From NCBI GenBank assembly GCA_012295275.1, contig CM022670.1, forward strand, positions 27,032,001 to 27,096,000: a stretch of DNA of 64,000 nucleotides, read 5' to 3'. The position numbers and the translations under genes were made by a program. Shown here one piece after another: positions 1-64,000 of this stretch. Source of the DNA: Chrysomallon squamiferum (Eukaryota > Animalia > Mollusca). Within the stretch, counting starts at the first letter, position 1. Each line of letters begins with the position of its first letter. The notes beneath the pieces were generated by a model that ran no database searches, was not told the DNA's origin, and saw nothing but the letters and a program-made list of their open reading frames with translations.

Positions 1-301
1 TTTTAAAATTAATATCAACTGTTACAATTCATTCCCTCCAAACTATTTCCCCCGTCCCATGTGTTAAATGTAATCTTAAACAAAAGCAATTAACTTCAGG
101 AGGGGTTCTGTTCTCTTTTTCAGGCCAGGATTAACCTCTAGCTAACACCAGATTAATGGATGTGATGTTTGTGTTTATCGGCTTCCGTCGCATGGACACA
201 TGTCATACCAATAATAATTTCTTCCACATATGTTAATTACCAATTACACGTAAATATAAAACATATGCAATATTGTAAGTAGTGATGTCAGTTACACTTA
301 C

Positions 302-323
302 CTCAGAGGACCAGTGTCGCCAC
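302..323 (-). other. Putative 22-nt 5'-UTR mini-exon of a gene extending beyond the left edge
   Basis: Minus strand reads ttatttttgttcag|GTGGCGACACTGGTCCTCTGAG|gtaagt, a good acceptor and a consensus donor. A possible first exon ends at 615 (gaag|gtcatt). Confidence 0.45.
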
Positions 324-685
324 CTGAACAAAAATAATTATTATTCACTTTTAAATATATTTCCAGGTGAAAACTTATACAAACCCCATTCAGTTATTAT
401 AAATCGTAACCATTGTTATTTAACGTTATGCCAAGACATTTAATAAATTGTTCGCTAGCATATTCAAAATAAAATATAATTATTTTCTTATCTCTAATAT
501 ATAATATCTTAAATATCCATCTTTAATAGACATTTTAAAATGAAACCAATAAACCTAAATTAATTACTCATCTGTAAGACATATGTGAAACCAAATATTA
601 ACAAAAAAAATGACCTTCACTAGCAATTGTTTAAGTTCCTGCAATGTCCCAGGCCAGAGTGCAATGCTTTGCTCTCTGAGAATGT

Positions 686-776
686 CCGCCCCACCCCCTT
701 AAATTCCAGGCAGCAACCGCCAATAAGGGTCGTGTCACATGACCATATATGGCAACAATAGAATAGGAAGCATTGG
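686..776 (-). promoter_or_regulatory. Promoter motif cluster: CCAAT, CArG box, E-box/CLEAR, GC/CACCC box
   Basis: ATTGG 772-776; CCATATATGG (perfect CC(A/T)6GG) 743-752; GTCACATGAC 734-743; CCAAT 720-724; CCGCCCCACCCC 686-697. All lie within ~90 bp of GC-richer sequence upstream of the minus-strand exons. Confidence 0.5.
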
Positions 777-963
777 CTATTATTTCTCTATTCTAAACCA
801 AAGATAAATTTTTTTTCTTTCTATTCCGATGCTATCTGATATTCAACATTTGTTACAAAACAAATGTTTTCATTTAATAGAAATGTTTATGAGAGGTATG
901 CCGAATTTTTAGGAATGTTTAAACAAATTTGTTATATGACTGTTGGTAATTATTATTATTATT

Positions 964-996
<33 letters not shown>

Positions 997-1766
997 ATTT
1001 GTTTATTTATTTATTTTAGTCGAAAAAATAATCATGTTCTATAAAATAAAAAGTCGAATATATTGTCAGGATTCACTGGTAAATAACAGTAGATATTTTC
1101 TTGTTTTAAATTATTTTAAAAGTCGAATTCATGCTAGAAATACGTTGAAGATCGAATTGTTAATCGTGAAATAATACTTTTTCCTTGTACATGTTTCCTG
1201 TGGTAAGAAGCACTAAATCAAACTTATCGATACTAATATAATTTTATTTAGCAAAAATATTGAAACATTATGAATTATTCTGGTTCAACTAGACAGTCTG
1301 ATCCACTCTTGAAAAAATTAAGCCCTGCTGTCTGCTTTAGTCCATCATAATTATGGGAATTTTACGACCCTAACAAAATTGGAAGATTTAATCTAAATTT
1401 AGTCTTGTATCTTATTCGACATTTTGTCCATCATTTTAATGGATTTACTGTTTCTTTTTTTTTTTTTTTTTTTTTTTTTGGACAGACAGCTTCTCCGCTA
1501 CACACCTTTTAGTCCATTAAATGTATTTTACATATAACAGAACTGTTTAATCATGGATATTATGGGATGATTCTGGATATTATAGAAAGTATAATGATGG
1601 TTACTATGGTATTATTTAGCATTTGAAAGAACTGTTTGATCGTGCAAACTATTAATTTGTTATAAAAGATCATGTTATAAAAATAAGATAACAGACACAC
1701 GTATATATACTAAATTTATATTTTGTTTTATCGTTGTTATCTGTTCATTATTATTATTATTATTTA

Positions 1767-1819
<53 letters not shown>

Positions 1820-2197
1820 GTTATAGTATATATATAACTGAAAAATCGTGTTATTTTGGACCAAATATAAACTTGTGATTTTCAACAGAACAGAAACGTA
1901 TTCTGGAAACCGTGCCTTTGCAAAAGTAGAAGTTTATTATCTTGACTTCAACAGAACAATTTACAATTTATTCATGATGTCTGGTTCTTTTTATTAATCT
2001 TCGATTATAATTTACATTCAGACATGATTCAGTTTGTTTACAACATAAATAATAATAGTGTAAATCCAATACAAATTAATGAAATAAAATGTTTAACAGA
2101 CAAACAGTAAAACAAAAAAAAAAAAATAAAAAAAAAAAAAACATGCATCGCAATGTTTTGCTAATTCTCTACATGAAATGAATCAGACGTTATTTTA

Positions 2198-2650
2198 TTA
2201 ACTTCGGTGTGATGGAGGTGGGTAGCTATATCGTCGAATATCACGTGAAGACGACTTTTCCGTATCTCTCGGAATCTCAGATTTCCTTTTTGTTCGTACG
2301 TAAGAACGTTCATTTCCTCTTTCAGGGCTTGGTAAACTTCCATGTTTTATTAATGCAGTTCCGCTTACGTTGGGTTCAGGAACTTCATCTGGTAAAACGG
2401 AACCGGCGGATGCAAGCTGCTTCTTTGTCTCTTCCAGCTTGGCGAGGCGTTCCGCCATTGTGCACTGTTTCCTGTCTATGCCCATTCTTATCAGCTTGTG
2501 TTTCTTTTCCGCGTCTTTTAACTCTTTCTCGCGAAGCCAGTCCAGTCTGCGATGGTGTATGGCAAAAGTAGTCTTCGTGGACATTTGCTTCATTTTTTCG
2601 AATTCGAGTGCGTTTTTAAGTTTGCTGCTCATCTCCTTGTTCGTTGTCAT
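2198..2650 (-). CDS. Uncharacterised 150-aa protein with N-terminal coiled coil (paralogue A)
   Basis: Uninterrupted GC-richer ORF; aligns by eye with 5812-6321 (FEKMK, HRxLxW, KE, GIxRxQxxMAERLAKLExTKKQL). Confidence 0.8.
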   Translation of the reverse strand: MTTNKEMSSKLKNALEFEKMKQMSTKTTFAIHHRRLDWLREKELKDAEKKHKLIRMGIDRKQCTMAERLAKLEETKKQLASAGSVLPDEVPEPNVSGTALIKHGSLPSPERGNERSYVRTKRKSEIPRDTEKSSSRDIRRYSYPPPSHRS

Positions 2651-3253
2651 GCTTTGAAAATGGAGTATGCGAAATGTACTTATACTTTGGTTTCACGTTC
2701 ATTACCAAATCCTCTAAGATATGAAATCCATTTTCTTGATACAGTTTTGAAATTCCCGAAACAAATGTTATTTCAACTTTGAGAAATTTCAGAAATAAAG
2801 ATAGGAACAGAAACTGCTTAGGTATAACTCGATTCTCGTTACCCTTCCTTTTTGTTTAAAGCAATTCTTGTAAAGGTGAATATTCAGCAAACACTGACAA
2901 AATGTGATAAATAAAATTGTATTTTAAATTTACAATCTCGAGATTTTTCCTTTAAGATATGATTTAGAGATCAAATCGAAAATAGTCCTCAGGCGAAAAC
3001 TATGATTCTTATCAACCAATTATTAATTTTAGCTTTTACACTCTTGATCCAAAAATACGCAGTCAAAAATAAAGTTTCTGAGTGTAAAGATAGAAATACA
3101 GCGAATTATAAATTATGATATAAAATAAAATCTTACACTCTCCGCTTAATATAACTACTAACGGTACGAAGAGATGTGAAGTAAAGAATATAAATTACAT
3201 TTCTTTAACCATAATCCTTTTCTTAAAAATACTATTATTCTTCAGTTGTCCCC

Positions 3254-3316
3254 GTTGCCGTATCAACTAATTCAAGCCCAAAATTGCTTATTTGGCGAGA
3301 TAAATTCGTGACGTCA
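3254..3316. promoter_or_regulatory. X-box-like motif and CRE upstream of paralogue A
   Basis: GTTGCCGTATCAAC 3254-3267 (imperfect RFX X-box); TGACGTCA 3309-3316 (perfect CRE); a minus-strand donor (agt|gtaaga) at 3136 suggests a non-coding first exon. Confidence 0.35.
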
Positions 3317-3707
3317 TTAAACTATTCCCTAATTTTTTCTCAAAACTTCATTCGGTAAAATTCCGGCAGTATGAAACAATTTAGGTTTCAAAATTATTTT
3401 TAATATTTTTAATACGACATACAATAAAGCGAAGATAAAATTATTTTATTTTATTTTATTTATTATTTATAGTCTTTTGAAATATAGAAATCACCATCGA
3501 CAATTCATGAATGGGTAGAGTACCTATGCACCAGAAATTACTGTTCATTTCTTTTTTTAAATCTGTTGGTGGTTTGTTTTGGGGTTTTTTGTTGTCGTTG
3601 TTGTTGTTTTTTTGTTGTTGTTAGTTTCTCTTTTGAATTTGTTTTGTTTGTTTTTTCAAATAAAAGAATGATTTTTAAATATTGTATTTAATATCTTATG
3701 TCAGTTC

Positions 3708-3709
3708 GT

Positions 3710-3800
<91 letters not shown>
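3708..3800. repeat. (GT)n(GA)n compound microsatellite
   Basis: Direct reading of the sequence. Confidence 0.95.
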
Positions 3801-3805
<5 letters not shown>

Positions 3806-3849
3806 CAATTAATTTAAATAATGTAATACCTGTACCATTATGTATTATT

Positions 3850-4096
3850 TTATTACTGTATTACTATAACAATTACTGATGCTACTACTACTACTGCTGC
3901 TGTTGCTGCTGCTAGTAACACTACTACTACTACTACTATTACCAGGATTTCTTCTACTACTGTTACTGCTACTTTCCAAATCCTATTACTTGTATTGCTA
4001 ATACTAGTGTCATTAAAATGACTATATCCAGTATTTCTACTAATAATCGCCAAAATTATTATAGTACCAGTTGTTGTTTCTTTGATGTTGTGATTA

Positions 4097-4150
<54 letters not shown>
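3850..4150. repeat. Degenerate (CTA/CTG/TTA)n trinucleotide region ending in (ATT)n
   Basis: Direct reading; it explains the spurious poly-N/poly-I/poly-V ORFs here. Confidence 0.85.
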
Positions 4151-4152
<2 letters not shown>

Positions 4153-4604
4153 AAAATACAAAAGTATAATATGGTACTGCCAATTTACATGTGTACAAGA
4201 AACAGCATGTATCTCGATACGCGAGGTCATGCGCAGTAATACATTTTAAATACGAGCTGCATAATCAGCTTTGTCGCGTAATAATACCACCAACATTTGT
4301 AACTGTTACTAATCAGGATCAACGATCGAGATAATCCTTGTTTTGGGGGGATTTTTTCTTCTTCTTTCCCCCTCCCAGCCCTTTGGTCATGTGGTACGAA
4401 ATGTGTCAACTCCGGTAACTTAATCAGAATCAATTAAAAAAAATAATAATAGTAAAAAATTAAAATAAAGAACATTTCATTGGCTACGAACAGTCTCTTA
4501 ACACCGTTACTACGTTTAATCATCTGTTTGCCTTTAAGTCAGACGTTAGTAAGCTGAAATTTGACTGATTATTTTACACTGTCTTAACATTTTATTTTAC
4601 AGCG

Positions 4605-4855
4605 GGAGAACGGAACATAATAGTGCTGTGGTTTATAGCCCGTTGTTCATGTGCGGTAAGTCTGGGGATCACCTGTCCCGGCCTTGCTATTCACAACTGC
4701 TTTATACGCCTTGATGTATGTTTTTTTTCTGGCTATGGTACAGTCGGTAAACGGTAGATTTCCTCTTTCATAAATATCACGATGTAAAGCATATAAGTAA
4801 CACTAAGAAAACCTTTATAATGAAATGTATTATGCTGTCGTCAAATATCCCTTGA
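4605..4855 (+). mobile_element. Degenerate tRNA-derived SINE-like fragment
   Basis: A-box-like start (tagtgctgtggt), then gtgcggtaagtctggggatc, tcacaactg and gatttcctct blocks. These resemble a gastropod SINE family as I recall it, and loosely the reverse complement of 19050-19300. Not verified by search. Confidence 0.35.
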
Positions 4856-5436
4856 CGAATAGATTGATTTCAGTCTGTCGTGTTAAAATTAATTTAAAAA
4901 AACAACAACAAAAGTAATCTAAACTTGGTGTACATTTAGTAACTCAGTAACTACTCAAACCTTTCGATCTTGATCCTGTTGTGATGACATAAAATTAATA
5001 CGATATCTACTGAATACACAAATTTATCATTCAGTTCATAAACACATCAGTAAGCAAGAATGTCATCTTATTATTTTTAACAGAATAATATTTATAATAT
5101 CTTACTTCACAAGTTATTACGTTAGAACAAAATTAGGAATACATTACAGTAGTGCTGTTCCGCGAGAAAAGTAAGTTATCTAAAGTACTGACTGTATAAG
5201 AGAAAAAAATAAATGCATTGACCACTACTTTAAATACTTGATATATTGCCATAATTTTAATATTAAAGCATTTATTTTGTGGCTATAAGATAATAAACGA
5301 ACTTCGGAAAATTTGTTTACTTATTACCAGTAAAAACAGTATTGTGAAAAGAAATAAAGTTTTATATAGTAAAACAATACTAAGTCGAATACCATGAATA
5401 TACGATTCACAATATATGTATAACCTAAAAAAATGT

Positions 5437-5478
<42 letters not shown>

Positions 5479-5811
5479 TAACTAACTAACTAACTAACTA
5501 AATAAATAAATAAAATTGAAAAAATAAAAAAGGTTTGACCGATCATAAAAAAAAAACCCAAAAAACAAACATATATATATATATTTTTTTTTTTTTTTAC
5601 TATTTCTTTTTGAAGACAATGAATAATTATTTTGATTAAAGCAGAATATATATATATATTTTTTTGTTCAACGAAGTTATTTAGACTTAATATTAAGATG
5701 ATTTTGTAATATGGTTAAAGAATATATACAAGGTTTATTACTCACCTAAAATAAAATCAGATAAACAAAATAAAACAGAAACAAAACGACAAAAATTAGA
5801 GTTGATAAAAT

Positions 5812-6321
5812 TTACTTTCTATATGAATTATGTATTTCTGCCACAGAAAATCTTCGACCACTTGGTAACGAACTGGCAAGTGTGGCTCCTTCCGCTACTG
5901 TATTCCTTCTGATTTTGTAAGATCCTTCGGCTGAATTTTTCACACAGCAATCTTCGTCATCGTCATCAGTGTTAGAATTCGACTTTTCATCTCTTTCCTC
6001 TGACTGTGGTCCATCGGGATTGTGGTGGGTGACCATGAACGGGGTACTGTGACGTCTGCTCTTAACGTGTTCTGAAGTTATGCCCAGCTGTTTTTTCGTC
6101 TGCTCCAGTTTGGCAAGTCGTTCCGCCATTGAAGTCTGAGCCCGTTCAATTCCTCCAGTGACAAATCTTTTGTCCCTTTCAACTTGTCTGATCTCTTTAT
6201 CGTACTGCCACGACAGTTTGCGATGAGCAGTGTAGAATGCAGTCCTTTTGGGCATGTGCTTCATTTTCTCAAAGGTGATGTCATCTTCAATTGTATGAAT
6301 GGGTTCCTCGTCCGCTGCCAT
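5812..6321 (-). CDS. Uncharacterised 169-aa protein with N-terminal coiled coil (paralogue B)
   Basis: Uninterrupted ORF with good start context (aaaATGG); shares a ~65-aa core with 2198-2650. Confidence 0.82.
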   Translation of the reverse strand: MAADEEPIHTIEDDITFEKMKHMPKRTAFYTAHRKLSWQYDKEIRQVERDKRFVTGGIERAQTSMAERLAKLEQTKKQLGITSEHVKSRRHSTPFMVTHHNPDGPQSEERDEKSNSNTDDDDEDCCVKNSAEGSYKIRRNTVAEGATLASSLPSGRRFSVAEIHNSYRK

Positions 6322-8102
6322 TTTAAAGACAACTTATATTCCAATTCCACAGTAATATTTAACTGACCAGTTTTAGCGTAAGGTACAGTTGATATTAAGT
6401 ATTTTTCAATAAGATAATACAAATGCATTTAAATATACTTCTTTACTAGTCATTGCAAAAGCATGAAACTGTTCTGTAATATCCGAGAACAATTTGAACG
6501 CATTTTAAAACTAGAACTAATCAGGAACAACCGAGACTTGTGTTGATATTCCACAATTATCAGCACGTTTTCCGCATAAACAATACGGCAGTGAGCTTAG
6601 GTTCTTGTTGATGATAAATTGGTCATCAGAAAGAATAAGAGAACATCGATAAAAAAAAAAAAAAACACACACACAAAATAAAACCAGAAACAAAAATAAA
6701 TAAATACAAAAAGTCTTGTTTGTCAGAAGATACTCAATCACTCTTCGAAATCTGCTGACAGTCTCTCGAGGACGTAATCGACAAAATGAATATCTCACAA
6801 CAAAGGGGAAAGTGTGTTTGTTTTTAAAAGCGTAGACCCCTTGTATGTGTCACATCATTTTCGAATTTATACCCATTATAGAAAATAAATATAGTTCATT
6901 ATACTCTCTGGGTGGTGTTGATATCAGCTGAAAATAGCCTAAGAGGGAAAAGCTTGGCCGTAATCGTCTTAAATTGCTGAGATTATTCCTAGGCGATAGA
7001 GATCTATCGGCAACAAGGCCAATTTAACAAAAAAAAAAAAAAAAAAAAAAAAAATTATTTGAAAAAAAGAAAAAAGTAATAGAAAGGAAGGTGGATAGAT
7101 AGGGGTGTGATAACATGTCGGTAGTTGTAGTTTATGGATAATTAGATTAAGGATAACAAAAGACGTTAAAATAGGTTTCTTTAATAACAACAGAATAATG
7201 ATTGTACTGAAATAGATTACAGCAAATGTAAACGATATTCTTTTGTTTGCTCACCGATTCTTCTATTTATTTATTGTTTTTCCTATCTCAGTTTTGTGTG
7301 TGTGTGTGTTTGTGTGTGTATGTGTGTGTGTGTATGTATTTTTCATGTGTGTGTGCGAGATAGCTAAATAGATATAAATTAAAAACGATTTTACATATAT
7401 ATAGATTAATTTGCAATTTCCCGTTGTTAAACAAATATCATTGCGGCCTGTTCCTTTGCAGACTCTACCAAGTTCCTTTTGTAAACAAACTGACTTGGTC
7501 TAATCGATAGTCATTAATTTTATTGCTTGTCGATGGCTTTTATATATTTTTTCTTTTTTTTCTTTTTTTATCAGTGATCCCGCTTTTCAACCGATCTGAA
7601 ATGTAAAAAGTCTGCTCCTCTATACCTTCGTGTTGTGAGCTTTTCACGCACGCACACACACACGCACGCACGCACGCACACACACACACACACACACTTA
7701 AAGTCGTACATGTTCCCTGTCCTCTACGCTTCTCAGTCACACAATCAAATTGACTAAAACGCAGCACCATATTAAATATAAGAACAAACATGTATATGAA
7801 TATGCTGGAATTTTCTAATTAATATGTAAAGTGAATTACTTTTTTAAATGACTCCAAAAGATTTATTTTGCAAAGGCGTTCGTGATTTTAAACGACTCGG
7901 TGACTCAGAATGCACCACAGACACACGCCAGGTCAGACCAATGTATATGACTAGTATAACGTTAACTGAACGTGTACTTATAATTATTTAGCTTTACAAA
8001 TAAGCTATCCTTAGCAGAACCAAAATCGGACAGACATCCGATATTTAAAATGAAATGTCAGTTTTGAGCGCAATACAGGTGTTTACACAAACATGAAATT
8101 TA

Positions 8103-8218
8103 ACACACACACACACACACACACACAATACAGTATTAAATTATATTCACACACACACACGATACAGTATTAAATTATATTCACACACACACACGATACA
8201 GTATTAAATTATATTTAC
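8103..8218. repeat. ~33-bp tandem repeat (x3) with embedded (CA)n
   Basis: The unit (ca)n-gatacagtattaaattatatt occurs three times. Confidence 0.85.
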
Positions 8219-8785
8219 AAATTGCTTTTTTTTTTCCTTTTTCGTGACACCAGAGAAGTCTACTTATTTTTGTTTTTGTTTTTTAAGTTTCCCTGACTGC
8301 TTTTTTAAAATATTTATTTATTTTTAATTCACTTTTTGAAAAGAACAAAAAAACAAAACAAAACAAACAACAACAACAACAAACAAACAAACAACAACAA
8401 AAAAATAATAATAACAAAAAATATACTAAGTAGTTATAGTATATAATAACACAATCATAATTATATTAATAGTGGGAAACCCCATTTTAATAAATTCAGG
8501 CATAAAGAGTTATAAAGGGAGGTAACTGACGAAAGACAATTTAAAAAAGAAAGAAAAAGAAAGGAAGTAAAAGAACCGAGAAGGTATTACATAGAGAACA
8601 AATTTCTTTTACAACAAGAGTAATATTAATAATGAAAAGAAGAATGTTTATAATGATGAATATTAATAAATTAGTTTATCAGTCTAATATTTCTTTAACA
8701 GAAAGGCAACACTTGCGCTTTTAACCATTTTGCATTATCGGGGCTTACGAACTTTTTTATTTTTATTATTTATTTATTTAATTTA

Positions 8786-8843
<58 letters not shown>

Positions 8844-8925
8844 CGTATATCGCTATATATAATTATACTGGGATTTTGTTAGCAACAGAGTAACAGTTTG
8901 AAAATGTGTGGCGTGACTTCTAAAT

Positions 8926-9068
8926 CAGGCTTGGAGAAACCTTTTTCAAGTAGCGGGCCGCTTGAAATACGACAGCACGATTGACAAAAAAATTCAAGGT
9001 GATTTTTCGTTGGCATGCCAGTCAGAAAGCTCTGCAGGCCACAATTTGCCCACGGCTGCTTTAAACTG
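8926..9068. mobile_element. Possible hAT/Charlie-like MITE remnant
   Basis: GC-richer island starting CAGG..AAACCTTTT..GCGGGCC and ending GGCCACAATTTGCCCACGG..CTG, the style of Charlie-type non-autonomous elements; termini are degenerate. Confidence 0.35.
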
Positions 9069-10329
9069 AAAAGACAAAGTGGTTGTCATTCCGCAAACAT
9101 ATCTGTGAAGGAACAGTAGTATAAGCCAACTGAGTCCAGTAGTTGGTAACATGTGATTCATATTTGCACAACAACAAACAGTTTCACAACACAGTCTAAT
9201 AAAAGCAAAATCTAAACATTTTTATTTGATTTTTATTTGCATTTGAGTCAATAACCTCATAAACACAAACCTTTTGTTTGATAAACAAATATTTATCATT
9301 TTTAAATATACTTAAAAGATATACTATACAAATATAAAATTTAAAAAAATCACAGATAGCATTGTAATAAAAATTAAACCAATAGAAATTCATACATAAA
9401 ATATATTCCTGTGAAAAAGGTAAATATATCTTCAAAAAGTTAAATTTCATAAAAAGCAGCATTGTTATGAAGGATCTACATATATCTAATAAAAAAATAA
9501 GAGGTGTAATACTGCTGCTAAAAATGCTGATTTTGACAATAATAAACAAATAAATAAATGAAATAAAAATGAAAATGTAAAATTTGTTAATGGTAATCAA
9601 AATTAAATATATTAAGTTATTTTAATTTCTGCAATTTTTCATTTCAAATGTCGTATATTATCACATCTAAAATCTGGTAATCTATCATTTACATACTGGA
9701 ATTAATGATAAATTGAAAAAAAAAAAATAATAATAACAACAATTTTTGTTTCTTGATATTTTAAAATAATGACTTCCCAGTAATCCATTTTTACCAAGTA
9801 ATCATTTTTAAGTATTAATTAAATTTTAAAAGTTTTTATATATATATAAAAAGCACTGTCATGTATTAAGCAATACTGAATATACAATTTTTTTATTTCT
9901 TTTGAAGATTTTAAATTATTCTCTATGCAAATGAAATGTTTAACAAATGTAAGATAAATAAATCTCTCTACATAAATATAGTATGACATCAATGACAAAA
10001 TCAAATGTCAGATCCAGTGTGATGACATTGTAATCAACAATGACTGGATTTATGATTCTAAACTAAACCTTAAACTTTTAAATTAAAAAATAATAATACT
10101 GTGTATACTGACAAAAGAAGAAGAAGAAAACAATTATATTAACTTCTATTAGCAAATATAAAAATGAGAAATAACATCACTGGTTATCAAACAATAAAAT
10201 TTAATAAAAAAAACTGATTTGCAAGTCTAAGACCTACGAACATAAAATTAGAATAACTGATCAAAGGCCTTAAAATGCACCAACTCTTTGCTAGAGTTCA
10301 ATTAACTCCCCACCCATTTAAATAATTTT

Positions 10330-10430
10330 AAGCTGGATGTTGCTAAATATATCATCCACTCTCATGATAATACCAAAAATCTTTCCAAAATGGTTTCATT
10401 TTCATCAAAGGCAAAAGTGAATCACATGAT

Positions 10431-10494
<64 letters not shown>

Positions 10495-10645
10495 TCTAAT
10501 AAGGTTTATTTTAATTTCAAGCTTTTAAAAAGTTTAAGCTGGATATTGGTACATGTATCAGCTACTCTCATGATAATGTCAACCAGCAATAAAATCTTTC
10601 CAAAATGGTTTCATTTTCAACAACAACAAAGTGAATCACATCATA
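10330..10645. repeat. Diverged ~100-bp direct duplication separated by (AAT)n
   Basis: aagctggat..ctctcatgataat..aaatctttccaaaatggtttcattttca..aaagtgaatcacat at ~10330-10428 and ~10537-10643. Confidence 0.85.
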
Positions 10646-11052
10646 AAAAACAATAATAATAATACAAAATGTTAAAAATCCCATTTCACAAAATTATTAT
10701 TAATTTTTTAAATTGGTTTTAAATATTCTATCACCTTAAGACACCAAGCCATTATTTGTTAATAAAGTAATGCCTTCCTCCCCCCCAACATAATTGTAAC
10801 ATAAAAGTTGATTAGCATTTTTAAACTGTGTTCTATTTGGAAGAACATTTGAAAACCTTCCACAAGTGATTTGTTTCTGTCTTTAGATTTCATATTGCTT
10901 TAAATACACAAATTTCAGCCATATTTTTATCTTTTGACAACAACATAAAACATGATTTTCAGATTTGACATTTGTTTGAAAAGCAGTGTGATCAGAAAGT
11001 TTATTTTTAAACATGACACTGCTTTAAGCTGGAAGACTGAAACTTTCTGAAA

Positions 11053-12292
11053 TCACTTCTCCCCAACATCACTTTTTACTTTGTTATCTTCATCAATGCC
11101 ATTTTCCTTTATTGAGTTAGCATCCAGCATGGAAGTTATTTCATCAACTTCATTTCTCTCCTTGTTTTCTTCTTTTGCCATCACTGCATCTTGAATGACG
11201 TCATCGGCCAGTGATACATTTCTTTGTGGAGAGGGCTGAAACTGGGACTCGCCATCAGAGACATCATCGCCAGTGGGTATGCTTATCTGAAATGATGGTG
11301 GGGGTGACTTTGAGAAGGGGGAAGCAGGACTAGGCTGTCTGCCGCCTGTTTCATCACTGTTGTAATCCTCAATCTTTGTAACAAATGTAGGATGAGGACC
11401 AAGAGGACTGTGCAGTAAAGGATCATCGATTGCAAGGCCAGTTACTTTGACTGGAGAACTGGGTTCATTAATTGTCTGTCGACTTGAAGCTGGAATCTGT
11501 TTGATATTTCCAATCTGAGAAGTGATTTTGATGTACTCTGTCTCACCTGTACCACTCCTAGAAGTGATTGTGATGCCAGAGAACCCAACCCGGTGGCCTT
11601 TAGGAGGTTTTGCTGGAGTTCTTCTATAATTGCAGGTTGTTTCATTCAGAGCTGGCTTGTTTTTTGCACCAGGTGTCACAATGCTGAGATCACTGGCAGG
11701 ATGGTTGACTGATGAATGAAGATTCTTTTCCAACTGATCTCCTGAATGACTTACAGATACTTCACCAGAACTGGCATGGTTGTTTTGTGTGGAGTTATTG
11801 GCATCTAAAAGCCCCTGCAAATCAACTAAACTGAGATCCTCGTCGTTCTGTTTACTGATCTGATCACATGTGGTTGTCTCTGTTGGTTTAGACAAAGCCA
11901 TTCTCAAGATTTCATCTATTGAAATACTGTTCAGCTTTTCCTCCTCCTCCCGACTCCTCTGGTCGATAGACATCACTTTGATCCTGCCTGCACGAGGGTC
12001 TCTCTGCCTTGAGGCCAGGCTTTCAGATTTTAATCTGTGTTTGACTTTGTAGCCCTCTGATCTAGTTGACCATGCTCTGTGTGGTGGGCCACTTGGCTTT
12101 GACAGCCTCCCATATATCACAGGTTTTGATTCACTGTTATTCTGAAAATAAAAAATAAAAAAAATGTAATACTTGCATTATAATCAGAACAAAAATAATT
12201 TCCTTTAATTTTTTTAAACACAAAATAAAATTTCAAAGGAGTTTCATTTAAATAAAACAGTTTAAAATATTTCAAAAACAATGTCTTTAAAA

Positions 12293-12328
<36 letters not shown>

Positions 12329-15300
12329 ATTTAAAAAATATATATACAAAATAAAATTTCATCCAAAGGTTATTTCCCTTACTGTGCTTTTAATACCATA
12401 ATTACAAGAACTTAACAACATATTTATATTAAAATTTACTAAACTAGTTTGCACTGTACAAGTGGAACCAACTTTACTTAACAGTTTAATCAATTTTTAC
12501 TCAGAAGATTTGAAGCAGGATCTTCAGAATGAGTTGACAAAAGAAACTGATACTATATACTTTATAATGTACAGACATTTTCAGGTTCAACAACAATAAC
12601 CAAAAGCATTTTGAGTACAATTTTGACTTCAACATCAGAGACTGTTTTATTGGTTTCACTAACACCGAATTACAACTGTATTTCCAGTCTATCATATTTT
12701 ATTTGTTAAGTATGATGTTTTAGTATTGTCTAATTTTACTGTAATTCACATTACTGCTGTTAAGAGAGGGGCAACCATTTCCATTACAATGAATGGTATT
12801 TGGGGACAATTTTCAGTGTCAAAAATCTCATTTTTTTAGATTAGCATTTGAAATAACAGTATAATGAAAACCAGTCCAGAAATGAAAACTTGTTCTTGAT
12901 ACAGTTATAATGTGTTAGAGAAAACACTATGATTTCATTGTGATAGTTATTTACAGATCTGCTCACAGTTTTGGGACAATCCCCATGTGTAATGCGAGGT
13001 GTCAGTATCTTAATCTCTGACTGCTTAAACTGGTCCTCCCAGCACAGGGGTGGTGGAGGGTCTTCAATCAGAGGTTTTAACTTGTTTTCCATCAGCTTAG
13101 ACATTTCATTGAAAAAACTGAAAATTAAAAGAAAAACTGAAGAATAATGACGACAAAAACCATAACAATGACTACAACAGTAATAAGATGAATTGATAAT
13201 AACAGCAACAACAGCATAAATTTTAAGAGTAAAGAATTTCAATGATTCCCTTTTGGCAACCCTATGATGATCACTAGCATGCATGGAATGTTTTGTGTAA
13301 CCTGATATTCAGTTTTCTGCTGATGCAATCAAATGTTCAAAATATATATGTCAGAAAAACAAAAATACGAACATAAAACAAGGCATTAAAAAGAAGGAAT
13401 TTTTTTAAAACTGGGTAATCTGATGTTTTATAATCTAAAGTTCTTTCTGCTGCTGCTAACATCGTCTCCCCTCCACAGTCACTATGTTTGTATTCTATTC
13501 ATTAGGTTATGCATAATGTAATAAATTTGACTTTTCATTATTCATTACTTTTTTTTTTTTTTTAAATATATATGCATAATGTAATTCCTAACTTTTTCAA
13601 GAAATCCAAATCCTCTCATCTTCTTTGACCTTGATACTGACTTGTGGCACAGAAAATGAACCAATTGTTTTTTTTTTTTCAAAACAAGATATACATCAGT
13701 ATTTAAATCAATTTTTTAAATTAAAATTCACCATGTTAGTGGCTACTTAGAAGAAATAAACATACACACAAAGAACAAGAAGAAATAAAAATAACACTAA
13801 CTATTCTGAACCTTCCATGGAAAAATCAAAATCATCTAATTCATTTTCTTTCTTTTGCTCTTTGTGTTTCTCTTCTTCTCTTTCTGTTTCTACTTCTTTA
13901 TCTTTCCTGCTGCTGGCGATTCTCAAATCATCAGACTGAACTTCTCCATTGATACCAATTCTTATCTTGTCTCCCCGCTGAAGCTGCTTCGCCACCTTGA
14001 CACCAACATCACCGTCAATCGTGTAATACTGCTCCGAATCTTTCCAGGCTGCATTAAAAAATGTCAAAAGTCAGAAAATTAGGACAAATGTGTGGTAGTT
14101 TTTGATACAACATTGCATGCTCCATCCCAATTTATTTTATTTTCTGTTCTTGGATGCTCTTTGTCTTGCTTATTTTACCATCCCAGATATATATCATTAT
14201 ACATCAATTTATAATTCTTTTAGAAATCCAAGGTAATTTTTAAATATAAATAATTAACAGTGAACAGAGGTCATCTTTTCCATTTTTCTCTGAATAAATG
14301 TTTGTTTTAAAGAATAAACTTTTGTCTAATAAAAGTAAACAAATCAAAACTATAGATGTTTATATTTTATTACCTGTAACAACATTTCATAAAATACAAT
14401 TTATAAGAGAATTGTGCAATATTTTTTTAATTTTCAGAAACAATTATTTTAAACAAATTAATTTTGAATAATAAAACAAACAGTCTATTCTTCTGTACAA
14501 ATAAAAAAGAAAAGAAAAAAAGGCATAAAATATTACATTTATTTCTTCAAATTATCTTGAAATACTGTAATCATTTTAAAAAAAAGTAAAATCTGTAAAT
14601 GATACCAAATACAATAAAAAAAATGATGCAACAAATAAAGAAAAAGAAATGTGTATATTATTCCACCGTCTAGAAATGATACAACAAGAATGGTTTATAT
14701 CATTTCATCATCTAGAAATGATACAACAATAAAAAAAAGAACAAGAATGGTTTATATAATTCCATTGAGAAATGATACAACAATAAAAAAGAAGAAATGT
14801 GTGCATTATTCTACTATCTAGAAATAATACAACAATAAAACAGAACAAGAATGATGTATATCTTTCCACCATCTAGAAATGATACAATAAAAAAGGAAGA
14901 AGAATGGTGAATATTATTCTACTATCTAGAAATGATACAACAATAAAAAGAACAAGAATGATGTATATCTTTCCACCATCTAGAAATGATACCACAATAA
15001 AAAATGAAAACACCAGAATGGTGAATATTATTCCACTTACATGCAAAAGCATCAACCACACCACTGGATTCGTCCTCTTGTGTTCCCCCGAAGGTCAACC
15101 AGGCTCCAGTTTTGGCTGGGACAGTGACCGGCCTCTTCTTGCCACGGACGAAGTTGCCCTTGCCGATGTCAAAGTCTACAGAATCCCAGTGAGTACGTAT
15201 CTGCTGTGTTAAATCTCTGTTGATTCCAGTCTTCTTGATCAGCTGAGGGTCAACCTTTACCACCATGAACGAGGATTTCTGTTCATGGTCATGACCTGTG

Positions 15301-15853
15301 TTAAGTCATATGTACATTATATGAGTTAAAAACATTATTACAATGACAAAGAAGAAAACTAATGTCCCTCTATAAAGGAATACATTATCCTTCCAAATAA
15401 TATACAACATTTATAAAAATAGGGGTTTGTTAGAAATAACATTCTTTAAAAGTATGCATATAAAAATTAACACACTCGCCAAAAAAAAAAAATAAAAAAT
15501 TAAAAGTAAAAAAATAATGTAATTAATATCTGTGAATAAAATTATTTTTGAATATATATTTCTTTTAAAGTTTTTTTTTATATATGTTCTGTAGGTTACA
15601 TGAGCTGGTTTATATGATACCTGAAAGCTCTGGATGTGTTGATGGCCGAGCAGATTTCCTGCTTGCTTGGAAACCTTTGTTAACATATGGAATAGGCTTT
15701 CCTTTCACTTCAACTTAAAAATAAAATAACAGTTTAATCTTTAAAAAAAAAAAAAAAAAAAGAAAACAACATTTGAATGAATAAATAATTTTTTTTTTTT
15801 TTAAAACTCCAATATGTATAACATTTTTAAAAACAAACAAACAAATAAATGAA

Positions 15854-15884
<31 letters not shown>

Positions 15885-18800
15885 GAAATTAAAAAAAAAA
15901 ATTCAACATTTGGAGATGAAAATAAAAAATGATTGGTGCACAAGGGTAATGGGTTCATTGGGAGGTGGTAAATTATGTCTGTGGTTAGTTCACAAATAGC
16001 AATTACAAATCAAAAGTAAAATAGAAAAAAATAAATACTAGGACATAAGTGAATTTAAGAATCAAACTACAGACAATGAGATACAGAATGCAGGAACAGT
16101 GTCTGGCCTGCCCAAAAAGAAGAAAAAAAAAACAAATTGAAGAAAAAGAAAAAAAAATGATGACAATGATGATGGTGATGGAGGCTGCGAATAGTAAAAA
16201 ATAATAAAAAAAAAGATTAGAAATGATATTTAAATAAAACAATATGCTATACTTTTAATGCTGTTTTCACGCGGCCTGCGTTTGGCTGAGGTAACTCTTT
16301 TTGCTGGTGCTGATGATATATTACGAGCTGATTCAAATATCTTGTGGATGAACTTGTGCTGTTCCTCTATAATTTGTGCTGTTGACTTGGGCCGGTAGGA
16401 ACGGTTGCCACTGATGTCGATGTCATGAAATGTCAACACTGGCTGAGCTAATGTGACGTTGTATTTGTTTTCAATGTACCCCAGAGGTCGTTTCTGAAGA
16501 ATAATAATTAAAAAATAATAATAATAATAATTACAACATTAATGAAATGAAAACAATATCTCTTAGATTAACTTTTTGTTGTGAGTTCAAAACCAAATGC
16601 TGTATTCATTTGCAGTAAATCTCAAAACAAATAAATACAAAACAAAAGCAATATGTTAAACCAGACACACACAAAAACTAAATTCCAAGAAGGAACTGTT
16701 TTGAAGGCTCAAGAAAGTTTTGATGAATGGCTTGTGTACCCAAATCCCAGAATCTCTGTTATAAAGCAGTAGATATGTCTTCAATCTGCATATCACCAGC
16801 TAAACATCCAGTTAATACAGACTGCCATTCTAGTAATTTTGTTTGTTTTTTAATTAAATTACATCAAAAATTAATCAAAACTACATGGAAAAATAATATC
16901 TACTCTGATAAATTACAGTTTTTTTTTTTTTTTTCACAAGAAACACAGTACTTATGATGCCAATATCATAAGTACTGTGTTTCTTGTGGTTATAAATCCA
17001 TAAATTGCAAAAGTTAATAACACAATAACCAAAACTCAAACAATAGATAACAATATATCAAACAACAGCTAAACATTAATCTGTATATTATCACTAACAC
17101 AGTATCCAAGTAATACTGGCCACTGTTCATCTGATTATTTATTTATTTATTAGAGATAATGGAATACACAAAATACCCTGTTAAACACAAATCCATATAA
17201 CACTAGAAACACAATGCTGGTAATGCTGGCTACTGGTTAAGCATGTCTCACAGGCATGTAAAAAGAAATCCCTGTTATAAAACATTAAATGTCGGACTGT
17301 GTATAACCACCATAACAGTGTCAAAGTAACAATTGCTACTCCATTGGCAATAGTTTTAAATTCTGCACATTCAAGAGCATGTTAGACCTAAAGAACAGAA
17401 TCTATCTTCAGTTCTATAATCAGTGTAACTCATATTATCAGTAAATCCAAGAAGCACGTCTGTATAAAAAAACAATAAAAATCTCAGCTGTCAAACAGTA
17501 AGTAAATCCACACTGTTAAATATCAATATATATATCATTGGAAACACAGTGCTGAAGTAGTGCTGGCTACTGCTCAGTTAATGTTTATATTTTCACTGAA
17601 TTCCAAGAACAAATCTGAATTAAGAAATGGCCAGAATATCAAGTATATCCATTCAATTAAATATCAGTTTATATATATATATATATATGTTGTTGGCCTA
17701 AGTAATGACAGAAATAAATGGGTAGATTTTTTCAGAATGCCAAAAATACTTAATTAATAACCAATATTACTACATATTACTACAGCACTGTGTCAGTGGC
17801 TACATATACTGTGCTGTATTAAGTTATGTCAAATATGCTGTGTGTAACCCAACACTGAAATAAATACGTGACTAAAAAAAAAAAAATCCCCCAAAAATTA
17901 ATAAGTAAATTAAAAAGTAAAAACAACAACAAAAAAAAACATTCCACTGTAAAAGAAATGTTATGACAATAAATATTAACAAAATATTTTTCTACACTGA
18001 CCTGTCGACGTGTGTCGCACAAGCCTATGGCACAAACAGATTAATCAAAGTATGGCTCCATATCATTTGACTGCTGTTTAAAATTTGAATAATCTATGCT
18101 CTTCAAGTACATTAGGGGCCAAGATGGCAAAACAAGCATTTGGCTGTGACCATAACAAGCAGACAATTAACTGCCATTGTTACATGATCAGTGATATCAT
18201 TCAAATTCATTGTTACAGGGCTGTCATAGGTTAATCCATAGAAAAATGCACAGGTCTACCTTATGTACCCAAGATTTGGCTGATCTCGCACGCAGCCGGG
18301 AGGATAAATTAAATCCACCTTAACGGGGTTATAATAAGGTCATCTGTTTTGTGCATTTAATATCGTATTACCGAATTTCTGATCATGGCACGTGAAAACA
18401 CCTGCTGGAAACAAGGGTGTTCTGACCAGTATAAACGCTATTGAAATAAAATCCTTTTTATGTGTTTAAGCAATGTTAATAATAATCTTGACACAATAAA
18501 ATTTCCATTCACAGGTAAACAAAACACCTGTTGGTAATAATCAAAGGTGTATTGATCATATAATGCTACCGAGAGCAGTGATAAAATCCTTAATATCAGC
18601 TTAACAAATTAATTTTCTTTTTTTAATATGACATAATAAAATATCTTATTCATTACAATGCAGTTGAATGGTTTTATTTTAATCATCTGACCCAAGGGTC
18701 ATGAGAATGATCCCATTTGGTTGATCAAATGGCTTATTTTATGAATATGTACATGTAAATATATTTAAATAAAAAACACATCACTTAATGCAATACATTA

Positions 18801-20965
18801 CATGTATAAATTACTGTTAATTGTTAAGGGAACATAAATGAGCAGAAGAGGACAGATATTAGACACTCATGTAGGTTATAGACATCAAGCAGTCAAATAA
18901 GTGATATTGGAAGGGATAAAAATGTATGGTATGTACTGAACTGTTGTCATGGATGATCTTATTTACTTTCTGGAATGTTTATTGTTTTGTTTTGTTGTGT
19001 TTTTCTGTACTGTTCTTTTTATTTGTTTGTTTTTGTAATAATGATACCAACCAGGAAATCCTGGTCACCATTTAATGGGTTACTCTGATTAAAAACATGT
19101 TACTTTTCATTTTATCAAAGCTGCATAAATCATTTACTCTGATAAAACAGCAGGGGATCTATTGTGTGTAGTGGAAATACACAGGACTGATCTTGTAACC
19201 AATGATAAATATATTAAATGGTGAAATGAAGAGGATTGATCTTGTAGCCAGTGTCACATCAGGCCAATATTCTATTCACAAAGCAGTAGCCCAGTGCTAT
19301 CCTACCTTTGAATTAGGTAAACATTAAAAAGTCAAGTGGTTCCCATATCTTAACAGTTCACAGCCACTGAGTTTTTAAAGTATGGCTTTTTTTTCTTCTT
19401 CTTTTTTAAATATGTGTGTAATAAAAATAATACAAAATTGAATTCTAAAGGAATATTGCCTATTAATATATATTTATCCTAATGCTGTTCTCAATATCAA
19501 AGTATTTCAGTAGCAGAAAGATAAAATATAAAACTAATTTCCACTTACCTGTGTCCTGTATTATCACTTAATGTACAATGCGACTCGTTGTTACTCAACA
19601 AATAGCTTTTGTAGCATTCCTTTAATCAAACATTTATGCCATGGATTTGAAAATTTATTATGTTTATTGCAAATTTTTTTACTCTGTCTGTGTAAAATGT
19701 GCACTAAAAGAACACATAAATCTGCAGTTTAATAAAACCTTTTAGGCTTCAAAACGTGTTCATTCTATAAGCTTTATTACTTCTGTATGTATAAAATATC
19801 CATTAAGAAATTAAAAAAATTCACAACTTAACAACACAATATGGTCTGGAAATGTATAGAAGCATATGTGTAAAAAATAAAATAAATGAAAGCACAAACC
19901 CATTTACAAAGTAATTACTTTTACAATCTGCACAGAGAATAAGTGTTGTCAGTGTGAGAACATATCTCCAACCTAAAAAACTTCTAATTATTAATACAAT
20001 TATTTTCTGAGAAAAAAAGTTGCCTAAAAGTATTAACCAAGAATAAATGTGCATTACAATTATGTAATTACAACAAATCTACATAAATTTGGATAAATCT
20101 GATAAGAGCCAATCTACACATTTGTTATTTGTTAAGAAAAAATTGTACATATGATTACTTAAAGAACAAATCTACATACAAATATTTGATGAGAACATAT
20201 CTGTACATGATTATCTAATGAGAACAAATATATAAACACTTATTTAATGAATTTTAATCTACATTTAATGAGAAAATTCTGTACTATCTAATAAGAACAA
20301 AAATACACATACAATTATTTAATGAGAACAAAAATATACATACAATTATTTAATGAGAACAAAAATATACATACAATTATTTAATGAGTTTAAATCTACA
20401 TACAATTATTTAATGAGTTTAAATCTACATACAGTTATTTAATGAGTTTAAATCTACATACAATTATTAATGAGTTTAAATCTACAGTTATTTAATGAGT
20501 TTAAATCTACATACAGTTATTTAATGAGTTTAAATCTACATAGTTATTTAATGAGTTTAAATCTACATACAGTTATTTAATGAGTTTTAATCTACATACA
20601 GTTATTTAATGAGAACAAATCTACATAATGATAACAAATCAAATTCTAAATTATATAATTAATAATCAGTTTAAACACAAATAAAAGAAAGAAAAATTTC
20701 AGTTAAATTATATTCACTTTTTTCTTCTTTCATGCAGACCATACACTATAACTGCTTTTTCATTAAAAGATTAATGAAATCTCTGAATTACGAATGATGG
20801 TTACAAATTTTTATCTTTTTTTAAAATCAAGAGCCAAGGATTCTGGGAAAGGAATTTAAAATATAGTATTAAGAATAAGCATTCACAAACCTTAGCGTGT
20901 TTGTTGAGGATATTTTGTGCATGCCAGTCTGAGTAGTCCATGGCATTTAAATACCTCTGAGCCAT
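11053..20965 (-). CDS. Uncharacterised ~716-aa protein, 7 coding exons, largely disordered S/P/E-rich C-terminus
   Basis: Phase-consistent GT-AG model: 20965-20891, 16493-16253, 15713-15621, 15295-15041, 14048-13802, 13117-12967, 12141-11053 (2151 nt). Starts MAQRYLNAMDYSDWHAQNILNKHAK-KRPLGYIENKY. The first coding exon and the 16253 donor are the least certain. 5'-UTR acceptor near 21055 and probable first exon ending at 27012. Candidate AATAAA at 9221-9226 with a GU-rich downstream element. Confidence 0.75.
14620..15040. repeat. Intronic minisatellite, ~55-60-bp unit, about 7 copies
   Basis: Unit resembles tctagaaatgatacaacaataaaaagaacaagaatg(g/a)t(g/t)(t/a)atat..ttc(c/t)ac(c/t)a. Confidence 0.9.
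16935..16988. repeat. Perfect inverted repeat (24-bp stem, 6-nt loop)
   Basis: cacaagaaacacagtacttatgat-gccaat-atcataagtactgtgtttcttgtg. Confidence 0.95.
19050..19300 (-). mobile_element. Degenerate SINE-like fragment (reverse orientation)
   Basis: aggaaatcc..atgggttactct..cagcaggggatct..aggattgatct blocks in the order expected for the reverse complement of the element at ~4605-4855; similarity by eye only. Confidence 0.35.
20150..20630. repeat. Intronic minisatellite, ~29-31-bp unit
   Basis: aatctacatacagttatttaatgagttta and variants (gagaacaaa) repeated more than 10 times. Confidence 0.92.
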
Positions 20966-21203
20966 CACGAAGAGAATCCACAAGTGTTGTTACAATAAAA
21001 CACAGGTGCTGCACGTCATTGCTGTGAAAGACTGGACACAGTAACAGTCACTGCCTGAAACATCAAGCTAGAAAATAAAAACAAATAAACAAAAATAACA
21101 TAAAATAAATTTAAAATAATATTAAAATATTTTTAAGTAATCATTTCAAAAACTGCCACCAATAAAAAACAAGAAATATATAAATCAAGAAATATAATGT
21201 AAT

Positions 21204-21264
<61 letters not shown>

Positions 21265-23323
21265 TACAACTGTAAAATGCACGACATACAATAAATGACT
21301 ATTCAGTTAACTGTAATATATTGTGATATATACAAGAATATTAAACCCTTGTTAGTTTACCACATGGCGTTTCATGAGTTAATATGCCTAAAACAATTGC
21401 AAATGGCTAAGTGAGCACTTAAATAAATAAATAAATTTGAAAAGTGAATTAAATAATAATTTAATCTTTAAAGCAATTAATATTTATTATGTAAAACAAA
21501 ATGGTGAACTTGTTTAATTTCATTAAACAAAAAAATCTTTAAACATATTATAAGATATGCAGTTTATCATTTTTTCATGCATTGAAATAATGGAACAAAA
21601 TATTTCTAAGACAGTCAACTTGCTAGTGTTTTTAAACATACAAATAATTAAAAAGTGAGTTTTTAATACTTAAAAAGAAGAAGAATTAGAACAGTAAAAT
21701 ATTTCTCATTTCTAATAATAATAATAATAAAAATTACATACACATATTTATACATAGTAGTATAGCAGAGAAAAACAAAATATTTCAATTTTGGAATCAG
21801 TTAAAAATTTAAAAAACCATGTGATATCTACACAATTGTTAATAATGCTATAAAATGTAATTTTAGACTGCAGTTTCATAGAATTTTTTTATTTTATTGT
21901 TTACCTAATAAAAGCTGTTACACATTAAAAAAACATTTTACCAACCTCAAAAACATCAGTCTGTAAAATACAACATTCAAATGCCAAAAAGGAAAAGTTA
22001 ATTAACTACCACGCTACAAAAATGTGTTTGAAAACTCTCTTTTCACAAACTACACTGTGAAGAGAACTGTGCTCAGAAAATATCTCTAAACAGGTTGTAC
22101 TGTATAAAGAAATGTGCTCTGAATGAATATGGCTGTACAAAATTGTGTACTCGGAAGGTAGATTATTAATAAAATCCGCAGAACAGCAGTATAAAAGCAG
22201 ATTATTAGTCGAACCAATAACTGTGAACTGCAGACGAGTTCAGGCCTAATTCACCTAGCTTTGTGCAGTGTGAGACAAACAAACTGAGACATGCAGTGAA
22301 CAGTGTAATCTTCTTGTGCTAATAAAATAAGTCAAGCATTGCATGAGAAAGTGATCTTGTATTCTCCGTTATTAAGCAGAAGATTTAACACTGGCAGTTT
22401 AAACAGCTACTAAACACAGAAACAACTGTAATGTCACATTCTGGGATGGCCAGTTGCAATGTATACAATTTTACACTTAGAAAATGTGTTGTTTTAATCT
22501 GTAAAGTTTAATTAATAACAACTGGTAAGTGGCTTTTGCCATATAGAGGGACACTACAGAGTCCTGCAAAATGAAGATGATGATGATGAAATGATGTGAT
22601 TATTTGAAAAGATAATAATACTTATGCTGTGGTAAAATGTTCCTTTCACAAAAACAAATAAAAGTAATAAAAACATGAACTGAAGCAAAAATAAAATGAT
22701 ACTGTTCGTATTAAAATATAACTTGATATTCTCTATGATATGGTGTTTATTATAATCATTTTAAATGTTATTAAAATATTATTAATTGAAATACACACCA
22801 GTTGCTGGTGTGTGTGTGTGTGTGTGTGTGTTTATACACAAAGACAACATTTGTTTAAAATACAATTTTAAAAAATAGCAATATTTTGGTTAATAAATTA
22901 AAAACAATTTAAAAAACTAAAAAATGCATAAATTTAAATAAATGAAATTAAAAGAAGAAGACAACAAATGACACAATAATTTGCTTTGCAAAAGTTCACA
23001 ACTGACTGATTGACTGATTTTAAAAATTAAAACAGACATATAAAGTAGTTTTTCAAATCATTCAGTAATGCTGTGTTTGATCAGATTAATGTATTGACTT
23101 TGTGTCTGCCCACTAAGAAACTGTGCTAAGCCTGGCAATCAATCTATCCTTAGTTTCTGTCACTACTAAAGAGTTTCCATATCTGGTAGGAAAACAAGCA
23201 CTTTCCTGTGGCCTATTCAGACATGACATCTGATGTCTGCTGGAAGTAAGCCAGAATGAAAAAAAATTAAAAAAATTCTAATATCAAAGACTATAAGAAT
23301 ATTACCAGCTCAGCAGGGGGTTT

Positions 23324-23355
<32 letters not shown>

Positions 23356-24740
23356 TAGAAAAGAAAAGAAAAGTAGAAAAAGAAAGAAAATGAAAAAGAA
23401 GAAGAAAGGTATTAAGCAGAAATGGAATGAAATGATCAATATAACAATAATCACTAGAAATGTTATTGTGCAGATACACTAATAATCACAGAAGAATTGG
23501 CTTTCAGATACATTATACTATAACAATATAACAAAACTGTGGTATTCTGAACTGAAAATATACACCGTAAATAATAGTTTAAAATATACTGCATTTCCTG
23601 AACATGCAACACCAACTATTATTTAAACAAAACAAAAATCAATAATCAAATATATTTTATCACTGGAACTGTAATATATAACTGGATTTGTTTATATATA
23701 CCAGCCATTGTTGGAATGTTAACAACAATAATTTAAAACAAAGAGGTTTATTAGAACATATTACAGTTAGCTGTATTAAGGAATGACCTTGACTTATGTT
23801 ATTACAATAAATTCTGAAAAATAACAGTGATATTTCATATTGAATCAGAGCGGATATACTAACAATGATGGTTTATAAAGAAAGAAAAATGATTTCTAAA
23901 AAGTTCTCATATACATTGTAATAATAACATTTGAACCTTCAACAGTGATATATCCAGTAATGGCAACTAACAGGCATATTAACAGTGACTGTTTAAAAAG
24001 AATGACAAGTCACTTATACTTTTACAATAGCACTGGAATTATTAAAAGAAATAACTTCAATTGAAAGATGATTGATTTAATAGCAATGATGGCTTAATCA
24101 AATTTTATTTCACAATATAGATAATGATTGGGGAAATTCATACAAAGGGCAACTTTTATTCTTTTTTTGTTGTTGTATTTTTTGTTTTCTTTGCAGTTAA
24201 TGATAACACATTTCTTATATGAATCTTTACACTGGAAAGAAAACAATATCAGTGCATTTAATATACCAATGCAGTAAGTATTTGTTGGACTCTAAAACAG
24301 CATAACATGAATTGTAAAAAGAACGGTCTTCAAAAATGTTGTTACAGTAACGTTATAGCACTGGTAATTAGTAATATATTAACAATTTAAAAACATTTTC
24401 ACAAAATTAACATTTACAATAACATTTGAACTATGTAAGTAAAAGACAGCATATCAATAATGCTAGCAATGATTGTGATGGAAGAGGTTTCATCACAAAC
24501 ATCAGTTAAAACTGTATAAAAAAGAAAAAAGAAAACAAACTGTCGACAAACATTTAATTATCATAAAGTGACAAGACAACTGAAATATACTGTATTCCAT
24601 GTAATTTTTTTCATTTCCACAGTAATGATATTTTCATGTCTTATACTTAATTAGAATAAGTAATTTAATAATATTAGATTATGAACATAAGATAAATTGT
24701 CTATAGGGTATAGTATGCACCCTTTGCATACCCTGATTAA

Positions 24741-25424
24741 CAAGTGCCCCAACTTACGAGTTTTTCAAGTTACAAGCAGCAGCCAGGTCGATTATTTGCT
24801 TTGAGTTGTGAGCCAAAATCTGAGTTATGAGCTAGCTTCAATTATGCTACTGCTAGTTGGCACAACGAACAACATAACATCCAGCCAACATCCCAAGTGT
24901 CAGTTGTTTACTTCACATGATTAACTCGCTGCAGAAGCATCTCTGTTGTGTTGTGCTGGCGTTTTGTGCAGTACTTTGCCAAATTTCTTTTTTCTGGTCA
25001 TGGATCCTAAGAAAGTAAGTGCAAAGGACAGTGCTGCTAGGCAGTATGAGTGCAGTACTTCTATGATATGTATCATACTGAAGCAGAAGGAGTCAATAAA
25101 GGCTGTAACTCCAGTCAAAGGAGTTAAAATAATTTGTCTGATCTCCAAGATAAATATATTTTACAAAACCAATTTATTTCTTTACATTCTCTTTTATTTT
25201 GTTTTTATACAATATTTGTCATTTATAAATACATTTTTCTTATTTAAAATCACGTTACCAAAAAAAAATTTAAAAATTAAAATTAAAAAATGGGGTGGTT
25301 TTTGGTGCCTGGATTCAATTAATGGTATTTCAATTAATTTAGGAAAATTGATTTGATATACTAGCAAACTGAGATATGAGCTTGGTCATGGAACTAATTA
25401 AACTCTTAAGTCAAGGTACCACTG
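24741..25424 (+). mobile_element. Internally deleted Tigger/pogo (Tc1/mariner superfamily) DNA transposon remnant
   Basis: Right end aactcttaagtcaaggtaccactg is typical of a Tigger terminal inverted repeat; the left counterpart caagtgccccaacttacgagtt is degraded. Internal translation MDPKKVSAKDSA/ARQYECSTSMICIILKQKESIKA resembles the transposase N-terminus and HTH-psq helix with a deletion. Confidence 0.75.
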
Positions 25425-26086
25425 AATACTGATTTTTCTTTGATGTAGTTTAGCTGGAGAATACAATGAAATGTGGAATAAATTTAAAGAGATCATTCAT
25501 TGGAAAAATACACTTAACATGCCTCTACCTGCACCCTGTAAACTAATATCACATTCAAAGGTTTATGTACAACAAAATCTTGGGAACAACATGAATTTTT
25601 AAAAGAAAGAAAGTAAAAAAGAAAATGCAATTATTCTGATGTGTGTATGTGTCTTTTTTTTTTTTTCTGGAACTATGATGTTCTATAATCATAATAGTTA
25701 AAACAAAGAAGAAAAAAGAAACAGTCAGACAATAATTAGAGAAAAATAAATTTAAGAATGCAAATATTCAAAATATCGAAAAACATCTGTCAGATATAAC
25801 AAAATGAAATTTATAAAAACATTTAGAATAAAAAAAATATATAATAATAATAATTTTAATAATAATAATAATAATATTACTACTACTACTACTACTAATA
25901 ATAATAATTTAAACAAAACAACTATTTATAAAAATGAAGAACTCAGTCACTCTGGATGTTTTGACCCAAGGTGAGATTCCTAATGTATGTTTTCCCCAGC
26001 TGAATAATTAGAAAGGCATTGAACAATAACTTGTTGATATTTCTTACAAATTTAAAAATTATTTATTTATTATTTTTATTATTTTG

Positions 26087-26134
<48 letters not shown>

Positions 26135-27010
26135 ACACGCGTGTGCATGATTATGCACATGTGATGTTTAGGAATTAAATCTAAAAACCAGGACAGATAA
26201 ATTATAATTAAATATCTTCTGTTATTTTTGTCGAGTTTAGAAAATAAAGAATACAAGACTTTTTACCCAAGACAAAGAAATATTTGTATGATTATCACAA
26301 TAGTTTTACAATAGCTAGTGTGGGATTTTTTGTTGTGGAGGGTGTTGTTTATTTTATTCTTCTTCTTCTTCTTCTTCTTATTATTATTATTATTTTTAAT
26401 TATTATTAGATAAACTCAAACAATTTCATCTTTTACAAACATATTCAGAATTTTCTCTAATTTCAGCTCAAACTGACATAAATTCCAATAAATAATGAAA
26501 GTTTTATTGCAATCAACACACTGAGTTTGTTTGTATTTCATTACGACAAGAATAAATAATTATTTATTTATTTTTGTTTTTCTTATCTTATCAATTAATA
26601 TTCTGATTTGTATGTATATATTGCTTAATAATGTTCAACTGAAATAGACAATATATGTTTTGTTTTGTTGGGGTTTTCATGGCAAAATTTAATAGTTTAT
26701 TAATTGAAAGAACACGATAAACTTAACGTTTTCTGCATAAAAATATAAACAAAATAAAAAACATATAAATAAATATTAAAATTATACTTTTTCTTTTATA
26801 ATTTTAATGTTAAACCTTTGAGGGGCACCGAGACCGTATTCGTGTGATAAATGACGTACAAACATTGAAAGAGAACACACATACTTATATGATATCAAAA
26901 TGTTAATATAAAAATTATGTATTAGAAATATTATTTAACATGAGAAAAAAAGTTTCTTAAAAAAGGAAAAAAGATGAAAATCTTTTACTAACAAGTTACA
27001 AGTAACCTCA

Positions 27011-27506
27011 CCGGAAACGATCGGTTGTCAACAACAGTTTTCAAGTTATCATGCTAACTGAAACTGAATCAATGAAATAAAACTTTTCAAAGAAATCTAA
27101 CTTGCCAAGTTCAACATTTAATAACTAGACTTTACAAGTTATGTTTTGAACAACTTATAGTTAAAAATCAGAATTTTACGAACTTCGGCTTCACCCTTGA
27201 TGTTGTTCACTGAGGGTCCCGCGGCATATCCATTTCGCCAAGACCCAATAATTTTCGGAAATGATCGGCTATTTTCGTTAACACTTTTATTTACGAAAAT
27301 ATCCGAAAATACATGAAAGTAGCCGTCATTAGATTGCCCAGGTTGTTAAAAATAAACAAAGTTTCTCTGAGCTATAAATAGATCAAAATACTATTCTCCT
27401 TTCAACCATTCTGAATTATCTTATTTGTTGGGAACTACCAATATATAGATGCACCTAAAAGTGTTTTGTTCTTTTCCCTACTTTTAAAAAAATGATAAAT
27501 AAAGGC

Positions 27507-27567
<61 letters not shown>

Positions 27568-28252
27568 AATAAATAAATTGAATTTATATTTTATTATAGT
27601 GTAACAGTATTATTTGGTTCGGAAAATAGCTTATTCAGTGTTTTCCAATATCATTAGTTCATAATTATTAGATTGAAAAATAGCTTTCCGAGTGAAATTA
27701 TTAAATCAAAAGAAAAATAACTATTTCTGACATAAATAATTTAGCTCCTCAGCAACAACAACGCAATCTTAATAGTATATTATGTTCCATTTAATGTTAT
27801 TTTTTGTTTGTTTTTTCATTATTGTTGTTTTTGTTTTCCTTTTTTTTTTAATTTTTAATTTTTATTTATTTATTTATTTTTTTTTTTTTTTTTTTTTTTT
27901 AAGGAAATAAGAAAATAAATAAATAAACAGTACGTGTTTCTCACTATGCATCTGCCAAAACAATACTTGTCATTTGTAACCCGTAGAACTAAAATTAGAA
28001 AAATACGAAAACGAGGCTGTCACAACATGCCTTCGCGGGAACAAAAAGGATTTTCCATCAAAAACTAGGTCGTTGAATAATTATGAAGCTAAAAACGGCG
28101 ATTATGTTTGTATCTTGGTAAACTTAAATATAAAAGTTATGTCAATTAGTTAATAATAATTAGCTTGTCATCTCGATGTAGTTTGTAAATTATGTTGTTT
28201 TAGAAAATGCACGCAGAAAGAAACAGCCCAAGTTAAATCAGGCAAAAATGGC
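27011..28252. promoter_or_regulatory. Divergent (head-to-head) promoter region between the uncharacterised gene and MAP3K1
   Basis: Minus-strand donor ccg|gtgagg at 27011; CpG-richer patches at ~27000-27350 and ~27930-28260; X-box-like GTTATCATGCTAAC 27045-27058; YY1-type AAAATGGCG overlapping the MAP3K1 ATG; plus-strand composition switches from A-rich to T-rich here. Confidence 0.55.
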
Positions 28253-31200
28253 GACCGCCGCTAGTTCTTTACAAATACAACCAAGAGAAACATCTAATAC
28301 CAATTCGGCCGGTTCGACCTGTGCCAGTCACTGCTGTGCTGACAGGGAAGATGGAGATTTCCAAGGTCCTCACAAATGGAGAGAAAGATTAAAACCAGTT
28401 ACAGTCAGACCTCGAATACTGAATGATGATGAAAATAATTTAAATAGCAAAACTGAAGAAGAAAACTCGACAGATCAACGTGAAAAGAATGAAGCAGACG
28501 ATTTTGACAGTTGTTCTTTTAATGGGTATCAATTATTTAAAATTGTTTAACTTAGTAACAAAGATAAAGAGCATGTAAATTGATATATAAATTGCATCCC
28601 CTTATAAAATGACACACAATACTTTGAATACATTTATTTTTATATTTTTTGGTGTACAGCTGAAATATAGATACTGAGATAGGACTGCTAAAGCTAAACT
28701 AACACTTATGGCTGTATACTTCACATATTAACTTGGAGATCATTAACTGAAAGTTTAGCATTGTTTTCTTAGCTAATTGTAATACTAATAACAAAGTCTG
28801 ACAGGTAAAGAATACTATACAGTGTAAACACCAGAATACATTTTTTTTTTTTTTTTTTTTAAATCATTATTATGTATTGTTGAGTTGATTGTGCATTGGT
28901 TAGCATTTTTTTTTCTTCAGTTCAAGATTTTTTCAGAAAATGATTTTACTTTGCTTGAATTAAACTACTAAAACGTTTTTGATGCACCATTTATAAGTCA
29001 TAATTTTCTTGTTTGCAAATATTGTTTTTAAAATAAGGAATTATTTATGAAATTATGATTGTTTGCAAATAGATTTAATATTTTTAACAAATCCTGGATT
29101 TTTAACACACTGAACTTTTAACCACACACTATGTACTCATTTTATTGTGTATGTGTGTCTACAGAAATAAATATTTTTGTATGTATGTATGTATATCAGA
29201 TATTTTCTGTTTCACAGTGATGACATGCCAGCAGGAGACTGTCAAACTACAAAGTGTGAAAAATCAGATGATGGAAGAAAGAAACTCTCCAGAATAATGC
29301 CAGCATGGAAGCAGGATTTACTGGAGAAGAGGAAAACTGTCCCAGTGGTAATGTTTTACAGATAAAAATAAGTTTGAAGCTGATTACCTAAACAATGAAT
29401 ATATATGTTTTTGTTAGAAAAATAAATTTTGTTCAGGATCAGTTACAGTTCAGTTAACACAATATTTAGTGTACTTAACCATATTTGAAAAAATAACAAT
29501 GTATTCTAAAAATTTTTCTTTATGACTGTTAAATATTTTAATTCATTGCTTTTTATGTTTAAGGCTCCACGGAATTCAAAAGGGTCTTCTGCTGCAGGTT
29601 CTCCATCACAGGTATGTATTTAATTCAGTAGTAGTTAATGAGAAAATATCTGACATACATACATACATACACATACTAAGTACTATTAATTTAATACAAA
29701 TGCAGATATTTTCTATGATAGAATAATGACATGTAAATACAAATCAGAAATAATAGTTTATTTTGGGTCGTATATATTTGTAATTTTTTAAATTGTTGAC
29801 TCAGGTCATAGAAATAAAAAAAATTATCTTTTAAAAAATTATTATTCTTTTAAAATTTAGATTCCATTAAGTATATCAAGTGCTCTAAGGCGTCGCCATA
29901 CCAACCCAGGGGCTGAATCTCCTTTCAAACAGCAAGTTGTCAACCAGCCAATACCAACTGGAATACCTCGAAAACGCATATCACCATCAAATTCAGTGTG
30001 TTTATTAGACTTTTATGAGAAAATGAAATTGAGTTTGTTTATCTCATGCAGTAATAAATTTACTCGAGTAGTATCAGTTCCACAATTACAGAATTTTTTT
30101 TTTTATTATTTATTTTTAAGTTAGTTTCTCAAAAAAAGATTTAAAAAATGCACATGCACACACTCATATACACACAGACAAATATAGTCATTTTTAGACA
30201 AGTTGGGAAAATACAAACTTATTAAAAAAAAACATTTTCTCTTTTCAAAACTCTAGAAAAGCAAAACTGAAATTACATTTCATGATAAAAATGGCTAGTT
30301 ATTTGTGCAAAATAATTATAAAATATTTTTTGTATCCTCAATTTTTTTTTTTTTTTCCAGTTCCAACAGCAAACAGGAACAGTTCAAAACATACACACCA
30401 GCAGACGCAGCAATGCAGGACTTGGACAGAATGACGACAGTGATTTGACAAAGAAACGCATTGAACGAGTGCAGAGAGCTCGTCTTTACCTATTACAGCA
30501 ACTAGGTCCACACTCTTTTCTCATTGGCGGTGACTCACCTGATCACAAGTTCAAAGTTATGATTGGTCCACAGGTAACAGAACAAAATTCTTGAAAACTT
30601 TTATTGGTGTTAGTTTCACTATATATAGCAGCTAGTGATTAAGTCAGTTGTTTGTTACATTTCTTCCTTAATTTCTACATTATCTTATAAACAATGAGTT
30701 TTATATATAAAACCTTGTGATTACTATGGAAAAAATTGAGAGTAATTAAACCAAACCTGGCTAATTATGAGAATATTCTAAAATAATTTATTAACATTGA
30801 TCTTAGAGTTATCAGTATTAAAAGCTATATTATTGAATCTTTTGTCTTAATATATAGAATTTGAATTATTACATATACAGTGTACAAGCATGTACAGATT
30901 TATTTTAAGACCAAAATTAAGCATTTTAGGTATTACTTGATAAGTCGAGTAATTCCAAACCCAAACCTGACTAAAGCTTAACTGAAATGGATATTAGCCT
31001 AAATGTATCATAAATAGTATCTCTTTAATGTAATAGGTCTAACATGGAGACCTATTGATATTTAGTCTTGTTGGTAGATATTAATGATAATATTATTTCA
31101 CCAAATTCTTTACAATTACACAAGTGAGTTTTGTTTAAAATTATATTTTAGTGCATTTGAATCTTTTCCTAGATCATTGCAAGACGCTTAAGGCATAACG

Positions 31201-34200
31201 CCCGTACTGACGGTTTTCTCGCTTTAAAATGTATTTTTATGTCATTAAACGAAGAATATCATGTTTTACATTCATATTTGGTTTTGTTATTTAATTTTTC
31301 AAAATTTTTGATAATAAAATTATATTTTTGAAAAGCTAAAGACCCTAATTTTAGATGCCCCGTTAGTCAAAATATCTTAACAACAGTAAAAAGCAACCTA
31401 TGTATAAAGTCGACCCCCAAAATATTACCTTAATATAGTCTCCCAAAAATTCGTATACACTGAATAAAATAATAATCTTTCTATATCTTAACACTAACTA
31501 CCTGAATAAACACACATGCACACGTATAGAGACACACACACACGTACACACGGAGAGAGATAGAAACGTATAAATATATTGATTAGATAATTATTTTTTT
31601 AATCTAAAACATTTACTTATTTTTGTTGCAGACGTGCACTTGTGGCCGGTTTCCTTTCTGTGTTCACATTCTGTTTGTCATGTTACGAGTGTTTCAGGTC
31701 AGCGAATCTGACCCCAGACTGTGGAACAAAACATTAAAGAATTATGAGGTTTGTACAGTGTTTAGACAGAGATATGTCAAACTGCACTGTCTGCTGTACA
31801 GTTATTATGCACTATGGTAACACCCATTCGAGAGATGTTTCATATTTCATATTATGTATTTTCATATTTCATATAAATATATTAATATATTGTAGATGTG
31901 TACAAATTATCACTGAGAGTTGTGTATGTATTTATATCATCTTTGACATGGTTAATTAAGAAAAATTCTGTGTATTTCTGGAATAATAATGGATGGACTT
32001 TTAAGATCAATAGTCCACTAATTTCAGTTTTTGAACATCTTTGTTGTAGTTCAGTATTTATGGTTTTTGTTTACATTTATGAATTTCACATTGAGTGTTG
32101 TACAAGATTTCCATATTTTCAGGTGGAAAGTCTTTTTCGAATCTACCATGATAAAAGGACTTCACGAATTCACAGTCGAAAACAACAGAAATCAGTGAAA
32201 AGTAAACCAGTTGTAGAAGAAAATCAGATGAGTGATTCCACAGAAAACATCAGTCTTCCATCAGAGAGTGACACAGGGTAAAATATTCAGTTACTTTTGT
32301 TTGTTTTTTCAAATACAAGAAGTAAAAATATTTAATGCAAAAACTCTTAAAGTTAAAAATTATTTTCTTATTTGAATGATAAATGTTTGTGTTTTTATAT
32401 GGAGAGAGAGAGAGCATTCACTAAAAAAAAGTAATAAAAGAAAAAATAAAATAAAATTAGTTTGAGCAAAATAATTTCAATAAATAATTTGATATTTAAT
32501 TTTTGTTAAATATTTATTATAATTATTAATTAATTAATTAATTAAAAAACAGGAGTACAAGGGAAGAAGATGATACATGTCCAATTTGTCTGCTTGAAAT
32601 GCTGGAAGGAGAGAGTCTGATAAAATGTGAAAATGGCTGTCAGAATCGACTTCATCATCACTGCATTGCCATCTGTGAGTTGAGTTGTGAGAGAATCACA
32701 GTTTCTGTGTTTTTAAAAATTATTGTGTATACCAGTGACACTGAACTGAGAGTCACTTGGCATGCTGGGAAAGGATGTATTCTGTGATTTGAAATATGGG
32801 AGGATTTGGGAAAGACTGGTATTGGAGGAATATAACCAGGGACATTGAGAACCACAATTTAAACCTGTTGAAATATCATTTCAGAACAGAGTATCGAATT
32901 ATTATGTAGATATTGCATTAAAACAGTCACTTGACTTGTACATAATGTAATGATCTTACTGTTTGAAAAGTTTCTATGGCTAGTTGGTAGAATGTTAGCA
33001 TAATCATCTATCAACCTGGACAAACACTTTGAACTACCTTCTTTGAACTGCCTGTTCTCAAAGATAACATTATTAAAAACAATGTCCTTACTTAATTTCT
33101 TTGTTTGAAAGTAATCTATATGTTAAAGGTGTTTTACAGATATTTGTTTAGGATACATATCAAATTTTATTTTTTAAGTTAGATTTATATTTGACAAATT
33201 TAGGAAGTTGAATTTTGGATATTGTTTTTTTCCAGGGTTTGAGGAATGTCGCAGACAGAATGATCCACTCAACTGCCCACTGTGTCGCACACGCTGGAAA
33301 ACAACAACTGTGGAAATCAAAAGGTCAGTCTGTGAGAATTTATAATAATCTAAATTTATACAAAGAAGCTCTTTTTGGAACCTTAGTTTTGAAAAGCTGC
33401 GAAGTGTTTGTTTTAAGATATATTATGAAAAAGAAATCTGGATATTAATCTCTTCAGTATCTTAGGAGTCTCAACATATTGAATTATGACAGAAGTTTTT
33501 ATATAAGTAATAAGATAGCTCCTAAGATATATACTGTTTAAACCACAATTCCAATTTTTTACCATTAGACTGTAATACCTTAGTGAAAAGGTTATATTAA
33601 GCAATATATAAGAAGAAGAATTAAAGAGTGAAAATGAAAAAGGTACAATTTATATTAATGTGCACATGTATCTGTATATTAGTTAACAGCTATTTATTTT
33701 GAAACACAACTTTATCAGGACAGAGGTGCTAAAAGTTTTAAAAGATTTGATCACTATTTTGCATAAAATAAAAATAGAAGGAATAAATTTAGGATAAAGA
33801 TAGTCATTCTAATTTACAGTTGTCAAAATGATAATGAAGAAACTCCAGAGGCTCCACCCAATACTCGGGCACCTTCCCCGCAGAATGTGCCTGAAGGACG
33901 ACTGCCACATGCAGAGTCGATCCCACAAGAAAACCAAGCCACTGCAGAACCTTGGATAGAGGTAAATAGGGTCTTTCATAACAGCGGAAAGTAACTTTGT
34001 TAAAGTGTAAATAGTGACTGTTTTCTACTTTGAAATATTAGACAAAATAATTTTGAGATCTAATACAAAATTAAAAGACGGTGTGCTCTTAAACCACTGA
34101 TAGTCGTCAGAACAGAATTTGTGTTTAGAAAACCATCTGTACACATGATTAATGACTTTTTCTGTATTGTTAGGTTTTGGGTGAAGATCTGGTCTCGTGT

Positions 34201-37200
34201 TTGTTTTCACGTAACTGGTCTATCCGGGAGATGGGTGTGAAACATCTGAGTAGAGAAGTGGTTGGCACGCTGCTGCGAGGTATGGGTGAAGGTCGGTCAG
34301 GTGTCATTGTTTCGCCAACTCGCCAGGCTGCCACCAGGCAAATGCTTGACACCTGCTCCAACATCATCGCATTCATGTGTGCTGATCCTGTGTACCGAGT
34401 GTTTGTAGCCAGTCTCGTAAGTTATCATTCAGTGCATTCTCAACCCACACCTAGCAGTAACAGCTGAGTTTCTGTGGTACTGAAATGTAACTGAGCAATT
34501 ATTCATTCATGCTTTATCCAAATTCATAAAATCTTATTATTGTTTCAATTTCTGTAACACTATAAAATGTAACATTATTAAGTTGATACTTACCTTGTTG
34601 GAAGGATGTAAATTATTTTAAAAAAATAAAATAAAGAAAGTAATAATAAATACATAAATAAATTTACTAGCATATTTCTGAACAAAAAATCATTTATTTT
34701 GATTGTGCTCTGTCAGTATGGTATAGATTGTTCTCATTTATAATCAACTTAGTTAACAAAACCCCCAAAATTGCTGTTGTTAATCTACCCAAATATTCAG
34801 GAGATGAACAACAAACAATTCTGTTAATTTGCTCCATAATGCAAACTTTTTTTTGTTCACCATATTTTAATAACTTTTATGTGCTGTTGTTATGGCCAGT
34901 TTGTTTCTAGTGTCAAAGAATAGAAAATTGCTGCTGATGTTTAATGTGTTATTCATTGATAACAAGTCTTGTCTGTTACTAACTTTTCTTCAACTTTGGA
35001 TTTGTAAAATACCCTGTTGTAATTTAAACACAATACTTAAATTTTGTAAATGTTGTAATTCAACATCATCATATACTGTCAAATCTTAAAACCATTCACA
35101 AATGATCAGTAGGTTTGACACTGAATTCTGTAGCTTCACTTTGTGTTACAGAGGGCGCTGCGACAGATGCTGGCGTACACACCATGTCGAGATGTACAGC
35201 AGCAGGAGAGACTGCAAAAAAGAATCAAGCCAGTTGTCGATGCAATCATACTCAAGTGTACAGATGGAAATAAGTAAGTAATGTAGCTTTTGTTCAGTCT
35301 GCTTCATAAATGTGTTTAATTTCATTATGCAGACATCAGTTATTAATAAAAGCCATTATTGATGATAATAATAACAAAATGTTTGTTATTTTAAATTTAA
35401 TTCATTTTTCTTCTCTTTTTTTTCTTTCTTTTTTCCATTATATGTTTATTTCATACAGCTGAGTTTTTACTTTTTAATCAAGTTGCTTACGTGGAAAGAT
35501 GTTCATTCCATTATGTTATTTATTATTCAGTTTTTCTGTTGAAATGTTGCTTTGCATACTTAAATTTCCACAAAAAATGTATTTAAATCTCAAAACTCAT
35601 TTACTGTTTTATAATAACATATTTATTATTTAAAAAAATCTTACACTAAATATGTGTCATGTGTGACTGCAGGAGAACCAGTCAGTTGTCACTTTCTACT
35701 CTTGTGGAACTTGCAAAAGGCCAAGATGGAGAACTTGCTGTTGGCAAAGAAATTGTCAATCCAGGTAATTTGAATAATTTCTAAACAGAACTTTTTCAGT
35801 TCATATTGGCAGGTTTATTTCACTGAAAGAATAAAAGAACATTTCTTAAATTCTGCATGCATTTTTTTATTGTGCACACACAGAGATCTACAAAAGACTT
35901 TTTAATTTCAACAATCTCTGTTTCATTTTTCCTTTCTTGTCTGTGTTCTTGTTTTTGAATGTCTTTTGTTATTTCCTAGAAATTAAAATTTGATTAAAGT
36001 TACTGTTATTTTTTTAATTATTGTATTTTTTTTTATCATTTTGCAAAGGTGAAATAAAAATATAAATTTTTGTAATGTTTATTATCTGGCATAAAAGATA
36101 CAAGTTTTAATTTGCTTACAGGGTCAGCTGGTCTGGATGGACTCTCGTACGTGCTCAAGTGTGTGACAGAACAGTACAGTGTAGAGCAGGTTCAGTGGCA
36201 GTGGCTTCTGGGTAGACTTTACGTTATAGACAGGTTCCTAGAGGAATTTCCTTCGGATTTTCTACCATCAGAGAACGAGCACCCAAGTGCAGCATCAGCA
36301 GGGAACGATGTTCCCGATGCAGCAGGGGCTGCAGCATCGGGTGGAGATGACCTCACAGAAACACCTCACAATTACCAGCATCTGTTGTCTGTAGCCCAGT
36401 TCTCAGTGAAAGCGGTTTGCAATGCTCACACACGAATTGCTCGAATGGCCAGAAGAGTATTTCTCCTCACAGCAAAGCTTGGTGCTCATCTGGGTTGTAT
36501 TGTTAAAGAGATGGAAGACTTGTTGTCAACAATAGACTCAGCCTCGGTGATTTCGGTGAAGAGAAAGCTGGCAAGGATTGTCAGTGATTTTCACATCTCA
36601 GAAAAAATTGTTCAAGAGTTGCAGCATGGCACTGGAAAATCTCGCCATCATGTGCACAGAGTTTCCTCCCCTTTTGACACCCCTAAAGACTCACCAGTGT
36701 CAACACCTCGATGCACTTCACCTGCCACTGTGTGTTCAGATGAGCCCAGTGACGTTGGTGGTTCTCAGGCAGGGAAAGGCATTCCATGTTGCCCTCCTAA
36801 CACCCCAATCCACAGAAAAAGGAAGAAACACAAGCGGTCTATTCCACGTAGAATTTCCAAAGAAACAAATTCTCCCACACCTCCCGTCACTCCAGAAAAG
36901 AAAGAAAACAGCAGCAAGGACGATGAATGCTGTGCTGAAGATAACCCAATAGCAGACAAATCTGGTTTGTCACTTCCGTTCATTCCCATCAACTATGAAA
37001 GTAATGAATGTCCAGAAATAACACCAGAAATGTTGAATGAGGACACGTCAGGCGAACCTGCGGGTGTTGAGGCTTGCAAAGCGCAGGAGTGTGAAGACCG
37101 GTTCTTGTTTGTCAGTCAGGAAGATCACAACACATCAGAACCTTTGTCAGCCACAGCCTGCGGGTGTTCAGACCAGCCACAGTATGACAACATGTCAGTG

Positions 37201-38945
37201 CAATCAGGAACAGCAGCAGCTCCAAATACTCCAGAACATGTTCCGTGTTTCCACACTGCTGACCAGGAAACCATGAGCAGTGATGACCTGCTTGACCCAA
37301 ACAGTGTCCACTCGCCACTGCAGGCAAGTGAGCAGCAAGTTTCCTTTAAGTCAGAAGTTACACAGTCACCAAAGGTTTCACCAAGTCACACAGCTGATCA
37401 GGGTGAGTTTGCTTTCTAGTAACATTACTTAGAAATGGATAAAACAATATGTTATTTAAGAAAATAGAAATGTGGATTTTAATAAATATATTGTTATTTT
37501 GACTTTAGTATTAAGTTTGAATTTTCACTATTCTTACTTCATAAAGTACAAGAACAGTTAATCAGTGCTGAAATGTAATATTTGTTTAAAATATTTTTGT
37601 TATGTGATAGTTATTTAAGAAGATTTTGGCTTTACCATTATGTTTGTATGGTGTATATCAGAAGCATTTAACAGAATATAAATTTTAATAACTTTTGATT
37701 TTATTTATACTAAATATATATTGTCTGGATGTAGAGATACAGCATATCTTTTTGATACAGTTAAAGGTTATTATTAAAAGAGTTGAATACTGAGATAATG
37801 TAAGAAATTGTATGTCTTTTAATACAGATAGTGACAAAGTTACAACAAAAAAATACATCTGTTTCTCAAACAGTAAAATAGATATCTTTTATTATTTTTT
37901 CTTCACTGGTGTCAATACATATTTTGCTGTACTAAATAAAATTAATTTGACACATTTTGATTTGATATTGGTCTGTTATTAATAATAATTTATTTAACAA
38001 TTTTATTGCTGGATATATTTTTGGACAAAAATTGCTTTTCAATTCATGTTTTTAACATTACGAAATATTCATATTTAAACATATTACTGGATTTTAATAT
38101 ATTTTTATATCCTTTTAGAGAGATTAGATTTTATACTGTTTATCTTTCAATGCTTCTTAAATGTTTTAATTTGTCAAATAAATTTATTAAGTTATTATTG
38201 TAATTTATGTATCAAACTATAAAAATGATCCTGATTTTCTGCCATTGTTTTTAAATAATCTAATTTTAAGAAAAATAAAAAGAAAACAGCCATTTCAGTC
38301 TGTTGATGCTATTTTCATTGTTTTGTTTCCATTGACCTAGGAAACAGGAAGAAAATGTTAATTTGATTCAGTGTGTGGTCAGTCAAATACAAACTGCTGT
38401 TAGTTAAAGCAACCTGTATTCAGTATATTGTCATAGTTAGAAGAAGAGATTTTGGAATTATTTTGAGTTATTATCACAGTGTAAATAACTTTATATTTCA
38501 GCTGCAATGCAGGAATCACGAGAATGTCACTGTAAGGAAGAGGTAGAAAAAGAAGAAGCTGTTGCCATGGCAAAAGCAATGGAGGTATCCTACGTGCAGG
38601 ATCCTTGTCCTGTAGTCCCAGGACTCACACCAACCAGCAAGGAGGAGGTCATCACCATTCGCATACAGCCAGATGTGAGCTTTCTGTATATTTTAAAATA
38701 ATATTTCATTATTTGATTCTCTTTCAACCAAATAAAAGAGAGAAGAAAACCAAACAGAATTTATAGAAATAATAATGGTCAGTTATTATTACAGTGAAAA
38801 TGTTGTATGGGCACTGAAAGAAAATTTTAGTTGAATAATGTCTTGTTAAATGCATATTTCAAAACCACTTCTTTTGATTTTTTTATAATTTTTACTATTG
38901 GCATGTTTTGTTTTTATTTTATTTATTTTTTTGAATATTTGTTTG

Positions 38946-38984
<39 letters not shown>

Positions 38985-41900
38985 TTTTTTTTTTTTGCTC
39001 TGTGTTGAAAGATGATATTGAAAATCAATAACATCAAGAAGTGATTTGCAACACAAGAATAACTTAATTTATTAGTTCAAACTGACAAAGACATCATTAA
39101 AAACAGTGGTATACTTTTAATAGTTTATTTTATTAGTATTCTTTATGTCTCCTGAAAGACATGATATTAAAAATTGTGTATGCTGTTAGGATATTTGTTC
39201 TACTGGTATTTTTTTAACCTTTGTAAAGATGTAAAATTTAAAACACTCTGTTTTACTGCTATCGTTATAAATTTTTTTTTTTTTTTTAAATTACCCAGGA
39301 AGACTGCATGAATGGTGTTGCTGTAGACCATCCATCAATATACTATGAAGGAATCCACTGGTTGAAAGGTCCTCTGCTTGGAACTGGAGCCTATAGCACT
39401 TGTTACCAGGCCAGAGATGTGGCCACAGGAGTTCTCATGGCTGTTAAACAGGTGAGCTTGGTTTCAGTGATCTGTCGTGGGGTCAGGAGAATCCCCAGAA
39501 GTTATTACACATGAAACTGATTAGTATGGTTAACATTAAGAAATTGATATTATGATCCACTGCAATGTAATAAAACTGATATCATATTATTGTAAATTTC
39601 TTAGTTTATTATATTTATAGGTTAAAATTTTTAAAATGCTATATATTTTATGGAAAAAAAAAATTGATAAATAAATGGAATGAAAGAAAGTTATAATGAC
39701 AGGAATAATTATTAAAGTTGTACTCTTGTTACATATGAAAATTATCTTTTAATTTGCTTGCATTGTTTCAGTAATGTGTATACTAATCAAATAAAATAAA
39801 AATCATATTCTTATGATGATGTGATTTCTTTCACCTTCTGAACCCTTGCTTAATAAAATTAACTAACCAGTTCCTTGTCCAAATTTACCAGAAAAACCAA
39901 TATTCCATATTAATTGTATGAAAATTTTATATCAAACAAGCAAAAATATCACCAAGAGTGGTTTTATTTTCAAAATCATTGTATATACAAACAACACAAG
40001 AGACAAATGTCATGACATCATTGGTATATTCCTGCAGATTTCCTTTTGTCGTAACTCGCCAGCTGAGCAGGACAGTGTGATAGAGGCTATAAAAGAAGAA
40101 GTTCAAATGATGTCAAGACTAAATCACCCGAACATCGTCCGTATTTTTGGAGCAACGAAACAGGGCTGCCATTTTAATATGTTTGTTGAGTGGATGCCTG
40201 GTTAGTGACATCTAAATTCATAATGTTTTAGAAAAACATTTTTTTTTTTTTTTTTTTTTGGTCATTTGGCCAGAATCATACGAAGAAGGGGATATATATA
40301 CTCAGTGTGTTAATGTGTGAGTGTGGGTGTATGTGTGCATGTGTGCAAATCTGTTCCTTGTGAATGGGGTAACTGATGTAATTTGTCTGACATGACAGTT
40401 TTTACAGTCAGAGCTGCCTTTAAAAATATTCTGTATCATTTTTGTTCAGAATTATTTTATATCAACCTGATTTTGTTAAATGGTACACTTACATATATTT
40501 TAATGTCAGTTTTTGTGAACCAGATTATATTATATTAATTTGATTATATCATTAGTTAAATATAATCTTTAAGTTTAATACTGTAAACAAATGAGTTAGA
40601 AAACAAATCTGAGTTTTAAAAGGTCCTTCCTGGCTGATTCCATAAGCTGTGCTTTGTTTAGTTTATGCCTATTTATGGACCATGTTTTGTTGAATATAGA
40701 GTGAATAGATGGTTGTGTAAGACTATAGGCTACAGCCATGACTATTTGTAATTTAATGCAGTAAAGCATAAAAAATGCTGTTTGATTTTCACTAACAGAC
40801 CAAAGTTAGATATTAAAAAACTAATTTTTAAATGCATATCAAAACTAAATTTTATTAGGTGTAAAATTTAGACATTTATATTATTTAGTCAATTGTTTTT
40901 GTACTTGGTAACACTATAAAAGGTTATAAAATGTTTAAATTGATATTTTAATTATAAAACAATGAATATCTTACTAGTGTAACTGTTTTATTTTTAAGGT
41001 GGTTCTTTGACATATTTACTTGGTCGCTATGGAGCTTTCTCAGACTATGTTATCACCAACTACACAAGACAAATACTCAGGGGACTTGCTTATCTCCATG
41101 ACAACCATTTGTTACATAGAGATCTCAAAGGTAGGTATTGCAGAAGAATTTTAATTATTTATTTATTTATATATATTTTTTTTTAAATTTTTTATATTTT
41201 TAAATTAGCTGTGAATTAATGCTAGATATTAATTATTATTTATTTAGTTTTTATAAATAAGAAGTATTCCTTATTTATTTATGGTAAGTTTTGGAGATGT
41301 TTTTCACCTGTGAGCATAAACAAATCTTGGAAAATTGTTGTTTCAAGATGTATTGTGTGGAAAAATAAATTTAATTTATGTTTCATCAAAAAAAAAAACA
41401 GTCAAATTAATATTTTTTAAAATACATTTTGGAAGATTTAGTACTGTCAGTTAGGATTTTACTGTTGTGATATTTGTCTACAAGACCAGGACTGAACAAT
41501 TGAGACTGAATTATTTTTAACTTTTCTGCAAAATTGTCCACCAGAAATACCCAACAGAGTTATGGAAATTCAAATTTATACATCTGTATGAACCATGTAA
41601 TAACTATTAACTAACAAGTATTTATCATTTATTTATTTAAAATAAATACAGATGTTGCATTTTGTTTTATTTACCTTTTGTTTTTTTTTTTATGCACTTA
41701 TGGGCATTGCATTATTTATTTACCTAGGTTTGGGTTTTTTAACACCTGTGTTTTAATGTATTTACCTCTTTCTCTAGGTGCTAACCTTCTAGTGGACAGT
41801 TCAGGACAACGTTTACGAATTTGTGACTTTGGGGCTGCTGCGAGGTTAGCATCGCATGCCACAGGGGCTGGCGAGTTTCAGGGACAGCTGCTGGGTACCA

Positions 41901-43235
41901 TTGCTTTCATGGCTCCAGAGGTAAGCTTCAGATCAGTTGTAATATAGAAATACCTTAAGTTACCTTGTTGCTTGCACAGAAATTTATAACAGATTAAAAT
42001 GACCAACAAATGATCAAGATTATCAAGAAAGATATAAAACTGTAACAGTTTTATTAGGTTTTTAGAAAAGTGATCTGTTAATTATAGAAAATTAATTTAA
42101 TAAAAGTAACAATAGTATTTTATTTCAAAATATTTTTGACAATTTGTTTCTGTATTTGGTTTGTTTTTTGATATTAAGTTTTATCTAAGTGTATTTAGTA
42201 TGTTTATTGGTTGATTTTTGTGAGTAGTAAACATTTTAGCTAAAATTATACACTGTTGCAAATATATTATATTTTATTTTATTATTTTATTATTATTATT
42301 TTATTGTTGTTGAAATGAATTATCTAAGCTAGATATTGTGTTTTCACTGCAAATTTTGTAAACCGTATTTAAAAATTCTAGGTGTTAAGGGGAGAGAACT
42401 ACGGTCGTGCGTGTGATGTGTGGAGTGTAGGTTGCTGTATGATTGAGATGAAGACAACTAAACCACCTTGGAATGCTCAGTACCTCTCCAACCACCTGGC
42501 GCTTATTTTCAAGGTAGTCAATTTGTCACAAGTCTATTTACACATTTCTTTATAGTAGTTATTTATTATTTTGTAGTATTATTTGCTTTTTAAACTACTA
42601 TATTTTTATTTATTTATTTTCTTTTATTATTATTTTTGCTTGAAAGTTTTATAGATATAATAACTGAGAAATAAAGTTGGTTGTTATTGTTTGTCCCAAT
42701 TTTTGTTTGTTTTGTTTTGTTTTGTTCTGTCATATTTTGAGTCCAAATTAATAAACAAAATGAAACCCAAAAGTCGTCTAAAGTCTGTCAGTGATAGATA
42801 AATAATGAACTGTTCAAAAACTAGGCCATAACAGGAAACCACAAACCATAGGCCATTTTTTTTTTATAAAACCATGCAGTTCACCCTGTCTGGGACAGGT
42901 AAATTGCATAGTTGCCACACCAGGGAAGATAATGTCTGCTCTTTCACCAGCCAAAAATTACACTCCTGTTTGTAGCCAACTGTCAATGATTTAAATTTGT
43001 GTGCAGATAACATTTTTATCTCTCGCAATTTTCTAAAGCTTTGTCGTCTTAAAGTTATTCTCATTTTATCATTTTTCAGATTGCCTCGTCAGTGGAGCCT
43101 CCACCGATTCCAGACAACCTGTCTCCCGCCATTAAAGACCTGATGCTGCGATGTCTCGAGCATCAGTCCGAGTTTCGCCCGACAGCAAAAGAACTTCTTA
43201 TGCATCCCCTCTTTACTCAGTATCAAAACATATAG
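28248..43235 (+). CDS. MAP3K1: Mitogen-activated protein kinase kinase kinase 1 (MEKK1), 21 coding exons, ~1405 aa
   Basis: Exons 28248-28525, 29218-29347, 29564-29611, 29861-29995, 30361-30573, 31632-31748, 32123-32277, 32553-32674, 33236-33323, 33820-33961, 34174-34416, 35152-35273, 35673-35764, 36122-37402, 38502-38674, 39299-39451, 40038-40200, 40999-41130, 41778-41920, 42382-42513, 43080-43235; all GT-AG, phases consistent (4218 nt). Diagnostic motifs: [23 protein letters not shown]; SWIM CTC..CVH; [32 protein letters not shown]; TOG-like [14 protein letters not shown]; UIM-like [15 protein letters not shown]; kinase [38 protein letters not shown]. Confidence 0.97.
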
Positions 43236-43462
43236 CAGCCAGCCGTGCCTTCCACAGAGAGATCAGCAGATTTATTTTGAGAAACATTTACAACACAGGT
43301 TACTGTTGTGCTACATTCAAGTATTATCATCATCATCATCATCATCATCATTATTATAGTGCATGTAATATATTTAATAAGTATTTCTAATTTTTATACT
43401 AGATCATGTTAAATGAACAATAATATATTATATGTATTTCCTCACAAATGTTACATTGAATC

Positions 43463-43468
43463 AATAAA
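43463..43468 (+). other. Candidate proximal polyadenylation signal of MAP3K1
   Basis: AATAAA ~230 nt after the stop codon; more distal candidates exist (e.g. 51185-51190). Confidence 0.35.
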
Positions 43469-43547
43469 GAGTTCTTGATTCAGATCTTGTGGACAGCTTT
43501 ATGAAGAAAGCAATGCAGTTTAATTTTTGTACTGAGCTATGTTTATT

Positions 43548-43591
<44 letters not shown>

Positions 43592-45177
43592 AATTCTTAT
43601 AATTGGATGCATATCAGTACTAATCTGAGAAGTAATTTTCTGTAATTTTATTTTACTTTTTTTTTGCAATGGTATGTAAGTTTTATTTTACCATACTAAT
43701 TTGCATTCTTTAGCATAATTTCCATAGGCTTTAAAATCATTATCTAGACAATCAAATGTTCATGTTCTGAAAAACAACTTGACAAGTGCTCTTTATTGTA
43801 AAATGAATATTTGTGAGAAAATATTTTTTTCCTAATATCTTGATTTGCAATGCCATTTTCCCATAATTCAGGTGTGATTTCTGTGATATTTTGTTTTGAA
43901 TTATTTATAAATATGTATATAGTTTTATTTATCTCAAACAGAGAATTATTTTATTTATTAGATTATTATTTGCTTTGATGTTGTCAATAAATAATTCATA
44001 TGTGCCATTTCTTTTCTGTTTAAAGATTTCTTCTTTTTTCTTCTTCTTTTTTTTTCTATTATTTTATATAGGAATTTTTCCAGTATATATGAAAAAAAAA
44101 AAAAGGCAACAATACTGCTTTTTGAAATTTCTGAAAGATTTATAATATGCAAGGGAATTTTTTTTTTTTTCAGATTAGACATAATATATTATGATTTTAT
44201 AAAATGATAATTTCTGAGAATAATGCATCATAAATTACTTTTAGAGTAAAGAATGTTCGCATGATCTGTCTTACAGTTTCACAACTACATTTAATGAGAA
44301 CATATCAAAAACATAATGCTTTGACCTATTTAGTGTACATATCAAATTTCTTTAATGTAATTTGTTATTATTATTCTTTAAAAATACAAAAAAAAACTTA
44401 CAGTAACAAAGAAGCTTGCAAAATCTACAAATGCTGGATTTTAATATTTATAAATAAAATTGTTTTGTTTGTTACTTGACTGATGAATTTATCATAGTCT
44501 TCATCTTAGTGCTTGTCATTTTCACCCATATTCTAAAAGGTTTCCTGCTTGTATTTTATAAGTTTGTTCTGTTCCTTGAACTTACGTTGTTTAACACATT
44601 TGAGATATTTTTTTATGAATGGTTATTTGATACAGTTTTATTTAAAAAAAACTAAAAGTTAATATGTTTTTTGACACTAAAATTTATTCTTTAATGGAAA
44701 AAATACTGAGAACATTTTATTTGCATTTTAGTACCTAACCTTTAAAAAAAATAGAGCTTAAGAATCCTTACAATTACTGTGTTCATTCATATTTTCTTTT
44801 TTATTAAGTTGTTATTATTTTATTTGTTAAATCAAAACTATATTTTAAGGTTTGATTATTTTTATACTTTTTTATTGATTTATTAGTTATTTATTATTAT
44901 TATTTTTTACCTCAGTCAAGTTTGGTGTGTGTGCAATTATATATATATCATTATATGTGATATCCTTCTGATTAACTATTCCATACTGAGAGAAAATAAT
45001 AAACAGGATTTATGCTTTGTATTTAATTTGCTATTGTTTAAGTTAATGTAGATGCAGGTAGATAGAAGAATGAGGGAAAATGGTATTGTTGTCAAGATTT
45101 ATTGAAACGTTCATAGAATTTATACTCAGGTTTGTATTTATGAGTGGTGAAAGATAAAATGTTAGTGTGTTTGCAAA

Positions 45178-45420
45178 TTTTTTTTTTTTCAAATTCAACA
45201 TATCTGTTTTTGTCTGGCAGTGAAATTTAATTACTGAAGTTGAATGTTAAGTATGTTTGTATGTATTTTTACATATCTGTGAATTTTCCATAAAATGTTT
45301 TTTTTTTTTTTTTTTTTTCAAATTCAACATATCTGCTTTTCTCTGGCACTGAAATTTTATTACTGAAGTTAAATGTTAAGTATGTTTGTATGTATTTTTA
45401 CATATCTGTGAATTTTCCAT
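45178..45420. repeat. Tandem duplication of ~100-bp unit, each copy preceded by poly-T
   Basis: caaattcaacatatctg...gaattttccat at ~45190-45291 and ~45318-45420, near-identical. Confidence 0.92.
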
Positions 45421-47746
45421 CGCACAGTGTATGTTAAATGTAACTTTATTTGAACTATGCATCTAATACACCCAGGTGACAAATGCATGCAGACACAGCA
45501 AAACAACTTAAACACAGTGATTTTTAAAACATTATAGGATGATACAGATTAAATTACTGTTCATGAAACTAAATATGCTGACACTTTTTAATTTGTTTAA
45601 TATTCGAAATTGTTATGGTTTAATTTGACTGAAAAAGCTAGCTCTGTGTATTGTAAGTACTTAAATTGATACAAAGTCTGAATTACATAAGTCCAAGATA
45701 AAAGAAAAGTCAACTTCAATGTGTGCAGTTTGGTAAAGACTGCCCAAATTAAATATCTAAGTATATCCAGGCAATTGTTTTTGATGGTTTTCCTCTTTTT
45801 TTTTTTTTTTTTTTTTTTTTCTTATTATTTTCTTTAAAAAAAAAAAAAAAAAAAAAAAAAGGTAAAATGTCTTTGATCTGGAGAGAAAGATAAATGATAT
45901 GTCTCAGTATTAACCTAGATGTAAATGTCTGTGTTAACTGTTAATTCATACAGTTTATACAAATACATGTTCATGTTCACTGCCAGTTTTCTTTTTTTCC
46001 TTTTTTCTTTTATTATTATTTTTAATTTTATATTACTTTTAAAAGCTAGCTTTTGAATAATCTTGAATGAACAAACAAAATTGTTAAAATATTTGCATTT
46101 TAACATTTTTGTATATTAGTCAGGCTTGAATACATAGTAATATTTGTTTATTTTTTAATTTTTTATTTCTTTTGTTTGTTTTGAGTTTTAATGTATTAAT
46201 TTCATTCTTAATGTTTAACATAATCAAATAATAGATTCTACAAATTCCCCACCAAAACTTAATGTTAGTGAATTTAAATTTCAGATTTTTTTTTAACAAA
46301 AGACATATTGCATGAGGATATGCAGTCTTTTTTTTTCAGAAAAATTTCATGGAAACCATTGTTATTTCAACATTCATATAGTTCTAAAAAAGATCATTTC
46401 TTCTTTATTTTATTTTTTTATTTCTTTATTTTTTTGTTATTCATAAGTAGTTATTTTGCTGTATAGAGTCACTTCATTCAGTAACTATATGTAATATCAT
46501 TTAACTAATAGTGTGAAATAATAAATCAGAATGAAACTTCTGCAAACCACTGCAGGCTCAGTGGTTTGTGACAGTGGTTTGTGACAGGATTTTGTTTAGG
46601 GGGTGGGGTTGTCAGGGTTGTTTTTTTTTGTAACTCTTTAAATTGTTTATTTGCATATCTGTCTCTTTACTCAGTTTATTATGTTGAACATTATCTTGTA
46701 ACTATTATTGAACAGAATTCAGTGAAAATATTTCTTACTACTTCTTCTTACAATTAATACAACTACCACTACTATTACTATTACCATAGTTAAAATTATC
46801 AGACAGATCTGAGAGTTTGAAAACTAAAAAATATGAAGAAGTAAATCTGGATATTTTCAAATAAGATATTCAGAATGGTTATTTGCATAATAAAATATAA
46901 TTTTTTTCTAATATAAAATATATATTTCTTTATATACAAAATGTTCTTTTCTTATGTCTTGGAAATATATATTGTATCATGTTAGTGCTTTTTGCTTTCT
47001 TTCTGTCTTTTTTCTTTCTTTTTTACCCCAGTTTTAAATCTGTTTTATATAAAGTAATATAAAAATAATCTTAATCATATAAAGTTGGGTTTTTTTACTT
47101 AACACACAGCTGCCATTTAATGAAGAATTATTGTTGTTTTTAAATTTGGGTGTTTTCTCTGTTACTTGAAGATTTAAAAAATAATTGTTTGAGTGAAAAA
47201 TGTGCTAAGTAGGAGGTTTACAAGTTGATAGACATAGGTAAGTAGGTAGGTAGGTTGATGAATAAGATGGTAGCAGATGTTTGATGCTGATATATGACAT
47301 AACAAATTTATTGACTGTACTAAATATCATATCAGTGTTAAACTATTTTCTGTTTTTAAAAAATCAAATCACACTGGCTCTTTTGTGTTTCATTTTTATG
47401 AATCTGAGTCAGTGAAACATTTCAATCATTCTATATTTGCTGATATACAGTAACTTACAGTTCTATTTTTTGTGTGTATGCCATTTGACAAGGTGAGAAT
47501 GTGTTTCACCTCTAAAGTCTCTAAATATAAAACAATGTATTTCCATTTCAAAAACTTTATTTTTTAATGCTTTTCTTAACTTGAAGCCTTGATGTTACAG
47601 TTTTTCATGAACAGTGGTTGTTTAGACTAGGCCGGATTCTGTGCCTTAACAGATTAACTTTAAACAGTTGTAAATAGCTCAGGGCTGGACAGCAGGTGCA
47701 ATACGTATTAGTCAAATCTTGTCTCGTGCCAAAATTCACAATCTAC

Positions 47747-48265
47747 GTCTTCCAGTTTTCTCACGTTTACAAAACATCGAGTCAGTCTGTATTATTGAAG
47801 AGTAAATTATTTTTAATAATATTGTTAAATTATTTGCCACTATTAGTTTTGTCACATCTACAATATCAAACAGATTTATATTCTTAAACAGTAAATTATT
47901 TTTAATAATGTTGTTAAATTATTTGCCACTATTAGTTTTGTCACATCTACAATATCAAACAGATTTATATTCTTAAACAGTAAATTATTTTTAATAATGT
48001 TGTTAAATTATTTGCCACTATTAGTTTTGTCACATTACAATATCAAACAGATTTATATTCTTAAACAGTAAATTATTTTTAATAATGTTGTTAAATTATT
48101 TGCCACTATTAGTTTTGTCACATCTACAATATCAAACAGATCTGTATTCTTAAACAGGAAATTATTTTTGATAATGTTGTTAAATTATCTGTGTCTTCCA
48201 GTCTTCTCACATTTACAAAACAAATGTACCGTCAGATAATCAATTATTTTTAATAATGTTGCTTG
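47747..48265. repeat. 89-bp minisatellite, ~4.5 near-identical copies plus diverged flanking units
   Basis: Unit starts at 47801, 47890, 47979, 48067, 48156; flanked on both sides by gtcttccagt.ttctcac.tttacaaaaca. Confidence 0.95.
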
Positions 48266-48990
48266 TTACATCTGATGTTCTAATTCTGATGCAGTGATGT
48301 ATGTGAAGTAATGCTGATATATATTTTACTTTTTGTGTGGAGAAAAAAAAAATGAATTGGACTTGTTATAATTAATGTTGGTATATATCATATGTTTCAA
48401 AAAATAGAGTGGAAAAAAATATTGTTAATTTTAATTTTATTCAAGTACATTTTACATATTTATTCTTAACATATACATATTGTAATGCTATAGTTTTATC
48501 ATAATTTTTATATATGCATGTAATTTGCAGAAAAACATTGTAAATTGTAAATCTTGATAGATTTATAACTGTTGACAGATAAGTAATCTGGGAAAACATT
48601 TAACTGTTAGTAAGTAAATTTGATATATTTATACTTAATGAAATGAAAAACTATTGTAAATTGTAATTGTTGTGCAGATTATTTTAACATACATTTTGAG
48701 AAATATTTCATAATTTATCATGAATTAAATTTTAAAGATTTTTTTTTTTTTCACTAAGTGCACAGGTGCCTTTTGAAATGCCTTGGGCTCACGAATTCAA
48801 ACAGGGTTATTAAAGAATTTGAAAAAAAATTAATTTGTATATAATATATTGTGATTGAGTGATATTCAGCTTTATCAATTTTTAATACATGTATTTTTTT
48901 AAAATAGTTTTAAATATATGTGCATTTTGAATTAATAGTCATTTAAATGGAATGTTTAAAACTTTTTTTTTTTATAATCAGCTGTCTGTC

Positions 48991-49021
<31 letters not shown>

Positions 49022-51083
49022 TTATTAAAAAAATGAATAAACCTTTTATAACTTGTCATTGCGAAAAGTATTGAGAAAGAAACCACACAGAAGTAGTTCA
49101 TACATACATATATAGACAGACAGACAGATAAACAGGTTAAAAAATTATTAGAAAATAATAATGAAACTATTTCTGTAAAGATAAAAGTTTTGGACATCAC
49201 TCTGTGTACATTAATCCAAGTGATAAAGTGAAATGTTTCAGTTATAAAATACATCTAATTTCTCATTAAACCTGAGGAATTTTAAGTAATATTAAATTCT
49301 TTTATGGGGTTGTGTTAAATATAAAAGTAAATAAATGACTGAAAAATGTATATGCAGAGCAAAATGTCCATCAGTTCAATTGCATAGATAATGGGTTTAT
49401 TTTATTTTTTTTTATTTTTTTTTTTAATCAGTGATTTACATAGATCAAAACTGTGTCTTGCTTTGAATTTCTATTCCAGAGAAGAAGCATTAGGCAGCTA
49501 ATAGCATTATTTTACACCTGTAAGATGTATTGATTTTAAAATAGTTACTGTAAATTTTCATAATTAACTTACATTTCTTTACATTGCTGATGTATTCCTC
49601 AACTTGTTTCTTTTGGTATACTTGTAGCATGGGACTTGACTGTTTCCTACTTAAAGCTTTTCAAACTGTGGATGCCTAGGTTTAAAAGCCAGTTTGATGA
49701 AAATGGGCAGACTGTCCCATCCAGATAAAAATTAAATTATACTACATGAAATGAACTAGGTTTTACTAAACAGTATAAGTTATAGTATACTAAATAAAAC
49801 AAATTAAAGGATTTTTCTGCCCTATTTGTATTATACATTGTGTTTTTCTTTGTTTTGTTAGGGGGGTCTTTCTTTTCTGTTTTTTAATTTAAAAAAAAAA
49901 AGAAGTTATTATCAATCAGAAATTGTTTCATATTTTAATCATTTCACATGTATGAGTTTTGTAGATACAGACAAGTCGGAGTATTTGAGTGTTGTTTGTT
50001 AGCAAGTAGTAGTTGACTTGAAAGTGTTTGCAAAAGTATTTGTAAATTGAAAGAGGGACCAGAGTCCTTAATTTCTTTTTTGACCTCTGTTTTTCTTTTT
50101 TATCAAACTTCTGAACAGTATAGATATAGCTAGATGTATAGCAGTATCTTACTGTGACATAAACTATTTACATTTACTTTATCTAAATTGAAAACTTACA
50201 TTATACCACATACCATTAGGAAAAATCTTTCATTTACGTTTATTATTTTTTTAAACAAAAAAAAAATAGTTATAAATATATAAATTATTGTAACAGCACT
50301 GACATGTTAAATTTATTTCAACATCCATTATTACTGCCTCTGTCTTATCAGAATGATCCTTTTAATTATTTATTTTTAAAATTATTTTGGGCATTGTCAG
50401 TGGCAGCCCTTGCAAAAATAAAATTATTACTTTTTGGTATGATTTGTTCTCGTTTGTGATCACATACAGGTACATTTGTTTCACAATTTTTTATTTATAT
50501 ATATATATATATATATCTATTGTTTTTTCATATATATCCTAACATACTTTTCTTGTTAGATGAGTTCTTGTATGAAATGAGATGTTTTTTTGTTGTTTTT
50601 TAACACAGTTTTTATGTAATCTACACAATATTGTTTATAGAAATAACATCAGAAATTTTAGTTTTTTTGCCTTTTGGCTATATAATGTCTGATGTGAATT
50701 AAGTAACATTTTGATTTTTTATTGTTATTTTTTTTTTAATTTTATTATTTTTGTTTTTATTTCTTTTACATTTTCATCAAAAACTTACATTTTTAAAAAA
50801 CAAACTTGGTCAACATGATTTTTTTATTAGTGACATAATAACCATTTCTGTATTGTAATGCTTCATTGTGAATGTTTTTTTGTTGCACGCATACATTTTG
50901 TATCTGAGAGTGCCTAGTGTTTGGAGTGTCTTTTGAGTTGTAGAGTGTGTATGGTTGTGATTAACATTTTCATGTTTGGTTCCATTTTTTTTTTTTTTTT
51001 TTAATTAGTGCACATAAATATTTTAGGTGCTAATCTGTTTTTAAGATGCCAAAAGTTTGTATTGTTATTATTTTTTTTTATTA

Positions 51084-51118
<35 letters not shown>

Positions 51119-52192
51119 TTTTTGATTAATAAAGTGAATACATTGCACAGGCTTTTGTTTTTCGTGTTTCTCTTCACAGCCGAGAATAAATGCATGCTGT
51201 ATTTTCAGTTTTTGAATAGAATTCCTCAACTGTTAATTACACTGTTAATGGGAATAAGACTTGACACTGAAACATGCCCAGGTTTTTAAAACATATGACC
51301 TTGAAATTATACTCAGACCAAACTGTAAAATAAATAGATGCTAAAATTCGTATTCAAGTAAAAAGGATGGTATCTAATGATTTTTTTTTATATATAAAAT
51401 CTGTTTTATGTAAAAGATACACAGGCACTCTATTGAACTGATGAAAAGATATCCAGTTCTGTCATAATTAAAATAACTGGCACAGCAAAACACATTTGTG
51501 ACTGCTATACCCAGCATTAAAGATGAGCATTTAATGCAGTGTTGGCCATTTTTTTTTGGGGGGGTTATTGTTGGTATTATATCTGTGCATACATATACCA
51601 CTGAAATTCAAGTGTAATATTGCTTGTTAATTTAATGTTTTACTGTGGTATATAGTTGGGATTTTTTGCATCTCTTAGCATCCATATGTGACTGAAATGA
51701 TTGGTGAATTTTGACAATTACAGTTTTTCAATTCAGGATATTACTGTTGTATATGGTACAAGAGTCTGTTACACTGAAATTCTGCTTGTTCGTTTTTCTT
51801 CCCAAAACTACAAGCTTTGACCAAAGTTATATTGTTTGGGAATTTAATGTTAAGCAGCTTTGCAAGCACAATTAAATATCATTCCATGGTGTAATTCAAA
51901 ACTGCCTATAGACTCCAAAGAACTCACATGTGTTTTAGTATTTATCAATTTTATTTTAAATAAGAGAAAACACTTGTTATATGTGATAATTTATCATTTT
52001 TGTCTTAAATCATTATTGTTTAGGGGTTTATGATAAATTTTTCCACTATCAATATTAATGTTACCTAAACAATGACATCTATGTTCACATGCAATGTTAC
52101 CAAACAAGAAGTTTAACATTATAAAAAAAAAAATATTAAAAAAAAAAAAAAATGAAAAGCACACAAGAAGACAACTTTTGAGTTAATAATTT

Positions 52193-52198
52193 TTTATT
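52193..52198 (-). other. Candidate polyadenylation signal of the peroxiredoxin gene
   Basis: AATAAA on the minus strand followed by a GU/U-rich element (ttgtcttcttgtgtgcttttc), near the point where strand A/T skew flips. Confidence 0.45.
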
Positions 52199-53425
52199 TC
52201 AAACATCATAAAACACTAAATACTATGATTATCTGGCAGAAATGCAGAAAAATGCTACAAAAATGATAAGATTCTTTATCCTTATAATTATTAAAAATGC
52301 AAGGAACAGATATTAAAAAAAAAATAAAAAATAAAAAAAATCAGTTATGATATAACATGTCATCCATGCTGTATTTATTTTGACATCAAATTTATGTGTA
52401 CATTTAACAAAACCTTTAAAAAAAGAGAAAAAACAACACAAGTACTGTTTTTGTACCCTTTTGTTATGAATAATACAGAGAAATGAACAATGTAGGTTAC
52501 AGGAAAGGATGTAGTCAGAACAAATGAAACTGGTCCAAAAAGAAAAAACTAAATAAAAAGTGCACCAAATTAGTTTTTGACACCAAAGACATTTGTTTAT
52601 AAAAAATAAAAGTTGTTCCCTTACTTTCTGATTTTATTTCCATTCTATTAAATGTTAAAAAAAATCTTATAATAAAAACTTGAAACAAAACACAATAAAT
52701 AATTCTGATTCAAGTAAATCAACAAGTGAATTAGTAGTAGTTTTTGTTAAAAAGATATTTGTATGTGGAGAATGAGTAAAATAAATGTAAATGATTATTC
52801 GTGCATGGACTAGAAACCAAAATATACCCATAAACTACAATAAGCAATACTGACAGTTAATAAAATGCAAACTAAAGTGGCCAGCCCTGAGAAGAACAGA
52901 AGTAATAATTCAAAGGCTCAAAAATAAAGTGATTCCCTACTCAAGTGCTATGATGGTATTAGGGTGTTTTTTGATTTTTTAAATTAATATATTTTGTTTC
53001 TTTTATAAGTTATATATATTTATTAGTTTTAAAAAAGGTATCAAAAATTAATATATCCATCATTTTTTTTTTCAAATTCTAAAACTTATTTATCAGAATT
53101 AAAACAAAATTTCCATTATCATTTGATTTTTTGTCACATTTTCACACACAATCCAATCATGGCACTTTGATCAGGTAAAAACCAATAATTGTTAATACAG
53201 AGTAGGATAAAATATTAAAATAAACTACAAAAAAAAAAAAACCAAAAAATAAATACTAGCTAAGAACTACATGCAGAAACCTAGAGTTTTGTGGTAGTTT
53301 TCCAGCAAACTACAATGTCTCTTTAACTGCACCATGCGTAGGTCACAATGTCAAGAGATTTTTCTTTTTTTTTCTTTTGTAAGTCAGGCTGTCGCTACCA
53401 GACCACAGCTGAACAGATGAGAATT

Positions 53426-53618
53426 TTAGTGCACTTTGCTGAAATAGGTCTTGCTGCCTTTTGGGTCTGGCTTCATGGTGTCCGCTCCAGGCTTCCAGCC
53501 TGCAGGGCACACTGAAAATACAGCGGGGGATAAAAATGAAACAAACATTTTTACTCTGTGCATTTAATTATGAAGGTTTGAATGTTTGATGATTGAAAGG
53601 AAAAGCAATGTAAATAAA

Positions 53619-53661
<43 letters not shown>

Positions 53662-54177
53662 AGAAAAAAAAAAAAAAAACAGAAAAAAATGAAAAACTTA
53701 AATGAATGGAACAATTGTTAATTTGATAAAGTAAACCTGCTGTCATAATTAGATCAGCAGAAACATAACTTCTATATACGTGTGTCGAGTTTGATGATTG
53801 AAAGGAGAAGTGAAGTAAATAAATATAAAAAAAATAAATATAGACAGAAAACTAGAAAAACTGAATAAAATAGAGAAAAAAAAAAAAAATGAGAAAAAAA
53901 GAAAAATACAGAAAAAAAGAAAAACTTAAATGAATGGAACAATTGTTAATTTGATAAAGAAAACCGGCTGTCATAATCAGATCAGCAGAAACATAACTTC
54001 TATATACATGTGTCGAGTAAACAGCAGATGTAGAATCAATGATGAAAAGGAAAACGATCCAATGGATCCTTTAAGAAGGGTTCATCAAACACCCTGTTGA
54101 TCCTGAGGTAAGCTCTTTGTCCTAGAACTAATTTGTTTTATTTATCATCACCATAATTCCATTTTGTTGTGACTAAA

Positions 54178-54242
<65 letters not shown>

Positions 54243-55288
54243 AAAAAAAAAGAAAAAAGAAGCCTCAGTATGAAACCAGTATGATAGCAGAGTAATTATT
54301 TATAGTTTACATTTATGCATTTCAAATCACATGCCCATCAGTTCACTCATTCACTCATCTGGTCACTCTACAGCTCACCATCTCCAAACTTATAAACATA
54401 CATACAGAACTCCCACAAATGACATGCACAAAAATACCTTCTCCATGTTTGTCAGTGAACTGGAAAGCCTGAACAAGACGAATAGTCTCGTCTACTGACC
54501 GACCCACAGGCAGATCGTTGATTGTTATCTGTCGCAGAATTCCCTTTTCATCAATGATAAACAGTCCTCTGAAAAATAACACAACTTACATAAAATCTCA
54601 AACAGGTCAAATTTATATATTTTGTAAACAGTTTAAAATGAAATTGATAATCTTCTAAACTTTTAAAATAGTGGGGGAAAAAAAAAAATAAATAATAGCA
54701 GTTGGAATGAAAATTTTGTACATAATATGCTACCTTAATAGACACACACACACGCATACCCATGCATACATACATGCATACATACATACATACATACATA
54801 CATACATACATACATACATACATACATACACCTATATATCTACATATACAATACTGATGTATACAAAACTTTATTAACTAAATAATTGGTTAATCCATAT
54901 TAAGAATGTTTAAATAGCAAATTTAAAAAGGAATGTAAAAGCAAAAAATAAAAATCTAAATAATGTGAAGTATATGCATAAATAATTTGAAACTACCTTT
55001 GGAAAAAATCTGTCAAAATAATAATTCAAATCAGTTGGCAAAAGTATAATTGTTACATAAACACAAAAGCAGTTAGGTAAAAATATAAATCTTACCTAAA
55101 AGCAATGCCCTCATCTTCTTTAAAACAACCATACATTTTGGTTATTTCCATTGTTTTGTCAGCGACCAGGGGGATCTTCATCTGACCCAGCCCACCCTGT
55201 TTTCTTGGTGTATTCACCCTGAAATCATTTATATTAATGTAAACAACACAACTGAGTTAATATTAAAATTACAGTTAAAATGAAAAGA

Positions 55289-55319
<31 letters not shown>

Positions 55320-57413
55320 ACAGGAAATTATTTTATCCTTATGTTCTGTAAAATATAAGTTTAAAATTTTCAATTAAAATGCAAATGTCACCTGACATTT
55401 TTTCTCCTATGTGTAATCTAACACTGATCAAACAAATGCATCTTCAAATATTAAAATGTAAAGCAGGCAGATTTTAGTTATTTTCATTTAATGTATTAAA
55501 TAAAAGTAGCTGTTTTAAATTGGCATTCAAATTAAACATTTAAATATATTAATATAAATGAGCAGTTTGTGTAGCAGCTGTGGACATTTCTTTGACAACA
55601 ATAAAAATAATTAATCTGCAGTTTCTCCTGTTTTTCATTCCCTCTTCATTGCATATCAAAATTACAGTTTTACAGAATTGATGAAAAAAAGGTAGGTTTT
55701 GACACCAAAATGTTAGGAAATCACTGATTTACAGAGACAACACAGAATTTAAGCAGATAGTTATTTTCAAATATTTAAATATATTAAAATATGAACACTT
55801 AAACAGAGCAACAAATTATCAGGGGCAAAACTGCTTTCTCACCATGCTAAATGGGAGAAGACACTGTCTGTGGAACAGGCCAAAACTTCACAGTTAATGC
55901 TTCGGAACTCTTCAATACGGTCACTGAATGAGATGATTTCAGTGGGGCATACAAATGTGCTGGAAAAAATATAGCAAAATAATAAAATAAACATTTAACT
56001 TGTTAACTGAACATATAAAACACTAATGTAAGCATATATGTACTCATATTACACAAACAAATGCCTCTAATAAAACGAGTACTTTCACTTGATTGTTAAA
56101 TTTGTTTATAGCTGCTAATGATGTCTGAAAATAAAATAACAACCTTTTAGGGATACATTATTTTTATCTCGTTTGTTTAAAAAACATTCTAAATGCCACC
56201 CTTGCCAAATCATTGTTTTACATTTTTTCCCATTAAATCTTTTAATGGTACCATTTATTTATTAAATTCCATTAAATATTTTAAGGCACCATTTCATTTT
56301 TTAGATGTCTTCTTTGGTGATAAATAAATCTACCTCTCAAATGGAGGCTCATATTTAATTTAATTTTTCAGGAATCATTTAAAAAAATATTTATTCCCAT
56401 CATAATCATTTTCTTAAGTGATCGTTAATGTAATTTGAGAGCAATTTGTTTGTTTATGTATGTATAAGATTTCTCTGCTTATTAGTTGTACAACTGAAAA
56501 CTTTACTTCAAGAAATTATCAATCATTTTATTTTTAATTTCATTTTAATTAAAAAATCCTTTTGTTTGCAGACAGATTTTCTTTGTTTCTTTACATTTTC
56601 AATTAGGTATTTTCGGATTTATTAAAACACAAAATCCATTCAGTCTCATAGACGTGAATTTATCAAAGTGCTGAAAGATGAAACATTTTAAGTAAATACA
56701 CAAATATTTTATATACAGATATACTTAAGGGCCCTTTTCACATCAACAGTCACACATGTATAAATAGATAATGGGAGATCCCCATAAATTTCTTTTTATA
56801 ATTTTTTTCTTTTTTAAATTTCTCAAATAACTTATTCTAACAGGTCGATTTATTTATCACCCAAGAAGATATTAATCAAAGTAGCCACACAGATATAAAA
56901 CAAATCTTAGTTTTAAAAAAGTAATAAAATATTTAATGCAAATGACTAAGCACATTTTGAGACAAAATTTACATAAACAGTTACAGGAAAGCCCATATTA
57001 CAGTTTTTATCATGAGTGTTGCATAATACAGTTTTCAGAAACCTGCTAGAACATTCCACACTCCAATCATGAAACAATTACATGGATACACAAATATGGT
57101 GGTATGTGCCAGAGCTCATTGCCTGAGTGTGACACATCATTTCTAGGTCAGTTTGCAGAACTATCCTCTATGCAAAGAATGTGTGAATTAAACATTTCCT
57201 TTCATGATAGCAGACACTAAACAAATTTTTATTTATTGACTTGATGGTGAGATACAAGGAAAGAAAATAAGGGCACAGCCATTATTACTGATTTTATTTT
57301 TATAATAAAATGATAAATGCACCCATTAAAAGTTTTGGTTTCAAAGACTTAGCATCATTCTTCAAATAGATATTTTATTTAAAAAATTTATATCCATCAA
57401 TAAATTTATAAAT

Positions 57414-57467
<54 letters not shown>

Positions 57468-59253
57468 TCACACTCGCACTCACTCACACTCACTCACACA
57501 CACACACACACACAAACATACAGTGATACACACACATATATATCAAGATACAAACTACATCTGACAATTTTTCAAAATAAATATTTAAGTTTCTAAATTC
57601 TTTTTTCCAAACTTTGAGTTACACAAATAAATTTGTACTCAGAACTTCTCACAACACAAAATTAAGTCAAAAATACAAATGTATACATGTTTTTTCTTTT
57701 TTTTTTTCACAAGCATCCTCTCAAAAACAACACCAATCAAATGTATACAAAAACAGGTTTGTTTTTTTTGCACATCATAATTACTGCCAACAACAAAATA
57801 TTAATTAACCACAACCTCAATAACCGAACAGTTAACCTTTTGCCTCCACTATTAGTTCCACTAGGTTCTAATGCCAAAGAAATGAAAAATAAAAAAACTT
57901 TCTCATGCAGTCAGCTGGTAGTTATCTATAAAATGAACAAGACATCCTAGTTGAAAAACCGGATCTCTTAATGTCAGAGCTTTTTTAAACAGAAAACCAC
58001 AAGCTTGTGTGACAAACATGAATCATCGAGTTACTAAGTGCATTACTGCTTTACAAAAATAAACCACACAAACATCTTAATTTGTTTTGTTGTTTTTTTC
58101 ACATTTTCCCCAAAAAATCTTAAGAAAATATCCTACAAAGAATTTTCTTTTTCTTTTAAAAATAATGATAATAAAATACACAACTGTAATTAGAAATAAC
58201 TCATAAACAAACTAGGTTTCTGAATTAATCCATTTTTAAATGTATGTTGTATAGTAAAACACAACAATAAATAAATAAATAAACATTCATATATTCATAC
58301 ATATATAAATATACAAAAACTAAATCAAATATTAAGAATAATAATTAACCATTTTAGAAACAATATTCAAATGAGCAAAATATTTTAAGGATTAATAGTT
58401 AAATAGCTTAAGCACTATAAATTACAGTTAATTCCCAAAATTAGTGAATGCTTTATTTTTTATTGCATTAAACTATACATAAATAAATGAAATAAAAGTC
58501 ACAATCTAAATGTAACATTAATGTTCTATCTTTAGCATGACATATCTTTACTAGCTGTGGAAAATGATTCTAACTGAGCTATTCAGCGATACAGAATCTG
58601 CAAGAACATTTATTTTCCACATGCATTGCATGAGTTGGGAAGCGACCACAGATAATAATCCACATTAGGATAACCATTATTTTGTTTTGAAAAATATATA
58701 CTAGATCCTTATCTCCTTCAGTAAGATCAGTTTTTAGTTTCTCATGTTATAAGAAACTTTTATCTTCAGTTCCATTCAACCATGAATGAATTACAGTTTT
58801 TAGCTACTTCAGAACTCACCTGAATGCCCTATTTTATACCATACAGAAAACACTTGTGATTAAAGAATACAGTGTCAAACCACAAAAGAAAAAAAATCAC
58901 GTTTCTTCTATTTTTAGACAGTTTCAGACTTTCAGTCTTCAAATATATACAGAAATTATCCCATTAGAAGTATTAAAATTAAAATAAAATATTTTATAAA
59001 TCTAATGGTAGAAGAAAAATGCAATATGTATCTTGTGTTTTAGAAAAATTTCAGATTAAAGCTTCCAAAGAATCCACACAACTAGTGTTAAAAGTAAAAA
59101 CAAAACAAATTAACTTACAAATCTAATGGGTAAAAGAAAAACTACAACATATTTTCCTCTGTAATCTGACAGCTTCACATCCTTGAAATCTCCATCGATA
59201 ACAGCTTGTGCCTTGAAGTCAGGGGCTGGTTTAGTGATCTGCAGTTTCGACAT
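53426..59253 (-). CDS. PRDX1: Typical 2-Cys peroxiredoxin (Prx1/AhpC subfamily, PRDX1/2-like), 5 coding exons, 196 aa if the 1-nt frameshift in the first coding exon is corrected
   Basis: Exons 59253-59119, 55959-55843, 55218-55096, 54568-54438, 53511-53426. [19 protein letters not shown]; peroxidatic TFVCPTEI; SHLAW; GGLG; [24 protein letters not shown]; resolving [11 protein letters not shown]; C-terminal YF. One extra T in the run at 59137-59141 breaks the frame as given. Confidence 0.93.
53584..54017. repeat. Tandem duplication (~205-230 bp x2) in the last peroxiredoxin intron
   Basis: gtttgatgattgaaagg..(A-rich)..cttaaatgaatggaacaattgttaatttgataaag..gatcagcagaaacataacttctatatac.tgtgtcgag occurs twice. 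Confidence 0.92.
54764..54830. repeat. (CATA)n microsatellite
   Basis: Direct reading. Confidence 0.95.
57414..57513. repeat. (CA)n/(CACT)n compound microsatellite
   Basis: Direct reading. Confidence 0.95.
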
Positions 59254-59991
59254 GTTTGTTTGCTAAATGAAAATAAAACTTAAAATAATAAAAATGAATA
59301 AGTTAACAAAACAAAAAACAGTTTTTTTATGTAACAAGTTAATCAGTAATTCTTCTTTTCTTCTTTTTGACAAGACTGAACAAACAATAATAATAATAAT
59401 AAAAGAAATATATTTATAAAAAAGGTATAACAACTAAACCATACTGCAGCAGTCGAATCTTCAGGTGGGAATCGAACACATATAACAGTAACATGCTTTT
59501 CAAACATTCCTTCCACAAATAAAGATTATTCCCAGTGGGGTTAAAAGCTTTATGTTCCTTTTGAAATTTTTAATACCAGTTATGAACTGTGGGTGTGTTT
59601 CTATGTAAGTAGGTCTGCGTGTGAAATGCTTGACGCCTCTGAACAATAATGTTTATTAGTGCAGAGACAGCCGAGGTTATGTGGTTAGACTAGTTTCAGA
59701 GATACTCTCTGTATGAGATTATAACTATTAAACAGCAAAACTGTTTTAAGTATCTTTTTAAGTGCTAAACATAACAAAGAATAATTATTTTAAAAAAAAC
59801 AAAAACAAAAAAAACAATTTTAATCTTTTAAGAATAATGAAATAAAACAACAATGTTAGAACATAAAAATTAATTTAAAAAGAAAAGGAAAATAAAGGTA
59901 GAAACAAAAGATAAACAATTTCCTTTTAATTACCTTTTTTACTGAGACCATTCCAAGTTTAAAAAGATCTGTGAAATTGTATAATAGACTA

Positions 59992-60040
<49 letters not shown>

Positions 60041-60725
60041 AAAAAAGGAAAAAAAAGGAAAAAATGTAAATATATATACTATAACTGAGATGATTCCTTC
60101 TAAAAAAAATATTTTCACAAATATTGTTTTACCTAATACGTTTTACTTATTAATTAAACAATGTACGTTAACAAGTAATTTCAAAATCTTACAAATTCAA
60201 GTCGATCATAACAAATTTATAATAAAAATATACCAGAAACAGATAATAAAAAGATTTTAAATAATTAGAATGTAAATTACCTGTAAATTATTATTTTTTG
60301 TTTTCAGCAATGAATGAATGAATGTTTAACAGCATAAAATTACATTTGTACCAGGTATCAAGTGGTGATAAATGTACCAGAAATTAGATGTGAAGGACAG
60401 TGACATTATTAAGCCATGAAATTTATCACAATACTGCCTGACCCAGAAAATGATCCTGCTTTTTCAGGTCAGTGATTCTGCTGAATCAGTGGGCAAGTGT
60501 TACTTTTTTTGACACTAAAATTCATGATCCATAGCTTCTTTCTTTTCCTATTCTATTTTTTTTTTTTTCATTATATAGAAGTATCTAAATAAAACAGCTC
60601 TATGGTTATTAAACAAGTATGTTTCATGTATACATGTATATGTGTATTTACATATATTAACACAAATATATACATTTATATAGCATATTATACATACATA
60701 CAATTTTTTTCTTTCAAACATACGT

Positions 60726-60728
<3 letters not shown>

Positions 60729-60816
<88 letters not shown>
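60729..60816. repeat. (CA)n microsatellite
   Basis: Direct reading. Confidence 0.95.
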
Positions 60817-60818
<2 letters not shown>

Positions 60819-61009
60819 CCTGTACATTACATAGTCAGAAATGATCTGTTGTACATGACAGTGGCTAGAAAATGAAACACAAATCAATAGGACACTTAAC
60901 AAATACATCAATATGCACAAATCAAGTAATCAGTATATTTAATCTACAGGTAAAACTTGCTGTAATAATAAACATAACTTATTTTAAATCTATTACAACA
61001 CTATCATAC

Positions 61010-61159
61010 CTGAACTGGTGACACCAACTCTGAAGATGTTTGAGAAAAAGCAGAATCACTGCTGAATGATAATTCTTTAGGGACGCTGTTTTTCTGTACT
61101 GCTGTGGATGCCTGTGATGTGCACGTCTTACTCAGAGATTCGAGATAGGCACGGTACAT
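61010..61159 (-). CDS. Putative alternative first coding exon of the peroxiredoxin (50 codons)
   Basis: ATG at 61159 opens MYRAYLESLSKTCTSQASTAVQKNSVPKELSFSSDSAFSQTSSELVSPVQ and ends CAG|gtatga in phase 0. The acceptor exon at 59262 begins CAA ACA AAC ATG, so the join is in frame. GC-richer than its flanks. Confidence 0.65.
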
Positions 61160-61239
61160 TATAAATACATTACGTTGTTATATATACACTCTCACTAATA
61201 ACCACACAGGTCTGTGAGCACACCTCTACTGCTGATGTT

Positions 61240-61253
61240 GTTGCTATGGAAAC
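61240..61253. promoter_or_regulatory. RFX X-box (internal peroxiredoxin promoter)
   Basis: GTTGCTATGGAAAC, a near-consensus X-box ~80 bp upstream of the ATG at 61159. Confidence 0.7.
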
Positions 61254-63286
61254 AATTTTATTTCCAAGCTAATTAAGGAATTTTTCAAACAGTGTGTGCA
61301 TCTATCTTCTATGGAAATGTAATCAATGTAGCTCAGGTACTTAATTGGTAAATAGCAATCACAAATGATATGGACCTAGTATCAATAGATACTGGTATTG
61401 CTCACCACAATCTGTCTTAGTTAATAACTAATGTATGTAGATAGTTTCTCAATCTTGTCTTTAAACATTTATCTTGTGACCATTCTGAAACAAGTGTATC
61501 ATCTGTTTCTATCATCTGATAATTTGTCAACTATTATAATGATTTAAAATCAAACTAAGTACCAAATAAACAAGCCTGATAAAAAATAACTTATTGACAA
61601 GACATAATTATCAAACATATTGGTAAATGATACTAACAGTGTCAACAAGAGAAATAAATTGAACTGCTGCAAAAAGGGAAATCTGTAGTCTCATTTTATT
61701 AGGTTAAACACACAGTTTTGGTGCATTTGTTAGCTATTCTGTTACTTATGGCAACTAATTTTACTAACAATAAACAACCTTAATATTACAATAAACAATT
61801 TGATGAAAAAATTAGAAAAAAAAATCACAAATTATGTTAAAATGTAGTACATTTGTGACAACACATAAAACAATTGTTTATCAAGATTTAAAGCAAAAAA
61901 TATAATAAAAGTTTTTTTGTATTCCATTTAATAAATGATGTCATTTATTATCTCAATATTAACATAGTGTGTATTCATGTGCTACCATGTGTTATGTATG
62001 TATACAGATAAACACAACTGAAAGTAATTAGAGAAGTGTTTGAATATAATCCCGTTTTATTCATATGTGTATTCCCTTTTGTTATACTTGTCTTCCTTTA
62101 TGCCTAAAGATAAACTGGATATGCTTTGATTAACAAGTACAATGTATTCACTAGTCACAATACAAATCTGATGAAATCAAGATTTGTATAACAGGATTTC
62201 ATTAGATGAATGGGACAATGCAATTTCTCACTTGTTATTTAATCAAATAAAATAACATTTAAAATGAATTGAACTGAACGTTATGCCTGCATGTAATTTT
62301 CATCTGCTATATTCATTCTTAATGAAGCCACTGATTACCGATTGTTTTAGACCCCAGTATAAAATAAAATAAAAGAATTATACTTTAAAAATGTGCATAA
62401 AGAATGAACTCTTCACCCTCTTTCTTTGATAGTAAACTGTTATATAATATGAATTCTAATAATTTTTTATTATTATTATTATAAATACAGACTGAAATAT
62501 GAATTATTTGTTTATCATTTATACATGGTCATTAGTACTTCAAAAAGTAACTATTTTTTAAACATTTTCTTTTATACTTGTCAAATTGTTAATTACAGAT
62601 AGACAGGATTCCACTAATTTACTTTTTATAATTTACTGTTCAAGATTTTTAATAACTTTCACAAATGAGTAGCATGCAAGCATTTGGTATCATTGGTTTT
62701 AAGATCAATCAAAATTTCTACCCAGTGTCCTGAAACATGGATTATCAAAAAACTTGGTAATCTTTTCCCGAATTTGGAAATATGTACATAAAATAAAACC
62801 AGTAGTTACTGATTAATATAGCCCAGAATGGCTGTATTTCACAATCATTTACTCAAGTCATATTTTTAAAATCCAATGATGTATGTTATTTATTTGGCAC
62901 AAAACTGGAATCATCGTTAAAGATATATTTTTATTATTATTTATTTATCTTTTTGTAACTGTAATAATTGCAGTAAAATATTATTTCTCCCATCTGACAA
63001 TGCATAAAATAAAATGACCATTTCTTATTAACTTAAACAATAAAAATTAATATATTAATAATATTATTGTATAATAAAATAATGTGAAAAAATGTATATA
63101 AAAATGTTTAGAAAACGAACGGATTAGATACGCTTTTAATGATTAATATTATTCGAAGAATATATATTCGTAAATGTACATTTCTTACTTTTTAACTTTT
63201 GTGCTTTAAATATTTGATGACACAGACTGGATTACGTAAGTTAGATTGAAACGAAATTACAACACCATCGAACTTTGAACATCATT

Positions 63287-63556
63287 TGACATTGCCGCAT
63301 AGCGTTGCAGCATGAATGAGAAAATCATAAAACGGCGAATAAAAACAACAACAATATAAAGAAAACTTTTACCTATGATCTTTTTTAAAATTTATGTTTC
63401 TTTAACATTTTATAAATCAGAATAAAGACATTACCTTTACCTGGAATTGCAAAATCCTAGAAGAAAAAATTAGACCTCGCACACTACCGAGTGCAAAAAC
63501 AACCACGTGATTTGATGTCTGACCTGAACTTCCGGGCTGTTGCACATTGACTGTGC
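63287..63556 (-). promoter_or_regulatory. Distal peroxiredoxin promoter and non-coding first exon (donor at 63440)
   Basis: ttccag|gtaaag donor at 63441/63440; CACGTG 63504-63509; ETS-type ACTTCCGG 63528-63535; ARE cores TGACnnnGC at 63548-63556 (TGACTGTGC) and 63287-63295 (TGACATTGC); CpG-richer island. Confidence 0.6.
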
Positions 63557-63652
63557 CCACAAAAAAGGTTTAAACGACCAACTTCAAAAAAAAAAATAAT
63601 AATAATAATAATAAATAAATAAATAAATAAATAAAAATATAATTTAAAAATA

Positions 63653-63685
<33 letters not shown>

Positions 63686-64000
63686 TAGAAAAGCACTATC
63701 TCTGTAAATCATTTGTTACATAATATTTGTTTAAGGGTCTCCTAAGATACAGTTAATTGTAAATATTGTTTGTAACAGGAATCCAACTATTTTAACCTGC
63801 GACTGCTGAAATTGAAAATTCTTAATCGATTTTTAGTAATTAGTTTTGAATATATCTAAGTACAAATAAGACTAAGTTATCGAGCTGACTTACAATTCAT
63901 ATTTTAATATAATACATAATATAAGAAGGATAGTAATCATTGGTACCACGAACTGACGAATATTTTCATGCAGAACTGAATTCATTTTTGACAGTTTCTA

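Follow-up and report, generated by a model that had tools for sequence, protein, structure and literature searches.

An alternative first exon in a Prx1/2-type peroxiredoxin gene of Chrysomallon squamiferum encodes an N-terminal tip shared with other molluscs

The 64,000-nt stretch of Chrysomallon squamiferum DNA analysed here (the window) carries on its minus strand a peroxiredoxin gene that has, besides an ordinary non-coding first exon, an alternative first exon (exon 1B) that is transcribed and spliced at its predicted donor. Exon 1B includes a 50-codon frame that opens with a nine-residue tip, MYRAYLESL, of a kind found at the start of Prx1/2 proteins of other snails and clams. The explanation that we favour, with a probability of about 0.5 for the chain as a whole, is that RFX would switch on exon 1B, that the tip would dock the enzyme, and that inclusion of a mini-exon would uncouple the tip from it.

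The coding exons of the gene extend from 59262 to 53426. The common exon 2 (59119..59262), placed by contigs and by translation, starts with the codons for QTN followed by the main ATG at 59253. Exon 3 (55843..55959), joined to exon 2 in RNA runs X1, X2 and X4 by loose ends of contigs, includes the peroxidatic Cys in TFVCP. Exon 4 (55096..55218), with the GGLG motif, and exon 5 (54438..54568) were placed by translation and comparison, and the coding part of exon 6 (53426..53511) includes the resolving Cys (VCP), the YF motif and the stop codon. Typical 2-Cys peroxiredoxins have a peroxidatic P-x3-T-x2-C motif, a resolving VCP, GGLG and YF. In the window YPLD (exon 2, in a shifted frame), TFVCP, GGLG, VCP and TYF are present, and exons 3 to 6 share 137 of 150 residues with the Gigantopelta aegis orthologue (P0001), in which both PF00578 (AhpC-TSA) and PF10417 (C-terminal Prx domain) score above cut-off. 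The window enzyme is a typical 2-Cys peroxiredoxin of the Prx1/AhpC class.

In a midpoint-rooted tree of 40 rows, the window core is sister to Gigantopelta aegis (100/97) and lies in a 31-row clade with four vertebrate Prx1/2 sequences (96/88). Three rows with a signal peptide and four with a presequence-type start, as these groups were labelled by reading the N-termini, fall outside that clade. As judged by this tree, the window enzyme belongs to the Prx1/2 subgroup, not to Prx3 or Prx4. One extra base in a T run at 59142/59143 breaks the frame of exon 2 in the window and would make the gene look broken; its absence from all four covering runs makes an assembly error the most likely cause. 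With the base removed, the ordinary protein is 196 residues long. Two Gigantopelta models, X1 and X3 (P0121 and P0122), have a 13-residue insert with two Cys just before the peroxidatic TFVCP, and none of eight open 39-nt AG..GT candidates in intron 2 of the window was a counterpart of it. Intron 5 carries at 53611-54017 (-) a direct duplication of ~190-230 nt, read by eye, the copies starting ...tactcgacacatgtatatagaag and ...aactcgacacacgtatatagaag.

Elsewhere in the window, exons at 28182-41947 (+) with SWIM-like, RING and kinase pieces, matched weakly by Pfam, belong to a gene that is presumably MEKK1/MAP3K1-like. Frames of 164 and 173 residues at 2198-2692 (-) and 5812-6333 (-), neither of which has a Pfam family, are alike (FEKMK.M..., MAERLAKLE.TKKQL) and, by that likeness, form a tandem pair of one unnamed gene. 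A multi-exon gene at 11053-16538 (-) is represented by several frames that are likely coding, and the four pieces of it that were scanned gave no Pfam match.

Contigs from five runs were examined, namely four RNA runs of one study (X1 to X4) and a run of unspecified kind, X5, that behaves as DNA. The first exon used differs by run. X3 and X4 show the ordinary non-coding first exon 1A, which has no ATG, lies at 63435..63504 (-) as far as the contigs reach, and in both runs continues into exon 2 from a donor at 63435, a position that corrects the 63441 of the earlier note. Neither run covers exon 1B, and X1 covers exon 1B with no cover of exon 1A. Run X2 (share 0.14) is uninformative, having no contig on 60830-63600 and one that begins inside exon 2. 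Intronic contigs of low depth (3-5) from X1, X3 and X4, which probably represent pre-mRNA or DNA, were set aside. An X3 contig also matches 23 nt at 63444-63466 and runs on into sequence outside the window; this match was taken as chance. At the other end of the gene, the X1 contig (535 + 372 nt by length) stops at the end of exon 5 (54438), a possible branch point in X1, and the contigs of X2, X3 and X4 are long enough to reach exon 6.

The frame in exon 1B runs without a stop for 150 nt, from an ATG at 61159 to a phase-0 donor, CAG/GTATGA, at 61010 on the minus strand (61010..61159), and encodes the conserved tip followed by a Ser/Thr-rich linker. A 907-nt contig of RNA run X1, at a depth of 55.8, covers 61346-61010 with its letters 1-337 and splices at 61010. 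The frame and donor described earlier from the sequence are thus as predicted, and the exon itself (61010..61346) is at least 337 nt long, not 150 nt. The contig begins at 61346, where no AG precedes it and no loose end is seen; contigs of this kind cannot show transcription starts. Two short upstream frames lie in exon 1B, one of 10 codons from an ATG at 61301 and one of 3 codons from an ATG at 61170, and the TAA of the latter overlaps the tip ATG as TAATG (61159-61170).

A chance origin of the 50-codon frame was rejected on its match to an orthologue, its base composition, a simulation and the recurrence of the tip. Its GC content is 0.44 versus 0.28 in the flanking intron, and of 2000 simulated introns 50 contained an ATG-to-donor frame of at least 50 codons. 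Aligned with residues 1-56 of the Gigantopelta protein over 56 columns, which include two gaps of 3 residues, the frame is 57% identical (E 7.8e-9 in the window). The frame is also intact in a region where the nearby intron differs between the window and run X5 by eight indels in less than 2 kb. Within the frame, the X1 contig and the window differ in two codons, both differences changing a residue of the linker (S25N and L30I).

From exon 1B the X1 contig does not pass directly to exon 2 but follows the route 61010->59988 and 59934->59262, and then enters exon 3. It thereby includes a previously missed 55-nt mini-exon (59934..59988, -), seen in X1 as a joint at 59262/59934, which skips 671 nt and ends CT..AC, and as a loose end into exon 1B. 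A run of 46 T (59993..60038, -) is the pyrimidine tract of its acceptor. The mini-exon puts a TAA (59961-59959) into the 50-codon frame, which then stops after 59 codons, nine past exon 1B. It also carries an ATG at 59951, with G at both -3 and +4, from which the enzyme is read in frame with a 9-residue extension, MVSVKKQTN. A second AG inside the mini-exon (a 36-nt form, read by eye) likewise leads to an in-frame TAA, and no in-frame inclusion was found. Neither a matching 9-residue start (0 of 3 Gigantopelta and 0 of 7 Haliotis cluster members) nor a stop-bearing mini-exon occurs in the models of these two genera.

A direct 61010->59262 join, which the earlier note had proposed, would be in frame with exon 2, and the Gigantopelta protein is annotated in that form. 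The joint itself was seen in contigs of none of the five runs, one of which covers exon 1B, and the stop in the mini-exon interrupts the proposed reading in the contig that does. Hence the 53-residue extension is not encoded by the sole transcript seen, and the part of the claim that holds is an ancient, conserved frame. Because contigs drop rarer splice forms, the missing joint does not amount to absence. Since the frame is intact and in phase despite the eight indels in the nearby intron, C. squamiferum probably also makes the direct splice, which would give a 249-residue protein like the annotated proteins of its relatives; the single exon-1B contig and its two residue-changing linker differences count against this.

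The conserved tip (61133..61159, -) was compared across relatives. Gigantopelta XP_041357093.1 starts MYRAYL, and its extension runs straight into the common exon; three Haliotis species have extensions of 48-49 residues with the same start, also joined directly to it. A start of the form M[YF][RKQ]x[YF] was found at or near the N-terminus of 30 among 374 proteins collected, bacterial and vertebrate ones included. Six of the 30 are without an organism name and the other 24 come from 20 species of gastropods (Gigantopelta, Haliotis, Pomacea, Littorina, Babylonia and Biomphalaria) and bivalves (Mytilus, Magallana, Crassostrea, Pinctada, Sinanodonta, Potamilus and Mercenaria). In the named species the Prx1/2 protein begins M-Y-[RKQ]-x-[YF], mostly with a hydrophobic residue 6 and Leu9, and the linker is unconserved. 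With one row taken per lineage, Y2, R/K3 and Y/F5 are each present in 12 of 12 rows and L9 in 8 of 12, and the mean pairwise identity is 0.64 for residues 2-6, 0.17 for 7-12 and 0.07 for 13-24. The length of the extension varies from 28 to 68 residues. These tip isoforms of relatives come from automatic annotation or transcript assembly and not from mass spectrometry of proteins.

In the tree, a single lophotrochozoan Prx1/2 clade (98/98) takes in every one of the 16 rows that bear the tip. As they occupy both the gastropod and the bivalve part of this clade, the tip, as judged by the tree, predates the split between the two groups. Snails and clams separated more than 500 million years ago. 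The rows examined of Lottia, Patella, a chiton, annelids, brachiopods, bryozoans, ticks and vertebrates lack the tip, which marks the limit of the sample and not absence from these groups, and no cephalopod is among the named matches listed.

The earlier note had suggested searching relatives with the peptide. Used alone, the 50-residue peptide matched none of 23 candidates at E<=10 and none of 1.84 billion representatives at E<=0.001, and it has no Pfam family; a search of the ESM Atlas with the Sinanodonta tip gave no usable match. The orthologous extensions surfaced only through searches with the enzyme core. A metagenome scan with P0144 returned 80 loci, the best 73-76% identical to the core; the earliest match starts from residue 31, so that no match from residue 1, and no exon-1B locus, is among them.

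Other N-termini, labelled here by reading the sequences, are found on the same enzyme family. Mytilus X1 (among P0267, P0213 and P0216) has a presequence-like N-terminus on a Prx1/2 protein; Capitella and two rows without an organism name (among P0255, P0249 and P0251) have starts like a bipartite NLS; and Biomphalaria, Elysia and Physella (among P0218, P0181 and P0316) have an N-terminal piece with GVTLIRVG. Babylonia has two Prx1/2 loci (P0159, P0228 and P0170 versus P0332, P0333 and P0340), one of which carries the MYR tip. At the second locus, as in Nucella, the tip is lost and the following helix, KL[RK][ED][YH]E, is kept, which suggests that this helix can outlast the tip.

AlphaFold, run on the Gigantopelta protein with a 34-row alignment, predicts a helix at residues 2-8 (pLDDT of the block ~61) followed by disorder at residues 11-58 (below 50). 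M1, Y2, Y5, L6 and L9 form one face of the predicted helix, and the first 11 residues are amphipathic, with a hydrophobic moment of 0.39-0.67 in 15 of 16 rows. The earlier description of a helical tip on a flexible linker agrees with this model and with the presence of the tip in the 20 named species. High identity at residues 2-6, which then falls, together with varied lengths, is the pattern typical of a short motif carried by a spacer; a short conserved N-terminal helix on a free spacer would thus resemble a docking motif. A prediction of the complex between the Gigantopelta tip (residues 1-34) and two copies of the core scored 0.00 and makes no call either way. Proteins starting Met-Tyr retain the Met and are substrates of NatC, whose class comprises Met before Tyr or before another hydrophobic or a basic residue, according to the parts of PMC11735805 covered. 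The tip fits this class, with Y2 in all 12 lineages, acetylation itself being predicted, and the acetyl-Met may therefore belong to the signal.

The window was also scanned with general X-box consensus patterns. The earlier note had reported a near-consensus X-box ~80 bp upstream of the frame, and this site is present at 61240..61253, 81 nt before the ATG and within the stretch covered by the X1 contig; it is the only match in the window to GTYNCY-AT-RGNAAC, with 0.05 expected. A distal X-box-like site with a 3-nt spacer, missed earlier, lies at 61741..61755, 582 nt before the ATG, and is the only match to GTNRCC-N0-3-RGYAAC, with 0.2 expected. The union of the two patterns matches twice in 64 kb, both times less than 600 bp from the ATG, where 0.52 matches are expected (0.008 per kb). 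The chance of two such matches in one kb is ~3e-5, the union pattern having been written after both sites were known. Functional human X-boxes are mostly found no more than 500 bp from the start, in either direction, as described in the parts of PMC5838959 covered; the distances of 81 and 582 nt given here, which compare with that range of ~500 bp, are counted from the ATG and not from a mapped start.

As judged by these motifs, RFX fairly likely drives exon 1B, and from the X-boxes alone its expression in ciliated or sperm cells is likely. The motif statistics, two X-boxes with 0.52 expected in 64 kb, are what the proposal of RFX control now consists of. In one supplement of PMC7498320, Prdx1, Prdx2 and Prdx4 do not occur among the rows covered, and Prdx5 occurs at least 10 times; the two Prdx5 rows examined are peaks ~10 kb away. 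No description of a peroxiredoxin under RFX/X-box control in cilia was found in a literature search whose scope left most subscription journals outside.

In the mechanism that we propose, exon 1B would be switched on in ciliated cells or sperm by RFX acting at the two X-boxes. Direct splicing would give the 249-residue enzyme, the tips of which would hold the oligomer to a fixed partner and thus localise H2O2 removal. Inclusion of the mini-exon would separate the tip from the enzyme as an upstream frame of 59 codons, and the enzyme could then be made only by leaky scanning to the ATG at 59951 or 59253; with leaky scanning as the sole route to the enzyme, inclusion of the mini-exon would be an off-switch for the tagged form. 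We think it quite probable that the tip is a docking signal, read with a retained and probably acetylated Met and present in many copies on the peroxiredoxin ring, that serves local removal or relay of H2O2. That the docking site lies in the cilium or the sperm tail, the mitochondrial sheath included, has in our view an even chance.

The earlier note knew of no such arrangement for Prx1/2, and in this it has to be amended, as one is already in print for prdx-2 of C. elegans (PMC11620748), the nearest studied parallel. According to the parts of that paper covered, an alternative first exon changes the N-terminus of this Prx1/2 protein, the forward primer for prdx-2b translates as M-Y-R-Q-M-S-K-A-F, and PRDX-2B, which acts in the gut, alone rescues a defect linked to mitochondrial H2O2. 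The likeness to the mollusc gene extends to a Prx1/2-type gene with alternative starts, an isoform-specific exon 1 and an M-Y-R start, and PRDX-2B has a function that other isoforms lack, which the authors (PMC11620748) propose to reflect targeting by the N-terminus. PRDX-2B differs, in the parts covered, in having four added residues with no linker and no Y5, L6 or L9, and in its link to gut and mitochondrial H2O2; no X-box, cilia or mini-exon appear in those parts of PMC11620748. By analogy, the C. elegans evidence would point to mitochondria-linked H2O2 in the gut and not to cilia. Three residues match between the mollusc tip and PRDX-2B, which from general residue frequencies has a chance of ~1 in 250 per isoform and serves as a lead, not a blind test.

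Mammalian PRDX4t is a looser parallel, similar in that an alternative promoter and exon 1 give a 2-Cys peroxiredoxin a tissue-specific N-terminus (PMC7577974, in the parts covered). There the enzyme is Prx4, and an upstream alternative exon removes the signal peptide and so shifts the product from the ER to the cytosol; PRDX4t knockout males are fertile (PMC7577974, same parts). The mollusc exon instead adds a tag to an enzyme of cytosolic type. A mechanism of the PRDX4t type was rejected, since the core is Prx1/2 and exon 1A, having no ATG, provides no signal peptide. The database models XP_041357093.1 (Gigantopelta), XP_046583294.1 (Haliotis), XP_071159670.1 (Mytilus) and XP_055885824.1 (Biomphalaria), named 'isoform X1/X2/X4', have the same tip in the same position with a direct join. 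Among vertebrate sperm enzymes, GAPDHS, sperm variants of aldolase A and LDH-A, and GPX4 variants have N-terminal anchors from alternative exons. They resemble the present case as housekeeping enzymes placed by a tissue-specific N-terminal piece, a likeness of arrangement in which similarity of sequence is not expected. The arrangement is thus known in kind. For the conserved mollusc tip, mollusc Prx isoforms and the mini-exon no paper was found, nor with four tip hexapeptides as search terms, most subscription journals being outside the scope of the search.

A classical cleavable mitochondrial presequence was rejected on charge. Such presequences are net positive over their N-terminal 20-50 residues and poor in acidic ones, and six presequence-like comparators have a net charge of +4 to +8 with 1-2 acidic residues. 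The window extension has a net charge of 0 (4 acidic and 4 basic residues), and tip-bearing extensions, which contain as many as 12 acidic residues, lie between -7 and +8, all but one of the 16 rows between -7 and +4.

It is possible, though on the unlikely side, that the tip is an acetylated amphipathic helix holding Prx1/2 at a mitochondrial or other membrane surface, and not a ciliary anchor. The M-Y-R-Q that the prdx-2b primer places before the common start speaks for this, as does the finding that only prdx-2b rescues and that without it H2O2 is raised in the matrix as well as at the outer membrane (PMC11620748, in the parts covered); the amphipathic tip (moment 0.39-0.67 in 15 of 16 rows) and its Met-Tyr start of the NatC class fit as well. 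However, the charge of the extensions is unlike that of presequences (-7 to +4 in 15 of 16 rows versus +4 to +8), Mytilus has a separate presequence-like isoform (X1) beside its tip isoform (X2), the invariance of Y2 and R/K3 points to a specific partner and not to lipid, and the two X-boxes are left unexplained. A highly improbable alternative makes the tip a determinant of enzyme lifetime or oligomer state, as an N-degron, an acetylation switch or a self-pairing helix. Unacetylated starts of Met and a hydrophobic residue are read by UBR ligases, in the parts of PMC11735805 covered, but a degron needs only two residues and no spacer of 20-60 residues, and conservation of the tip reaches positions 5, 6 and 9. 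Self-pairing would suit Littorina, Babylonia and two unnamed rows, in which the helix extends with hydrophobic residues at 2, 5, 9, 12 and 16 in a heptad-like pattern, but this longer helix is absent in C. squamiferum, Gigantopelta and oysters.

The transcript itself raises a further alternative, in which exon 1B acts in C. squamiferum mainly as a translation brake. The mini-exon, enabled by the 46-T run, would have turned the extension into an upstream frame, the tagged form being lost, and the exon-1B promoter would yield little enzyme or the form extended by nine residues. The only exon-1B contig, at a depth of 55.8, does have the mini-exon structure; the ATG within the mini-exon has G at both -3 and +4; both listed differences in the frame change a residue; and the 9-residue start is matched by no Gigantopelta (0/3) or Haliotis (0/7) cluster member. 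This is one contig from one sample, however, and contigs drop rarer forms, while the frame is without a stop or shift, in phase with exon 2, and has only 3-codon gaps relative to Gigantopelta. An intact, in-phase frame of this kind speaks for the direct join having been under selection at least up to recent times, and we hold the brake to be improbable as the main role of the exon.

To return to docking by the tip, a wider reading, which is speculative and which we consider unlikely, is that the MYR start would be a Prx1/2 targeting signal inherited from the common ancestor of molluscs and nematodes. Molluscs would have kept it as the full helix on its linker under RFX control and C. elegans as four residues, animals would exchange first exons of this sort (tip, presequence-like or NLS-like) and so send one peroxiredoxin to different compartments, and in C. 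squamiferum the poison mini-exon would be the off-switch.

Prx1/2 is regarded as an enzyme spread through the cytosol, and the question arises how its removal of H2O2 and its signalling are confined to particular places in the cell. The nine-residue tag, kept in both snails and clams, offers a testable handle on the placement of Prx1/2, and the tip is a sequence-level lead to the unexplained isoform specificity of C. elegans PRDX-2B. If the RFX reading is true, the family would include a peroxiredoxin isoform dedicated to cilia or sperm, which would be relevant to the quality of sperm in farmed oysters, mussels and abalone.
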